Shown here one piece after another: positions 1 to 63,435 of a stretch of DNA of 63,435 nucleotides. The stretch comes from Candidatus Magasanikbacteria bacterium CG11_big_fil_rev_8_21_14_0_20_39_34 (GTDB lineage: Bacteria > Patescibacteriota > Patescibacteriia > Magasanikbacterales > UBA922): assembly GCA_002787355.1 (NCBI GenBank), contig PCWN01000008.1, positions 4 to 63,438 of the forward strand, given 5' to 3'. The translations under genes were made by a program, and so were the position numbers. A model generated the notes under the pieces. It worked only from the letters and a program-made list of their open reading frames with translations, searched no databases and was not told the origin of the DNA. Within the stretch, counting starts at the first letter, position 1. The number at the start of each line of letters is the position of its first letter.

Positions 1-840
1 AAAGAGGTCAAATACTCTCTTATATCCATATCTAAAAGAAATAAAGAATAAACTTCTACTCTTTTTTTTCATTCCTGCAAGTAAAAGTCCTACTGCGGCA
101 CCATATGCATATGTTCCCAACATATATGGACAATACTTTTCAAGATCGGTACGAAATTCTTTAATAAACAAATCCATTGCAATCGCACGCTTTTTAGAAA
201 GTTCTTTATTTGGCCTACGCACATGCAATGTTTCAGCGTTGTTTACTATATTATAGATTCCAAGTGGAAGTGGATAAAAATACATTTTTGTATTTCGTGC
301 TAACCTTCGAAAAAAAATAAAATCTAGATTTTGCATTGCCCAGCGAATATCCCCCATATACCTTTTGCGTATCATAAAAAACTGACCCTTTTTTATATGC
401 ATATTTCTTTCACACAAATAGTCCTGATAGTTAACATACCCCTCTTTTTTCATATTAAAACCTGAAAGTTCCTTTGTACCATTTACAGAAAATGGAGCAA
501 AAAAAACGCCAACATCGTGGTGAAGATCAAATGAATGGAGGGCAACATCTAGGGCATTCTTATACAATTCATCATCACTGTCTAAGAAAACTATGAAATC
601 CCCTTTGGACTTATCTAAACCAAAATTTCTCGCGACATGAACTCCCCTATTTTTTTCAAGATAAAAATAATGTATTCTTTCATCTTGTAAGCCTTTTTTG
701 AAAAGTTCTTGTGTGCCATCTGTAGATCCATCATCTACTATTATAATTTCAAAATCTTGATAATTTTGAATTAAAATACTTTCTATGGCCCGAAATAAAA
801 CGTTTCCTCCATTATATGTTGGAATAATAACACTTACCAT
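1..840 (-). CDS. Glycosyltransferase family 2, runs off the window start
   Basis: Not in the ORF track. Manual translation from ATG 840: MVSVIIPTYNGG...DFEIIIVDDGSTDGT...ARNFGLDKSKGDFIVFLDSDD, the GT-A/GT2 motifs. An in-frame GTG at 861 is an alternative start. Confidence 0.9.
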   Translation of the reverse strand, partial: MVSVIIPTYNGGNVLFRAIESILIQNYQDFEIIIVDDGSTDGTQELFKKGLQDERIHYFYLEKNRGVHVARNFGLDKSKGDFIVFLDSDDELYKNALDVALHSFDLHHDVGVFFAPFSVNGTKELSGFNMKKEGYVNYQDYLCERNMHIKKGQFFMIRKRYMGDIRWAMQNLDFIFFRRLARNTKMYFYPLPLGIYNIVNNAETLHVRRPNKELSKKRAIAMDLFIKEFRTDLEKYCPYMLGTYAYGAAVGLLLAGMKKKSRSLFFISFRYGYKRVFDLF

Positions 841-860
841 AGAATTGATGAAGAAAACCA

Positions 861-1682
861 CTACATGGTTCTATTTTTGAACATTACAACTGCTCGATTG
901 TGATTTTCTTTTACCTTGATTTTTTCAAACCGTTCTTTCAAAATGTCATAAAAATCCTGTAAAGTTTTGTTTTCAACTAGGTCTCTATGCACTTCTCCTG
1001 TTAAATAGCATAATTTATTCAAGTTTTTTATTTTTTCAAATACTTCATATTCCGCACCTTCAATATCGAACTTCACTATATCTACCCTATCTAAATTATG
1101 ATCCTCAATAACTTTATCTACAGTAATAGTAGATACTTCTACAAAATCTCCTACATATTTTCTTTGAATAATAGAAGATGACCAGTGAAGATCTTCGCAA
1201 GAATAAAATTTAATTCTTTCATTATCTTTACTATAAACTGCTTGATTATATAACACAACATCTGAGCCAAATTGCTCTATATTTAAATGGATAGAACAGG
1301 CATTCCGAGGATCTGGTTCAAATGCAAAAATTTTTGCCTCAGGATACTTTAATTTAAAATATATGACGGTAGCTCCAATATTGCTTCCCATATCAAAAAT
1401 TACCTTTGGTTTTATTTCAAACGGGAAATCATATTCACCATCAATAAAGGTATCCTTTAAAAGATCAAAGTCTAATTGGTTTCGAACAAAAAATGAAAAA
1501 ACCTTCCCTTCAAACCGTAGCTGAAAACGCACAAAGTGCTCGAGACGTACTTTTTTGGTGATTTTTCTTCTTAAAAACAAAGCAAAATAACAGAAAAAAA
1601 GCTTACACTTAAAATAAGGGGTTGCACCCAACTGAGAAATATTCAATAATTTTTTAAACCACCGTACTATTTTTTGAATCAT
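861..1682 (-). CDS. FkbM-family methyltransferase
   Basis: DMGSNIG, FAFEPDP and KFDIEGAEYEV motifs. Confidence 0.9.
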   Translation of the reverse strand: MIQKIVRWFKKLLNISQLGATPYFKCKLFFCYFALFLRRKITKKVRLEHFVRFQLRFEGKVFSFFVRNQLDFDLLKDTFIDGEYDFPFEIKPKVIFDMGSNIGATVIYFKLKYPEAKIFAFEPDPRNACSIHLNIEQFGSDVVLYNQAVYSKDNERIKFYSCEDLHWSSSIIQRKYVGDFVEVSTITVDKVIEDHNLDRVDIVKFDIEGAEYEVFEKIKNLNKLCYLTGEVHRDLVENKTLQDFYDILKERFEKIKVKENHNRAVVMFKNRTM

Positions 1683-2824
1683 ATCTTTTTTATAAAATGA
1701 AAAATTCGTTTTGCTCTTTTATCCCATGTATATGATTGAACTTTTTGATAGGCATTCTCGGCCATATTAGCATAGGAAGATATATTCTGCAAGATGGAAT
1801 CAAGTGCCATCTGAAGTTTGTCTTTGTTCGGTGAATCTTGAAAAAACACCGCTTCATTGTCCCCAATTACTTCCCGTAGAGATGGCAAGTCGGACGTTAC
1901 AATTATTCGTTTACTTATCATATACTCAAAGAGCTTCAATGGAGACATAAATTTTGCATAATGCTCTGTATATGGATAATTCATAATAAGAATATCACAC
2001 GCTTTTAGATAAACCGGAATTTCTGACTGCTTTTTGTGTTCTTCAATATGAAAATCTATTTTTGGGATTCCTAAAGCAAAAGCATATTCCTCAAATACTT
2101 TTTTCTCTTGTGGTTGAGCCCCTACCAAAAGAAGGAAGGTTTCCGGGTATGCTCTTACTATAACTGAGAAAGCTTCTATGATTTCCTTCACTCCCTTCTC
2201 TTTACCCATAGTTTGAAATTTTCCAATATATCCCAAGATAATCCTATTTGAAGGCAAAGATAAAGTTGAGCGAGCCTCCTCCTTTGAGAGTGCAATATCA
2301 AAAATTTTCTCATCAACAGCATCTGGTTCAACCAATGCTTTCTCCTGTGATAAACCATTCTGAATAAAATATTCCTTGAGTCCAGAAGAAATACAAACAA
2401 CACCTTTGCATCGGCGTAAAAGGCTCTTTATAAAAAAATTATTTTTTTGTGTATGTGCCTCCCAAAATACATTCTTATGCAAAAAAGTAGCAAATAAAAG
2501 TATAAATGGATCTCTTCCATAGATTACATTCTGTCGAGAAAAGAGCACAAACAATGATGACCAAAAAGAGAAAGAAAACATTTGTATATAAAATCCAATT
2601 TTGCCTAAAAAAATGAGATCCAACGAAGGAACCTTTCGAATAGAAAAAGTTTTTTTTATCCCATAATATAAAAATGGGTCCCCTTTTATTTTGTTATTTC
2701 TCCAAGGTAAAAGTAACGTCACTTCATCAAATAACTTTGAAAATGAAGAAGACATATTCATTATTTGTACTCCATGAGCCTTTTCTGTAGGAAGTCTTGC
2801 ATTGCTTATATAGAGAAGATTCAT
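1679..2824 (-). CDS. Glycosyltransferase family 4
   Basis: SPLKLFEYM...IVTSDLPSLREV GT-B C-terminal motif. Start set at the ATGA overlap with the upstream stop. Confidence 0.9.
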   Translation of the reverse strand: MNLLYISNARLPTEKAHGVQIMNMSSSFSKLFDEVTLLLPWRNNKIKGDPFLYYGIKKTFSIRKVPSLDLIFLGKIGFYIQMFSFSFWSSLFVLFSRQNVIYGRDPFILLFATFLHKNVFWEAHTQKNNFFIKSLLRRCKGVVCISSGLKEYFIQNGLSQEKALVEPDAVDEKIFDIALSKEEARSTLSLPSNRIILGYIGKFQTMGKEKGVKEIIEAFSVIVRAYPETFLLLVGAQPQEKKVFEEYAFALGIPKIDFHIEEHKKQSEIPVYLKACDILIMNYPYTEHYAKFMSPLKLFEYMISKRIIVTSDLPSLREVIGDNEAVFFQDSPNKDKLQMALDSILQNISSYANMAENAYQKVQSYTWDKRAKRIFHFIKKI

Positions 2825-3612
2825 ATTTTTTTCTGAAGCAACCAATTTTTTATCTTATTATAACGATCTACAGTAGAATTAAGTTTTCCACGAAACTGCA
2901 CAAAATCCACGCTCGCATCTACTGCAGTTCTCTCCAATAAATAGGGATTGCTTTTCAAACTCACGAGTCCCTCCTTTACACTGACTGCTCCAAGCCAACC
3001 AGACACTCGGAGATAATTTACCACCTCAGATGTATACCGTCCTTTGGGGTATGCAAAAAGATCTATTTTTTTTCCAAAATTCTTCTCAAGAAATATCTTC
3101 GATATACTTATTTCCTCTTCTGCCTCTTTCTGAGTAATCTTTGTAAGTTTAGGGTGTGTATGTGTATGAGACATTATTTCTATAATACCGGAATTCATTA
3201 GCTCTTTGATCTCCGAAGAATCTAACATAGGAAGTGTTACCCCACCCGAATTTGTATATGTCTTGCCAATTAAATCTGTTATAACAAAAATAGTAGCAGG
3301 AAAGTTATATTTTTTTAAAATAGGATAAGCTATAGTATAGTTATCTTTATACCCATCATCTATAGTAATACTGACACAATTTGATATATCCTCTTGATTA
3401 CGTAATTTTTCTAATAATTCACGTAATGAAATAACGTGAAATCCTTTTTTATGAAGATACTCCATTTGTTTTCTAAAAGTTTCTTCTTTTACCGTAAAAA
3501 AAGCAGGGTTATCTCCAAAAGAATGGTATGCTAAGATACTCGCTTTCTTTACAAGTTTCAATGCCCCCAAAGAAAGAAGACCATAGGCTAGTGTTTTGTA
3601 TAGTTTTTTCAT
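2821..3612 (-). CDS. Polysaccharide deacetylase (NodB/CE4, IcaB-like)
   Basis: ILAYHS, TIDDGY, SHTHTH and FAYPKG motifs. Confidence 0.9.
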   Translation of the reverse strand: MKKLYKTLAYGLLSLGALKLVKKASILAYHSFGDNPAFFTVKEETFRKQMEYLHKKGFHVISLRELLEKLRNQEDISNCVSITIDDGYKDNYTIAYPILKKYNFPATIFVITDLIGKTYTNSGGVTLPMLDSSEIKELMNSGIIEIMSHTHTHPKLTKITQKEAEEEISISKIFLEKNFGKKIDLFAYPKGRYTSEVVNYLRVSGWLGAVSVKEGLVSLKSNPYLLERTAVDASVDFVQFRGKLNSTVDRYNKIKNWLLQKKI

Positions 3613-3732
3613 ATGTTACAAGAGGAATATATGAGCTATATTCTGCAGCAATCAAAATTTAAAATAGTTAATTTCATCATAACATAGGGGTTTTTTAGCG
3701 TCAATCAAGATACTTTTTTACAAAAAATTCAT

Positions 3733-3918
3733 TCAAACCATTCTTTGTTTATGATAATTTCCATAAAATATAGTGTTTGAAACAAGAGGTATACATTCGG
3801 TGCTCATTGCTTCAAATGTTGTTTTATCAAAACTTTCAGTTCAATTTATATTTGCATTTTGATAAAAAGTTATAGTTTGGACATTGGGAATCCTCCCATA
3901 AAATGAAATTTTTTCTTT
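3733..3918 (-). pseudogene. Degraded fragment of a GT4 paralog
   Basis: Translates KEKISFYGRIPNVQTITFYQNANIN*TESFDKTTFEAMSTECIPLVSNTIF, which aligns to RITFYGKVANAQTVAYYRNADYFVNLTRSGSFDKTTLEAMSTGCIPVVSNTVF of 4644..5687. Internal TGA at 3841-3843. Confidence 0.8.
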
Positions 3919-3923
3919 TCATA

Positions 3924-4562
3924 TTATTTTTTTGCTATAACAAAAAAACCCAACGGGACTGAAACTCTCTCCGGAACAAGACGATCCAACACAATAGCTG
4001 CCCCATAAATAAACCATTTCAAAAATCGAAAATAAAAAAAAGGATAGAGCAAATATGCAACAGATGAAAAATTTTTTCCAAAAGGGATAACTTTTACCTT
4101 CACAAAACCTTGTGACTGACACATCTCTAAAAGCTTTTCACTCGTAAATCTGTAATAGTCATGTGGTTCCGGTGATTCACGAAAAATAAAAGGAGTCGTG
4201 AGAAATAATTTACCTTCTGACTTTAAAACAGAATATATATTATGAATCACCTGTTCAGGTTGTGCAGAAATATAAAGCGTATTATGACAAAAAACCGTAT
4301 CATATGATTCTTTTTTTACCTCCCAATGCTCAGCATTCATGTCCAAAAGTATGTCCGGATTTTTTTCTTTGTTACACTCTGCTCGTATAAGCGTAGTTTC
4401 TTTGGGAAGATATTTTCTGTATGTTGGATTTTTCCCACCACCTAAATCAAGGATATTTCCTTGAATATTTTTGCAATATTTTTGCAACTTCCAACTAAAC
4501 AAAATACGGTAAATTGTTCTCCCTTTAAAAACTTCTTGTGTGAAATCTATTAACTTTTTCAT
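3924..4562 (-). CDS. Class I SAM-dependent methyltransferase (type 11-like)
   Basis: ILDLGGG motif I; PHDYYRFT motif common in glycan-cluster MTases. Confidence 0.85.
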   Translation of the reverse strand: MKKLIDFTQEVFKGRTIYRILFSWKLQKYCKNIQGNILDLGGGKNPTYRKYLPKETTLIRAECNKEKNPDILLDMNAEHWEVKKESYDTVFCHNTLYISAQPEQVIHNIYSVLKSEGKLFLTTPFIFRESPEPHDYYRFTSEKLLEMCQSQGFVKVKVIPFGKNFSSVAYLLYPFFYFRFLKWFIYGAAIVLDRLVPERVSVPLGFFVIAKK

Positions 4563-4643
4563 ATTCCCATTTTATGATACCAATTTTATGCTACTCCTCA
4601 GTTTTTATTAAAACTGTACAAAAAATGTTGTTGCATAAGTGAA

Positions 4644-5687
4644 TTACGCTTTTAAAGCCTCATATATCTTCCGTGAAAGGCTCAAAGTACTATGCTCTAC
4701 ACGAATAATTTCTGACATCTTGGATGAAATTCGTTCTTTTTTTTGTACATTCATAGCAAATAATGAAGTAAGCTTTTCTGAAAGATCTGTGCTTTGTGAT
4801 TGAGAAAAAATTAACGATTGTTGTAAATCTTGAGGAAAAATTTCACAAAAAACAGTATTGGAAACAACAGGAATGCAGCCTGTGCTCATAGCTTCGAGCG
4901 TTGTTTTGTCAAAGCTTCCAGATCGAGTTAAATTTACGAAGTAATCTGCATTTCGATAATAAGCAACCGTCTGAGCATTTGCTACTTTTCCATAAAACGT
5001 AATTCTATCTGAAAGCTGAAGATTTTCAACTTTTTCACGTATGGAAAAAAAATAATCTTTACTCGATTCAAGCGGCGCTCCAACAACATCCAGATGCCAT
5101 GATTTTTCTTTTAGGTAAGAGAGAGCATCAATAAGTACATCGAGTTCTTTAACCGAAGAAATACGTCCTAAAAAGAGTAATTTTGGTTCTTGCAAAAAAG
5201 TTCTTGGTTTGTATGCAAAGCGTTTTGTATCTATCCCCTGCCCAACTACTACAATTTTTTTTGATTGCAATCGACATGCGTATGCAGTGGACGTGAAAAT
5301 AATATCAGTGAAAAAATTCGCAAGGCGTAAAAGAATGGATGTGTGATAGTGTGCAAACCACAGACTTACTTTCTTATCCATCATTCTCCAAAACAGTCCA
5401 CCGAGTACAACATAAATAGGATTCATGTGTACAAACACTGCATCATATTGCTTTTTATATGCAAAAATGTATTTATAAAAAAGCCAAAGACGCTTTATTT
5501 TTCCACTCCCCTTTTCTTTTTTCAAACTTATCACTTGTACATTTTCGGGAAGATCATTTTCACCTTTTTTCAAACAAATAACAGTAACTTGCTGAGCTTG
5601 TTTTGCCATGGCAAAAACCCAATCTTGCATAAAACCAAGAAGGTCGTCATTTTTATCCATTATTTGTGTAACAATAAGAAGTTTCAT
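4644..5687 (-). CDS. Glycosyltransferase family 4
   Basis: FLGRISSVK and GSFDKTTLEAMSTG. Start at the ATGA overlap. Confidence 0.9.
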   Translation of the reverse strand: MKLLIVTQIMDKNDDLLGFMQDWVFAMAKQAQQVTVICLKKGENDLPENVQVISLKKEKGSGKIKRLWLFYKYIFAYKKQYDAVFVHMNPIYVVLGGLFWRMMDKKVSLWFAHYHTSILLRLANFFTDIIFTSTAYACRLQSKKIVVVGQGIDTKRFAYKPRTFLQEPKLLFLGRISSVKELDVLIDALSYLKEKSWHLDVVGAPLESSKDYFFSIREKVENLQLSDRITFYGKVANAQTVAYYRNADYFVNLTRSGSFDKTTLEAMSTGCIPVVSNTVFCEIFPQDLQQSLIFSQSQSTDLSEKLTSLFAMNVQKKERISSKMSEIIRVEHSTLSLSRKIYEALKA

Positions 5688-6775
5688 AGCAAAGCTTTTT
5701 TCCATGAATCAAGATAGAGACGCAAAGTTTCTTGATGATTTGGTAATTTTTGCAAACTTTTTGATATGCCTACGCATAATTTTCTATAGAAAGCATCATC
5801 TTGCATAATCCGAATGATAGCATCAGCAAAAGCCTTTTCATCATTTATCGATGTAATAAGTCCACTTGTTTCATTTTCAATAAACTCTCCAGCACATCCC
5901 ACATCTGTCATGACCGTTGGCAGACCTTGAACCGCAGCTTCTATAACCACCCTGCCCCATCCTTCATAATTTGAAGACAATACATGCAAATCTGCCTTTT
6001 TGTACATCTGTGATGTATCATTTGTCCAGCCATGAAGCTGGACGCTTTTTTCAAGTTTAAAATTTTTAATGCACTGCTTGATCTCAGATTGCATTTCTCC
6101 TTTTCCTACCAGTATGAGTTTTGCATCCGGTTGCTTTTCTAGCACATGCTTCCAAGCACGTAAAAGCATCAAAGGATTTTTTTGTTTTACAAAACGTATG
6201 ATACACACACATACTCGTGCTTGCATACGGTCAATTTTTATTGAATTCACGTTTGGAACAAACACGGGAATAACAGTGATTCTATCGCTCTTAAGCCCAA
6301 AGCCTTCAAGTGTATGTTGTATCTTTTTACTCACAACACGAACGCTGTCGGCTTTTTTTATTAGAAACTTCCCTAAATAATAACGAAAAAAATGGATACA
6401 TTTTTCATTTCTCCAATAGGTATACGAAAAAAAATCTCCATGTTCTTGGATATGCAAACGAATACCACAGGATCTTTTAAGAAAATACCCAAGAAGTGCA
6501 TACTCAAAAGGATTCTGTGCAGACACTATCTCTACATTATATTTTTTGACGAGTTGCTTTGCTTGTTTATATAATTTCAAAAGTGTAAAAATAGAAAATT
6601 CTCTTTTTACTCCAGATACTACCAATCTTTCATTTACCTCTTGAATCAGATCCTCTTCTGCCGGAACCACGACAATGTATTTTTCTACAAGTGTGGAATA
6701 ACTCAAAGCACGCTCTTGAGAATTAGAGTGCGCATGCAAAACATTACTGTCCGAACCAAGAACTAAAATTTTCAT
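5684..6775 (-). CDS. Glycosyltransferase family 4
   Basis: SSNYEGWGRVVIEAAVQGLPTVMTDVG. Confidence 0.9.
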   Translation of the reverse strand: MKILVLGSDSNVLHAHSNSQERALSYSTLVEKYIVVVPAEEDLIQEVNERLVVSGVKREFSIFTLLKLYKQAKQLVKKYNVEIVSAQNPFEYALLGYFLKRSCGIRLHIQEHGDFFSYTYWRNEKCIHFFRYYLGKFLIKKADSVRVVSKKIQHTLEGFGLKSDRITVIPVFVPNVNSIKIDRMQARVCVCIIRFVKQKNPLMLLRAWKHVLEKQPDAKLILVGKGEMQSEIKQCIKNFKLEKSVQLHGWTNDTSQMYKKADLHVLSSNYEGWGRVVIEAAVQGLPTVMTDVGCAGEFIENETSGLITSINDEKAFADAIIRIMQDDAFYRKLCVGISKSLQKLPNHQETLRLYLDSWKKALL

Positions 6776-7851
6776 AACATATTTACAAATTTTGAAGCGA
6801 CATCTGAGAATGAGTAATCCGTATGTACGTCATTAACTTTTTTAACTATATCTTTATACATATTTGGATCTTCATGCATTTCTATAGCCCTTACCAGCTG
6901 ATTAATATTTTTTGGGTCAAAAAAGCTAACAACATTGGCATATTCATCCCTGTATCCTGTCTCCTGAGTACAAATCACGGGCGTTCCCAAAGCTAATGCT
7001 TCAAGCAACGTATTGGGACTCACCTCTGAAAAAGAAGGAATAATAACTGCTCGTGCCTGCGCCATAATATCAAACAATTCTTCTTGTGAAACACTCTCAC
7101 TAATAGATATTCTGGATTCTAAATTATGTTCCTTAACCCAGGAAGTTAGCTGACTTTTGAGTGGACCTGATCCCAATATTTTTAGAACAACCTGATCAAA
7201 TTGTTCTATAACTTTGAGAAGTATGATGGGATTTTTTAAAGCAACCAATCTTCCAGCAAAAAGGTAAAAGTTCTTCCTATCCTTTTCACTTCGTTTCACT
7301 ATTGGAAAGGGATTCTTGATGACTTCTAGTTTGTCCTGCAAAACACTATATTTTTCCATTAAAATTTTGGAATACATGGTCTCTGTGGCAATGACCTTAT
7401 CAAAAGATTGCAAAGAAAATTGTAGCAAATGAATGAGAACCTTTTCCTTGAAAGATTTTGATTTTTGATAATATTCCGAAAGTGTACTCATTTCTCCACT
7501 TCTTTCCCAAAGATAATCTCCTCCTACACGAACAATCCACTTCTTTGTACGCAAAAATTTTGATGCACACGCACAAGGCAAGCCCGTACTGAACGCATTA
7601 AACGTAATAACTACATCATATTTTTTTTGATGAAAAACAAGGTAGAAAAAAAGACGTAGCATCCTTAAAAAAGATCCTCCTGAAAAAGAGACACATGCTG
7701 TATCTTTTGTATATGTTGCCGTATATACCTCATACCCCAAATTTTTGAATTCCTCAAAAAGATGCGCAACATACATAGAAGGCCCTCCAATCTCCGGCGG
7801 AAAAATACTACTCACCAATAGAATCTTTTCTTTTTGAGATTCTTCTTTCAT
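6772..7851 (-). CDS. Glycosyltransferase family 4
   Basis: FPPEIGGP N-terminus; PSFSEVSPNTLLEALALGTP. Confidence 0.9.
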   Translation of the reverse strand: MKEESQKEKILLVSSIFPPEIGGPSMYVAHLFEEFKNLGYEVYTATYTKDTACVSFSGGSFLRMLRLFFYLVFHQKKYDVVITFNAFSTGLPCACASKFLRTKKWIVRVGGDYLWERSGEMSTLSEYYQKSKSFKEKVLIHLLQFSLQSFDKVIATETMYSKILMEKYSVLQDKLEVIKNPFPIVKRSEKDRKNFYLFAGRLVALKNPIILLKVIEQFDQVVLKILGSGPLKSQLTSWVKEHNLESRISISESVSQEELFDIMAQARAVIIPSFSEVSPNTLLEALALGTPVICTQETGYRDEYANVVSFFDPKNINQLVRAIEMHEDPNMYKDIVKKVNDVHTDYSFSDVASKFVNML

Positions 7852-8954
7852 AACGAATCTTCATAAATATTCTTAATATCTTTCAAAATATTTTTCCACT
7901 CAAAACTTTTTACAGTATTTTTTGCATTTTCTATAAACCTTTTTCGCAGTGACTCATCATGCAAAAGTTGAAACACAGCTTCCTCTATCTCCTTACTGTT
8001 TTTTTCCTCAATTAAAAGACCTGTTTTCCCGTCCTCGATAATATCGGGAATACCTCCCACACGTGTTCCAATCACAGGAACACCACAGGCTTGTGCTTCT
8101 ATAAAAACAATTCCTAATCCTTCTGCCAGAGAGGGACAAATAAAAATTTCTGACTTGCTCATTTCCTCTAAAACTTGCTTATGTGGAAGGTTCCCCAAAA
8201 GTTTTACGCTCTTTTCAATATGTAAATTTTCAATTTGTCTTTCAATATTTTTGCGTTCCTCACCTTCTCCCACTAAAACAAGCTGTGCCCCCGGGAATTG
8301 TCTGAGTATCTGTGGCCACGCCTCCAAAAGATATTTGTGCCCCTTTACCCATGAAAGACGCCCTACACAAATAATCCGCCCCGGAATTGATTCTGTATCT
8401 CCCGGAACATCTGAAAAATCCAAGCCATTGGGTGTAATCGTTACCATATCCTTCCGAAATGAACTCCCCCTACTCGCCAAAAAACGACTTATCGCCGTTA
8501 CTTTATGAGGGTTTACATGTATTCCCCTCCAAAACATTCGAAGAAAAATATTCTTTTGCTTATCCTCATGATCCAGCCCACCACTTTGCAATGTTAAAAT
8601 TCTTTTTGCTGAAGGAAGAACAAAACGCAAAAACATCAATGCAATACCTGCATAACTTTCAAGAATTGCATGCACCACCTGAGGGTGTAATTTCTTTGCT
8701 GCAAAAGGTGCCAAAAATGGATACAGATACTTATCAAACCTACTTCCAAAACCCACGCGAACCAAAGTAAATGTATCACGATATTCCTTTTTGGGAAGAT
8801 CTTTTTGGATTCGAGCCGTTACAAGTGTCATTTCGTATTCAGAACCAAGATGCTCCAAAATCTCCTTCACCATCTGTTCTGCCCCACTCATGAATGGCTC
8901 ATAAAATGCCGAAAAAAGTACAATTTTAGGCTTGCTGCGACTGGTACCACTCAT
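7848..8954 (-). CDS. Glycosyltransferase family 4
   Basis: PSLAEGLGIVFIEAQACGVPVIGTRVGGIPD. Start uncertain (8954 or 8975). Confidence 0.9.
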   Translation of the reverse strand: MSGTSRSKPKIVLFSAFYEPFMSGAEQMVKEILEHLGSEYEMTLVTARIQKDLPKKEYRDTFTLVRVGFGSRFDKYLYPFLAPFAAKKLHPQVVHAILESYAGIALMFLRFVLPSAKRILTLQSGGLDHEDKQKNIFLRMFWRGIHVNPHKVTAISRFLASRGSSFRKDMVTITPNGLDFSDVPGDTESIPGRIICVGRLSWVKGHKYLLEAWPQILRQFPGAQLVLVGEGEERKNIERQIENLHIEKSVKLLGNLPHKQVLEEMSKSEIFICPSLAEGLGIVFIEAQACGVPVIGTRVGGIPDIIEDGKTGLLIEEKNSKEIEEAVFQLLHDESLRKRFIENAKNTVKSFEWKNILKDIKNIYEDSL

Positions 8955-9903
8955 ATGTCTTTGCAAGATTTTCATTAAAATTATCTTCTATGGAAGTCTC
9001 AAGAAGCTGTTGCATTTTTGTGACGTCCGGACTTCTGTAACGAATTTCATATTCTCTTGCTGGTTGAAAAATTGGTTTAAGATCCTTACCACTAATGTCA
9101 ATGAGCCGTTCTGCCAAATCACGTATGGTAGTTTGTCTCCCCATTCCTACATTCACAATATGTCCATCTGCTTTTTCAGACTCCAATGCTCTGAGTGCTA
9201 TGTTTATGTTATCATCTATGTAAATAAAATCACGAGTCTGATATCCATCACCAAAAATTACTGGAGATTTTCCTTCCAAAATTTGTTTGATGAAGATCCC
9301 AATAACAAATCCATATGAAGAGGACTCTTGCCTTGGACCAAAAACATTAAAAAAACGAAGTGAACATGTAGGGATTTTATAGTTATAATTATACACCTCC
9401 AGAATTTTTTCTGAAGTAATCTTAACCAAAGAATATAAACTGGTACTATGTGTCTGATGTGAGAGTTCCTTTCCAGTATCTTCTTTAAGTGGAAGCTCCG
9501 CCATATGGCCATAGGCTTCAGAAGATGAAGAAAAAACAACTTTTTTTATCCCATATTCGCACGCAAGTTCCATAATGGCCCGAGTCCCTGCAATATCATC
9601 CAAAACAAGCAAAGGCTGTTCTATCACTCTTTGGACTCCCAAAACAGCAGCATAGTGAAACACATAGTCAAACGAATATTTTTCAAATATTGGCTGTAAA
9701 AACGCTTTATCATTGACATCTCCTTCTATGAATACGAAATGCTCAGAACTCAAAGCATGCTCCAAATTTTCTGTTTTTCCTGTGGAAAGGTTATCCATGC
9801 ATACTACATGTGCACCACGGCCCAAAAGTGCATCGCAAAGATGAGAACCGATAAATCCAGCTCCACCCGTCACAAGTATTGTACTTCCTTCTATTTTATA
9901 CAT
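8926..9903 (-). CDS. NAD-dependent nucleotide-sugar epimerase/dehydratase (extended SDR)
   Basis: TGGAGFIGSH, YSLVK (YxxxK), RFFNVFGPRQ, GDGYQTRDF. Confidence 0.92.
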   Translation of the reverse strand: MYKIEGSTILVTGGAGFIGSHLCDALLGRGAHVVCMDNLSTGKTENLEHALSSEHFVFIEGDVNDKAFLQPIFEKYSFDYVFHYAAVLGVQRVIEQPLLVLDDIAGTRAIMELACEYGIKKVVFSSSSEAYGHMAELPLKEDTGKELSHQTHSTSLYSLVKITSEKILEVYNYNYKIPTCSLRFFNVFGPRQESSSYGFVIGIFIKQILEGKSPVIFGDGYQTRDFIYIDDNINIALRALESEKADGHIVNVGMGRQTTIRDLAERLIDISGKDLKPIFQPAREYEIRYRSPDVTKMQQLLETSIEDNFNENLAKTYEWYQSQQA

Positions 9904-9912
9904 ATGGAATAA

Positions 9913-11994
9913 CTATTTTGTTTTTGTATCTTCACTTGCGGAAGCCTGTTGCGACTTCCATTCATTCACATCAGCACGAACTTTGTCCACTGCGGAGGCC
10001 TCAGTTGGACGAAGTTGTGGAACATTTTTGTCTATACTTTCCAAAACCTTCTCCAAATTTTCAAAGTCTTCTTCTTGTCTATACACCGAAGCCAATCTCA
10101 ATTGTCCTTCTACTACTTGTGGATCATCTTGAATACTTTTTTTCAAAGCATCAATGGCACCATCTATGTCTCCCAAACGTAAAAGTGTATAAGACAAAGA
10201 ATACAGAAGCTGTTGTCTTTCTGGAGAGTATGGGAGTACCCTTTCCAACATAACTTTTCCTTTTTCCAGCCATTGCTTATCCTGAGTTGCATCATAGAGT
10301 CGATCATAGATTTGATCATGCAAAGCATAGGATCGTACATCCATTGGATGAAGAATATGATTTTCATCAAGTCCCTTATCTGCAAGAAGCATAAGCTTCA
10401 CCGCTTCATCTTTTCTTCCGGCATTAAAATAATCAGATGACTTTGTCCAAAGTGTTTTTGCAAAGTCATGACGGATATCATCTATATGAGGACTGCGAAT
10501 TTCAATGGCTCTATTATAACTCTCAATTGGGTCTACACCGCTGTTTATGGATATTAAAGATTGTAAAGAAGCCATATTTGCACGTGCCGGAATAATATTG
10601 GTGAGATAAATTACAATGAAAGCAATTACTACAATAAGCCCGCAGGAAAATAAAGATGGAAATACAAATGTCTCTTTTTCCTCGTGCATCTTTGGATACA
10701 AAATACTATTGTAAAATGCCAAAAAGAAAAAGAAGTAAAGATACGAATTTGGATTTTCAAAAACAAAAAAGTTATGAACGAGGTGTCCCAAAAAGAAAGC
10801 TATACCTATTGCGGCAACATGTTTATCAATACTCTTTCTTCTATATGCGAAAAAAAGTGCCCAAAAAATAACCCCAAACATTCCCAAGTAACTCAATAAA
10901 CCAACGGTCCCCTGGGTTGTTAATGTATTTACCAAAACATTGTGCGCATTATCAAACCATGTCTCACTCCAGGAGAAACGGAGAAATTCCGCTTGGTAAT
11001 ATTGATTAAATGCATAAAAAAAGTTGTTCGGTCCCCAACCAAACACCGGGTAATCAAGATACCCTCTCAAACCGCTCTCCCATGCCATGATACGTGTTTT
11101 CGCAGTTCCCCCTGAGAGAGATATACTCGATAAACGATTTACCAAAGGAATACTTTTTACGAATGCTGTATTTTTGAAGAAAAAAATAGAACTTAAAAGT
11201 ACAACACCGGCAATAATTAAACCAATCGTTACTTTCCGTGTTTTGCTTCCTTTTTCGGAAGTAAATGCATAGAAGAATAACGCAAAAGCAATACCCGCAA
11301 GAAGGCCCAAAAATGTTCCTCTTGTTCCTCCCAAAAATATTGCTAACAAACCCAATAAAGTTCCAACCGCTGAATAGATTTTCCAATATCTATGTTCTTC
11401 CTTCCAAAATAAAAGCGCTCCTAGATATGTGGTAAAAAGACCCAATCCACTAAAATAGATTGCATTCCCTAATGTGGCAGAAACACGATAAGCCCCACGA
11501 TTATATAAAAAATCGGGATTCCCTTTTTGGAGCACGCCAATAAACGCTACCAACATCCCAACAAATAAAAATGATCTCAAAAGCCACTTCCAATCTTCTT
11601 CTTTCCTCAATACAGAAGTAAGTACATAATAATAGAAGATAAAGTGGAACAAGGTAAAGAGTCCCAACATGCGCTCATGACTGTCCCAAAAACTCTTGTA
11701 CGGGTCCACCCCCACAAACGTAGAAATCGTAAGACTCAACAAGAATACAAAAATTGATATATTTATAGGGGTCTTTACCAAAGAATACTTCTTTACACTC
11801 CCCAGAAGAAGAACAGAATATACGGATAAAAGTAAAACTGCAGCCGTTCGAATATACAAAATTTTGGGCACAATAAACGGAAATACAAATTTTTGTGCCA
11901 CGGGCCCACCAAAAAAGACAGGCATAAACAAACTCACTCCTACCAAGATCTTAAATAAAATTTCCAAAGTCTGCTGAAGATTGTTTTTTCTCAT
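9913..11994 (-). CDS. O-antigen ligase / oligosaccharyltransferase-like membrane protein (Wzy_C) with C-terminal TPR-like helices
   Basis: Many TM segments, ATLGNAIY, TRG, FGWGPNNF and DNAHN motifs, helical repeat C-terminus. Confidence 0.85.
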   Translation of the reverse strand: MRKNNLQQTLEILFKILVGVSLFMPVFFGGPVAQKFVFPFIVPKILYIRTAAVLLLSVYSVLLLGSVKKYSLVKTPINISIFVFLLSLTISTFVGVDPYKSFWDSHERMLGLFTLFHFIFYYYVLTSVLRKEEDWKWLLRSFLFVGMLVAFIGVLQKGNPDFLYNRGAYRVSATLGNAIYFSGLGLFTTYLGALLFWKEEHRYWKIYSAVGTLLGLLAIFLGGTRGTFLGLLAGIAFALFFYAFTSEKGSKTRKVTIGLIIAGVVLLSSIFFFKNTAFVKSIPLVNRLSSISLSGGTAKTRIMAWESGLRGYLDYPVFGWGPNNFFYAFNQYYQAEFLRFSWSETWFDNAHNVLVNTLTTQGTVGLLSYLGMFGVIFWALFFAYRRKSIDKHVAAIGIAFFLGHLVHNFFVFENPNSYLYFFFFLAFYNSILYPKMHEEKETFVFPSLFSCGLIVVIAFIVIYLTNIIPARANMASLQSLISINSGVDPIESYNRAIEIRSPHIDDIRHDFAKTLWTKSSDYFNAGRKDEAVKLMLLADKGLDENHILHPMDVRSYALHDQIYDRLYDATQDKQWLEKGKVMLERVLPYSPERQQLLYSLSYTLLRLGDIDGAIDALKKSIQDDPQVVEGQLRLASVYRQEEDFENLEKVLESIDKNVPQLRPTEASAVDKVRADVNEWKSQQASASEDTKTK

Positions 11995-12134
11995 AGATTA
12001 GATAAAATGTAAACACAAGTATTCTACCTTATTTGTCCTTGAAATTCAAGAAATGGGTCCTCTTATTCTTAAATAACAAATATTTTGCTAAATTAAGGCA
12101 AAAAACACTGTATATAATCCCCAGGTTTGCATAC

Positions 12135-12163
12135 TTGACAAATTATTCCCTTTGCCTTATAAT
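12135..12163 (+). promoter_or_regulatory. Sigma70 promoter of rpmG
   Basis: TTGACA (12135-12140), 17-bp spacer, TATAAT (12158-12163). Confidence 0.85.
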
Positions 12164-12187
12164 AGTCTCACTTTATAACAAAAATCT

Positions 12188-12361
12188 ATGTCACAAGATA
12201 ATCTTATCAAACTTGAATCAGAAGGTGTAGAAGAAACCGGTCTTGGAAAGGGTCATATCCGTTACAGTAAAAAGAACAAAAAGACTCTCAAAGAAAGACT
12301 TCGTATCAAGAAACACAATCCTATTGCCAAAAAACACACCTGGTACAAGGAAACAAAATAA
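12188..12361 (+). CDS. rpmG: 50S ribosomal protein L33 (57 aa, no Cys)
   Basis: Below the ORF-track cutoff. MSQDNLIKLESEG...HIRYSKKNKKTLKERLRIKKHNPIAKKHTWYKETK. Confidence 0.92.
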   Translation: MSQDNLIKLESEGVEETGLGKGHIRYSKKNKKTLKERLRIKKHNPIAKKHTWYKETK

Positions 12362-12369
12362 TATATAAT

Positions 12370-12399
12370 ACATGAGCACAATACTGCTCATGTTTTATT
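12370..12399 (+). terminator. Intrinsic terminator after rpmG
   Basis: ACATGAGCA-caatac-TGCTCATGT followed by TTTATT. Confidence 0.75.
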
Positions 12400-12462
12400 G
12401 TACCAGAAAAAAACCTCCGTTTTGGGCGGTTTTTCCCTCCCTATTTATTTATACGTATTTTT

Positions 12463-13272
12463 ATGAAATTTTTTTTCAAATCCTTATACCTCAGTATTAC
12501 CCATTTTGAATGGATGAAAGATAATAGAAAAGACTTCAAAAATGCTCTCGGGTATTTTTTTATTTTTCTCCTTATTGTTTCCGCTCTTACCCTTGCACGG
12601 ATAACATGGGTACTCCCTGAAGTCCTTCAAGAAGCTCAAACTACGCTTACAGAAAAGTTCCCAGACTTTACTGCCAAAATTCATGATGGAAAACTCTCCA
12701 CGGAAAATATTCAGGAACCTTTTATCTTTACACTCCATGAAGAAGGTGGAGACTTCAAAATCGTGATCAATTCACAATCTGAAAATACCCGTATAGATGA
12801 AGTCATTGATACATCCAAGGAAAGTGGTATTCTTTTTACCAAAACCACCCTCTCCGTGCATGATCACACCAATATGCAAACAAAAACACAGAGCCTCACT
12901 ACTTTCCCAAATATGGAATTCTCAAAGTCCGCTCTGTCACAAAAAATCAAAAAGCTTCAGGAACCAACCCGTGTAATTGGTATTACTCTTCTGACGATAC
13001 TCCTTTACTTTGTGTTTTTATGCATTGGAAAACTTGCCTATATTGCCCTTATGTCCATACCTATTTATATTGCCACACAGGTTATGAAAAAGAAATGGAA
13101 ATACTCCCACATTTTTACGGTAGGATTATTTGCCATTACCATTCCAACCATTATCCAGCATGTTCTTATTGCCATTAACTTTCCTATTCCCTTTATCTAC
13201 ACCATAGCCTTCCTTGCCTATATACTCTTCCCTATTTTTTACCTCCCAGATGAAGTTCATCACGAAACTTGA
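12463..13272 (+). CDS. Membrane protein, DUF1189-like
   Basis: One N-terminal TM, a soluble loop, then three TMs with a YSHIFTVGLFAITIP pattern. Confidence 0.6.
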   Translation: MKFFFKSLYLSITHFEWMKDNRKDFKNALGYFFIFLLIVSALTLARITWVLPEVLQEAQTTLTEKFPDFTAKIHDGKLSTENIQEPFIFTLHEEGGDFKIVINSQSENTRIDEVIDTSKESGILFTKTTLSVHDHTNMQTKTQSLTTFPNMEFSKSALSQKIKKLQEPTRVIGITLLTILLYFVFLCIGKLAYIALMSIPIYIATQVMKKKWKYSHIFTVGLFAITIPTIIQHVLIAINFPIPFIYTIAFLAYILFPIFYLPDEVHHET

Positions 13273-13309
13273 TTCTTCCATCCTTTTCTGGTAGTATCTA
13301 TTACCATAT

Positions 13310-13383
13310 GGGCGAGTCGTATAATGGTAGTACATTGGTCTCCAAAACCAATTGCGTGGGTTCGATTCCTACCTCGCCTGCCA
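13310..13383 (+). tRNA. trnW: tRNA-Trp (anticodon CCA)
   Basis: Acceptor GGGCGAG/CTCGCCT, anticodon arm TTGGT-CTCCAAA-ACCAA, T-loop GTTCGATTC, CCA end. Upstream TTGATT-17-TAGTAT. Confidence 0.95.
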
Positions 13384-14973
13384 ACGTGTAATCACAGAGT
13401 CTAAAAGCTCTGTTTTTGCTTTATTTAAGCCATTTTTGTTTGGTTCTAACGCAAGATATTCGGCTTCCAGGGGTTTATACCCTTTTTTAATTGGATCAAA
13501 GTAACTATGTGGAGAATAAGCCAATTTTTGATCCTCTAGCAAAAAGTTCGAACCTAAACCACTCAATACTGCTTTTTTCTCTTCCAGAGTTCCATTTTCG
13601 AAATTCCCTTTTGCAAATCTTGCAAACTGAAATGCTTTCTCAGTAAGCTCCAACCAATCCTCGGCTCGCTGTTCTGTCTCTTGTACCTTTTCTTGTAAAT
13701 CTTTTATCTTTGCTTTAAGTTCGGTACTTTCTTTGATAAACATCTCGTCGTCTATCAATTCCCGATACCGCATCTTTGTCAGATTGTCGAGCTCCTTTTG
13801 AGTCTTTTCGAGTGAGCTGTGTTGCATTTCATAGATCTTCGTTCGGTCTACAATCTCTTGATCATTCTCTTGATTAAGTGCCTCCATCGCCCAATCAAAA
13901 AACTCTGGAAGGATCGTTAGTTTATCAATTTCATCCAAAATCATACCTTCTAAGGATGGCTCATCGATGGACCGACGCTGGGTACACTCGACGTCTCTTT
14001 TCCTTCTGGTGCAATGGTAGTACGTGTAGTACCTTAGTTCCTGACTTGCTTTAATAAACTTTTTTTTCTTTTCTGCAGTAATGCGACAACCACATTCCCC
14101 ACAGTTAATCATACCTGTAAAAGGAAAAACATAACTCTTTGGCCTCGGTTTTCCTTTCCTACCTAATATAACCTGTACCTGATCAAACTCTTCGAGTGTT
14201 ATCATTTTCTTATGTTTGCCGACGTATTCCTTCCCGTCGTATTCAAATACCCCTGTGTAAAAGAGATTTGTAAACACACGATAAAGTCCACTCATAGAAA
14301 GTGGCTTTCCACCCAATCGTTTTCGCTTTTTTGTTCGGAAGCCCCACTCGTCATTTAGCTTGGTGAGTATTTGAGGAACAGTATAATTTCCCGTAAGCAT
14401 GTAATCCCACGCCTTTCGGATGAGATCGAAGCGCTCAGGGTCTGGTATGAGCGTATGGTTTTCAAGTTCATTCAGATATCCTGTCGGCGCAAGACCAGGT
14501 TTCCACCCATTCTTTACCTTAAACAAGTTTCCTCGTTTTACATTCTTGCTTAGATCAAGGATAAACTGGTTTGCCATCCCACTTTCTACATTGAACAAAA
14601 GTACATTATCTTCTGGTCGATATTCACGATCTATCGTTTGAATTGATTTCAGAACCTTCTGCTGGAGCAACCACTGGATTTGTGCGCTATCAATCGGATT
14701 TCGTGATAGTCGGTTGATCTGCCAACAAAGAATGCCGTCAGCCTCACCAGCCTCGAGCCGTTCCATCATGCTAGTAAATACTGGTCGATTACTAGGTTTC
14801 TTGGCAGACTTGGCTTCTGTTAACACCTCCTTGATTGTAATACCGATGTTTTGTGCAAGCTCTTTGAGTCTATCAACTTGATCATCTATTGATTGCACTT
14901 GTCGATCCTCACTTTCAGACGATTTTCTCGCATAGAGAAAGTATGTGTAATTTTTGTTGTCATGGTAATTCAT
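13369..14973 (-). CDS. Large serine recombinase (catalytic, recombinase, zinc-ribbon and coiled-coil domains); stop codon inside tRNA-Trp
   Basis: YARKSSE catalytic Ser, INRLSRN, CGECG...YYHC...C zinc ribbon. Start placed at ATG 14973, just before the catalytic motif. Confidence 0.95.
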   Translation of the reverse strand: MNYHDNKNYTYFLYARKSSESEDRQVQSIDDQVDRLKELAQNIGITIKEVLTEAKSAKKPSNRPVFTSMMERLEAGEADGILCWQINRLSRNPIDSAQIQWLLQQKVLKSIQTIDREYRPEDNVLLFNVESGMANQFILDLSKNVKRGNLFKVKNGWKPGLAPTGYLNELENHTLIPDPERFDLIRKAWDYMLTGNYTVPQILTKLNDEWGFRTKKRKRLGGKPLSMSGLYRVFTNLFYTGVFEYDGKEYVGKHKKMITLEEFDQVQVILGRKGKPRPKSYVFPFTGMINCGECGCRITAEKKKKFIKASQELRYYTYYHCTRRKRDVECTQRRSIDEPSLEGMILDEIDKLTILPEFFDWAMEALNQENDQEIVDRTKIYEMQHSSLEKTQKELDNLTKMRYRELIDDEMFIKESTELKAKIKDLQEKVQETEQRAEDWLELTEKAFQFARFAKGNFENGTLEEKKAVLSGLGSNFLLEDQKLAYSPHSYFDPIKKGYKPLEAEYLALEPNKNGLNKAKTELLDSVITRWQAR

Positions 14974-14983
14974 ATTTTTTGAT

Positions 14984-15101
14984 ACAAAAAGGGACAGCCC
15001 CCGCTTACCCAACTCGTATGCCAAGAAGACATATTTGCTGGAAGGGCTGCCCTTCTTTGATCAAATAAAAATCTTCTTGGCTTTTTATGAATTGGGTAAG
15101 C
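14984..15101 (-). promoter_or_regulatory. Structured leader upstream of the recombinase
   Basis: Nested inverted repeats GCTTACCCAA/TTGGGTAAGC, GCCAAGAAGA/TCTTCTTGGC and TATTTG/CAAATA. Loop sequence is complementary to GGGCTGTCCCTTTTTG next to the start codon. Confidence 0.6.
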
Positions 15102-15113
15102 AACTAAAGTATA

Positions 15114-15737
15114 TCACGAGTGTAGCTTCTTTTCCATATCCATAGTCATCGCATCAAAGTCTATTTCAAGACATCTTTTTCTCAGCTCTATGAGCTTTTT
15201 GTACTTCTTGGTAGGCCGACCGTCATAGTATGGAGTAACAACTACTTCTTCAAGCTCTTCGATTTTTCTCTCCATTCGAAAAGCCTGTCCGAGACCAAAC
15301 AGGAAGTGCCGTCGGTTCTCATTTTTACTCGCATATGTCAGTTCATAACAATGCCGGCACGCAAATCGATCCCCACCTTTGTAGAGAACCCCAACACGCC
15401 GACCGCAGTATTTTCCATTTTTATACCACGGACAAATAAACCAGTACCGAGATCCTCCGTAATAACATTTCGTTGTCACAAGTAGTATCTTGTAATCGAA
15501 ATGCTCCTTACTTCCATTGTCAATATAGGTTTGTGTGTAATAGATCCTCAGAAACTTTTTTCCTCCAGAGAGAATACTTTGTACACCAACGGTACTCTCT
15601 CTTCCATCAAATTTGTTTCTCCAGACGATCGTTCCAATTCGAGACGTTTCGAGGTACTTCCATTTTTTGAGTGAACAGACGTCAAGTTTTTTGAGGTAGT
15701 CGGCCTCTTTTTTTTTATTCCAGTTATATCGCCACAT
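15114..15737 (-). CDS. Mobile-element protein with a Cys4 zinc finger
   Basis: RYWFICP...CGRRVGVLY...FACRHCYELTY; basic protein. Confidence 0.7.
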   Translation of the reverse strand: MWRYNWNKKKEADYLKKLDVCSLKKWKYLETSRIGTIVWRNKFDGRESTVGVQSILSGGKKFLRIYYTQTYIDNGSKEHFDYKILLVTTKCYYGGSRYWFICPWYKNGKYCGRRVGVLYKGGDRFACRHCYELTYASKNENRRHFLFGLGQAFRMERKIEELEEVVVTPYYDGRPTKKYKKLIELRKRCLEIDFDAMTMDMEKKLHS

Positions 15738-15816
15738 AATTTGCCGAAATCATTAAGGAATATCGTTTTTTCTATATATAGATTTACCTGCTTTCAGCCT
15801 GTATTTGCAGGACAAT

Positions 15817-16077
15817 CTATCTGATATCCAACAGGTCAGACAAGGACGACTTTGAATGTTCTTTGTCGTATTCTTCCCAGTCCTTATCCTCTTTCGTTAC
15901 AGCTCTAGCGATATCAATGAACAGACAGTCAAATGCAGTAGCAACGGCCTCATCGTCGATAAGGGTGACAGGTATTCTTTTTAATTCAGCATCAGTCAGC
16001 TCTCTCCCTAAGTTCGCCTCCGCAAGGCTTTGGATCAGGAGAACGTCAATAGTTAACACGAGATTTACGTTAGTCAT
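15817..16077 (-). CDS. Small hypothetical protein
   Basis: ORF co-oriented with the island operon; LGRELTDAEL motif. Confidence 0.55.
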   Translation of the reverse strand: MTNVNLVLTIDVLLIQSLAEANLGRELTDAELKRIPVTLIDDEAVATAFDCLFIDIARAVTKEDKDWEEYDKEHSKSSLSDLLDIR

Positions 16078-16094
16078 ATGTTATTTGGTTAATT

Positions 16095-16175
16095 GATATA
16101 GTACTTATATAGTACTGTTACTATAGTACTAATGTAGAACTATATAGTTCTTACTATGAAGTGCTAATACTATAT
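16095..16175. repeat. Cluster of short direct repeats and palindromes
   Basis: TATAGTACT at 16097, 16108 and 16122; perfect palindrome AGAACTATATAGTTCT at 16136-16151. Confidence 0.7.
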
Positions 16176-16177
16176 GG

Positions 16178-16516
16178 TTAGAATTCAATATCATCTATTT
16201 GATTGTTTGTTTGCGTGTTCATTTCGTGCATGAGATGATCATCAAACTCAGCGTAGAAAGCGTCCAATGCCGCCCTTTCTATTTTTGCCCAGTCTTCCTT
16301 ATTTGGCACGTAGAATATGTGTAACCACTTTGCTCCACCCACATTTTTTGAAGGTGGATATAGTGTGTGACGTACACTCCCATTCGGGTATTTACTTTTT
16401 CTTACAGTAAAACCTCGAACCTCGAACTGACCAATCAGTAGCGTCATCGAAGCGGGAAAATCGATATCATCTCTGAACTTGAATTTGAACTTCATGTCTG
16501 CGGTAGTAATAGTCAT
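16178..16516 (-). CDS. SpoVG-like / PC4-like nucleic-acid-binding protein
   Basis: ASMTLLIGQFEVRGFTVRKS...LYPPSK...W..IF...W.KIE pattern with an acidic tail (IDDIEF). Confidence 0.55.
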   Translation of the reverse strand: MTITTADMKFKFKFRDDIDFPASMTLLIGQFEVRGFTVRKSKYPNGSVRHTLYPPSKNVGGAKWLHIFYVPNKEDWAKIERAALDAFYAEFDDHLMHEMNTQTNNQIDDIEF

Positions 16517-16598
16517 ATTTTTTCTGATTTCGTGGCAAGATTTGGGGTAGAGGGAAAGATGTCCGCATACTACCCCAAAAACCTCACACACGCTGTTT

Positions 16599-16832
16599 TT
16601 AGGCCGATTTCGTGCGTTCCTCAGGGTAGTTTGAGATGTGGTCGAGAAAGTCGACTATCTGTTTTTTATCACCCTTAATGTAATCACGCTTATCAACCAA
16701 TTTGTTGAACCAAAATAGGATCGTACGACGTTGGAAGTATTGACCAGCAATGGCCTCTGCGAAGCACATATACGTACTCAATCCGTAATGTCGTCGGACG
16801 ATCTTTTTAAACCTTCTTTCTATAGATTTCAT
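16599..16832 (-). CDS. Small hypothetical protein
   Basis: ORF in the island operon (MKSIERRF...WFNKLVDKRDY). Confidence 0.65.
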   Translation of the reverse strand: MKSIERRFKKIVRRHYGLSTYMCFAEAIAGQYFQRRTILFWFNKLVDKRDYIKGDKKQIVDFLDHISNYPEERTKSA

Positions 16833-16854
16833 AATAGTAATAGTTATTGAATGA

Positions 16855-17007
16855 TTATTTTTGCTCTCTTTCGAGCGGTCGATAGATCACCTTCATCATT
16901 TCTAGGAGGGCAGACCCTTGGAGGGTCGCCTCTTCCTTTGAAATATCCTTGCCATATCGTTTTTGATACAGCTCTTGAAATCGCTCAACCAATTCTTCGG
17001 AAAGCAT
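16855..17007 (-). CDS. 50-aa helical protein not in the ORF track
   Basis: MLSEELVERFQELYQKRYGKDISKEEATLQGSALLEMMKVIYRPLEREQK*; starts 2 bp after the upstream stop. Confidence 0.7.
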   Translation of the reverse strand: MLSEELVERFQELYQKRYGKDISKEEATLQGSALLEMMKVIYRPLEREQK

Positions 17008-17009
17008 AC

Positions 17010-17285
17010 CTAGCGATGGGAATATAGTTGGTTTTTGATATTCTTGAGCGCATTGAAGTACCCAAGAGCATCAACTTGTAATTCCCCACGCCAATACTGT
17101 TGAGCAGACTCAACGATCTCGTCACTGTTCTCAAAGAAAAACAGGGCTTTATCTCCTTTTGTCCTGTCTATATGCAGAAGCTGATACCCCAGACTCACCA
17201 AACCAGCGCACATACCGATGTCGTAGCTTGAAAATGGATTTGGGTAATCATCAAGAATGGGAACGTATGATTGTTCTTTTGTCAT
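17010..17285 (-). CDS. DUF5659-like protein
   Basis: F.SYDIG.CA.L.SLGY.L..ID...KALF.F...YW.GEL.VDA..YFNALK.IK.QLY pattern. Confidence 0.65.
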   Translation of the reverse strand: MTKEQSYVPILDDYPNPFSSYDIGMCAGLVSLGYQLLHIDRTKGDKALFFFENSDEIVESAQQYWRGELQVDALGYFNALKNIKNQLYSHR

Positions 17286-17338
17286 ATTCACGTAATTTTA
17301 GAAATAATTACGCTTTCCCCTTGATGCGCGCGCAAACA

Positions 17339-17365
17339 AAAAGTAAGCATGGGTAGCTTACTTTT
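17339..17365 (-). terminator. Hairpin, probable terminator of the 572-aa gene
   Basis: AAAAGTAAGC-atgggta-GCTTACTTTT with a T-run on the minus strand. Confidence 0.55.
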
Positions 17366-17443
17366 AAAATGTGGTATTTCTAATATGCTTTGATTAGGCG
17401 GTTTTCTTAATGTTTTTATCTAAATTTAGGTATACTATTTCGC

Positions 17444-19162
17444 CTATGTTGAAAACCCTATCCAAGTGATATCAAATTGTTCCGTGTTTAAGTAATAGCC
17501 CCCCCTACCGTTCTTGATCAAATCAATATCTGTACCAAGTATGTTCTTAACATGGGTATTTATACCTATATTACCCTTTTTATTACTTTGTATTGCGGCA
17601 TAGATTGATTTACTCAAATCATTATCCACAGTGCCTTTGTATCCAACTTGTCTAGCTAATCTTACTGCTGTTATTGAAGTAGCATCTTTCAACAGATTTA
17701 TAATATCTAATCGTCTATTTTTTGCTTGGTACAACTTAGATGGATCATTCTTTAAGTAAATGCCTTTTTGTTTATCTACCACGAGCTCTGTCTTTGCTTG
17801 CTCAGGTGAAGATTTCTTTACTTCGTTGAGATTCAAATCTATGGGTTTCTCCTGAGCACTATTTTTAAATTCGTGAGTGTGGGCATGCTCATGCTTGACC
17901 ACCTCCTGTTTTGGTTTGGTAAATTGGTTAAACCTTTCTCTATCCGCATCAGCATCTTTTTCAAATTGATGTAACCTTTCTTTTCTCAACTTATCACACC
18001 TACGTGTTATATCTCTAGTCTTGTCCAAAAAAATGACAAGCTGAGGATCTAGCGAAAATTCTTTTCGCCCAAACTTCATCCACAGCTTTTCTAAAAGACC
18101 ATATGCTGTTAGCAGACTATTTTTAACACCAAATTCTCCCCACCACATATCCATATCGTCCAAAGATCCTAAAATGGTGTCTGGCATCCACTCGGGGAGA
18201 TTTTCTTTGATTTCTTGAAGAAATTGACGTTCTAAAATTTCATCAAGATACATTTTTAACTGTATGTATTGAGTGTTTAAATCATAGTCACAGATTAAAA
18301 TGTAGTTGCCACAGACCGTACTTAATAATTCCACCAGCTGAGATAGTACAATTCTACAAAAGTAAATTGCTTGTTCGTCAGTCAACTTATCGATATCCAC
18401 CATCTCACTTTCTCTATTAACACAAATCGCAATTTTTGATAAAAGATTATCTTCCAAACTAAAAACAATCCCATCAGATCCTACCCATTTTTGTTCTTTT
18501 TTTTCGGTGCTCGGAACCTTAGCAAAAATACTATCACCCACAATCTTTACATCATCATATTTTAAATACTTTTCGTATTTTGTCATCACCTCTGATGCTT
18601 TTTCTTCATCCCCAACAAAGACTAAAGGATGTAATACTTTTTCAAGTATTTTCAAAAACATTGAAATCTCTTCTGGTTTTTTAGATGTTGAATAGTATGA
18701 AAGTACATAAAATACCACCACCCACTTTGTCGTATGCGTAAACATGCTTTCGGGTACGCCTAGTCTCGTAAATATTTGAATAATTTTATTCAACGAAAAT
18801 CGACTTCCAATTTCCTTTGCTATTAGTTCTAAAGCATCTAAATTAACAATTCCATCAACACCTAGAATTCGTTTTTTAAGTAACAAAATTCTGTCCGCCT
18901 CTATATAAAACTCAATAAGTCTATTTCCTATTTCACGATGTGTTTGCTTTTTCATTTCCTCCCAGTCGTAAACCACAACCTCAAGATCTATCAAGATTTG
19001 AATCAAATCATCGTTTCGTTCGTCAGTTGTAACAGTATAAGCATGCCCCGCCTGTACATCACCGACTATTCGCAACGCTTTTTCAAATAATTCTTTATGC
19101 TGAATTAATTGATCAGTTGTTTTGATGTGACTATATAAGTTACTTCTCCTAGAAATAGCCAT
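17444..19162 (-). CDS. Hypothetical protein with an AbiJ-NTD-like segment and a C-terminal winged-helix-like region
   Basis: FLKILEKVLHPLVF..DEEKA....KYLKYD resembles AbiJ N-terminal domains; C-terminal DLIKNGRGGYYLN wing. Family call is inference. Confidence 0.5.
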   Translation of the reverse strand: MAISRRSNLYSHIKTTDQLIQHKELFEKALRIVGDVQAGHAYTVTTDERNDDLIQILIDLEVVVYDWEEMKKQTHREIGNRLIEFYIEADRILLLKKRILGVDGIVNLDALELIAKEIGSRFSLNKIIQIFTRLGVPESMFTHTTKWVVVFYVLSYYSTSKKPEEISMFLKILEKVLHPLVFVGDEEKASEVMTKYEKYLKYDDVKIVGDSIFAKVPSTEKKEQKWVGSDGIVFSLEDNLLSKIAICVNRESEMVDIDKLTDEQAIYFCRIVLSQLVELLSTVCGNYILICDYDLNTQYIQLKMYLDEILERQFLQEIKENLPEWMPDTILGSLDDMDMWWGEFGVKNSLLTAYGLLEKLWMKFGRKEFSLDPQLVIFLDKTRDITRRCDKLRKERLHQFEKDADADRERFNQFTKPKQEVVKHEHAHTHEFKNSAQEKPIDLNLNEVKKSSPEQAKTELVVDKQKGIYLKNDPSKLYQAKNRRLDIINLLKDATSITAVRLARQVGYKGTVDNDLSKSIYAAIQSNKKGNIGINTHVKNILGTDIDLIKNGRGGYYLNTEQFDITWIGFST

Positions 19163-19229
19163 ATTTTGTCGTAATATTCATTTTAATGTATACTTATGTT
19201 AACTTATATAAACTCTTAGATCAAGAGCT

Positions 19230-27873: not shown

Positions 27874-29250
27874 ATGGAAAAGCTTATATCTACAAACCCT
27901 GCTAACAACTACAGTATCTTGGGAGACGTGTCAATAAGCAGTTCTGAAGAAATAAACAAAAAAGTCAAAACGGCAAATAATGCAAAACTATATTGGAAAG
28001 AGATAGGTGTACTGAAACGAATTGAATTGCTAAGACCTATTTGTGAAGAATTTAAAAAAAGATCAAATGAAATTGCATCGCTTATATGCAACGAAACGGG
28101 AAAACCAATCCAAGAATGTCAAAGTGAAGCAAATGGCTATACAGATGAATTTGATTGGTTTCTTGAAAATGCCACAAAGACACTTCAAGATGAGATTACC
28201 CATGAAGACGAAACTTCTATCCACAAGATAGTCTACGAGCCTTTTGGTTCAACTGCAGTAATAACACCCTGGAACTTTCCTTTTGGTATGGCCATCTGGG
28301 GTATTGTCCCAAACCTATTAGTCGGAAACACAGTAATATTTAAAATCTCTGAAGAATGCCCCTTAGTGGGAAAACTTATTGAAGATGTATTTAATAACCA
28401 TAATCTCCCCGAAGGGGTATTCGCTGAAATATATGGTAGTGGAGAAGTTGGAAAAGAACTTGCAGAAAGCGACATAAACTTTATTTGGTTTACAGGTAGT
28501 AGCAAGGTTGGACAAGGTTTATATAAAACGGCAGCAACTAAATTTGTAAAAGCACTCCTTGAAATGGGAGGATCAAATCCCTGTATTGTTTTTGAAGACT
28601 CTAACATATCAGAAATAGTCCCAACTATATATGACGGAAGATTTCAAAATTGTGGTCAAGTATGCGATGCCATCAAACGACTTATCGTTCATGAAAATAT
28701 CATCGACGAACTTACAACAGGGCTAAAGCGATATATTGAAACAAAAAAAGTGGGAAATCCCACACTCGAATCTACTGATATTGGAAGTCTCGTTGCACAA
28801 AGACAACTTGTACTTCTCCAAGAGCAACTCGATGATGCAATACAAAAAGGAGCACAGATAGTAACAGGTGGGAAACAGCCGGAAAACCTCCTTGGTGCAT
28901 TCTTTGAGCCAACACTTGTAACAAATGTGAACCGCGAAATGCGGATTTGGAAGGAAGAAGTCTTTGGTCCCCTCCTCCCGATCATCAGTTTTACATCGGA
29001 AGAAGAAGCAATTGAACTTGCCAACGATACACTTTATGGCCTTGGAAGCAGAGTCATTTCAAAAGATTTAGAACGTGCCCAAAGAGTTGCATCAAAAATA
29101 CAAGCAGGGACAGTAGAGATCAATAATGCAAGCCGTTGGCTTTCATGTAACCCTTTTGGTGGGTACAAAAAATCTGGCATGGGACGAGAGCACGGCACAG
29201 TAGGATTTCGAGAGCTGTGTCAGATAAAAGTAATATCCATGAGTAAATAA
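27874..29250 (+). CDS. NAD(P)-dependent aldehyde dehydrogenase
   Basis: PWNFP, FTGS, LEMGG, catalytic GQVC, EEVFGP, PFGGYKKSG. Confidence 0.95.
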   Translation: MEKLISTNPANNYSILGDVSISSSEEINKKVKTANNAKLYWKEIGVLKRIELLRPICEEFKKRSNEIASLICNETGKPIQECQSEANGYTDEFDWFLENATKTLQDEITHEDETSIHKIVYEPFGSTAVITPWNFPFGMAIWGIVPNLLVGNTVIFKISEECPLVGKLIEDVFNNHNLPEGVFAEIYGSGEVGKELAESDINFIWFTGSSKVGQGLYKTAATKFVKALLEMGGSNPCIVFEDSNISEIVPTIYDGRFQNCGQVCDAIKRLIVHENIIDELTTGLKRYIETKKVGNPTLESTDIGSLVAQRQLVLLQEQLDDAIQKGAQIVTGGKQPENLLGAFFEPTLVTNVNREMRIWKEEVFGPLLPIISFTSEEEAIELANDTLYGLGSRVISKDLERAQRVASKIQAGTVEINNASRWLSCNPFGGYKKSGMGREHGTVGFRELCQIKVISMSK

Positions 29251-29303
29251 TTTTTCATGATATGCTTGTTTTCACACATATTCTATCGTCTAAAAAAATA
29301 AAA

Positions 29304-29336
29304 AAAACATCTCATGATATTGAGATGTTTTCTTTT
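29304..29336. terminator. Bidirectional terminator between convergent genes
   Basis: AAAACATCTCA-tgatat-TGAGATGTTTT. Confidence 0.7.
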
Positions 29337-29342
29337 GCATAC

Positions 29343-29717
29343 CTACACGCTCATTAATGGTTGGATTACTTGTTTTCTATGTCGTGTGTCCACTGAAGAA
29401 ACGTCACCACAATTTCTTTTGGAAACCCAACTATGTTTCACTCCTGGTAGAACAAGCGTAAGTGCTCGCTCAGGAAGTGATATATACACATCTCCATAAA
29501 AGAGATCAAGCGCTTTGGATTTATATAATGATAGAAAGGTATGTTTATGCTCTTTTGTTTTTTCCTTTTTCTTAACCTCTTCCTCACCATGAGAACCCAC
29601 TGGAATACTTTCATAAAGTTCCTTATTTTGAGTTAAGTCCGCCACCAAAAATGGCCCCTTGACAGTAAATGTCACACCCTCAAGGGAAGAGAAGTACCCT
29701 TCAATTTTTGTTTTCAT
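29343..29717 (-). CDS. Hypothetical protein
   Basis: 124-aa ORF ending at the terminator, divergent from the TrmB gene; no recognisable motif. Confidence 0.45.
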   Translation of the reverse strand: MKTKIEGYFSSLEGVTFTVKGPFLVADLTQNKELYESIPVGSHGEEEVKKKEKTKEHKHTFLSLYKSKALDLFYGDVYISLPERALTLVLPGVKHSWVSKRNCGDVSSVDTRHRKQVIQPLMSV

Positions 29718-29766
29718 ATAGAAATATATTAGTAAGTTATATTGCTATATTAGATGGTTCAATATT

Positions 29767-29808
29767 ATTTGTAAAACTGTTGACACAGTTTGACAAATAT
29801 GCTAAAGT
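29767..29808 (+). promoter_or_regulatory. Promoter with an overlapping palindromic operator
   Basis: TTGACA (29780), 17 bp, TAAAGT with TGn. Inverted repeat ATTTGTaAAACTGT-tgac-ACAGTTTgACAAAT covers the -35. Confidence 0.65.
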
Positions 29809-29815
29809 TATGCAT

Positions 29816-30571
29816 ATGAATACACTCCTCATAGATACAAAAGAAAAATCTATACTAGCAGCTCTCTACAAAAGTGGGCAGTCTTCTGTTTCAAATTTGG
29901 CAAAGGTAACCCTTATTAACCGTACAACACTCTATCCCCTACTCGAAAAACTTGTAAAAAAAGGTTTAGTAAGTAATGTACAATTCGAAGGAAAAAATCT
30001 TTATGAGGCTATATCCTTACATGACTTAAAATTGTGGGCTGAGAGAAAGAAGAATGAATCTATACAAACAACAAACGAATTTTTTGACTGGGCAAAAGAA
30101 CAAACGCAAGGTCCAAAAAATATTCTTCTAACTGATATAAAATATTTTGAAGGTCTAGATGGTGTAAAGAACCTCTATCATGATACATGGAGGAATAATT
30201 CAGAAAAAATGATTTATGCTTTAACCGATTATGAAAAAGCATATGATATTGTTGGTGATGAATTTTTAAGAAATGATTATTTTAAACAAAGAGTTAACCA
30301 CGGAGTTCATGTAAAAAGTCTCCTACCAAATTCTGAAATAGGAAAACATGATATAACAATGGCAAAAGAATTGCTACGAGACATGAGATTCATTGACTTG
30401 TTTCAAGACCTTGGAATCGAGATTAATCTCTATGACAACAAAGTTGCGATTTTTGCTTTTGATAAGCATCGGCCATCTGGAATACTTATAAAAAATCAAA
30501 CCATAGCCAAAGCATTTAAACATATTTTTGAATACCTTTGGAAAAATGGAAAATCACCAAATTCTATTTAA
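29816..30571 (+). CDS. TrmB-family transcriptional regulator
   Basis: N-terminal wHTH (INRTTLYPLLEKLVKKGLVS), YFEGLDGVK, EINLYDNKVAI. Start after the promoter, probably leaderless. Confidence 0.85.
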   Translation: MNTLLIDTKEKSILAALYKSGQSSVSNLAKVTLINRTTLYPLLEKLVKKGLVSNVQFEGKNLYEAISLHDLKLWAERKKNESIQTTNEFFDWAKEQTQGPKNILLTDIKYFEGLDGVKNLYHDTWRNNSEKMIYALTDYEKAYDIVGDEFLRNDYFKQRVNHGVHVKSLLPNSEIGKHDITMAKELLRDMRFIDLFQDLGIEINLYDNKVAIFAFDKHRPSGILIKNQTIAKAFKHIFEYLWKNGKSPNSI

Positions 30572-30595
30572 AAAATAAAATACCCAAAATTTACT

Positions 30596-31447
30596 ATGCA
30601 GTACAAGAGACTTGTAACTGAAGGACAAATACCTGTACTTGGCCTCGGTACATGGCTTATTGGTGGTGGACAAGAGCCTGACTATACTGATGATAAAAAT
30701 GCCATTTCAACAATTAAAAACGCTATACATCTTGGTTATACACATATTGATACTGCTGAAATGTATGGAGGTGGGCATACGGAAGAGCTAGTAGGAAAAG
30801 CAATTCAGGACTTTTCACGCAAAGAAATTTTTGTTACAACAAAAGTGAGAAATACAAAACTAAGATATAATGACGTTCTCCAGTCAGTCAAAGAAAGCTT
30901 ACATAGACTTCAAACAAATTATATTGATTTGCTTCTTATACATGCACCAAGTAATACGATACCAATCAGTGAAACTCTACGTGCTTTCGATTCCCTAGTC
31001 GAAGCAAAATTAGTTAAATATATTGGTGTAAGTAATTTTCAAGTAGACCAGCTTATTGAAGCGCAACAACATACCAAGAATAAAATAGTGGCCAATCAAA
31101 TTGAGTATAGTCTTCTCACACGAAATACCGGAAGATATGCAGAAAATAAAGATATGGAAACAAAAACTATCCCCTACTGTCAGCAAAATAATATTATTAT
31201 CATAGCGGAACGACCAATTGAAAGAGGTCTACTCTTAAAAAGCCACCCTCTTTTAGACAAGCTGGAAGTAAAGTATAATAAAACCAAAGCACAGATTGCT
31301 ATAAACTGGTTAATCTCTAAGCAAAATGTGGTAACAATCCCAAAGTCCACAAACGAGAAAAGACTTATGGAAAATTTAGGAGCCCTCGGCTGGAAAATGG
31401 ATAAAGAAGATACGAAGCTTTTAGATGAAGCTCAATTTGTTTCATAG
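30596..31447 (+). CDS. Aldo/keto reductase
   Basis: LGLGTW, IDTAEMYG, IDLLLIH, IGVSNF, IPKS. Confidence 0.95.
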   Translation: MQYKRLVTEGQIPVLGLGTWLIGGGQEPDYTDDKNAISTIKNAIHLGYTHIDTAEMYGGGHTEELVGKAIQDFSRKEIFVTTKVRNTKLRYNDVLQSVKESLHRLQTNYIDLLLIHAPSNTIPISETLRAFDSLVEAKLVKYIGVSNFQVDQLIEAQQHTKNKIVANQIEYSLLTRNTGRYAENKDMETKTIPYCQQNNIIIIAERPIERGLLLKSHPLLDKLEVKYNKTKAQIAINWLISKQNVVTIPKSTNEKRLMENLGALGWKMDKEDTKLLDEAQFVS

Positions 31448-31491
31448 CCATAAAACAAAAATCATTCCCCAATCATTAATCTATTTTACCT

Positions 31492-32832
31492 ATGGAAATA
31501 TCTTCCGGAAATATTTTTCTCATTGCCTTTTATTTTATTGTTATCTTTGCCATTGGTTTTTGGGTAAAAAAGAAGGAAAGTGTACGCGAATACTTAAATG
31601 CAGATAGAAAAATTGGTCTTCTGCAAACAACCGCTTCCATCTCTGCCGTCATGGGAGGAATGATACTGGTGGCACAAGCCACACTTGGATTTCAAATGGG
31701 TATAGCTGCAGCTTGGTACTTTATTGGCATTGCAATTGGGATGACATTTATAGGAGTCTGCGCGAAAAAAATGAAAAAAATCACGGAAGAAAAAAACCTT
31801 CTTACACTTGCAGATTATTTTAAAGAAAAACTTGATCATAAAAATAAAATCCTCTCAGCAATTATAATTTTCATTGCACTTTTTGCTTTACTGGTAGGAC
31901 AATTTATTGCCGCTGGAAGTCTCTTCTCCCCTCTTTTGGGTATTCACTATGCCTATGCTGTTTTGTTAACTATGGCTGGAGTCCTTGCATATCTTGTCCT
32001 TGGTGGTTTCAAGGCGGTAGTAAAAACAGATGTACTACAATTTCTCATCATGGCAGTAGTATTTGGTTCCATACTTTTTGTAATAGATATTGGAGAATAC
32101 ACGCCCTCACAAATAAGTATAACTTCTATTGGCGGATCATATATCTTTTCTTTCCTCATTATTGGTGCCTTTGCAATGATTAGCGGAGCAGATATCTGGC
32201 AGAGAGTATTTGCAGCAAAAAATGCAAAAACAGCCCGCAATGCATCCTTTTTATCTGCCGGAATTTTTTTGTTATTTGGTATAGTAATCACAGTCATTGG
32301 CATGGCGGCAAAAAATCATTTCCCCGATATTAAACCTGAAGAAGCTCTCTACCATGGACTTTTTCAACTTATTCCCCTACCACTTGTAGGTATTGCCGTG
32401 GTCTTTGTTTTAGCAGCTATTATGTCTACCATAGATACTGAACTTTTTTACCTCTCATCAAGTCTTTCAAAAGATTTTCTCAAAAAAGAAACGACTCTTC
32501 CAGAAGAAAAACTTGCAAAAAATATACAAAAATATATTCTTGTTTTGGCATGTGTTTCCGCAGTTACCGCAATTGTATTTTCAAATATCCTTACTATTCT
32601 TTTTGGTATAGTAAGCCTTTCACTTGCAATTTCCCCTGTACTGGGAGCATCTTTCATTTGGAAAATAAAAAACAATGCTGCCTTTTTAAGTATGCTCGCT
32701 GGACTTCTCAGTCTTGTACTTCTCACAGTTACCGGAAATTTTAATGCAGATAACTCTATCCTTCCACTTCCAACAGCAATTATCTTTCTCATCATTGGCC
32801 AAATAATTTTTAGAAAAAATAAATCAAAATAA
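31492..32832 (+). CDS. Sodium:solute symporter (SSS/PutP-like)
   Basis: About 13 TMs, YLVLGGFKAVVKTDVLQ, WQRVFAAK, AAIMSTID. Confidence 0.9.
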   Translation: MEISSGNIFLIAFYFIVIFAIGFWVKKKESVREYLNADRKIGLLQTTASISAVMGGMILVAQATLGFQMGIAAAWYFIGIAIGMTFIGVCAKKMKKITEEKNLLTLADYFKEKLDHKNKILSAIIIFIALFALLVGQFIAAGSLFSPLLGIHYAYAVLLTMAGVLAYLVLGGFKAVVKTDVLQFLIMAVVFGSILFVIDIGEYTPSQISITSIGGSYIFSFLIIGAFAMISGADIWQRVFAAKNAKTARNASFLSAGIFLLFGIVITVIGMAAKNHFPDIKPEEALYHGLFQLIPLPLVGIAVVFVLAAIMSTIDTELFYLSSSLSKDFLKKETTLPEEKLAKNIQKYILVLACVSAVTAIVFSNILTILFGIVSLSLAISPVLGASFIWKIKNNAAFLSMLAGLLSLVLLTVTGNFNADNSILPLPTAIIFLIIGQIIFRKNKSK

Positions 32833-32837
32833 AAAAT

Positions 32838-33644
32838 ATGAATGTCCAAACAGATCCAAAAAAGTTAGTCACAGGTCAATATAAAGACACCAAGCCACTC
32901 AATATAAGACAGGCATATAATGATCAATTTAAGCCAAGAATAGACCTAGACGAAGAGATAAGAAAGGTACTCCAAAATGACAAAACTGGAGATATTCTTG
33001 ATATTGGCTGTGGAAATGGAAATACGCTTATCTATCTGCGAAAAAATGGCTTTTCTGGAAAAATGATAGGAATTGATATATCTGATGGAATTATGCAACC
33101 AGGGAAAAAAGTAGCAAGTGAATGCCATCTGGAATTCCAAAATGCTTCTGCAGATAATCTTCCCTTTGGGGAAAATACATTTGATATAGTTATTGCCAGA
33201 CACATGCTCTACCACATGCCAGATGTTGCAAAAGTAATGCAAGAGGTAAAACGAGTTCTCAAGCCCGGTGGAAAATTTATCATCACTCTCAATTCCATGG
33301 ATAATAAACCAATTTTTAACCATATTATTCAAAAGATAAAAGAAAAATTTGGTTTTGTTATTGTTCGTAATGCAAATGTAATCAACACAGAAAATATACA
33401 ACGTTTTCTTGCACCACATTTTTCTTTTTCAGTATACGAATTTCGTACTTCATATCCAATAGAAAGTACCTCCCCATTTATTGAATATTTTAAAACCTAC
33501 CAAACTACATTTGAACGAGAACTCACGGAATCGGAATGGAGAGATGTTCTTACCGAGGCAGAAAGAGAGCTTTCCTCTTTGATGGCAAAAGATTCAAACC
33601 TTCACGAATATAATGTTGGCTCTGTAATCACAGCAAATTTATAA
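32838..33644 (+). CDS. Class I SAM-dependent methyltransferase
   Basis: ILDIGCGNG, LPFGENTFD, HMLYH, RVLKPGG. Confidence 0.9.
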   Translation: MNVQTDPKKLVTGQYKDTKPLNIRQAYNDQFKPRIDLDEEIRKVLQNDKTGDILDIGCGNGNTLIYLRKNGFSGKMIGIDISDGIMQPGKKVASECHLEFQNASADNLPFGENTFDIVIARHMLYHMPDVAKVMQEVKRVLKPGGKFIITLNSMDNKPIFNHIIQKIKEKFGFVIVRNANVINTENIQRFLAPHFSFSVYEFRTSYPIESTSPFIEYFKTYQTTFERELTESEWRDVLTEAERELSSLMAKDSNLHEYNVGSVITANL

Positions 33645-33716
33645 GTACTGTGAATATCTTCCACAACTAGTTGGGACCCCAAATACATTTATGGTATAAT
33701 ACCAAAAAATAATCCC

Positions 33717-35042
33717 ATGTTTTTCACTAAAAAAGCCCACACGCTTCTACGTATACTTTCTATTGGTATTTTGCTTACATACCCGGTTTTGGTGTATGCA
33801 ACAACCGTAACAGATAGCAGTTGTACAGGAGAATTTGGAAGTGGTACCAACAGTGATACCCAATGTACAAGTGAACAAGTAGAGCTTGATTCTACCGGTC
33901 TTACCAATGGTTCTGGAAATTTTACTTCTCGTATTATTGATGCAGGATCTTCTGTTACCTGGAGTTCTCTTGCTTGGACACCAAACTATCCTTATCTCAA
34001 AAATCTTCCAAATTCCGCTGGGGCTGAGTCGGCCTATACCAATGGAAATGCTAACATGTCAAACAATCTTCTCCTCTGGCATTTAGATGAGGCTTCAGGT
34101 AATTTTACGGATTCGTCTGGGAATTCCCACACCGGAACAGCAACAGGAGCCACAGCAGGTGGAACCGGTATACTTAATAACGCCGTAACCTTTGACGGCA
34201 ATGACTATGTTACCGCATCCAATGATTCAGATCTTGCACGTGTGGGTGACTTTACTGTTTCTGCATGGATTAAAGATACATCTGGAAACTATACCATCAC
34301 AGCAGGAATAGCTGGAAAAATTCAGCTGCTTTCTTCCCCATCACGATACTATGGATACTCTCTTTCAAAATCTGGTGGATGGCTACAATTTTATACGGGC
34401 AATTCTACAGGAGCCTTTGTGGTATCAGATGCACAATCTCTAGATGCCAACTGGCATTTTGTTGTAGGTGTCATAAGTAGTGGGACAAATTACCTGTATG
34501 TAGATGGTGTACTCCAATCAGGATCAGCAAGCACCATTTATACAGACCAAGGAAGTTTTACTATTGGAAAAAATTTCAGCAATACAAATAACTTTTATTG
34601 GATAGGAAACATCGATGAGGTATCCGTTTGGAATCGAGCTCTTTCTGGAACTGAAATTTTAAACATGTACAAACGTGGCGCACTCCGTCTTAAATATCAA
34701 GTAAGAAGTTGTGATGATAATGCCTGTAGTGGAGAAACATTTGCTGGACCAGATGGCACAGGATCGAGTTACTACTCAGAACTTACCACTTCTACCGATG
34801 CGCTTCCTAGCAAAACCCTAACCAATGTTTCAGATAATGAATATTTCCAGTATAAAGCTTTCTTTGAAACTTCTAGTACCACACTTACTCCTGAACTTTT
34901 GGATGTCACCATTACACACTCTGCACCTACCCTTGGTGTACCTGAGTTTTCCGATGCTCTCTATATTGTAACCATCCTCTTTGGTCTCTATTACCTTATT
35001 CGATTCTCTTCCCAATTCCCCATCCATCCTTCTAATACGTAA
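33717..35042 (+). CDS. Secreted LamG/concanavalin-like protein with a C-terminal VPEF-TM sorting signal
   Basis: Signal peptide; WHLDE, FTVSAW, WHFVVG, LYVDG, GNIDEVSVWNRALS; VPEF followed by a hydrophobic helix. Confidence 0.85.
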   Translation: MFFTKKAHTLLRILSIGILLTYPVLVYATTVTDSSCTGEFGSGTNSDTQCTSEQVELDSTGLTNGSGNFTSRIIDAGSSVTWSSLAWTPNYPYLKNLPNSAGAESAYTNGNANMSNNLLLWHLDEASGNFTDSSGNSHTGTATGATAGGTGILNNAVTFDGNDYVTASNDSDLARVGDFTVSAWIKDTSGNYTITAGIAGKIQLLSSPSRYYGYSLSKSGGWLQFYTGNSTGAFVVSDAQSLDANWHFVVGVISSGTNYLYVDGVLQSGSASTIYTDQGSFTIGKNFSNTNNFYWIGNIDEVSVWNRALSGTEILNMYKRGALRLKYQVRSCDDNACSGETFAGPDGTGSSYYSELTTSTDALPSKTLTNVSDNEYFQYKAFFETSSTTLTPELLDVTITHSAPTLGVPEFSDALYIVTILFGLYYLIRFSSQFPIHPSNT

Positions 35043-35223
35043 AATTTAAAATAATTACACCCCTTACAACAAGTTAAATTGTCCCAAATTTTTGACCTTT
35101 TTAAAAAAAGTTTTTTTGACGTTTCTTAATTTTTATCCATTCTATATAAGGTTGCATTAAAAATAAAAATACGCTACTATATCTATAATTTGACTGAGTA
35201 TAAAATATCTATTTCTTTCAAAA

Positions 35224-36090
35224 ATGATTTTAAAAGAACTCTACAAAATAGTTTACCTTGGATCTCAAAAACCCTTATTTTTTTGGTTAGATCAGTACAA
35301 TCGTATACGAAAAAATGTTCTTTTAGAGCCTGAAATGAATACTCAACGACTACACGAAACCAATGTCAAATTAAATTTTCAAAAACTCATAAAAATTTTT
35401 GAAGAAAAAAATCCGAATGAACTTGATTTAGCAAAAGCACTCGATAGTCTTTCTCCAATTTTCTCTATTGACAACACAAAAAAAGATATACTGAAACTGG
35501 TGAATGATTATATACAAAAATCGGTTACTTTTGTAAACCTGGCACAAAAAACAGAGTCCTTTCGGTTGAAACGAGCACAAATATCTATACACTGGTCCCA
35601 AAAAGAAAAAACAGAATTTGATGACCGATTATTTAAAAATGAAGGAATGCAATTTTGCTTGGAGTACTATTTAACAATTTATAAAAAAATTATAGATGCA
35701 ACTTCAATTGAGGAAAAGAAAAGTTATATTGAAAATACCCAAGTAGATTTGGGAGCAGGGGGTGTTCCTGGCCTTTGGACTGATTTTCAAAGTATGGATG
35801 TTGCAGAAAAGTTTATTTTTTTAATACTTGACGATGATTTGCGGAATGCCCTACTTGATATATACTTTGAAACTCGTATTCGGTTTATGAAGTTACATGT
35901 TATAAAAAATAAACAAGAACAACCCCACATTGACTATGCCGGTATTTCCCTTGAAGAACTCATCCTCTCTTTTCGTCAGTTGCTCCTTGTTTTTTTATCT
36001 ACTTACCAAAAACAAGGAACTGAACAGCTAAAAAGTTACTTTTTTACCCCCTACGGTAATAAACCCCTTATTCGTGATATTCACTTATAA
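35224..36090 (+). CDS. Hypothetical protein
   Basis: 288-aa ORF, first of a tightly spaced run. Confidence 0.6.
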   Translation: MILKELYKIVYLGSQKPLFFWLDQYNRIRKNVLLEPEMNTQRLHETNVKLNFQKLIKIFEEKNPNELDLAKALDSLSPIFSIDNTKKDILKLVNDYIQKSVTFVNLAQKTESFRLKRAQISIHWSQKEKTEFDDRLFKNEGMQFCLEYYLTIYKKIIDATSIEEKKSYIENTQVDLGAGGVPGLWTDFQSMDVAEKFIFLILDDDLRNALLDIYFETRIRFMKLHVIKNKQEQPHIDYAGISLEELILSFRQLLLVFLSTYQKQGTEQLKSYFFTPYGNKPLIRDIHL

Positions 36091-36092
36091 AT

Positions 36093-37208
36093 ATGGAAAT
36101 GGAGCATACAGATTTGGAGCAAGAGGTAAACCCTGAACTTAAAGAAGATGCACAAAATTCAGCTGATTCTTTAAATTTAGAAGAGGTTGATGCCCATGCA
36201 GTGCAAGAAAAATTGCTTCATGAAAATAGAAAAAGAGAAACTGAAAATGATATAGAATTTCTTGAAAAAAGGCATTCTTCTCTTGAAGAATCTCGTAAAA
36301 ATTATATAGATACCTATCGAAACTTTTTAAAAGCAAAGCGGGAAAATGCCTCCAATGATACCTTAGCTTATATACAGCAACAACTTGATAATGATAGACG
36401 TTCATATCTAGATTCTAAAAATAATTATGCTGAGGCACTGGTAGAAATAAAAAAATCAAATCTTACCAATGATTCACTAAAAAGTGAAGAAGAAATTCAG
36501 ACAGAAATTGAAAATTACATCCGTACAGAAATTTTTCATCGTCTTGTAATTGAAGAAGAAGAACGTCTTCAAGCAGAAAAAGCGGATTCTTATCCCCCAA
36601 AGGAAACCGGAGTAATTCGAAAGTTATATAATTATTGGGATAACCTGGGAACCGTACAAAAAACGTTAGTAACTACTGCCATTGCGACAGGTATAGCTTT
36701 TACGAGTGCTGCAACTTCCAAAGAAGGTGCGCCTTCTGGAATTGAGACAGCAGGAGTTGCGCTCTTTTTTGCTAAAAAGTTTGTGTCAAGTCTTGCACAA
36801 GATGTTTTTTCAGGATTTGTTGGACTTGGGGTAAATAATATTCTTACAAAAAAAATTGAAAATAGCCACAGTTCAAATGTTGAAGAGCTCAAAAAAGAAT
36901 CCACTTTAAATAACTTAGATATAATGACACAAAAATACCATGACTTATTAGAAAAAAAAGCTACCAAGGGAAGTGCTGCTCTTGTTGCCTCCTTATTATC
37001 TGCTTTTGCATCAGGAAAGGCCTTTGATATTGGTATGGATTTTTTAAAAAATGCGACTATGCTAGGAAATTTCACAACGCAAACTACAGTAACCCTTGAA
37101 AATACAACCGATGTCATGGATCGTGTTGGTGCCACGGAAACAATAACAAAAGTATCATCAAAATTTTTTAAAACAATATATAAATTGTTTAAAATTAATA
37201 ATAAATAA
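36093..37208 (+). CDS. Hypothetical coiled-coil protein with Gly/Ala-rich hydrophobic segments
   Basis: Acidic coiled-coil N-terminal half, small-residue helices in the C-terminal half. Confidence 0.6.
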   Translation: MEMEHTDLEQEVNPELKEDAQNSADSLNLEEVDAHAVQEKLLHENRKRETENDIEFLEKRHSSLEESRKNYIDTYRNFLKAKRENASNDTLAYIQQQLDNDRRSYLDSKNNYAEALVEIKKSNLTNDSLKSEEEIQTEIENYIRTEIFHRLVIEEEERLQAEKADSYPPKETGVIRKLYNYWDNLGTVQKTLVTTAIATGIAFTSAATSKEGAPSGIETAGVALFFAKKFVSSLAQDVFSGFVGLGVNNILTKKIENSHSSNVEELKKESTLNNLDIMTQKYHDLLEKKATKGSAALVASLLSAFASGKAFDIGMDFLKNATMLGNFTTQTTVTLENTTDVMDRVGATETITKVSSKFFKTIYKLFKINNK

Positions 37209-37217
37209 CACGTTTGT

Positions 37218-37538
37218 ATGGCAATACTCACAGCGGAACTTACCCAAAATATAATTGCCCTATTTGGTCTTGAAAAACTCAACCAACATGATTTGGAACA
37301 GGCGCTAGACAGAATTGGAAAAATTATTTTCTCACGGGTTACCCTAAAAGTGGTAGAAATATTACCACCAGAAAAACTTGAGGAGTTTCAAATAGCAATC
37401 GAATCAGAAGAAAAAAATCCAGGGTGTACACTCGCATTCTTAGAGACAAATATTCCACATTTTTTTGACTTGGTTAATGATGAAATATCTAGCTTTAAAA
37501 AGGAATCCGACGAGTTAATGAAAGCATCGTCTCTCTAA
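37218..37538 (+). CDS. DUF5663-like small helical protein
   Basis: NIIALFGLEKL...IGKIIFSRV...FLETNIPHF..LV.DEI pattern. Confidence 0.6.
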   Translation: MAILTAELTQNIIALFGLEKLNQHDLEQALDRIGKIIFSRVTLKVVEILPPEKLEEFQIAIESEEKNPGCTLAFLETNIPHFFDLVNDEISSFKKESDELMKASSL

Positions 37539-37558
37539 ATATAATAGTAAACAAAATT

Positions 37559-37915
37559 ATGCCAAACCATCACTATACGGGTAGCTGCCATTGCGGCACA
37601 GTAAAATTTACCGTAGACACTTCTCTTGATAAAACCATCACCTGTGATTGTTCCATGTGCAACCGTGCTGGAACTATTCTTGCCTTTGTGCCGGAGGGCC
37701 AATTTACGCTCCTTTCCGGAGAGGAATCTTTAACCAACTATCAATTCAACAAAAAACGTATTGATCACCTTTTTTGCAAAATTTGTGGAATTAAGCCCTT
37801 TGGTCGTGGTAAAGACGATGCAGGAAACTCTATGATTGCCGTAAATGTACGCTGCCTTGACGGTGTGGATACACAAACACTCAATCCACAGCACTACAAT
37901 GGAAAGGACCTCTAA
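37559..37915 (+). CDS. GFA/CENP-V family zinc protein
   Basis: GSCHCG, CDCSMC, FCKICG. Confidence 0.92.
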   Translation: MPNHHYTGSCHCGTVKFTVDTSLDKTITCDCSMCNRAGTILAFVPEGQFTLLSGEESLTNYQFNKKRIDHLFCKICGIKPFGRGKDDAGNSMIAVNVRCLDGVDTQTLNPQHYNGKDL

Positions 37916-37924
37916 ACGCTTCCT

Positions 37925-38533
37925 ATGCAGAAAAAATATAAAGGAATTGGATTTGACTGGAGCGGCGTGGTCTACCATTATGGGAGTAGCTACCCCCAAG
38001 CCGTAGAACACCTTTTCGGGATTCCCCCAGAACAGTTTCGTCCTGTATATTTTACCTACAATCATCTTCTCAATGTTGAGAGCCGTGATATCCGGGAAGT
38101 ATGGAAAAAAATATTTTCTCATTTTAATTTGGAAAATGAAGTTGATGCCTTTTTTTCTTATCTCAATAGCCTTCCACCAGGATCTCTCGACCAGGAGATC
38201 ATCCTACTCATTACAGAATTAAAAAAACAAGGATATAAAGTAGGACTCCTTAGTAATCATACTCTCTCTGGTGCACAACATGCACGCTCTATTTGTGATC
38301 TCGATTCTTTATTTGACGTTTCTTTATTTTCTGCAGAAATACACTTTATGAAGCCGCAACCGGAAGCTTTTTTTATTCTCGCCGAAAAACTTGGGATTGA
38401 TATTTCAGAATTACTATTTATAGATGATGCAAAAAAAAGCCTGGAGGGCGCAGAACAAGTTGGCTACACCCCTATACGGTATTTGAATGCAGATCAACTC
38501 AAAAAAGAGCTATCACAGATACTCAATGTCTAA
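37925..38533 (+). CDS. HAD-family hydrolase
   Basis: FDWSGV, LLSN, KPQPEAF, FIDD. Confidence 0.88.
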   Translation: MQKKYKGIGFDWSGVVYHYGSSYPQAVEHLFGIPPEQFRPVYFTYNHLLNVESRDIREVWKKIFSHFNLENEVDAFFSYLNSLPPGSLDQEIILLITELKKQGYKVGLLSNHTLSGAQHARSICDLDSLFDVSLFSAEIHFMKPQPEAFFILAEKLGIDISELLFIDDAKKSLEGAEQVGYTPIRYLNADQLKKELSQILNV

Positions 38534-38615
38534 AGTGATGTTGCTCTAAAAGATATAAAAAAAGGAGAAATGGTAATAACAGATGCTCCACTTGAGAACA
38601 CCGACAATCAAAAAA

Positions 38616-40400
38616 TTAGTGCAAATTTTTTTCAATTGTTTCAACCCTTTCTACAGTTTGAACCCAAAGAATTTCTTTTTCGGATAGAAACTCTTCGAGT
38701 TCCTGATGTCTTTCACTTTTTTCCCTGGAATATTCTGTAGGATGTTTTTCAAACCAATGAAGAATTTTTTGTTTCTCCATTCGGAAAGACTCCATTTCTT
38801 CTTCTAATTTTTGTAGAGCCCTTTTTTCTTTTCGCAGTTCAAGTTGAAGTGCTTTGCGTTCATTTACTGGTGTTGACGCTACCACCTCATTCTTTTCTTC
38901 TCCCACTTCTTCGTCATGTAGATGTTTCTTGAGATGATACACATACTCTTCAAAATTATGTCTATAACGGAGTACCTTTCCTTTTCCAACCTCAATAATT
39001 GCATCCGCAACCGTATTTACAAATGCACGATTATGTGAAACAAACAAAAGTGTTACATTACAGTTTTGTAATGCAACTGCAAGGGACTCAACCGTTTCAA
39101 AATCCAAATGGTTCGTAGGTTCGTCGAGAAGGAGAACTTCATTTTTTTGCAAAAGTAATCCTGCCAGACACAGCCGTGCCTTTTCTCCCCCACTCAAAAG
39201 TGAAATGGGCTTCAATACATCATCACCCCGAAAAAGAAAGTTCCCTGCCATTTTGAGAATCTCCTCTTGTTTTGTTCCGGAAAGGGCTACTCGTTCCAAA
39301 TACTTTTGTACCTGTTCCTCTCCTTTGAGCATAGAGGCAACATGCTGTGAGTAATATCCAATATGTATATCATGAGAAAAACGAAAATTCCCCTTAAGTG
39401 GAGCTATTTCTTCTGTAAGTGTCTTTAAGAATGTAGATTTTCCCTGTCCATTGTCACCCAAAATGGCTATGTGTTCTCCACGATCCACTTCAAAGGTGAT
39501 ATCTTTTGCAACCACTTTATCGCCATACCCAATGTGAAGATCCTCTACACGCAACGCAATCCCCTTTTTATCAGCTACACGCGGGATTTGAATACGCGTA
39601 GTACTCATGGGATGCGCTATATCTATAGTCTTCAGCTTCTGGATTTGTTTTGCTTTGGATTGTGCTTGTGAGGCCTTAGAAGCCTTTGCACTAAAACGAT
39701 CCACAAAAGACTGAAGATGTTGTTTTTCCTTTATGATTTTTTTATTAAACCGTTTCGCCATTTCTATCTGCTCTTCTTTGTATTCCAAGTATTCATCCAA
39801 GGGTCTTGGGTACAATGTTATTTTTCCCTGTTCAATTTCTAAAGTTTCTTTACATGTTTTTCTCAAAAATTCACGATCGTGGGAAATAAGCAAAAAAGTT
39901 CCTCGATACGAATGTAAAAAATCTTCCAGCAGGAGCAATGTAGATAAATCCAAATAGTTTGTTGGTTCATCCAAAAGGAGAATATTTGGATCTGCCAAAA
40001 GCATGGAAATAAGTTTTACACGCATTTGATATCCTCCAGCAAGGGATGCAATGTTTTTTTCCAAAAGTTCATTTTTAATCTGAAATTTTCCTGCCATTTT
40101 TGAGCACTCCCATGGTTCTTTTCCAGAAATTCGAAGCAAAAAATCCATCACCGTTTCATCTGGCAAAAAAAGATCATGCTGCGTAAGATACCCTATTCGT
40201 GTATAGTCTGGGATGAGAATTTCTCCGGAATCTTTTTCTTCTTCTCCCATGATCATTTTAAAAAGGGTGGATTTCCCAGCTCCGTTTCTTCCTATGACAG
40301 CTATTTTTTGTTTATCTACCACCGTCAAACTTGCCTTTTCAAAAAGGATACGCTGCCCGTAGGTCTTATTCAGATTGTTAATTTGTAGCAAAGTAGACAT
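38616..40400 (-). CDS. ABC-F family ATPase
   Basis: Two ABC domains (GRNGAGKS, GDNGQGKS, LLLDEPTN twice), no TMs, C-terminal coiled coil. Confidence 0.93.
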   Translation of the reverse strand: MSTLLQINNLNKTYGQRILFEKASLTVVDKQKIAVIGRNGAGKSTLFKMIMGEEEKDSGEILIPDYTRIGYLTQHDLFLPDETVMDFLLRISGKEPWECSKMAGKFQIKNELLEKNIASLAGGYQMRVKLISMLLADPNILLLDEPTNYLDLSTLLLLEDFLHSYRGTFLLISHDREFLRKTCKETLEIEQGKITLYPRPLDEYLEYKEEQIEMAKRFNKKIIKEKQHLQSFVDRFSAKASKASQAQSKAKQIQKLKTIDIAHPMSTTRIQIPRVADKKGIALRVEDLHIGYGDKVVAKDITFEVDRGEHIAILGDNGQGKSTFLKTLTEEIAPLKGNFRFSHDIHIGYYSQHVASMLKGEEQVQKYLERVALSGTKQEEILKMAGNFLFRGDDVLKPISLLSGGEKARLCLAGLLLQKNEVLLLDEPTNHLDFETVESLAVALQNCNVTLLFVSHNRAFVNTVADAIIEVGKGKVLRYRHNFEEYVYHLKKHLHDEEVGEEKNEVVASTPVNERKALQLELRKEKRALQKLEEEMESFRMEKQKILHWFEKHPTEYSREKSERHQELEEFLSEKEILWVQTVERVETIEKNLH

Positions 40401-40452
40401 ACCGCTCTATTCTAGCAAAGATATCTCTTTAAATAAAGTTTTTATTCTAAAT

Positions 40453-40481
40453 GCAAAAAACCCTCTTGTGGGTTTTTTGTT
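40453..40481 (-). terminator. Terminator of the GC-rich islet gene
   Basis: CAAAAAACCC-tcttgt-GGGTTTTTTG. Confidence 0.7.
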
Positions 40482-40557
40482 CTGATATGGACTCCATTTT
40501 TGAAGAACATATTGGAAGTTTGGTGGGTGTGTTGATAAGGTGGAGTTGGTGAGTGGG

Positions 40558-40797
40558 CTAGCGAGTACGGTGACGAGTCCCCGCACTCCGAATCTGATCC
40601 TCAAAGTGTTCAGGCCTCCTCGTGAAGACCATCAGAGTCCCACCGTTGGATGTCCTGAAGGTGAAGACATGCGTCTGCCCATCACCACAGGTGCTCCTCT
40701 GTTCACCATGCGCGATCTGGGCATCGCTTAGCCCTACGATCGCAGCCGGGAGCGTCCTCTCTCGACGCCCCTGATGATCGACGTCACTTCTTGGCAC
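40558..40797 (-). CDS. GC-rich orphan small protein (79 aa)
   Basis: AAGGAGG 7 nt before GTG 40797. Upstream TTGACT-17-TAAAAT (40879-40851) and a downstream terminator. Two 60-nt lines counted at 58% and 67% GC. Confidence 0.6.
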   Translation of the reverse strand: MPRSDVDHQGRRERTLPAAIVGLSDAQIAHGEQRSTCGDGQTHVFTFRTSNGGTLMVFTRRPEHFEDQIRSAGTRHRTR

Positions 40798-40939
40798 GGG
40801 AGTGCCTCCTTGCATCCGGTTGGTGGGGTATGAACCCCGAATGTGCCAAGATTTTATATTATTTTAGGAAAAAAGTCAATATAAACATGATTGTATGACT
40901 CTAAAATGTATGTTATTATTCAACTGAAAAAATAGAGCT

Positions 40940-41899
40940 ATGCAAAAAAAAGAACTTGAACAATGGGTAGATACTATCTGTCAAAAAACAGGTTTTATAA
41001 AAGAAAAACCCCTAAAATGGGGTACTTTTTACCGTGATGATAACTATAGAAATGCTATCTATCTTGGAAAATATGAGGGGAAAGATGCTGTCCTCAAAGC
41101 ATACGACGACCCCAGAAAACCAGATGAACCAATTGCTTTGCAATATTTCAATGATCACAACCATAACCCCCATCTCCTTGCTCCTCAAATTTATACCTTT
41201 GATAGAGAAACTGCAGAAAGAGGGTTTTTTATAATGGAAAAATTACCAAATGATGCGACTCAAATATCAAAGAATAATAAATTACAATTTTTAAAAATAT
41301 TTCAAGAATATAAAAAATTTTTTCCAAAAACACCACACCGAAAACTTTTTCCAGAAGAAGAGCTTCCCTCCCATCAATTTCATATTGCACGCATTTCCAG
41401 ATGGTTTGAAATGGCAAAGAAAAAACACGATACGGATTTTCCTATGGAAAGGTTTCTTCCTCTTTATCAAAAAAGTTTATCTCTTATTGAAAAAGAATTT
41501 GAAGAAAGACCAAAATATTGGTGCCATGGACATTTTAAAAATGAAGAAGTTTTTTTTAGTGACTCAAAGAATGCCTATTATCTTTTAGACTTTGCACATG
41601 TTCACATGTTTCCTCTTGGATACGAAGAAGCTTTCATTGTTTGGGCAGATTGTCTTATGAATGGAGACTACTCCACTTCCTACATGGAATGGAAAAAAGA
41701 AATTGATACCTGGAAAGCGCTTCTTGTCTCTTCTCTTCAAGAAGAAGGTATACCCCATGCAGAAGAGCTTTTTGATGCCAGTATGCTCGAGAGATGTCTT
41801 GGAACCATACTTGCAGATATAGCAAGTTCAGATAAACCAGAAAAACAAAAATATTATCTTCATCTCTTTTGCTACCTCGAAGAGCTCCTTCAATCCTAA
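40940..41899 (+). CDS. Aminoglycoside-phosphotransferase/kinase-like protein
   Basis: AVLK, FIMEKL, WCHGHFKNEEV, LLDFAH; the Brenner-motif Asp is replaced by His. Confidence 0.65.
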   Translation: MQKKELEQWVDTICQKTGFIKEKPLKWGTFYRDDNYRNAIYLGKYEGKDAVLKAYDDPRKPDEPIALQYFNDHNHNPHLLAPQIYTFDRETAERGFFIMEKLPNDATQISKNNKLQFLKIFQEYKKFFPKTPHRKLFPEEELPSHQFHIARISRWFEMAKKKHDTDFPMERFLPLYQKSLSLIEKEFEERPKYWCHGHFKNEEVFFSDSKNAYYLLDFAHVHMFPLGYEEAFIVWADCLMNGDYSTSYMEWKKEIDTWKALLVSSLQEEGIPHAEELFDASMLERCLGTILADIASSDKPEKQKYYLHLFCYLEELLQS

Positions 41900-41901
41900 G
41901 A

Positions 41902-42564
41902 CTACCAATCAATCTCCTTTTTTCCAACACTTCTGAGAAATGCATTGGTCTTACTAAAATGTTTGCATCCAAAAAATCCACGGTATACAGAAAAGGGTGA
42001 TGGATGTGCAGCTTTGAGAACATAATGTTTTGATTCATCAATAATAGCTCCTTTTTTTTGCGCATAAGCTCCCCAAAGCAAAAAGACTAAATTTTCTTTT
42101 TTATCAGAAAGAAGTTTTATGACGCTATCGGTAAATTCCTCCCAGCCTTTGTTTTGGTGTGATCCTGGTTTTCTCGCCTCTACCGTAAGTGTTGCATTCA
42201 ACAGGAGGACCCCCTGTTTTGCCCAACGCTCTAAGTTTCCAGAAGCTGGCAATTTCTTACCAAGATCCGACTCTATCTCTTTGTATATATTTTGCAATGA
42301 TGGAGGAATAGGAACATTTTCCCCAACAGAAAAGCACAAGCCATTCGCCTGTCCCGGACCATGGTATGGATCTTGACCCAAGATAACCACTTCTACATTA
42401 TCAAAAGTACACCATTCAAATGCCGAAAAAACCTGCCGAGGGGGTGGGTAGATCTTTTTTGAGAGATATTGCTCTCGCACAAATTTTGCCAGTTCTGCAA
42501 AATAAGGCTTTTTAAATTCGTTTTCAAGCTCTTTTTTCCAAGAGTCATCTATTTTTACATCCAT
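41902..42564 (-). CDS. ung: Uracil-DNA glycosylase (family 1)
   Basis: GQDPYH, GLCFSV, PPSLQN, LLLN, HPSP. Confidence 0.97.
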   Translation of the reverse strand: MDVKIDDSWKKELENEFKKPYFAELAKFVREQYLSKKIYPPPRQVFSAFEWCTFDNVEVVILGQDPYHGPGQANGLCFSVGENVPIPPSLQNIYKEIESDLGKKLPASGNLERWAKQGVLLLNATLTVEARKPGSHQNKGWEEFTDSVIKLLSDKKENLVFLLWGAYAQKKGAIIDESKHYVLKAAHPSPFSVYRGFFGCKHFSKTNAFLRSVGKKEIDW

Positions 42565-42665
42565 AGTAAAATTATGATAACAAAAAAATAAACGCTTGAA
42601 TAGTCTGAAATTTATGTTATGATTGACCATATTTCCTACCTTTCAATTCACTATTTTGCCTTCCT

Positions 42666-44039
42666 GTGGTTTTTTCTTCTATTACATTCCTTTTCTTTTT
42701 CCTCCCGACTACACTGATCCTGTATTTTGTGGTCCCAAAAAAGTATAAAAATACTATTCTTTTGCTTTTAAGTCTCCTTTTTTATGCTTGGGGTGAAGGA
42801 ATCTACATTGCCTTTCTTCTTTTGAGTATAGTAGGAAATTTTTTCTGTGCAAAAAAAATTTCACAAAAGGGAAAAGTTCCTTTATTTTTTGGAGTACTTT
42901 TTAATATTCTGCTCCTTGGTGTACTCAAATACGCTTTGTTTTTTACGGAAACCCTAAATTCCGTCTTTCATCTTCATATTTCATCACCCCATATTCATCT
43001 TCCCATTGGTATTTCATTTTTCACCTTTCAGGCACTCTCCTATATTATAGATGTTTACAGAAAAAAAATTCATGTCCAAAAAAGTATAACCAAATTAGGC
43101 CTCTATATATCACTATTTCCACAACTTATAGCAGGTCCAATTGTTCGGTATAGTGATATAGAATCAGAAATTGATACCAGAACTATAAACCTGCAAAAAG
43201 TAACCGAAGGAGCACAGCGCTTTATCATAGGACTTTCAAAGAAGGTTCTTATCGCCAATACCCTAGCATCCACGGCAGATCTTATTCTTGACGGCAACAC
43301 AGATTTGCTTTCCTCCCCCATTGCCTGGCTTGGGATACTCTGTTACACCTTTCAAATATATTTTGATTTTTCAGGATATTCAGATATGGCCATAGGACTT
43401 GGAAAAATGTTTGGCTTCTCCTTTCCAGAAAATTTTCACTATCCCTACATAAGTACATCTATACGAGAGTTTTGGCAACGTTGGCACATTTCTCTTTCCT
43501 CTTGGCTCAAAGATTACCTCTATATCCCCTTGGGAGGAAATAGAAAAGGAATGTACAGAACATATGTAAACTTGATCATTGTATTTTTACTCTGTGGCCT
43601 TTGGCATGGTGCTGCATGGAACTTCATCCTCTGGGGTGGTTACTATGGCATATTTTTAGTCCTTGAACGCATAGGATTCATCCAAAATTTTCTCAAAAAG
43701 ATCCCAAAACTTTTCCTCCATATATATGCTCTTCTTGTTGTGATAATAGGTTGGGTATTTTTTCGCATAGAAAGTATCCCACAGGCATTCCTTTATATAC
43801 AACATATGTTTACCTTTTCCGAATGGAACAACTTTGCTTCGCAATTACAATATTACTTTACACCAAAATTTTCTATCCTCTTTTTATGTGCAATACTTGC
43901 CTCAACCCCAATTGCGCAACTTGTAAAAAGAAAATATAGAATGTATTTCATACAACCTATCCTTATACTCCTTTTGCTTTTATGTTCACTGGAGTTAGCG
44001 TCAGGAAGTTATAATCCATTTATTTACTTTCGATTTTAA
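42666..44039 (+). CDS. algI: MBOAT polysaccharide O-acetyltransferase (AlgI/DltB-like)
   Basis: LPIGISFFTFQ, FPQLIAGPIVRY, YFDFSGYSDMAIG, FWQRWHISLS, GLWHGA, YNPFIYFRF. Confidence 0.92.
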   Translation: MVFSSITFLFFFLPTTLILYFVVPKKYKNTILLLLSLLFYAWGEGIYIAFLLLSIVGNFFCAKKISQKGKVPLFFGVLFNILLLGVLKYALFFTETLNSVFHLHISSPHIHLPIGISFFTFQALSYIIDVYRKKIHVQKSITKLGLYISLFPQLIAGPIVRYSDIESEIDTRTINLQKVTEGAQRFIIGLSKKVLIANTLASTADLILDGNTDLLSSPIAWLGILCYTFQIYFDFSGYSDMAIGLGKMFGFSFPENFHYPYISTSIREFWQRWHISLSSWLKDYLYIPLGGNRKGMYRTYVNLIIVFLLCGLWHGAAWNFILWGGYYGIFLVLERIGFIQNFLKKIPKLFLHIYALLVVIIGWVFFRIESIPQAFLYIQHMFTFSEWNNFASQLQYYFTPKFSILFLCAILASTPIAQLVKRKYRMYFIQPILILLLLLCSLELASGSYNPFIYFRF

Positions 44040-44056
44040 GGTCCTCTATATTTCTT

Positions 44057-45130
44057 ATGAAAAAAATGGTCAGTATACTTTTCTTGGTCCTTTGCGGAGT
44101 AATAATTTTTACGCCATTTTTTTCTATGCCCTTCTTTAAAAACTCTGCTTCGGAAGAAAAACGAGAGAAGGCAACCTTTCCCTCATTCTGGCTCCGTGGC
44201 ATTGCCAGTGCCAACTATTTTCGAGAAATGGATAACTTTTTACAAGATAATTTTGGTTTGAGAGAACAAATGGTAAAAATAAATAGTTTATTCAATCTAC
44301 GTGTCTTACATACATCTTCCAATCCTTTCGTCCTCGTCGGAAAAAATGGATGGCTTTTTTATAATGCAGAAAATGCATATGAAAACTATAGTGGACAAGA
44401 CCTTTTTACAAAAGAAGAATTAGCAAAGATAACAGAAATTCTTCTCACTACAAAAGAAAAGTTAGAAAACAAAAATATTAAATTTCTTTTTGTAATTGCC
44501 CCCAACAAGCACAGTATCTACTCAGACGAACTTCAAAAAATATTTCAAAGAAAAAATACCTTCACACAAACGGATCAAGTAGATACAATTCTTGAAGAAA
44601 ATTCTATTCCCTACTTGGATCTTAGAAAGACACTCTCACAAAATGCACAAAAAATGCAACTGTATTACAAAACAGATACCCATTGGAATAATTTAGGAGC
44701 CTATCTTGCCTATAAAGAAATTTCAAAACAACTTAATTTTGCACCTTATGAATGGAGTTTTCAAATGGGAAGCAAATCCGGTGGAGACCTTTCTGCATTT
44801 CTCTCTCTTAAAGAAAATATAATGGATACTCAAATTATTGCACATCCAAAATTTGAAGCAAAAGCAAAGCTTCTTCCTACCCTTTTTGAAAACCCAAAAA
44901 AAAATCATGACCTGTACACCTTTGGAACGCAAGACACTACACAACCAAAAGCCGTTGTATTCCGAGATTCATTTAGTAATGCCCTTGTCCCCTATTTATC
45001 GGAACATTTTTCTCAAGTTTCTTATGTATGGACCTACAATGTTTTAGACTATATAATAGAAGAGGAACATCCCGATGTAGTTGTTGTAGAAATTGTAGAA
45101 AGATATCTCAATAAACTCCTTGAAGAATAA
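44057..45130 (+). CDS. AlgJ/AlgX-like SGNH O-acetyltransferase
   Basis: GKNGWLF, APNK, TDTHWN, RDSF, VERYL; adjacent to the MBOAT gene. Confidence 0.85.
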   Translation: MKKMVSILFLVLCGVIIFTPFFSMPFFKNSASEEKREKATFPSFWLRGIASANYFREMDNFLQDNFGLREQMVKINSLFNLRVLHTSSNPFVLVGKNGWLFYNAENAYENYSGQDLFTKEELAKITEILLTTKEKLENKNIKFLFVIAPNKHSIYSDELQKIFQRKNTFTQTDQVDTILEENSIPYLDLRKTLSQNAQKMQLYYKTDTHWNNLGAYLAYKEISKQLNFAPYEWSFQMGSKSGGDLSAFLSLKENIMDTQIIAHPKFEAKAKLLPTLFENPKKNHDLYTFGTQDTTQPKAVVFRDSFSNALVPYLSEHFSQVSYVWTYNVLDYIIEEEHPDVVVVEIVERYLNKLLEE

Positions 45131-45163
45131 TCTCTCAAACATCTCATTCCTAATCATTCTCTT

Positions 45164-45667
45164 ATGAAACAAAAAATTCCTATTGCTATTGTCATTCTTC
45201 TTCTTGCACTTGGATTTTTAGGATATAGAAGCTTTCATATCAAACAGTCTGAAAAACACATAGATTCCATAAAACCAGAAATAGTAAAAAGTGAAGAAGA
45301 ATGGAGAAAAATTCTTACACCAGAACAATACAATATCCTTCGAGAAAGTGGAACAGAACCTCCATTTTCAAGTCCGTTGTACCACAATGAGAAAAAAGGA
45401 ATCTATGTGACAGCAGATTGTGATGAAGAAGTATTCAGTTCAGAACAAAAGTTTGACTCCAGAACCGGCTGGCCAAGTTTTTGGGCGCCTATCAAAGAAG
45501 ATGCGGTGGTTTTGGTAGAAGATTGGAGTCTTGGTTATAAACGTGTAGAAATCCGAAGTAAGAAATGTAATAGCCATCTCGGTCACGTATTTGAGGATGG
45601 TCCAAAGCCAACTGGCCTACGATACTGTATAAATGGTACCGCACTCAAATTTATTCCAGAGGAATAA
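45164..45667 (+). CDS. msrB: Peptide-methionine (R)-S-oxide reductase with an N-terminal anchor
   Basis: GTEPPF, GWPSF, HLGHVFEDGP, RYCING. Confidence 0.95.
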   Translation: MKQKIPIAIVILLLALGFLGYRSFHIKQSEKHIDSIKPEIVKSEEEWRKILTPEQYNILRESGTEPPFSSPLYHNEKKGIYVTADCDEEVFSSEQKFDSRTGWPSFWAPIKEDAVVLVEDWSLGYKRVEIRSKKCNSHLGHVFEDGPKPTGLRYCINGTALKFIPEE

Positions 45668-45673
45668 ACCATC

Positions 45674-46822
45674 TCATGTTTTTTTTCGTGAAAAAACATA
45701 TGCTGCCAAAGCAGTTGTTATTGGTACTGCAAAAATAAGGGAAATACTTCCCACCAACATCCGTGCAATCTCTTCAATCAAAATTTCACTGTTCAGTGTA
45801 AGCCAAATAGGTTGTTGATATATGTTGAATAAAAGAAGAAGTGGAAAGGATGCACCTGTGTAGGCTAGTACCAATGTATTCACAAGTGAAATAATATGTT
45901 CTTTTCCGACTGAAAGTCCTCTTTTGTACAGTTCACCGAAAGAGAGACTGGAGTTTGCCTTATGTATTTCATCTACAGATGCCGCTTGCGCTGTAGTGAT
46001 ATCATCTAAAATTCCTAAAGTTCCAATAATGATTCCTCCCAAAAGAAGACCTTGCAAATTGATTTCTCCCTTTGGAGAAAACCTCAAATAAAACGCTTCT
46101 TCACTTCCCAAGCCAAAGAGTCTCATACTATGTACAGCAATATATGCCAAAAGCAATGAAATAAAAATTGTAACAATGGTAGAAAAAAAGGCAATATGCG
46201 TCCGTGGCTTTATGCCATGTGCAACATAAATAGAAAAACAGGCTATAGCCATAGTACCTACAAAACTAATCAAGAAAGGATTCGAACCGGAGATAATTTT
46301 GGGCACAATGAAATACATGATTACAAAAAAACTTAATCCCAAACCGATAAAAGCATGCATACCATGTTTTCCAGCAAAAATAAGTGCTACAAATATAAAG
46401 AAAAGAAAAAACCAAAGAAGTGCATGCAATCTATACACATCAGCGATATAATATGTTTCTTGTGTATCAAACTCATTCAAAGACCTCCCTACCACAACCT
46501 TCTCTCCCATTTTTAAACCTAATTGATCCTCCGCGTTAGAACGAGACTCATACAATAAATTCAATTGTTTTCCCTTAAGATCACCATCAATAAGCTCCAC
46601 TTTAACATTCTGAAAAAATGATTTCGTCCCAAATTCTTCCTTGATCTCCCCTTTTTGAACTTCAACTACTTTTGCCTTAAAGAAAACATCTGCAATGGGA
46701 GTAGAAACGTCTGGGCCATTCCCTAAAACAACTGTAGAGGTTGTCACTTCCTCTTGACTCGTAAATACTATCCCCGGGAAAAGAAAAAGACTCAGTACAG
46801 CATAAATAATAAATTTTTTCAT
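45674..46822 (-). CDS. YibE/F-family membrane protein
   Basis: GIIIGTLGILDDIT, VNTLVLAYTGAS, PITTALA. Confidence 0.9.
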   Translation of the reverse strand: MKKFIIYAVLSLFLFPGIVFTSQEEVTTSTVVLGNGPDVSTPIADVFFKAKVVEVQKGEIKEEFGTKSFFQNVKVELIDGDLKGKQLNLLYESRSNAEDQLGLKMGEKVVVGRSLNEFDTQETYYIADVYRLHALLWFFLFFIFVALIFAGKHGMHAFIGLGLSFFVIMYFIVPKIISGSNPFLISFVGTMAIACFSIYVAHGIKPRTHIAFFSTIVTIFISLLLAYIAVHSMRLFGLGSEEAFYLRFSPKGEINLQGLLLGGIIIGTLGILDDITTAQAASVDEIHKANSSLSFGELYKRGLSVGKEHIISLVNTLVLAYTGASFPLLLLFNIYQQPIWLTLNSEILIEEIARMLVGSISLIFAVPITTALAAYVFSRKKT

Positions 46823-46884
46823 ACATTCTTTGAAATTTTGTATAATGACAATAGTATAGCGTTTTAGCTTCCTTCTTTCAACTC

Positions 46885-46913
46885 TTGACCAAAAAAGGGA
46901 AATTTACTATAAT
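46885..46913 (+). promoter_or_regulatory. Sigma70 promoter of tRNA-Thr
   Basis: TTGACC, 17 bp, TATAAT. Confidence 0.8.
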
Positions 46914-46928
46914 AAAGCACGTTAATAA

Positions 46929-47001
46929 GCCGTCATAGCTCAGTTGGTAGAGCGTATCCATGGTAAGGATAAGGTCCCCAGTTCAATCCTGGGTGACGGC
47001 T
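46929..47001 (+). tRNA. trnT: tRNA-Thr (anticodon GGT), CCA not encoded
   Basis: Acceptor GCCGTCA/TGACGGC, D-arm GCTCAGTTGGTAGAGC, anticodon arm TATCC-ATGGTAA-GGATA, T-arm CCCAG-TTCAATC-CTGGG. Confidence 0.95.
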
Positions 47002-47090
47002 CAATATTTTCTGTAATAAAAAATCGCTGTATTAAGCGATTTTTGTTTTTGATATTGCTTTACCCTGAACCAAGGTTTGAACTTGATGTA
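46997..47090 (+). repeat. tRNA-Thr downstream unit, copy 1 (core, terminator, eroded promoter)
   Basis: CGGCTCAATATTTT...AAAAATCGCT-gtatta-AGCGATTTTTGTTTTT...AGGTTTGAACT. Confidence 0.85.
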
Positions 47091-47136
47091 CTAATTTTTA
47101 GAATTGTATTGGCACCAACATTAGTGTCAGCATATT

Positions 47137-48801
47137 TTAGTAGTTCAATAGAGAATCCCCCGTATTGATCGTTAAAACTGTGTGAATGTCAGGATTAAAG
47201 TTTGGATCAATCGTTTTAAGTCTATTCAATATTGCAATTCCTGAAGCACCACTTGGTTCAGCATCAATATTATTTTTTTTCAATTCATTCATTGCACTAC
47301 AAATTTCTTCATCAGTAACATGATAAACAGTATATTGAGTACGATGTCTTCCTTTTTTATCAATTGGTTCATGTCGTGTTAAAGCCTGCCCTTTGACGAA
47401 TAACTCTTCTGTGTCTACCCATATTGGTCCATAGAGCATTACTGCAATAGTATTTGGGTCACCACTACTCACTGGAATAACTTTTGTTTTCAGCTTATGT
47501 TCATCTACATAATCAATCACTTCATTACACAAGATCCCTGCTCCAAAGGGCACAATAACATAGTCTGGGGAAAAACGAAGTTGTTGTTCAATGGCTTCAA
47601 TAATAATATTAACATAGGCTGGACGATTTAACCCTTCTGTAATATCTACAAATTCACCAATTACTTTTTTATGTTTTTTTGCTAAATTTTCAATGTCTTT
47701 GGATCGGTAAATTTTCTTGCTAAGATCAATGGGAACAATTTCACAGGTGTCATGTAAATGGCCTATCACTTCTTTTGCTGTTACGACGGAACTACTTGTA
47801 TCTGGACCAAAAGTTTTCTTTTCGAGTTTTGGAGGGATAAATGCCACAGCCCGTGAAACTTCATATCCAGCCATTTCATTTAGAAGCGATACATAATATC
47901 CCATTGATCTTGCTGTATTTCCATAGGAAATTGATCCAAATGTAATAGGCTTTGGAATTTTTCCTTGTCTAATTTCTTCCAACAGAGGACGAATCATTTC
48001 ATATGCGAGCCTGTCTTTGAAGGTGTGCGTTGGATTTTTACTTTCATCTTTGATCAAAAGATTTTTTATACCATAAATTGTCTCTCTTGGTACGATAATG
48101 GGAGTATTCCCAGGTTTTACGACTTTTTCAGCTTGCTGAAGTTCATAGATGAGAGCTGCATCCCAAGTAGAAAGAAAAAACTCTTGATATCTTTCACAAA
48201 TTACTCCTGATTTTGTTTGAATAGCAATTGGGTGTTTTCCCCAAACCAATGTAATAACCCTATCTTTCAAGATTATCATACCCGTGGGTACATCTTTGTC
48301 TGTAAATCTGAATTTTAGTGTCTGTAAACTCAGATTCTGGTAGGTCTTTTCAATGACATCTTTTACCGATATTGACGCAATAGAACGATCATCCACACCA
48401 CGTTTGCCAATAGAATGATGAAAATCAAATAAAAATTGTCCAAGTTCTGAATCGTAGTACTCATTTTTAAAAGCAAATGACCAATAAAAATCATTGGCCT
48501 CAAGTGAACTTTCAATTTCCTTAAACATTGTACGAAAAGAACTGTGACCACTAAAAACAGTAACGAGTTTACTTCCTGCACTATCTAATATCTCGTCCTT
48601 TCTTTTAATTGAATAATACACACCTCGTCCTTGACCATGACGATAAACTAGACCAAGACTAAGTAGCTTTTGGAGAATCTGCTTGGCGGTAGGACGCGGC
48701 AAGCTTAATCTTTTTGAAATTTCTGCTACAGTGCCATTATCCTGAGTTTCTAGCAATTTCAAGACATTCTGTTGGTTAAGGGAAAATACATGATTATGCA
48801 T
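47137..48801 (-). CDS. TrmB-like regulator fused to a fold-type II PLP enzyme (threonine/cysteine synthase-like)
   Basis: N-terminal wHTH and TrmB middle domain; PGNTPI, KDESKNPTHTFKDR (Schiff-base Lys), SYGNT, VPFGAG, AEPSGASG. Confidence 0.8.
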   Translation of the reverse strand: MHNHVFSLNQQNVLKLLETQDNGTVAEISKRLSLPRPTAKQILQKLLSLGLVYRHGQGRGVYYSIKRKDEILDSAGSKLVTVFSGHSSFRTMFKEIESSLEANDFYWSFAFKNEYYDSELGQFLFDFHHSIGKRGVDDRSIASISVKDVIEKTYQNLSLQTLKFRFTDKDVPTGMIILKDRVITLVWGKHPIAIQTKSGVICERYQEFFLSTWDAALIYELQQAEKVVKPGNTPIIVPRETIYGIKNLLIKDESKNPTHTFKDRLAYEMIRPLLEEIRQGKIPKPITFGSISYGNTARSMGYYVSLLNEMAGYEVSRAVAFIPPKLEKKTFGPDTSSSVVTAKEVIGHLHDTCEIVPIDLSKKIYRSKDIENLAKKHKKVIGEFVDITEGLNRPAYVNIIIEAIEQQLRFSPDYVIVPFGAGILCNEVIDYVDEHKLKTKVIPVSSGDPNTIAVMLYGPIWVDTEELFVKGQALTRHEPIDKKGRHRTQYTVYHVTDEEICSAMNELKKNNIDAEPSGASGIAILNRLKTIDPNFNPDIHTVLTINTGDSLLNY

Positions 48802-48833
48802 ATAAAATATCTGTTTATATACGATTATATCCA

Positions 48834-48862
48834 ATTATATACACTTATACCGATTTTGTCAA
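48834..48862 (-). promoter_or_regulatory. Consensus sigma70 promoter of the cassette 1 gene
   Basis: TTGACA, 17 bp, TATAAT on the minus strand. Confidence 0.85.
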
Positions 48863-48930
48863 GACCTTAGATGAACTTATGAACATAATGAACTTTCCAG
48901 AAGTGGTAATAAGCTACTAAATCCCCTATT

Positions 48931-49065
48931 CCCAGTTCTAACATCCTCCGTTACTCGGCTCAATATTTTTGAGAAAAAAAATCGCTGTAATAAGCGGTTT
49001 TTGTTTTTTGCATTGTTGTACCGTTTACCGAGGTTTGAACTGATTCATTATTTTGATATACTCTA
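48931..49065 (+). repeat. attR-like site 1: EDVRT-coding arm plus tRNA-Thr downstream unit, copy 2
   Basis: CCCAGTTCTAACATCCTCCGTTACT-CGGCTCAATATTTT, terminator, TTGAAC-16-TATACT with TGn. Minus strand reads SRVTEDVRT. Confidence 0.85.
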
Positions 49066-49084
49066 TTACAAATAACCTATACCT

Positions 49085-49780
49085 ATGAACGACACCTTTA
49101 CTATTGAGAAAATGGGGAAATTTCAAGTGGTGCGTGATGATCTCTACCAGGGAGGCACGAAGAGACGAGCTTTCAAAAAACTCATAAGCACTATACAAGA
49201 AGAAGAACTTGTATATGCTTGTGACTACTATGGACATGCTGCCTACGCCATTGCTCTTACTGCACAAGAAGTAAATAAGAAGGTCACCCTTTTTTACCTG
49301 TCACCCAAAAAAGACACCGATATTTTTCAAAAGACAGTAGAAATGCCAAATGTGACCTACCATATCGTTGCAGACGCAGATACGCAAATCGAAGCGAGCA
49401 AAACTGCCATGGAATATGCCAAGCAGCATAATGCCCTTTTTTTACCAATAGGTCTTGACTTTCCTGCATTTGAATCAAAACTTACCGAAGTCGTTAAAGA
49501 AGCAAACATTCATGCCCCTGAAATTTGGTGCATGGGAGGATCTGGGACACTAAGTCGAGCACTCAAAAATGCTTATCCAGAAACACCCGTACATGTTGTA
49601 AGCGTTGGCACCGCGAACTTTTTTGGTGGTGGTAATACCGTGTATAATGCTCCTGAAAATCTGGATGAAGAAGCACAAAACAAACCTCCCTATCCATCCA
49701 GCGCGCACTATGATGCAAAAACCTGGCAGTTTGTTGAAAAACATGCAAAAAATGGAGCTTGTATTTGGAATGTAGCGTAA
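49085..49780 (+). CDS. Compact fold-type II PLP-dependent enzyme (ACC deaminase/D-cysteine desulfhydrase-like)
   Basis: VRDDLYQGGTKRR, WCMGGSGTLSRAL, YDAKTW. Confidence 0.7.
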   Translation: MNDTFTIEKMGKFQVVRDDLYQGGTKRRAFKKLISTIQEEELVYACDYYGHAAYAIALTAQEVNKKVTLFYLSPKKDTDIFQKTVEMPNVTYHIVADADTQIEASKTAMEYAKQHNALFLPIGLDFPAFESKLTEVVKEANIHAPEIWCMGGSGTLSRALKNAYPETPVHVVSVGTANFFGGGNTVYNAPENLDEEAQNKPPYPSSAHYDAKTWQFVEKHAKNGACIWNVA

Positions 49781-49984
49781 ACTTACCAACCAATATAGTT
49801 GATCATTTACTCAAAACTGTTTTTTATGCTACTCGGACTCAGACGCGGGACCGTACAACTGAATTAATACTCCGACCAATGGCCGAAGTTTTTTAAAATT
49901 GAATGAAAAAAAATGAGATAAAAAAAGTGCTCGGAGATCAAACCTCAGACATTGAGCACATAGAATCTACTACTCTCAGGAAGA

Positions 49985-50710
49985 CTATTCTTTGTTGGAT
50001 CTAATGTAATCCTTAAGTTGTTTCACTTGTTCACCAACAAAGTCTGGTAGTTGATCCAGCCTGCCACCACCTTCAACATGCCGTACGATTTCTTGATGAA
50101 CCCTACGCGCCATATCATGGGCATCTGGGTCTGTTTGAGGATCGATTGACAAAGGATATACAACCTCAGCTCCCTGATCCTGATAACTCCTCAATAGCGC
50201 TGCATCATTTTCATTCGTAGCTAAAAATGATTTTTCTCCTTCAGAAAAATTCGAATGAACTACAATTCTATCTGCTCTTTGAATTTCTGGCGGAATACTT
50301 ACAAGAACATCATATTCATCAACATCAAGAACGCTCTCCATTTTGTCACCTAGCCTACGACCTGGCTTTTTATAGTCAGGTACTCCTTCCGTAGTAATAC
50401 GTATACCTTCTCCTCCAATATCAGAACCGCGAACCACGTACGTTGACACCACATCAACAAAAAATAATTCTCCTTTAGAATTCCTAACAAATCCTCTAAA
50501 ATCGCCAGTGCTGGACTGGGGAATAAGATCGCCATCTTCACGATCTCTTCTGAAGATATCGTGGTATTCTTCCTCTGTAACAACCGGAAATCCGTGTCTA
50601 GTTTCTCTTTGTACGAACTCTGTACCTTGTCCTGACCCATGCTCTAAACATGGAGATGCCTTTCCACATTGGGAACAATGACCAGTTTCGTGTGCTTTAC
50701 CTTCTTTCAT
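49985..50710 (-). CDS. Hypothetical protein with an N-terminal CxxC-x5-CxxH motif
   Basis: HCSQCGKASPCLEH; has its own consensus promoter. Confidence 0.65.
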   Translation of the reverse strand: MKEGKAHETGHCSQCGKASPCLEHGSGQGTEFVQRETRHGFPVVTEEEYHDIFRRDREDGDLIPQSSTGDFRGFVRNSKGELFFVDVVSTYVVRGSDIGGEGIRITTEGVPDYKKPGRRLGDKMESVLDVDEYDVLVSIPPEIQRADRIVVHSNFSEGEKSFLATNENDAALLRSYQDQGAEVVYPLSIDPQTDPDAHDMARRVHQEIVRHVEGGGRLDQLPDFVGEQVKQLKDYIRSNKE

Positions 50711-50740
50711 ACTATTACATTTAAAATTAACATCAATTTT

Positions 50741-50769
50741 ATTATATATCTGGACTTTTTTTTTGTCAA
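50741..50769 (-). promoter_or_regulatory. Consensus sigma70 promoter
   Basis: TTGACA, 17 bp, TATAAT on the minus strand. Confidence 0.85.
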
Positions 50770-50799
50770 AAAATATCTTTCCTTAGACACCTCCACAAT

Positions 50800-50935
50800 T
50801 CCAAATTCTGACATATTCATCACCCGAATCCTTTTTTCAAATTAAAAAATCGCTGCAATAAGCGATTTTTGTTTTTAGCTTATTGTATCCTTGACCCAAA
50901 TTTGAACTGATTCATTATTTTGCTATACTCTACTA
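50800..50935 (+). repeat. attR-like site 2 (degenerate) plus tRNA-Thr downstream unit, copy 3
   Basis: AATTCTGACATATTCATCACCCGAAT, then AAAAATCGCT-gcaata-AGCGATTTTTGTTTTT and TTTGAACTGATTCATTATTTTGCTATACT. Minus strand reads EYVRI. Confidence 0.75.
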
Positions 50936-50952
50936 AAACATAATATTCTTCT

Positions 50953-51558
50953 ATGGAAGCAAAACGAATAACAATCTTTGGTGATAGTATCACCTGGGGG
51001 AAAGCCGATAATGAATTTGGAGGTTGGGTGAACCGGTTGAGGTGTTATTGTGATGAAATGTACAACTACGATGTAGAAATTTACAATGTTGGGGTATCTG
51101 GAGATACGACTGACGATATCCTTCAAAGGTTTGATGGAGAAGCTACAGCAAGAAATAGAAAACCACAACGTTTTGTATTTGCTATTGGAATAAATGATTC
51201 GTACTATGATAATACTGAAGAAAATCCAAAGGTCCCCATAAAACGTTTTGAAAAGAATCTACAAAAAATCATAGCAAAAGCAAAAAATTTCTCCAAAAAT
51301 ATAGTATTCATTGGCGCAACGAATGTTGATGAGTCTCAAATGCCACGAAAGGGAGTAAAAATTTGGAAAAATGATAGAATTCAAAAATACAATGAAATAA
51401 TTAAAAAAGTCTGCGATGAGAATGGTATTCCATTTTTGGAACTCTTTGGCATTATTGATCATGCTGAGCTTCCAGACGGACTGCATCCAAACGCAAAAGG
51501 CCATGAAAAAATGTTTCAAAAGATAAAAGGCTTTTTACAAAAAGAAAAAATTATTTAA
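50953..51558 (+). CDS. SGNH/GDSL hydrolase
   Basis: FGDSITWG, NVGVSGD, IGIND, DGLHPN. Confidence 0.92.
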   Translation: MEAKRITIFGDSITWGKADNEFGGWVNRLRCYCDEMYNYDVEIYNVGVSGDTTDDILQRFDGEATARNRKPQRFVFAIGINDSYYDNTEENPKVPIKRFEKNLQKIIAKAKNFSKNIVFIGATNVDESQMPRKGVKIWKNDRIQKYNEIIKKVCDENGIPFLELFGIIDHAELPDGLHPNAKGHEKMFQKIKGFLQKEKII

Positions 51559-51561
51559 AAT

Positions 51562-52008
51562 ATGAAAATAGCTATCTGTGGAAGTATCCAATTTACCCAC
51601 AAAATGAAAGAAATAGCAGATGAATTGATCAAGCTAGGTCATGAAATTGAATTACCGCTTACCTCCCAGCGCATATTGAGTGGTCAAATTTCTATGGAAG
51701 AGTTTGAACAGGAAAGTGAGAAAAAAGAGAGAAAAATACAAGATGATGTAATCAAACGATATTACAATATCATACATGATAGTGATGCCGTACTTATAGT
51801 GAATCCTGAAAAGAAAAAAACTCCCAACTATATTGGTGGAAATACGTTTCTCGAAATGGGGTTTGCTCACGTCCTTGGGAAACATATTTATATCCTCAAC
51901 GATATTCCAACTATGTTGTATACAGATGAAATACAGGCTATGAAACCCATAATTTTAGAAGGGAACCTCTCTAAAATACAACACTCGGGTCAACCTATTG
52001 CCAAATAA
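51562..52008 (+). CDS. Nucleoside 2-deoxyribosyltransferase-like protein
   Basis: MKIAICGS, SDAVLIVN, YIGGNTFLEMGFA. Confidence 0.65.
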   Translation: MKIAICGSIQFTHKMKEIADELIKLGHEIELPLTSQRILSGQISMEEFEQESEKKERKIQDDVIKRYYNIIHDSDAVLIVNPEKKKTPNYIGGNTFLEMGFAHVLGKHIYILNDIPTMLYTDEIQAMKPIILEGNLSKIQHSGQPIAK

Positions 52009-52049
52009 AATCATCCTCTGTAATATATGTCCATAAAACATATATACCT

Positions 52050-53054
52050 ATGAAACCACATATTCTTCTTATCTTTGCAGGAGGAACCATTGGTATGGTC
52101 CCCAATAAAGATACCGGTGCCCTCCAGCCCGCGGAGTCTGCCTTGGAACTTATGAAACAAATCCCAGAACTTGAGGAAATTGCCACACTTGATATTGAAG
52201 TGGTTGCAAATATTGATAGTTCCAATATGACACCGGAGCACTGGGTGAAAATTTCACATACCATCAATGACAACTATTCAAAATATGATGGGTTTGTCGT
52301 AGCTCAAGGAAGTGACACTATGGCATACACGGCAAGTGCCCTTTCTTTTGCCCTCCAAGGACTTGGAAAACCCGTTATATTTACCGGATCACTTATTCCT
52401 CTGCAAAAAGCAGGATCGGATGCAAGAAACAATCTAGTTTATGCCTGCATGACGGCGGCTCTTGATTTAGCAGAAGTCTGTATTGTGCTTTCCCACACCA
52501 TTTTGCGTGGAAACCGAGCAAAAAAACATCATGAGTCATTTGTGGCAGCCTTTCACTCCCCTAACTTTCCCAACTTAGGAGAATTAGGACGGCCTATTAC
52601 TCTTCATAGTTGGCGTAACAAAAGAAATAATAGTTCCCCACTCACACTGCACGCAGATTTTGATGAAAATATTGCCGTCATCCGACTCTTTCCAGGATTT
52701 CCGCCAAAAATTATTGATTCTATTGTGGCACAAGGAACCCATGCACTTATCATAGAGGGATTTGGTCCAGGGAATGTCCCATTTCTTAATACCTCTATTA
52801 TCCCCTCTATCCAAAAGGCTATTTCACATGGGATTCCCGTCATCATAAGTAACCAAATGGAGGAAGGAACTACCAATCTCCATGCCTATGAAGCAGGTCT
52901 AGAAGCTCAAAAAGCGGGTGCTATCTCTTCTGGTGACATGACTATTGAGGCCACTATAACCAAAACCATGTGGGCATTGGCAAATAGTGATAAAAGTATT
53001 AAATCTATAAAAGCTATTCTTGAAAAGGATATATCTGGAGAGTTAAGCGAATAA
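52050..53054 (+). CDS. ansA: Type I (cytoplasmic) L-asparaginase
   Basis: AGGTIGM, NIDSSN, QGSDTMAY, TGSLIP, SDARNN, DMTIEA. Confidence 0.9.
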   Translation: MKPHILLIFAGGTIGMVPNKDTGALQPAESALELMKQIPELEEIATLDIEVVANIDSSNMTPEHWVKISHTINDNYSKYDGFVVAQGSDTMAYTASALSFALQGLGKPVIFTGSLIPLQKAGSDARNNLVYACMTAALDLAEVCIVLSHTILRGNRAKKHHESFVAAFHSPNFPNLGELGRPITLHSWRNKRNNSSPLTLHADFDENIAVIRLFPGFPPKIIDSIVAQGTHALIIEGFGPGNVPFLNTSIIPSIQKAISHGIPVIISNQMEEGTTNLHAYEAGLEAQKAGAISSGDMTIEATITKTMWALANSDKSIKSIKAILEKDISGELSE

Positions 53055-53073
53055 TTCAACAGAAAAATAAAAT

Positions 53074-54339
53074 ATGTCCTTTAACCTTGGACAACTCCCC
53101 TTTTATACTCCAAAGCAAGTATATGCGCATCCTTTGCTTAATTTTGAAATAGAAAAAACCCCGGTAGATACATGGATTGAAAAACATATCTATGAAAATA
53201 GCCACCACATCAAAGAAATAGTTTTCTCAATTGACCATATCTCATCTAAGGTTATACCTTGGTGCGTAAAATATGAAATTGGCAATATTGTTATTCATGA
53301 ACATGAAAACCCAATTGCCCATCTCTGTGTTACTCCATGTGGAGGTATCCATCTAACGATTCTTCCTGACTGTTATTCAAACGATAGAGAAAAAAAACTT
53401 ATAGAGAAAATTCAACCCACAACATTAAGCATTGCACAACCAACCAGAGAACTTTGGGAGAACCTTCAGCAACAAGATTACCTCCTTCGCACAGAAATGG
53501 TGCGTTGGTATGCAAAAGTTGGATCTGCACATAACCCATGGGAATATTTGCCGTCCAAACGGGCAAAAAAAGTTCGCTATTACGTTAAAAAATCAGAAGG
53601 GTATCACTTTGAAGTCCTTCCCATGACTGTAGAAAATTTTTCTGCCTGGCTTCCCATATATGAGCAAGAAGTTGCAGAACGACCAAATGGTTTTTCTATT
53701 TTTTATCCAAAAATTTTTCTTTCTGCCAATAAGCTCAAAGATATGAAAATGATTCATATTTTTGATAATGAAAAACAACTTGTTGGTGGCGCCGTGGTAA
53801 ATACCTGGGGAGGGTTTGGAGACATTGGTACACAACCAAGAAAATATACATCTTTTCTTCTCCAAGCATATAAAAAAGACTATAGAAATAGTGCCCTTGC
53901 GTACCGTCTTGCAGAAGAAGTTATGTCTATTGCCAGAAGCTATGGGGATAAAATTTACGGCTATGGTGGAGATTTTAATTTTTGGGGTGAAACCATTCAA
54001 CCGGGTCTTCTATCTCACAAATCAATCTTAGGGATGCTCCCACTTCCTGAGTTACAAGTAGAAGCGTTCCGAATTATTAATCAAAAAATGCTTCAATCAT
54101 ATTCAAAACAAGGCCTCTATATTCTTGCCCTCCAGGAGAACCATAGCCTCGTCCAAAAATATTTCAAACAAAGAGAAACAGATCTTGTATATAATTTTGC
54201 TACACTCTATGCACCTCCATATAAAGACCTGGATATTTTAGATGAAGTCCCAAAAATTTGGACCGCATATCATTTTGACCAAAAGCATTCCTCCTCTATC
54301 TCTCTTCCGCAACACATTCAATGTATTGAAATAAATTAA
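53074..54339 (+). CDS. Hypothetical protein, possibly GNAT/FemAB-like
   Basis: EYLPSKRAKKVRYY; QLVGGAVV; YGYGGD.N......GLLSHK..LG pattern. Confidence 0.5.
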   Translation: MSFNLGQLPFYTPKQVYAHPLLNFEIEKTPVDTWIEKHIYENSHHIKEIVFSIDHISSKVIPWCVKYEIGNIVIHEHENPIAHLCVTPCGGIHLTILPDCYSNDREKKLIEKIQPTTLSIAQPTRELWENLQQQDYLLRTEMVRWYAKVGSAHNPWEYLPSKRAKKVRYYVKKSEGYHFEVLPMTVENFSAWLPIYEQEVAERPNGFSIFYPKIFLSANKLKDMKMIHIFDNEKQLVGGAVVNTWGGFGDIGTQPRKYTSFLLQAYKKDYRNSALAYRLAEEVMSIARSYGDKIYGYGGDFNFWGETIQPGLLSHKSILGMLPLPELQVEAFRIINQKMLQSYSKQGLYILALQENHSLVQKYFKQRETDLVYNFATLYAPPYKDLDILDEVPKIWTAYHFDQKHSSSISLPQHIQCIEIN

Positions 54340-54346
54340 AATACCC

Positions 54347-55132
54347 ATGAAAAATACACCTTCCAAAAATACAGTTTTCTTCCCGGACACACAAGGAAAT
54401 TCTCTATGCGCTATTTTATCAGAACCAAAAGAAAATGAGCTCTCCCCCATTGTCATTCTTTGTCACGGATTTACCACATCAAAAGATTCCACCAAAAATC
54501 AAACTTTTGAAAAACTATTTAATGCATGCAATATCGCCACCATCCGAATTGATTTTTTTGGCCATGGAGAAAGTGATGGGAATTTTGAAGAAATTACACT
54601 CTCCAAGGCAAAAGATGATATTTTAAGTACCATACAAGATCTTACAAAAATAGGATATACAAAAATTGGGTTAGTTGGTTCCAGCTTTGGTGGAATGTCA
54701 AGTATACTTGCTTGCGCACAAACAGATGCGCTTTGCTGTCTTGCACTCACTTCCCCGGTATCAAACTATCATGATAAACATCTTCAAGATTATACAAAAC
54801 AAGAATTACTGGATTGGAAAAACAAAGGATATATCATTTATGAAAATGGAAAGGGTGAAAAAATGAGGCTGAACTATACTTTTTTTCTTGATGCCATTAT
54901 TAATGATGGATATGTAAGTGCAAAGGATATAAAAGTCCCTACATTAATTGTACATGGAGAAAAAGATACGGTTGTCCCTATAGAACAAAGCAGAAAACTC
55001 GTTACTCTCTTGCAAGCAGGAAAACTCATAGAAGTTTCTGGTGAAGGACACAAATACAAAACTCCAGAAAATTTTGAAAAAATGATTGATCTTATTTTTC
55101 AATTTACGAAAGAAAGGTTACTTAACCTCTAG
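54347..55132 (+). CDS. Alpha/beta hydrolase
   Basis: CHGF, DFFGHGESDG, GSSFGG nucleophile elbow, HGEKD, GH. Confidence 0.92.
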   Translation: MKNTPSKNTVFFPDTQGNSLCAILSEPKENELSPIVILCHGFTTSKDSTKNQTFEKLFNACNIATIRIDFFGHGESDGNFEEITLSKAKDDILSTIQDLTKIGYTKIGLVGSSFGGMSSILACAQTDALCCLALTSPVSNYHDKHLQDYTKQELLDWKNKGYIIYENGKGEKMRLNYTFFLDAIINDGYVSAKDIKVPTLIVHGEKDTVVPIEQSRKLVTLLQAGKLIEVSGEGHKYKTPENFEKMIDLIFQFTKERLLNL

Positions 55133-55142
55133 AATTACATGT

Positions 55143-56075
55143 ATGGAAAAAATAGAAATTAAGTCTTCTTCTATCCATGGAAAAGGTATTTTTGCAAAAG
55201 ACAAAATAAAAAAGGGGGAAACGATATTCCATGTACGAGGAGCTACCATTAAATATCCCTTTGTTCCTGACTGGCGAATTGGGCAAGACTGGCTCAACAT
55301 TGGTCCCAATACATGGAAAATTGCTTATCGTAATAACCCATGGCCATATATCAACCACTCTTGTGAACCCAATGCAGGACTATTTGGAAAAACCAAAGTT
55401 GTAGCGATGCACCCTATTGATATTGGAAGTGAAATAAATATAGATTATTCCTGTACGGAGGGGTCCACAAGCAAATGGAAAATGAAATGTAACTGTCGCA
55501 AAAAACAATGTAGAAAAATTATCCGTTCTATACAATTCCTTCCCAAAAAACTTTTTATTAAATACAAAAAATTTATTCCTTTATTTTTACAGAAAGAATA
55601 TTTGGCACAAAAGGTATACGAAGATAAAATGAACAATGGAAAAAATGCTCTTTTTGCCAAAGAAAAAATAAAAAAGGGAGAAATAGTATTCAAAGTGAAA
55701 GGTCCCATAATTCACTATCCAAAACCACCAAAATCTGAAATTGGATTCAGATGGCTGGGAATTGAAAAAAATACTTGGCTTATTCCAAAACGAGACAACC
55801 CTTGGTATGTAATGTGTCATTCTTGTGAACCTAATGTTGGATTACAAAATCGAACCAATGTCGTAGCCATGCGAACAATTTTTCCTCATCAGGAGATAAC
55901 CATTGATGACTCTATTACAGAAGCTGATTTGAACTGGAAAGTAACCTGTTCTTGTCATTCAAAAAACTGTAGGAAAGAAATACGATCTATCCAATATCTT
56001 CCTCAAAAGCTATATAAAAAATACCAACCATTTATTCCAAAATTTTTTCAAAATACCTATAAAAAAGGAATCTGA
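55143..56075 (+). CDS. Tandem SET/post-SET protein-lysine methyltransferase
   Basis: HGKGIFA, YINHSCEPN, EINIDY, CNCRKKQCR; second copy MCHSCEPN, EITIDD, CSCHSKNCR. Confidence 0.88.
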   Translation: MEKIEIKSSSIHGKGIFAKDKIKKGETIFHVRGATIKYPFVPDWRIGQDWLNIGPNTWKIAYRNNPWPYINHSCEPNAGLFGKTKVVAMHPIDIGSEINIDYSCTEGSTSKWKMKCNCRKKQCRKIIRSIQFLPKKLFIKYKKFIPLFLQKEYLAQKVYEDKMNNGKNALFAKEKIKKGEIVFKVKGPIIHYPKPPKSEIGFRWLGIEKNTWLIPKRDNPWYVMCHSCEPNVGLQNRTNVVAMRTIFPHQEITIDDSITEADLNWKVTCSCHSKNCRKEIRSIQYLPQKLYKKYQPFIPKFFQNTYKKGI

Positions 56076-56278
56076 ACAGTCATTTGATGATGATTTCAAC
56101 TTTGGAATAACTTTTCAAACAATCACTAAAAAAATCCCGTAGAATATTCCCCTACAGAAGCAGCCATCTAAAATAATACCCTAGTAAATCAAAATATAGC
56201 TCAATAAAGAGGTTTTTGTCCCAATTCTTATCAAAAAGCCCCATATAGGACAAAAGCCATACCCTGTGTTATCCCCCC

Positions 56279-56307
56279 TTGAAAAAAATAACCGACTATG
56301 CTATACT
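56279..56307 (+). promoter_or_regulatory. Promoter of the cold-shock gene
   Basis: TTGAAA, 17 bp, TATACT with TGn, about 110 bp before the ATG. Confidence 0.65.
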
Positions 56308-56416
56308 TACCCCACTATCATAGATACGTGTATTTGTGCTAGGATAGTTTGACTGGATAGAGTCGTCGAGTATTCCTTTTGAACTATAAGTTATCTATTT
56401 AAATGCCATTTTCAAT

Positions 56417-56614
56417 ATGACAGGTACAATCAAGCGTATTATCGCTGATAAAGGATTTGGATTTATTGAGGCTGAAGGACGAGAGAAAGATATTTTCTTT
56501 CACGTCAGCCAGTTCGATGGAGATTTCAATACTCTTAAAGAAGGCGATCGCGTCAACTTTGAAGTAGAAGAAAGTCCACGAGGACCACAAGCGATAAATG
56601 TGACACTTGCATAA
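56417..56614 (+). CDS. cspA: Cold-shock protein
   Basis: KGFGFI (RNP1), DIFFHVS (RNP2), RGPQAINV. Confidence 0.95.
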   Translation: MTGTIKRIIADKGFGFIEAEGREKDIFFHVSQFDGDFNTLKEGDRVNFEVEESPRGPQAINVTLA

Positions 56615-56632
56615 AGTATCATTCCAATCAAA

Positions 56633-56669
56633 AAAGAAACCACTAGCTCTTGCTAGTGGTTTTTGTTTA
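56633..56669. terminator. Bidirectional terminator
   Basis: AAACCACTAGC-tctt-GCTAGTGGTTT with T-run. Confidence 0.85.
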
Positions 56670-56685
56670 CAAAAAATTTTATCAT

Positions 56686-58674
56686 TTATATTCCTCCCAA
56701 AACAATAATCTCATTTTCTCCATCAAAGTTGACATCGGTAAGCTGCAAACTCATAGGTTCTTTAAAAGAAAGTTCCAGTACCTGAGTACTTTCTATTTTT
56801 TGTGAAAGGATATCTATAATGCTTATTGCAAGCTGTGAGGATTTCTTATACAAAACAGCTACTCTATTATTACCCAAAAATGCTATGTCTTGAGTAGAGG
56901 AAAAGTTCATTGAGAAACTTTTTGCAACATCAAAGCCATTGTACACAAACATATCCAACGCACTTGCTCTTTGGTTTGCAAGGATAAAACCGTCTAAATA
57001 ATCTGTTGCCAAATACTCCCCCTGATAACTCTTTCCAAATGGGTACCAATCAGCACCAATCTGAACACCCGAATAAGTATACACCTTAATTGGCAAAGAT
57101 TCATGGGATTTTGGAACCACAACAATTTGTTTCTTCCCTTGTTCTCCCATCTTTTGCAAAAAAATTTTTATGTCTCCATCATATGAAGCACCAAATGGAT
57201 ATCGGGAAAAGTATTTTTGTCCATCATGGCGCAAAACCGTAAGCCGTCCATGAGAGAATGAAAAAAAGTCCGGAAGTGAATCCCCATTTACATCTACGTC
57301 TCCAACAAGATCTCCTCCTGTTACGGTATCGTCAAAAAGAAATAAACCATTTCTTGCTTTTTTCCCCGCCTGAGTGAAAAATTGTGCAAAAACTCCATTT
57401 TTATAGAAGATATCTCGCACATCTGTGGGATCAATGACTCGCTGTAAAAGCAAACCATCCTTTGGAGGCACATACACCTGAGAGAGAATTCGTCCATCAT
57501 TTGTTTTTGGATCTTGTTGACCACGAATCTTTTCAAATTCTGCAGGTAATTCTACCATTTGGGGTTTTTCAGAACTATTTACCAATACCAAACCATTTTC
57601 AAACTCACGAAACCATACTCCTTCTTGATATGCTTTTTTTCCATCTATAGACTTGGTTGAGAGTGCTTGTTTCCCCAAATTCACATTGTATTCATCATAC
57701 CACCATGTTTGTCCATGCCAAGCATCTCCATGATCAAAAGAATAGTATCCATCCCCCAAAAGCGTACTCGCCAAACCATAACGCATGGCACGAAAATCAT
57801 TTTGGTTTCCGGTATTATTGGAGTTACTATTTACCAGGTTCAGTGCATAAGGAAAAGAATTGTTTTCGTCATAGTCCTTATATATTTTCATTGCTTCTTC
57901 CCAATTATGTCCATCAAAATTTTCTATCATCAGACCGTTCAAATTTGAATTGTATAGAGTAGTAAAACCATTCCCCACAATAAAATCTTTTTCAGATATT
58001 TTTTCTCTGGTAGTGTCATAGATAAAACGCATCCCATCTTGCCAACGCATATCTATTTTTTCTCGATTATCAGCAATTCCATCATTATCAATATCTGTTT
58101 CTCCTTGTATAAACCATTGCGTCTGTTCCCATGCATTGTCATAAAAAACTCCATCCCAGAGCCCAGACGAAAGCAATTTCTGTGTTACAAAATTTACTAA
58201 ATATTCATTATACCGTTGCGAACCAACTTTGGGAGATACATTGCTTATGTTCATGAGGTATGTCCCCTCCCACCAACTTTTTCTTTGTTGAGAAGGATCT
58301 TTGAGATACCACTCGCTCTTGAGCCCCTTTCCAAATTCACGCCGCATACTGCTCACAGATGAGTAAGAATCCTTCTGCACCTGAAGCGGAGATACAAAAA
58401 CCAAGAGTTTTATATTTGGATTATACTCGCGCATTTTTTTGAGAAGATCTGGTCTGCGTGCCTGAATTTCCATATCAAGAATCACCACATCCCATTTGGC
58501 AAGTTGCCTGGCTTGATCATCTGTGAGTGACCAATTGAGAAAATAGTTTACTTTTCTTGGAAAAAGATCATCAAACGCCAATGCAGGACATGCAAAAACA
58601 AATATTCCTACAAGACAAAAGAGGAAGAATGCTTGTCTCTCCTTTTTGAAAAATTTTTGTAAAGCTTGTTTCAT
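56686..58674 (-). CDS. Secreted putative glycoside hydrolase (TIM-barrel, GHL15-like) with FG-GAP-like C-terminus
   Basis: Signal peptide; WDGVFYDN, WWYDEY, WFREFENGLVLVN; DVNGD and DVNFDG motifs. Confidence 0.6.
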   Translation of the reverse strand: MKQALQKFFKKERQAFFLFCLVGIFVFACPALAFDDLFPRKVNYFLNWSLTDDQARQLAKWDVVILDMEIQARRPDLLKKMREYNPNIKLLVFVSPLQVQKDSYSSVSSMRREFGKGLKSEWYLKDPSQQRKSWWEGTYLMNISNVSPKVGSQRYNEYLVNFVTQKLLSSGLWDGVFYDNAWEQTQWFIQGETDIDNDGIADNREKIDMRWQDGMRFIYDTTREKISEKDFIVGNGFTTLYNSNLNGLMIENFDGHNWEEAMKIYKDYDENNSFPYALNLVNSNSNNTGNQNDFRAMRYGLASTLLGDGYYSFDHGDAWHGQTWWYDEYNVNLGKQALSTKSIDGKKAYQEGVWFREFENGLVLVNSSEKPQMVELPAEFEKIRGQQDPKTNDGRILSQVYVPPKDGLLLQRVIDPTDVRDIFYKNGVFAQFFTQAGKKARNGLFLFDDTVTGGDLVGDVDVNGDSLPDFFSFSHGRLTVLRHDGQKYFSRYPFGASYDGDIKIFLQKMGEQGKKQIVVVPKSHESLPIKVYTYSGVQIGADWYPFGKSYQGEYLATDYLDGFILANQRASALDMFVYNGFDVAKSFSMNFSSTQDIAFLGNNRVAVLYKKSSQLAISIIDILSQKIESTQVLELSFKEPMSLQLTDVNFDGENEIIVLGGI

Positions 58675-58692
58675 ACGCAAAGCGAGTGAAAT

Positions 58693-59913
58693 CTATTTTT
58701 TTGCTCTATACAGCCGCAAAATGCTTTTTAAGTGGTCATTTTGGTCATGAGCTTTTAAAACCTCCTTTTGCATCCGCATACCCAGTTTTTTTCGCTCAGT
58801 AGACGCTTTATTGTACCACAAATCAATCTTTTTTGCAAGCCCTTCTGAATCTCCCCTTTTGAACAAAAATTCTGACTCGAGAAGCTCTTTTGTGCCCCCA
58901 GTATCACTTGAAAGCACTACCTTTCCAAGAGCCTGCCCTTCCAAAATACTCAAGGGCGCATTCTCATAACAAAGAGACGGCAAAACAAGAATTCTCGCCT
59001 TTTGAAGAGATTTTTTCAATACACCCCCCTCTTGAAAACCCAAAAAAGTGACGTTTTTCATGCCTTTTCTTTTCACATCAAGATGCAACGCGGGTAGCTC
59101 TGGTCCCTCACCAATAATACTATAGGGAATATGGGGGGTACGCATGGCAGCATCCAACAAGATACGTACTCCTTTTTCTTCAGATATCCTCCCGGCATAT
59201 ACTACCCCCTCCCCATCTTGATAGGACATCTCCTCACCTTTCATATCCACGGGATGTGGAATATGAACAAATTTTTCTCGCGGCCAACCATATTCTACAC
59301 ATTTATTGAGAAGAAATTCACTTGGAGCAATAAACTTGTCTACATACCGCTCATAGTATTTCATTATTTTATGATGAAATATCATCTCAAAAGTAAGCAG
59401 AGCACTCTGTGACGTGCTATCTGAGACACATTTATTTTTTATACAACTTGTATACCATCCCTTTGCATCTTCTTCATGGATTTGACCATGATGATACATA
59501 ATATAATTTGGAGAAAGTAATTTAAGGTCATGCAGGGTCATGATAATTTTTATACCTCTTTTTTTAAGTACCCGAAGAATAGATGGCCCTATATGATGAT
59601 AAATATTATGCAAATGCGCAACGTCTATATTTTCTTGCAAAAGAAGCTTCTGCAGGTTTTTTTTTGCTTCCCGATTGTATAAAATTTTTTTTGCCGTAGA
59701 TATTTTTTGCAAAAAAGAAACATCCTCCGTATCTCGCAGGTTGAGCTCACTTACAAAATACTTTTCAAAAGGTGTTTCTCTATTTCTTTTTCCCTTCATG
59801 GAAAATGGAATGACCGTATGCCCCGCATTTTCCAAAAGAGATGACAAAAAAAGCATATAATTGGTAGCCCCATCCTTTTGGTAGTAAAACTTGTGAACCT
59901 GAAGTATTTTCAT
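58693..59913 (-). CDS. Glycosyltransferase family 4
   Basis: MKILQVHKFYY.KDG, HLHNIYH, PSLCYENAPLSILEG. Confidence 0.92.
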   Translation of the reverse strand: MKILQVHKFYYQKDGATNYMLFLSSLLENAGHTVIPFSMKGKRNRETPFEKYFVSELNLRDTEDVSFLQKISTAKKILYNREAKKNLQKLLLQENIDVAHLHNIYHHIGPSILRVLKKRGIKIIMTLHDLKLLSPNYIMYHHGQIHEEDAKGWYTSCIKNKCVSDSTSQSALLTFEMIFHHKIMKYYERYVDKFIAPSEFLLNKCVEYGWPREKFVHIPHPVDMKGEEMSYQDGEGVVYAGRISEEKGVRILLDAAMRTPHIPYSIIGEGPELPALHLDVKRKGMKNVTFLGFQEGGVLKKSLQKARILVLPSLCYENAPLSILEGQALGKVVLSSDTGGTKELLESEFLFKRGDSEGLAKKIDLWYNKASTERKKLGMRMQKEVLKAHDQNDHLKSILRLYRAKK

Positions 59914-60067
59914 GTATAATGAGCTCAAGCTGGAAAGCTTCAGAAATTTTTGTATCCAAAAGCATTCCATTGAGTAATTCTTACCTATAAGGATACATCA
60001 AAATCCCCAAAAGAGGAAGTTTTTTTGCGAAAAAAATATCCTAATCCTCACTCCCTACAGATTTTTT

Positions 60068-61477
60068 ATGTTTTCCATTCCTTCAAAAAAAGTATTCAAA
60101 TCATTTCTTGTTTTCCTCTCCCTTGTTGGGTTTGCCATTATTGTGAACCCTTGGACAAATATTGACATTCTATTATTGCTCATTACGGCACTGGTAGCAA
60201 GTTATATCTTCCTTCAAGAAAAATTACTTCTTGTATTTTTGATCATACGACCAACGCTCGATCATTGGCGAGACTATCCCCTTATTACCTATCAAGGTAC
60301 CGTCATAAATCTGAATTCCACACTCTCTATTCTTCTGCTTATTTGGTGTATTTTTATAGTACTGCGTTATAGAGTTCGTCTCAAGAATCATCTTTTTTTG
60401 TTAAGCGCATTTTTTTTGAGCCTTCTTACCCTCTTGAGTTCACTCTACAGTGTAGACCCATTTACTAGCCTTATAGAATCCTTGAAGCTCTACAACATAT
60501 TTTTCCTATTTATTGCAGGATACATTCTCATAAAAGCGGAAAAAATATCCCTCCAGGAAATATTTTTTACCACCATACTCTCTGCCATTGTCCCCATACT
60601 TACGGGACTCTATCAACTTATTACTGGAACCGGTCTTACCACAGATGATATCCATGGAAGAATCCTTGGTACCCTTGCCCATCCAAATGTGTTTGCCTTT
60701 TTAGTACTTTGGCTACTTTTTTTCTATGTCCAGTTTACGCACATAACCAAAAAATATCTATCCTCTAAAAAAATACAAAATATCATAGGCGGTTTTCTTT
60801 TTTTGCTTCTCTTGTTTACCTATACCCGTGCTGCACTTCTTGGATTTCTTATTTTTTTAGGGTGCATTGGTCTTATAAAATACAGAAAAATATTTTTCAT
60901 AAGTACCGGAACGCTCATACTTCTCTATGGACTTTTCTTTCCTATCAATGCACTCATCAGAAATACAACTTCTTATGATCTGCAAAATATAAGCGTCATA
61001 AGTAGACTTACGGCTCGTAGTGAGGACGCTGACTCCATATCCTGGAGAAGTTCCGTGACACGAGAAAGCATACCCATTGGTCTTAAAAAACCATTTTTTG
61101 GGTATGGATATGGGACCTTTCCTGTTGTCTGGGAAAATTTTCGTGGAGATGAACATCTTTGGGACTCTGGAGTGGAAGCACATGATGACTACCTACGCCT
61201 ATTTGTAGAAGTTGGAAGCATTGGACTCTTCCTTTACCTCATGTTCATTGTTTCTTTTATCTTTTTTGTTGGAAAAAATATTACCAAAGAACCAAAAGAA
61301 AAATATTTGCTCTTTGGTTGGGTCATTACCTTTGCGCTTTTGAGTCTCTCAGACAATATGTTACACCACACACCTGTCATGTGGCCCATGTGGACGCTTT
61401 GGGGAGCCATGGTGGCAAATTATTATAAAGAAAAACTTTTTGATTGGTCCCCAGAAAATGTATTGGAATCCAAATAA
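60068..61477 (+). CDS. O-antigen ligase / Wzy polymerase family membrane protein
   Basis: GTLAHPN, TYTRAA, FFGYGYGTF, EAHDDY. Confidence 0.85.
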   Translation: MFSIPSKKVFKSFLVFLSLVGFAIIVNPWTNIDILLLLITALVASYIFLQEKLLLVFLIIRPTLDHWRDYPLITYQGTVINLNSTLSILLLIWCIFIVLRYRVRLKNHLFLLSAFFLSLLTLLSSLYSVDPFTSLIESLKLYNIFFLFIAGYILIKAEKISLQEIFFTTILSAIVPILTGLYQLITGTGLTTDDIHGRILGTLAHPNVFAFLVLWLLFFYVQFTHITKKYLSSKKIQNIIGGFLFLLLLFTYTRAALLGFLIFLGCIGLIKYRKIFFISTGTLILLYGLFFPINALIRNTTSYDLQNISVISRLTARSEDADSISWRSSVTRESIPIGLKKPFFGYGYGTFPVVWENFRGDEHLWDSGVEAHDDYLRLFVEVGSIGLFLYLMFIVSFIFFVGKNITKEPKEKYLLFGWVITFALLSLSDNMLHHTPVMWPMWTLWGAMVANYYKEKLFDWSPENVLESK

Positions 61478-61491
61478 AAATCTACTTTATT

Positions 61492-62340
61492 TGTCATTGA
61501 AAACCGTAGGTGAAGCAATCCACCTATGTAGACTATACTCCATATTTCTCCAGAAACCATCATCCACTCACTATGAACAATACCTACTTTGTCTATATTA
61601 TGGCAAATAGAAAGTTTGGAACCATGTACGTTGGAGTGACAAATAGTCTACACCGAAGAGTTGCAGAACATAAAACAGGATACGGATCAAAATTTGTATC
61701 TCAGTATAAATTACATCGATGCGTTTACTATGAGACCTATGGAAATATTCAAGAGGCAATAAAGCGAGAAAAGCAACTCAAAGCCGGTACACGAAAACAA
61801 AAAATAGAACTCATAGAAAAAGAGAACCTGGCTTGGAGAGATCTATGCACGTAAAAATAAATTTGGAGTTAAAGCAAATAGGTGGATCCCAACTTCGTTG
61901 GGATGACAAGAGTGTATTATTACAAAATAAACCATCTATACAATCATATTTCTCTGTCATTGCGAGATATGAAATAACCGAGGTACTCTACAATATAAAC
62001 CAATTTGAAAAATTAATACTTCTTTTGTCATTGCGAACCGCAGGTGAAGCAATCCACCCATATAAAGAATGCTCCATATTTCTCATAAGCTTTTTAAAAT
62101 TTTACCAATCAAATTAAAATATACTTCTTTTGTCATTGCGAGTGTAACGAAGCAATCCACCTATGTAAATCATACGCCATATGAGTTCCAAGCATTCATC
62201 CTAATATCCAAACTACAATCAAATAAGTAGATTGCCACGCCGTATACTCGGCTCGCAATGACAGAGAGGTGCCTGGCAGATAAAAAATATACAAACTTCA
62301 CTTGTGTCATTGCGAGTGTACGAAGCAGTCCACCTATGCA
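61492..62340. repeat. Palindromic repeat family (GTCATTGCGA...GAAGCAATC and its inverse)
   Basis: Left halves at 61492, 61955 (partial), 62026, 62131, 62305; right halves at 61878-61908 and 62227-62263. Confidence 0.85.
61573..61854 (+). CDS. Small GIY-YIG nuclease (UPF0213/YhbQ-like)
   Basis: YFVYIMAN...MYVGVTNSLHRRVAEHK...AIKREKQLK. Confidence 0.92.
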   Translation: MNNTYFVYIMANRKFGTMYVGVTNSLHRRVAEHKTGYGSKFVSQYKLHRCVYYETYGNIQEAIKREKQLKAGTRKQKIELIEKENLAWRDLCT

Positions 62341-62375
62341 GAATATACTCCCAGTTTTTTATAAAAATTCCATAA

Positions 62376-62413
62376 AATAAAAAATACCGACTGAAATCGG
62401 TATTTTTTATTTA
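62376..62413. terminator. AT-rich bidirectional terminator
   Basis: AAATAAAAAATACCGA-ctgaaa-TCGGTATTTTTTATTT. Confidence 0.8.
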
Positions 62414-62551
62414 TCTCTACATACCAGTGTAATGCACTGATATTCACAGATTGATTTGCCCAGGCGTACGATGGGTATGCACGCCTTGGGGCTTGGGGGG
62501 TGTCACGTCGCGGGAAACGACGTGACGAAAGGTGGGGGGAGGACTACTCGG

Positions 62552-63435
<884 letters not shown>

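Follow-up and report, generated by a model that had tools for sequence, protein, structure and literature searches.

A GC-rich islet on the minus strand of the AT-rich genome of a small groundwater bacterium, Candidatus Magasanikbacteria, is probably an autonomous gene. It would encode a small orphan protein, made on the bacterium's own ribosomes, and would belong to an undescribed, fast-turnover class of cassettes. The islet occupies about positions 40454-40879 of the window, i.e. of the whole 63,435-nucleotide stretch of contig PCWN01000008.1 that was analysed, and lies between an ABC-F gene and a gene for a 319-residue protein that has no NCBIfam match. Promoter, 5' hairpin, Shine-Dalgarno (SD) sequence, ORF, tail and A-tract/hairpin/U-tract are all present on the minus strand, and their order and spacing are those expected for a transcription unit:

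40851..40879, minus strand: sigma-70-type promoter TTGACT-17-TAAAAT, 10 of 12 matches, coordinates from the sequence
40825..40838, minus strand: 5' hairpin GGGGU-UCAU-ACCCC (GGGGTTCATACCCC), about 6 nt from the predicted 5' end
40805..40811, minus strand: SD sequence AAGGAGG, 7 nt before the GTG and complementary to the organism's own 16S 3' end, CCTCCTT
40789..40851, no strand assigned: 9-bp inverted repeat TCTTGGCAC / GTGCCAAGA, linking the -10/start-site region with the GTG start codon
40558..40797, minus strand: 79-codon ORF from GTG (40797) to TAG (40560-40558), covering 0.70 of the island
40505..40557, minus strand: C/A-rich, G-poor tail of 53 nt, CCCACTCACCAACTCCACC...CACACCCACC, beginning 0 nt past the stop
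40479..40516, minus strand: predicted AT-rich hairpin between tail and terminator, from the minimum-free-energy fold
40454..40479, minus strand: A-tract / 10-bp hairpin / U-tract, CAAAAAACCC/GGGTTTTTTG, an inverted repeat with arms at 40454-40463 and 40470-40479
38616..40417, minus strand: ABC-F gene, ribosomal-protection-like, downstream of the islet (NF000355, 453 bits against a cut-off of 380)

An earlier sequence-only reading had described a GC-rich mini-gene set between AT-rich signals, with a rise in GC just after the -10 box of TTGACT-17-TAAAAT, a 5' hairpin, AAGGAGG, a 79-codon ORF and a C/A-rich tail; this description is confirmed by base composition and by the location of every named element on the minus strand. 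In 200-nt windows GC content is 0.535 at 40500-40699 and 0.59 at 40600-40799, against 0.31-0.41 in the flanks on both sides and a genome-wide mean of 0.388 (sd 0.063), and it climbs immediately past the -10 box. Since the GC richness spans the unit from transcription start to tail, composition tracks the unit edges. The promoter region holds three promoter-like sites against 1.3 +/- 1.1 in shuffles, so that their count by itself is unremarkable. Transcription is predicted to start near 40844, taking the usual spacing of 7 nt from the -10 box; most of the 5' arm of the 9-bp repeat would thus be untranscribed, and the repeat probably forms no RNA stem in the main transcript. The 3' arm of the 5' hairpin overlaps a CCCACC at 40827-40822. 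Contigs of other sequencing runs span both junctions with no differences (X5 at 39996-40698 and 40699-41231, X6 at 40270-40609, X8 at 40372-40719), which excludes an assembly chimera, the runs possibly coming from one sampling campaign. Across the islet, the four DNA runs compared (X5, X6, X8 and X11) give short low-depth contigs that are identical to the window and free of variants. None of the listed runs with this stretch is entered as RNA, a fact without bearing on expression.

At the 3' end, the 56 nt from the TAG onward comprise 24 C, 18 A, 12 T and only 2 G, and the tail motif of the class described below directly adjoins the TAG of the SD-led frame (gap 0 nt); the other two frames have their last stops 43 and 74 nt upstream. 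The A-tract/hairpin/U-tract at 40454-40479 is a probable two-way intrinsic terminator, as judged from its sequence. The AT-rich terminator of the earlier reading is present as an inverted repeat but not as a consensus call: a consensus terminator scan of the region returned 0 sites, because the stem holds just three G-C pairs and the U-run lies inside it. A Rho-dependent (rut) reading of the C-rich, G-poor tract is not borne out, since no Rho RNA-binding domain (PF07497) is found in the 99%-complete genome; in a control search this domain was detected in 9 of 14 control genomes.

On the reading we favour, native RNA polymerase would initiate at TTGACT-17-TAAAAT and yield a GC-rich message of ~390 nt with a small 5' hairpin. 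The bacterium's own ribosomes would begin at the GTG by pairing of AAGGAGG with the 16S anti-SD, a route that the AU-rich native genes would bypass, and would stop at the TAG; from there the CCCAC-rich, G-poor tail and then the AT-rich hairpin would follow, and the A-tract/hairpin/U-tract terminator would close the unit before the ABC-F gene, which has a putative promoter of its own. That the unit is transcribed and translated, and that its protein or tail has a role, is predicted from the sequence; the tail probably serves recognition or stabilisation in connection with the end of translation.

Protein or RNA

The 79-codon frame most likely codes for protein, as judged from its signals and setting, though it has neither codon periodicity nor relatives. 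Its predicted product is basic and hydrophilic (pI 11.0, 12 Arg, 0 Lys) and has no hydrophobic segment; an in-frame ATG at 40815, which has no SD, is an alternative start that would give 85 residues (40558-40815). The AF2 single-sequence model of the 79-residue product (pLDDT 57.9, pTM 0.43) looks more protein-like than that of the opposite-strand frame used as a control (pLDDT 41.8, pTM 0.19). GC at the three codon positions is 0.57/0.54/0.58, so that the class pattern of GC3 > GC1 > GC2 does not appear. A codon model built from 28 GC-rich genes with periodicity gives the ORF -0.09 per codon, against -0.05 for the antisense frame and a fifth percentile of +0.03 for true 80-codon chunks. The model is indecisive here because three small Cys-motif cassettes likewise score about 0 or lower in their best frame, a rough benchmark in that two of the three were entered out of frame; periodicity is also missing in several other small Cys-motif cassettes. 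The length of the open frame is not above chance: when the islet is shuffled by mononucleotides, 394 of 2000 sequences reach its 99 codons.

No true homologue of the 79-residue ORF was found among 1.84 billion representative proteins searched with HMMER, in 40 relatives, or as a paralogue. The seven HMMER matches at E <= 0.001 were rejected: they are long proteins built of repeats, from unrelated families such as RCC1, Ig/PKD and AIR9, and their scores add up a match of ~26 bits to one repeat over as many as 32 copies. The exact ORF is absent from a collection of 5.8 billion protein clusters, so gene callers may have missed it. Two locus matches were also discarded: one, in a metagenome, is the antisense frame of a real gene, and the other, in Solirubrobacterales, lies off-frame inside an ABC ATPase gene. 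PHROGs, NCBIfam, PADLOC and Pfam gave no match for the ORF, and Foldseek with the low-confidence model gave none in the PDB at E <= 0.001. The top ESM Atlas score of 0.80 is uninformative, and the ESM recognition value of 1920 is under the level reached by 91% of known families.

The flat codon statistics, the chance-level frame length and the lack of protein relatives would also fit a transcript that works as RNA, whether non-coding or regulatory (sRNA, sponge or structured RNA), its open frame being a side effect of the high GC content. RNA genes of AT-rich genomes classically stand out as GC-rich islands, and the islet, whose GC content peaks sharply over a few hundred bases, resembles them. 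We nevertheless consider an RNA gene unlikely. The Rfam 15 covariance models, among them RNase P, tmRNA, SRP and 6S, recognise no family at E <= 1, and both RNase P RNA (C3:221-632) and tmRNA (C11:71252-71647) sit away from the islet; SpF51 (21.8 bits against 50) and rivX (15.9 against 100) are sub-threshold chance matches on the plus-strand terminator. A first fold had given z = -3.7, which spoke for RNA structure, because the AT-rich flanks were mixed with the GC-rich core; the value is superseded by z = -1.5 for the GC-rich body, inside the range of -0.4 to -4.6 of clearly coding cassettes. With this modest z, and with no homologue of the islet DNA in 40 relatives, the islet does not look like a structured RNA. 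Its body is moreover unlike that of the cassette in the same slot of a related genome, and most islands of this genome are protein-coding. The perfect 7-nt SD is properly spaced from the start codon, and the class motif begins exactly at the stop of the frame.

A class of GC-rich cassettes

The genome contains 83 GC islands totalling 50.6 kb, their sequences mostly unique, and the ORFs fall into two modes of GC content, 72 of the 1129 having at least 50% GC. Many GC-rich ORFs are periodic, and Pfam domains are present in some (PBP1a, GDSL lipase, Metallophos, MopE/FGE, TSP3); most GC islands here encode protein. The class comprises ~70-80 GC-rich cassettes of common build, dispersed at unrelated sites and standing singly. 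It is defined by an SD 4-9 nt before an islet-spanning ORF and by a CCCAC/CCACC-rich, G-poor tail within about 20 nt of the stop, and the present islet has a GC-rich body in AT-rich flanks, an SD-led spanning ORF and a tail near its stop. An SD-led ORF and a CCCAC/CCACC tail occur on one strand in 36 of the 77 islands analysed, with an odds ratio of 10 for their same-strand co-occurrence (p 2e-9 over 154 island-orientations). Further islets of this design thus do exist, and their absence, which the earlier reading had named as an outcome that would count against it, did not occur; its proposal that SD, tail and native promoter go together holds for the first two, whereas a strong native-type promoter (at least 10 of 12 matches) is present in only 19 of 77 islands.

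The tail motif is tied to the stop codon: of the 28 genes with a frame assigned from periodicity alone, 15 have their first CCCAC/CCACC no more than 10 nt from the stop, against an expectation of about 4%, and 20 have it no more than 20 nt away. Of the 72 GC-rich ORFs, 28 have CCCACC no more than 60 nt past the stop, as against 3 of 1057 native ORFs; per kb the motif occurs 7.1 times in the tails of GC-rich ORFs, 0.59 times in GC-rich gene bodies and 0.02 times in the tails of native ORFs. GTGGG, the antisense counterpart, is found in 1 of 72 GC-rich ORF tails, and C minus G in the tail is +0.127 for GC-rich ORFs against -0.006 for native ones (p 2.6e-18). The exact CCCACC motif is not family-wide: of 40 family genomes, just G000 (16 against 3) and, weakly, G002 (13 against 7) show more double CCCACC than the reversed-pattern control. 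A clear example elsewhere is in G023, where a 320-codon ORF of 60% GC is followed 5 nt on by CCCACC..CCCACC. A second small periodic cassette of the present genome (C4:186992-187318) has no relative in the 40 family genomes, and full-text searches of the literature turned up no published description of such a cassette class.

Recent capture of a gene or fragment from a high-GC donor, possibly the host, which would have come to lie behind a native promoter and may be decaying, is improbable. Such an origin would account for the GC3 of the ORF (0.60, against a native mode of 0.25-0.35) and, if decay has set in, for its flat codon statistics, and the 5' UTR of the donor could have brought the SD along. 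MopE/FGE-sulfatase and TSP3 repeats, typical of Myxococcota-like bacteria, occur in some of the larger islets. According to a 2026 preprint, known CPR hosts are GC-rich. No donor for the ORF, however, appears in the protein searches or in the GTDB genomes, JGI metagenomes, IMG/VR, phage and plasmid collections; the near-identical gene in a high-GC taxon by which the sequence-only reading would have been refuted is thus not seen. The stop-anchored CCCACC tail is common to unrelated islets, as diverse donors would not have produced, the GC richness follows the unit from transcription start to tail, and an equivalent cassette occupies the same slot in a relative whose ABC-F protein is just 55% identical.

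The slot next to the ABC-F gene

That relative, G001, is of the same genus; its cassette immediately precedes the ABC-F orthologue and is read in the same direction. The cassette consists of an extended -10, GGGAGG-4-ATG, a Cys-rich ORF of ~80 residues with GC3 0.73, a CCCACC tail, a hairpin and a terminator, the AT-rich hairpin lying at the place equivalent to 40479..40516 of the window. Its ORF and body have no similarity to those of the present islet, and purifying selection on the protein is thus not demonstrable from the pair. The two tails align with a score of 34, attained by 1 of 2000 shuffles, a score to be read against the 30, little below it, of the best non-syntenic tail, from G000. 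Seven other relatives with an ABC-F orthologue (G002 of the same genus and six of other genera) have no sharp islet in the slot. The 319-residue neighbour adjoins the ABC-F gene in none of five relatives searched and, together with the differing upstream contexts, this means that no empty site can be defined. As compared at the sequence level, the contents of the slot appear to turn over quickly between relatives.

The position of the islet, directly upstream of the ABC-F gene on the same strand with a terminator in between, invites a quite different explanation, that of a leader or attenuator in which a ribosome-sensing unit controls read-through into the ABC-F gene. Short upstream ORFs attenuate the antibiotic-resistance ABC-F genes vmlR, msr and vga, and the likeness extends to the succession of promoter, upstream ORF and terminator ahead of an ABC-F protein that is above the NF000355 cut-off and ribosomal-protection-like, and to the equivalent element ahead of the G001 orthologue. 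Against this, the known leaders are short peptides and the present ORF has 79 codons, the fold shows no obvious anti-terminator pairing, the design is not specific to ABC-F genes, its common build recurring at dozens of unrelated sites in the genome, and the seven other ABC-F-bearing relatives have no sharp islet in the slot. In addition the ABC-F gene has a promoter-like site of its own, a putative extended -10 (TGCTAGAAT at 40417-40409) that lies downstream of the terminator and ends 8 nt before the ATG, and the G001 gene likewise has an extended -10 so placed, 8 nt before its ATG. Control of the ABC-F gene by the islet is improbable on these sequence features.

Translation signals, known systems and significance

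The GC-rich cassettes also differ from native genes in how translation appears to be signalled. GGAGG or AGGAG precedes 5 of 255 native ORFs with an unambiguous start, which equals the gene-body chance rate of 1.9%, whereas a strong SD precedes 4 of 17 such GC-rich ORFs, where the chance rate is 3.1%; a positional peak at -15 to -8 is seen in GC-rich ORFs only and is absent from native ORFs. The earlier remark that most neighbouring genes lack an SD is thus true of the genome at large. The organism's own 16S 3' end, which that reading had proposed to check, is GGATCACCTCCTTTCT, a canonical anti-SD with CCUCC kept, and G/C-ending codons are read by several of the 41 tRNAs (e.g. Leu-CAG, Arg-GCG/CCT/TCG, Pro-GGG, Ala-GGC, Thr-CGT/GGT, Glu-CTC, Gln-CTG and Lys-CTT). 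Native genes have AU-rich starts, and leaderless translation was rejected as the general cause of their SD absence, no -10-like peak preceding native starts. In the Bacteroidota, translation is SD-independent with a retained anti-SD, and the present genome is alike in its native genes without SD enrichment, its AU-rich starts and its retained 16S CCUCC; it differs in that a minority class of genes bears strong SDs.

The descriptive half of the earlier reading (the islet class, the SD and the tail) stands, but its proposal that the message is made in the CPR cell for translation in a high-GC host gains no support and is very remote: although the class has SDs and GC-rich codons where native genes have neither, a common tail could act as an address label, and none of the outcomes named as telling against the proposal was found, the organism's own anti-SD and tRNA set would suffice for translation at home, several class members are the bacterium's own ordinary cell-envelope enzymes, e.g. 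PBP1a, and neither machinery nor precedent for RNA export was identified. A further reading, in which the cassettes constitute a separate class of messages, the sole SD-initiated genes of the genome, with a tail read by a putative factor, is conceivable but doubtful. Candidates for such a factor include an RNA-binding protein and a specialised state of the ribosome at termination; further ones are recombination that swaps bodies between a fixed promoter and tail and, boldest, delivery of messages or products to the host. Were the separate-class reading true, the islet and the cassette of G001, which share slot and framework but have unrelated ORFs, would be a snapshot of swapping.

Among known systems, phage morons are autonomous promoter-ORF-terminator inserts, and the islet, like them, is a lone small gene that brings its own promoter and terminator, deviates in base composition, lies between unrelated genes and varies among relatives. 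Unlike morons it has no prophage context, its neighbours being the ABC-F gene and the 319-residue gene, and no PHROGs, IMG/VR or phage match; and here there are dozens of dispersed units with a common stop-anchored CCCACC tail and a class-specific SD. Integron gene cassettes consist of an ORF followed immediately by the attC recombination hairpin, and are promoterless and arrayed next to an integrase. The present cassettes likewise have a short conserved element right at the stop, often with a hairpin next, and slot contents that differ between relatives while the 3' element is alike; compared on promoter and layout, however, they are self-promoted and solitary rather than arrayed.

CPR bacteria are thought to live on other cells, and the genes that mediate this are mostly unknown orphans. 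In the present genome some 70-80 genes, many of them small orphans, are distinct by three marks that can be scored from sequence, i.e. GC-rich codons, an SD and a stop-anchored CCCACC tail. The stop-anchored motif is a testable new 3' signal. If the three marks reflect dedicated handling, they would provide a way to spot fast-evolving accessory or interaction genes in uncultured CPR genomes, and the cassettes would be a natural test of anti-SD use by the CPR ribosome.

Architecture of the target islet

All of the elements named in the sequence-only reading, i.e. promoter, hairpin, Shine-Dalgarno (SD), 79-codon ORF, C/A tail and AT-rich terminator, are found on the minus strand of the window at 40455-40879:

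40879-40851, minus: promoter TTGACT-17-TAAAAT, 10 of 12 consensus matches
40838-40825, minus: 5' hairpin GGGGTTCATACCCC
40811-40805, minus: SD AAGGAGG, 7 nt ahead of the GTG at 40797
GTG 40797 to TAG 40560-40558, minus: 79-codon open frame
56 nt counted from the TAG, minus: C/A-rich tail of 24 C, 18 A, 12 T and 2 G
between the tail and the following element, minus: AT-rich hairpin
40454-40479, minus: 10-bp A-tract/hairpin/U-tract, missed by a consensus terminator scan

GC content steps up from ~33% to 54-59% immediately past the -10 box. Both GC/AT junctions are spanned with 0 differences by contigs from four other sequencing runs, possibly of one sampling campaign, and the islet is therefore not an assembly chimera.

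A class of GC-rich cassettes

G000, the genome holding the window (1.18 Mb, 38.8% GC, 99% complete), contains 83 islands of at least 200 bp at 55% GC or above, 50.6 kb in total; their sequences are mostly unique and almost each of them matches one single open frame. GC content has two modes across the 1129 ORFs of a crude caller, 72 of which reach at least 50%, and many GC-rich ORFs display strong coding periodicity (GC3 0.65-0.87). A Pfam search of 66 island frames assigns families to few (PBP1a, GDSL lipase, Metallophos, dioxygenase N-domain, methyltransferase, MopE repeats with FGE-sulfatase, and TSP3 repeats) and none to the remainder. Further islets of a common design, a possibility raised by the sequence-only reading, do occur: the same strand carries an SD-led ORF and a tail in 36 of 77 islands (odds ratio 10, p 2e-9 over 154 island-orientations; since island strand was chosen by these features themselves, only the association test is unbiased), and a strong native-type promoter was found for 19 of the 77. 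The target matches the class in its SD, islet-spanning ORF, promoter and tail. Systems for comparison are phage morons, integron cassettes, ABC-F attenuators, Bacteroidota translation and GC-rich RNA islands.

SD 4-mers peak at -15 to -8 ahead of GC-rich ORFs and are flat ahead of native ORFs, those of the AT-rich majority. At unambiguous starts GGAGG or AGGAG precedes 4 of 17 ORFs in the GC-rich set, against a chance rate of 3.1%, and 5 of 255 in the native set, which equals the chance rate of 1.9%, so that the scarcity of SDs earlier remarked among the neighboring genes holds genome-wide. Native starts are preceded by a GC dip to ~25%. The 16S rRNA ends GGATCACCTCCTTTCT and thus retains the canonical anti-SD CCUCC, a point on which the earlier reading had left a question. 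The SD-less native genes are reminiscent of Bacteroidota, in which the anti-SD is masked.

Over the 60 nt past the stop, C minus G is +0.127 for GC-rich ORFs versus -0.006 for native ones (p 2.6e-18), and CCCACC is present in 28 of 72 versus 3 of 1057. Its density per kb is 7.1 in GC-rich tails, 0.59 in GC-rich gene bodies and 0.02 in native tails, and the enrichment in tails is strand-specific. Among 28 genes with the frame set from periodicity alone, the first CCCAC or CCACC lies no more than 10 nt from the stop in 15 (~4% expected) and no more than 20 nt in 20. Rho-dependent termination via the C-rich tract is unlikely because the Rho RNA-binding domain was not found in the 99%-complete genome. 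Past CCCACC a GC-rich hairpin follows in many cassettes, its loop often containing CCCAC, and after it comes an A-run instead of a U-run (for example C8:43561-43590, C4:131100-131160, C8:40380-40440 and C10 near 5573, on contigs of G000); by sequence this is no canonical intrinsic terminator on either strand.

Three small islets (C3:36151-36486, C7:57575-57983, C4:240325-240704), each with an SD in front and a CCCACC tail behind, appear by eye to specify microproteins that are very basic or carry Cys motifs of a zinc-ribbon-like kind. A GC-rich islet lacking periodicity, with long C-runs on the minus strand (C9:57547-57874), lies directly downstream of the 5S rRNA gene (C9:57951-58057, minus strand). 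The window end, 62415-63435, enters a ~2-kb block (C11:62418-64267) of 69% GC, its 100-bp windows reaching as much as 80%, that holds an internally repetitive open frame of 546-551 aa with no Pfam match and an N run just past the window. It is followed by a 635-aa gene of 65% GC with a thrombospondin type 3 repeat (the stretch continues to C11:65298-67202), and the repeats in this GC-rich stretch look similar to the ones in the MopE/FGE gene (C4:378363-381119).

Protein or RNA

The target is probably a self-contained gene that encodes a small orphan protein, one of an SD-led, CCCACC-tailed, GC-rich class of cassettes of which no description was found in literature listings and the openings of abstracts. 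The best single argument for reading the 79-codon frame is that the tail begins 0 nt past its TAG, the nearest stops of the other two frames lying 43 and 74 nt upstream. The product would be a hydrophilic, basic protein (pI 11.0; 12 Arg and 0 Lys) devoid of hydrophobic segments; its single-sequence AF2 model (pLDDT 57.9, pTM 0.43) has 4-5 strands and a C-terminal helix, and the one control, the opposite-strand frame of the islet, models more poorly (41.8 and 0.19). Genuine evidence also weighs against coding: codon periodicity is absent from the frame (GC1/2/3 of 0.57/0.54/0.58), which scores -0.09 per codon, under 95% of true 80-codon chunks, in a codon model built from the periodic members of the class; its length is equalled in 394 of 2000 shuffles, and its ESM recognition value is low.

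The exact ORF is absent from a large protein collection, a further count against coding, and a word search with it gave no match, as did IMG/VR, phages, plasmids, PHROGs, NCBIfam and PADLOC for the target. Seven HMMER matches proved to be artefacts, unrelated long repeat proteins with scores summed over repeats, and the single matches from metagenome and GTDB scans were off-frame and due to chance. No paralogue was found in G000, no match in the regions upstream of the ABC-F gene in seven relatives, and no DNA similarity in 40 relatives of the family, among which another small cassette, one of clear periodicity, likewise proved an orphan.

The main rival, that the islet specifies a non-coding RNA, is unlikely. 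The whole unit folds as if structured (z = -3.7), but this fold mixes AT-rich flanks with the GC-rich core, and the body folded alone gives z = -1.5, a value bracketed by the -0.4 to -4.6 of GC-rich G000 genes that clearly encode protein; 12 native gene windows average 0.0. Rfam has no family at E <= 1 for the target and ARAGORN reports nothing there; RNase P RNA and tmRNA are located elsewhere.

As to known RNAs, the tmRNA is placed at C11:71252-71647 by Infernal (117.9 bits), its whole-genome count by ARAGORN being 0. The small bacterial SRP RNA model RF00169, the SRP model applied genome-wide, has no match at E <= 1 in the 99%-complete genome. ARAGORN also calls an unusually long tRNA-Glu(ttc) of 98 nt at C8:56874-56971, maybe carrying an intron or insertion, or a false call.

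The slot upstream of the ABC-F gene

In G001, a relative of the same genus, the orthologue of the ABC-F gene lying downstream of the target on the same strand is 55% identical to that of G000. Directly upstream of it, same strand, is a ~300-nt islet of 61-66% GC built as in the target:

extended -10 TGTTAGAAT, with GC-rich sequence straight after
GGGAGG-4-ATG
Cys-rich ORF of ~80 aa, GC3 0.73
TAA, then a C/A-rich tail that includes CCCCACC and CCCACC
AT-rich hairpin, then terminator

The two slot proteins are unrelated (BLASTP E 0.33), nor do the bodies resemble each other as DNA, their score being reached in 39 of 300 shuffles. For the tails the alignment score is 34, matched by 1 of 2000 shuffles, the best non-syntenic G000 tail scoring 30. 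G002, of the same genus, and six relatives of other genera have no sharp islet in this slot. In both genomes an extended -10 stands before the ABC-F gene, TGCTAGAAT in G000 (window 40401-40417, minus) and TGTATGAT in G001 (stretch L102, ~1483-1510), and ends 8 nt ahead of the ATG, which suggests a leaderless or near-leaderless mRNA in each; no -10 peak ahead of native starts was seen genome-wide in G000.

Recent capture would account for the SD and codons of the target, but is improbable since it leaves unexplained the stop-anchored tail common to the class, the coincidence of GC boundaries with the unit edges, and the presence of a cassette at this slot in a relative that has diverged. Slightly less probable still is an attenuator of the ABC-F gene: its product does match a ribosomal-protection-like model, but the target ORF is far longer than any known leader peptide, the design recurs at dozens of unrelated sites, and the gene has its own extended -10 in both genomes. 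Patescibacteria are AT-rich and their known hosts GC-rich, according to a 2026 bioRxiv preprint (10.64898/2026.06.21.733656). The sequence-only reading had proposed translation of the message in the host; the pattern beneath it, an SD-led, GC-rich class, is confirmed, but the mechanism is unsupported. The genome's own anti-SD and 41 tRNAs, many reading G/C-ending codons, would probably suffice at home, and the class includes its own envelope enzymes.

The G001 cassette of like build and unrelated body thus points to a lasting slot and framework around a body that has been exchanged or has diverged past recognition. In G023, of another genus, a 320-codon ORF (stretch L090, C2 ~119360-119385; 60% GC, GC3 0.80) stops 5 nt ahead of CCCACCCCCCAATCCCACC, with AT-rich DNA afterwards, and the design thus is not confined to the genus of G000.

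Follow-up and report, generated by a model that had tools for sequence, protein, structure and literature searches.

The window, the whole 63,435-nucleotide stretch of DNA analyzed here, stems from a tiny groundwater bacterium and carries a tRNA-Thr(GGT) gene on its forward strand (46929..47002; ARAGORN), at which a unit of ~100 nt is present in three direct copies. A repeat search of the window locates the family at positions 47008-47083, 48966-49041 and 50834-50909, with spacings of 1958 and 1868 nt between successive copies; copies 2 and 3 are 80% and 66% identical to copy 1, respectively. Comparison of a 145-nt unit query with the whole 1.18-Mb genome (E ≤ 10) returned 25 matches; the three copies stand out as the sole strong ones (E 2e-71, 5e-25 and 1e-18), the next-best match being 24 nt long with an E-value of 0.003. 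Within the genome, the unit is confined to the tRNA-Thr locus. Three terminator hairpins were found, one per unit, and the terminator is the sole hairpin that a unit contains.

Copy 1 comprises the tRNA gene followed by a terminator hairpin (47019-47044) and a decayed promoter (47077-47104), both on the forward strand. The last 22 nt of the tRNA, from the T-loop GTTC through C74 (46981-47002, forward strand), are assigned to the B arm and core of a putative unoccupied attachment site (attB) of a large serine recombinase (LSR). The adjoining attB-type B' arm (47003..47104, forward strand) is B'-like, not P'-like, and shares 85% identity over 101 nt with the B' arm of unit 4 in G001, a genome of the same genus. 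The gene of the first cassette (47137..48834, reverse strand) encodes a protein of 565 amino acids in which Pfam recognizes an N-terminal winged-HTH domain (IclR/TrmB-like) fused to a PLP-dependent (PALP) enzyme domain; its NCBIfam matches are threonine synthase/ammonia-lyase-like but weak, all of them far below the cut-off. The gene is preceded by a perfect TTGACA-17-TATAAT promoter (48834..48862, reverse strand; 12/12).

Next to this promoter, on the forward strand, lies a region (GAACTTATGAAC...AAATCCCC; 48871..48932) that is 90% identical to L026 11453-11282 and constitutes a long-form extension of the arm of unit 2, common to the right end of the LSR island of G001 and three other G001 units. 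It is followed by the intact arm and core of unit 2 (CAGTTCTAACATCCTCCGTTACTCGGCTC; 48933..48961, 29 nt) and by its B' arm (48962..49062), which includes a terminator (48977-49002) and a TTGAAC-16-TATACT promoter with TG (49035-49062). The latter drives a forward-strand gene of 231 amino acids (49085..49780), to which no family is assigned. The second cassette also contains a reverse-strand gene of 241 amino acids, with no family match (49985..50710), that has its own perfect promoter (50769-50741; 12/12). In unit 3, the arm and core are eroded (CCAAATTCTGACATATTCATCACCCGAATC; 50801..50830, forward strand); the degenerate arm is visible in alignments, and an ungapped search at up to 11/29 mismatches does not detect it. 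The B' arm of this unit (50831..50929, forward strand) contains a terminator (50845-50870) and a promoter (50902-50929) that drives the downstream GDSL-lipase operon (50953..54339, forward strand), which encodes a GDSL hydrolase, a 148-aa protein, an asparaginase and a 421-aa protein. Synteny of the operon with G001 is limited to the 421-aa gene.

No recombinase domain was found by Pfam in the cassette proteins. The genome encodes one LSR, that of the tRNA-Trp island (13369..15024, reverse strand, abutting tRNA-Trp at 13310-13383), and a single tyrosine recombinase, located on contig C6, which accounts for the one PF00589 match in the genome; none falls within 44000-54000. No Thr-type LSR was found in this genome, nor was a directionality factor identified. 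Without a Thr-type LSR, the array is probably static at present. A previous sequence-only reading of this DNA had described the threefold unit (as ~90-110 bp), the perfect promoters firing inward in both cassettes, the stronger erosion of the site farther from the tRNA and the lack of a recombinase at the locus, all of which hold on closer analysis.

The P arm and the 5-bp offset

The arm of unit 2 (AGTTCTAACATCCTC at 48934) recurs with one mismatch at 27729, where the tRNA-Trp LSR island has its far end and an attR-type site occupies 27730-27756. These two are the only matches in the genome at up to two mismatches, against a chance expectation of 0.12, and none of 100 shuffles produced two or more. 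The likeness to the outer arm of the tRNA-Trp island, proposed from the letters alone, is thereby confirmed. Related genomes contain similar CGCTGTAATAAGCG terminator hairpins at other places with no linkage to tRNA-Thr, as they might if the units were chance similarities or plain tandem duplicates of a module of terminator and promoter, unconnected with recombination. This explanation has next to no probability, however, given that the arm lies far beyond chance and is tied to LSR islands, that the genes between the units are unrelated, and that the G001 locus contradicts it.

The arm is the P (phage-type) half-site of an LSR, and the units that carry it are P-core-B' hybrid sites of the attR type. 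Counted from GTTC of the T loop to the core that both share, the arm spans 27 nt and the tRNA 22 nt. According to PMC3783163, the motif bound by the zinc-ribbon domain of LSRs is shifted by 5 bp between attP and attB; the outer motif of the P-type half-site is indeed 5 bp farther from the crossover than that of the B-type, as the rule requires. The best shared block shows this +5-nt offset (27 versus 22) in 17 of 21 site-tRNA comparisons, which cover Thr, Trp, Gly-GCC, Gly-TCC and Asp, and the other four are ties on blocks of 3-4 nt. The Gln windows of G035, outside the scored set, likewise read 22 versus 27.

The 29-nt arm and core is present with zero mismatches in five of the eight G001 units, as it is in unit 2 of the window, and the first ~14 nt of the B' arm vary freely beside it. 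Blocks shared between attL or attB and the attR-type sites measure 4-11 nt, which corresponds to the short-core identity expected of LSR partner sites; CGGCTC is the only sequence common to attL and attR of G001. Read by eye, the right half-sites have no clear inverted symmetry to the left ones.

A cognate island in a congener and arrays across the order

The tRNA-Thr(GGT) gene of G001 is syntenic with the window locus, with YibE/F upstream. There, an LSR of 575 amino acids (Pfam), 41% identical to the tRNA-Trp LSR of the window, abuts the tRNA, and the ~10-kb island that it heads terminates in the exact 29-mer found at 48933-48961 in the window. This identity, together with the 5-bp offset, substantiates the hybrid P-B' nature that the sequence-only reading had ascribed to the sites. 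Seven more units, with cassettes of 0.7-1.7 kb, come after the island. The number and content of the cassettes therefore differ between the two congeners (two here versus an LSR island plus seven in G001), a variability among relatives that had been anticipated. The breakpoints are less uniform than foreseen: where a unit abuts a stop codon, conservation starts sharply at CCAGTTC, and the cassette shared with G001 has one breakpoint of another kind. Its 231-aa gene, which is 91% identical at the amino acid level and is present in 3 of the 240 genomes of the order, marks the limit of homology, which stops exactly at the stop codon and thus off-site. Other processes must also have remodeled the cassettes.

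One of them may be homologous recombination, for which repeat units 100-150 nt long and 80-90% identical could provide the substrate. If the sites were made by an LSR and the array was since shaped mainly by unequal crossing-over, deletion and replacement by transformation between the units, their identity of 80-90% over 90-170 nt would be put to use and the off-site breakpoint accounted for. The B' arm beside the shared 231-aa gene is, moreover, not the closest B' between the window genome and G001, and in G035 a 1218-bp cassette is duplicated exactly in tandem, with units that are 96.6% identical. Nevertheless, we regard homologous recombination as unlikely to be the main agent, as it leaves unexplained the invariant 29-nt P arm and core next to variable B' bases, the sharp onset of conservation at CCAGTTC, and the attR-type site nested in a circular LSR element described below.

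The same layout recurs in the order. Attachment sites of this attR type are found after six tRNA species, often with no LSR between the tRNA and the site, and the motif GTTCYAACATCCTC has 23 matches in 15 of the 240 genomes, compared with two for the reversed control. LSR homologues are present in 98 of 201 genomes; they abut a tRNA in G001 (Thr), G089, G091, G079, G035 and the tRNA-Trp island of the window, and a layout of LSR plus distal cargo is present in islands. At seven loci (G000 Thr, G188, G028, G116, G011, G074 and G058), a tRNA is followed by such a site within 0.55-2.1 kb, with no LSR-like match in between. The cassettes, in the window and at other loci alike, are flanked by att-type sites, lack recombinase and transfer genes, measure 0.5-2.7 kb and contain one or two intact ORFs each. 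Their genes are mostly unrelated, with just four related pairs among 33 cassette ORFs compared. Neither Pfam nor PHROG gives a match for the core proteins of the islands in the window and in G001, and a primase occurs only in the G079 island.

A cassette could in principle be what is left, after decay, of the distal part of a full island that lost its LSR module by ordinary deletion. Four G001 units and unit 2 of the window carry the ~75-nt long-form arm of the right end of the G001 island, which implies that these cassettes once lay at such an end. Deletion would, however, leave a P' arm beside the tRNA, and the junction is B'-like, not P'-like, in the window, G058, G116 and G028. No LSR fragments were detected by tblastn in the cassettes of other loci, nor recombinase domains by Pfam in the cassette proteins of the window or G001, and the compactness of the cassettes also speaks against decay, which makes this origin very improbable.

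Proposed route of cassette exchange

A metagenome contig, L118, ends in an exact terminal overlap of 127 nt, which points to a circular element 10,215 nt in length; a terminal overlap of this kind could also stem from a tandem repeat. It holds an LSR and an attP in which the P arm is joined to a P' arm like that of the G091 attL, as well as an inner P-core-B' site located 529 bp from attP. The two sites enclose a small gene with a promoter-like TTGACA (by eye). The evidence from L118 is that of a single contig, representing a Gly-type element of another organism. Contig L117 displays the matching order, attR-type then attP-type, and the IMG/VR contig L086 is a weaker candidate for a free element with attP.

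The sequence-only reading had proposed that small circles with a single P-core-B' site are inserted into the tRNA attB by an LSR acting in trans, with regeneration of attB, in the manner of attC x attI. The static structure is equally compatible with this model, since B' lies to the left and the P arm to the right in every cassette; the attB-like junction beside the tRNA and the frequency of LSR-free arrays agree with it too. The proposal is at odds, however, with the rules of LSRs: as given in PMC3783163, attP pairs with attB, or attL with attR when a directionality factor is present, and other combinations, which include attR-type x attB, do not recombine. In addition, no cassette-only circle was found, and the single molecule that appears circular contains, in addition to the nested site, both an LSR and a true attP. 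Insertion in trans is thus a decidedly unlikely explanation, and a whole island using alternative attR sites, as L118 with its nested site suggests, fits better.

The locus probably belongs to a family of LSR sites at the extreme 3' ends of tRNA genes, at which integrase-free, cis-mobilizable cassettes are carried and dropped by islands through alternative attR sites. Copy 1 would represent the unoccupied attB, with the T arm and acceptor strand as the B arm, CGGCTC as the core, and the tRNA terminator and next promoter as B'. Copy 2 would be an intact attR-type hybrid in which a P arm of 27 nt precedes that core and a copy of B', and copy 3 an eroded site of this type, whose B' may have survived because it terminates and promotes transcription. 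An island residing in the tRNA could pair its attL with any attR-type site farther out, so that it would excise together with the neighboring cassettes. After integrating elsewhere, it could exit by an inner site, which would regenerate a B'-type attB and leave the cassettes in place, each already set behind a terminator and promoter. The data establish the identity of the sites, their P/B grammar, the cognate island of a congener, the LSR-free arrays of other genomes and a circular element with a nested site, whereas the excision and deposition themselves, the requirement for a directionality factor and the first origin of the cassettes are inferred. For the genome of the window, neither an excision nor an insertion event was seen.

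More tentatively, and with somewhat less than even confidence, Patescibacteria of this order may run a serine-recombinase counterpart of the integron, in which P-core-B' docking points behind at least six tRNA species could be used repeatedly and allow LSR islands to load and unload cassettes of ~1 kb, each fitted with its terminator and promoter. The arrays next to tRNAs would then amount to a common pool of exchangeable genes in organisms whose genomes are ~1 Mb in size and contain few other mobile elements, and LSR islands moving single promoter-bearing genes between cells would offer a concrete route of gene flux in ultra-small CPR genomes. The matched attB, attP, attL and attR sites on six tRNA species form a natural series obeying the structural 5-bp rule, useful for understanding and re-targeting serine integrases. 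The integrase-free arrays are recognizable by the grammar of the P arm alone, and island finders keyed to integrases would miss them.

Comparison with known systems

Integrons require the tyrosine recombinase IntI, folded single-stranded attC sites, an attI site and a common Pc promoter. The array resembles them in being one-ended and built of short cassettes of mostly unknown function, the newest next to the anchor and the older ones eroding. The integron-like label of the sequence-only reading stands as an analogy only, since the sites here are double-stranded LSR sites, the sole tyrosine recombinase lies on another contig with no IntI adjacent to the array, and there is no common Pc; instead, a promoter-like site accompanies each cassette, and two of these sites are perfect (12/12), whereas integron cassettes are promoterless.

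SCCmec and composite SCC elements are LSR-driven cassette chromosomes at the 3' end of a conserved gene, of which ccr-less pseudo-SCC forms exist, and several direct-repeat sites permit their single or joint excision. Their target is rlmH, they need two Ccr proteins and they measure 20-60 kb, whereas the targets here are tRNAs. Elements related to ICESt1 and ICESt3, reported by Pavlovic et al. in 2004, reportedly include CIMEs that move by accretion-mobilization, being att-flanked, recombinase-free and carried by a neighboring element that excises with the outer site. Like the cassettes described here, CIMEs are flanked by att sites and have no recombinase of their own; that system, however, is said to use a tyrosine integrase and identical att cores at fda, with elements that span kilobases to tens of kilobases, whereas the cassettes here hold single genes and are delimited by LSR hybrid sites whose P/B grammar is distinct.

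The tycheposons of Prochlorococcus, as presented in bioRxiv 10.1101/2020.12.28.424599, are tRNA-anchored islands of streamlined genomes that arise by repeated integration, with partial-tRNA repeats marking the older events; some carry LSRs, but 910 of 937 use tyrosine recombinases. Some also contain replication genes, comparable to the primase of the G079 island. Their remnants are described there as degenerated elements, in contrast to the intact hybrid sites that regularly bound ~1-kb cassettes in the order studied here.

The ssrA islands of Dehalococcoides (McMurdie et al. 2011, PMC3146451, a text that also mentions CcrA/CcrB and SCCmec) share several traits with the present system. Their LSR module lies on the reverse strand beside attL, integration takes place at the 3' end of a tRNA-like gene, and tandem islands are separated by repeats of the target 3' end. 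A conserved 15-bp motif that does not align with the target gene stands just upstream of each repeat and would be the P arm. Fifteen islands lack integration modules and were proposed to be cis-mobilizable by accretion. In Dehalococcoides, tmRNA is the target and the T loop the inferred place of crossover; there is also a second, small serine recombinase, and many genes, such as rdhA operons, are carried by the islands. By contrast, the sites of this Patescibacteria order use six tRNA targets with a crossover at tRNA positions ~71-74, and they bound cassettes of 0.5-2.7 kb with one or two genes, each site supplying a terminator and a promoter.

The tRNA-Thr array and its counterpart in a congener

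At tRNA-Thr(GGT) (46929-47002), a unit of about 100 nt is present three times at spacings of 1958 and 1868 nt. A search of the whole genome (1.18 Mb, 99% complete) returned strong matches only to these three copies in the window, in line with the three-copy repeat that a sequence-only reading had described. The array is a genuine feature. A terminator hairpin with a 10-bp stem was found in every unit, and a TTGAAC-16-TATACT promoter is predicted in units 2 and 3. The perfect TTGACA-17-TATAAT promoters that the reading had assigned to each cassette are predicted before two minus-strand cassette genes. Cassette 1 encodes a winged-HTH/PLP-enzyme fusion of 565 aa, and cassette 2 encodes products of 231 and 241 aa, both without a family match. 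No recombinase was found at the array, as had also been stated; the single large serine recombinase (LSR) of the genome is located at tRNA-Trp, and its single tyrosine recombinase lies on a different contig.

A candidate eroded site (TACTCGGACTCA) lying between the genes for the 231-aa and 241-aa products was rejected: it scored 21 in local alignment, compared with a mean of 19 and a maximum of 28 for the null, and 23% of shuffles reached at least that score. No further eroded sites were detected at up to 11/29 mismatches between positions 44000 and 56000 or inside the congener island described below. An assignment of the cargo to defence genes was likewise dismissed, as PADLOC matches reached the HTH level only.

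Other features of the window include an LSR island of approximately 14 kb at tRNA-Trp (13310-27756), which comprises the LSR (13369-15024, minus strand) with its stop codon inside the tRNA, five small ORFs without a family match, an MmeI-type restriction-modification enzyme (19423-22077), and, at 27730, an attR-type site, which is a hybrid of phage-type P arm, core and B' arm. A PHROGs search of LSR-island core proteins left seven of eight without a match. At 61480-62360, a repeat of 34-68 nt (TGTCATTGCGA...GAAGCAATCCACC) occurs four times and flanks a small gene that, from its translation read by eye, looks like a GIY-YIG nuclease. The GC content rises up to 53% within 62000-63435, and the contig ends in tandem 108-nt repeats rich in GTCGTC; either the acquisition of a repeat-protein gene or an assembly join could account for this region.

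When unit 2 was searched against 41 genomes (that of the window and 40 relatives), strong matches were confined to the genome of the window and a congener, G001, which contains eight copies, all on a single contig. Weak matches in other genera were discarded as generic terminator hairpins without linkage to tRNA-Thr, and the fragmented assembly of a third congener, G002, had neither a unit match nor a YibE/F match. The upstream side of the tRNA-Thr(GGT) locus is syntenic between G001 and the window, and the conserved downstream flank is a 421-aa gene. In G001, an LSR of 575 aa, 41% identical to the Trp LSR of the window, lies on the opposite strand and abuts the 3' end of the tRNA. Its frame (contig L033, 9345-11072) crosses the whole tRNA-Thr antisense, over 26 codons, before the stop; the part conserved with other LSRs stops about 10 nt short of the tRNA. 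The right end of the island, approximately 10 kb onward, is CAGTTCTAACATCCTCCGTTACTCGGCTC, identical to the 29-mer formed by the intact P arm and core at 48933-48961 of the window, and is directly followed by the terminator-promoter sequence. The G001 locus thus consists of attL (the tRNA and a different, P' sequence), the island and attR, and copy 1 of the window looks like an empty attB. The variation in cassettes among relatives that the sequence-only reading had proposed as a check is found here, as seven further units, 0.70-1.65 kb apart, extend beyond the G001 island.

The genes between the G001 units are unrelated to each other and include a transglutaminase-like gene, a pair of 231-aa and 239-aa genes, a racemase with a SET-domain protein, a 306-aa protein, a ClpP-like protein and others. 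The ClpP-like cassette (contig L026, 8248-9207) has a GC content of 51% compared with 36-40% in its neighbours, which suggests recent acquisition from a distant donor. In the cassette shared by the window and G001, homology is lost right at the stop codon of the 231-aa gene. The only homologue of this gene outside the genus, in genome G162 (contig L112), has an in-frame TGA and no unit nearby.

The P arm as a recombinase half-site

Counted from the T-loop GTTC to the last base common to tRNA and site, the length is 22 nt in the tRNA and 27 nt in the arm for Thr, Trp, Gly-GCC, Gly-TCC and Asp. An offset of +5 was the best in 17 of 21 site-tRNA comparisons scored by script on the longest shared block, and the remaining four were ties on blocks of 3-4 nt; the Gln windows of G035, read by eye and outside the 21, likewise give 22 versus 27. 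Rutherford et al. (PMC3783163) showed that, relative to attP, attB carries the zinc-ribbon-domain motif of an LSR site 5 bp nearer the centre. Irrespective of the tRNA, these arms all share the outer motif GTTCYAACATCCTC, for which 23 matches were found across 15 of the 240 genomes searched in the order, versus 2 for the reversed control; the inner part mimics the acceptor strand of its own tRNA. The tRNA and site share a block of 4-11 nt whose last base is tRNA position 74, which places the crossover at about positions 71-74. The 29-mer is unchanged in five of the eight G001 units and in the window, with variable adjacent B' bases, while DNA identity between orthologous genes of the two genomes reaches only 72-86%. 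The arm is therefore either under constraint or a recent delivery by one island family.

Arrays across the order and in metagenomes

LSR homologues were found in 98 of 201 genomes of the order. Arrays follow LSR islands at tRNA-Gly in G089 (five sites, four single-gene cassettes of 1.08-1.53 kb), at tRNA-Gln in G035 (five sites) and in G091 (two sites). The G035 array includes an exact tandem duplicate of a two-gene, 1218-bp cassette with units 96.6% identical (contig L073, oriented 9987-12423). In G089, a second LSR island abuts tRNA-Met (contig L071, 15711-17501) right after the tRNA-Gly array, so that two LSR systems stand back to back. Cassette cargo is mixed, with recurring TrmB-like HTH proteins as well as Fic, radical SAM, methyltransferase and inositol-phosphate synthase genes; many ORFs have no Pfam match, and only four related pairs emerged from a comparison of 33 cassette ORFs.

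Seven loci (the window Thr locus, G188, G028, G116, G011, G074 and G058) have a site 0.55-2.1 kb after the tRNA and no LSR-like match in between. Such arrays might be full islands that decayed simply by deletion. However, the sequence adjoining the tRNA in these loci resembles the B' found after the site (95% identity over 39 nt in G058; 85% over 101 nt between the window and a B' of G001) and is unlike the P' of occupied tRNAs, which counts against simple deletion.

The Thr-type pattern had no match in a metagenome scan, and a scan of genome contigs returned nothing beyond the G001 contig. Eight contigs came from a second scan of metagenomes, in which the Gly-type arm was the query. The ends of one of these, L118, overlap exactly over 127 nt, and it therefore reads as a circle of 10,215 nt. 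Its LSR shares 58% identity with the G001 enzyme, and its attP consists of the P arm joined to a P' resembling the one beside tRNA-Gly of G091. An inner P-core-B' site, 529 bp before attP, encloses a small ORF on the minus strand; a TTGACA ahead of this ORF, seen by eye only, is a candidate promoter. An island excised through an outer attR together with a cassette would look like this. Contig L117 repeats the order of an attR-type site followed by an attP-type site, and the IMG/VR contig L086 has a P-arm-like motif adjoining the 3' end of its LSR. Metagenome contig L120 carries three Gly-type sites, spaced 1.9 kb apart, whose B' terminators are nearly identical; neither a tRNA nor an LSR lies in the 7.9 kb examined. 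From four groundwater or aquifer runs, the contigs recovered were all of low depth and identical to the window, with no listed joints; the rows with letters between the two sides (53283 to 46936) all touch the tRNA, where contigs of many organisms accumulate.

Proposed accretion with LSR islands, and known systems

Direct observations comprise the sites and their grammar, the cognate island of the congener, arrays that lack an LSR and have an attB-like proximal junction, and one circular element containing a single nested site; a model of accretion with LSR islands is favoured. An island would excise by attL and any attR-type site, and cassettes would consequently travel along with it. Exit by an inner site would regenerate attB and deposit cassettes; because B' supplies terminator and promoter, a deposited gene is predicted to be insulated and expressed. 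All steps use att pairings that LSRs are known to perform. By contrast, the reaction of the sequence-only reading, in which an LSR in trans inserts a P-B' circle directly into attB, is not such a pairing according to PMC3783163. The arm of the resident Trp LSR differs from the Thr array in its inner part and core and no cognate LSR is present; the window array is therefore probably static, barring the arrival of a Thr-type island.

Accretion of this kind shares its logic with SCC composite islands. The same holds for CIME accretion and for tycheposons (bioRxiv 10.1101/2020.12.28.424599). The closest precedent is the ssrA islands of Dehalococcoides (PMC3146451), which occur in tandem with an LSR module adjoining attL and a conserved motif upstream of every repeat, and of which 15 module-free islands were proposed to be cis-mobilisable elements. 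No description of LSR-site cassette arrays in Patescibacteria/CPR was found in the limited body of literature searched. The features that are new here are the host group, an order of Patescibacteria, the six tRNA targets sharing one T-loop-mimicking arm, the crossover at the extreme end of the tRNA, the miniature scale with single-gene cassettes, the terminator-promoter repeated with each site, and the frequency with which arrays occur without a recombinase.
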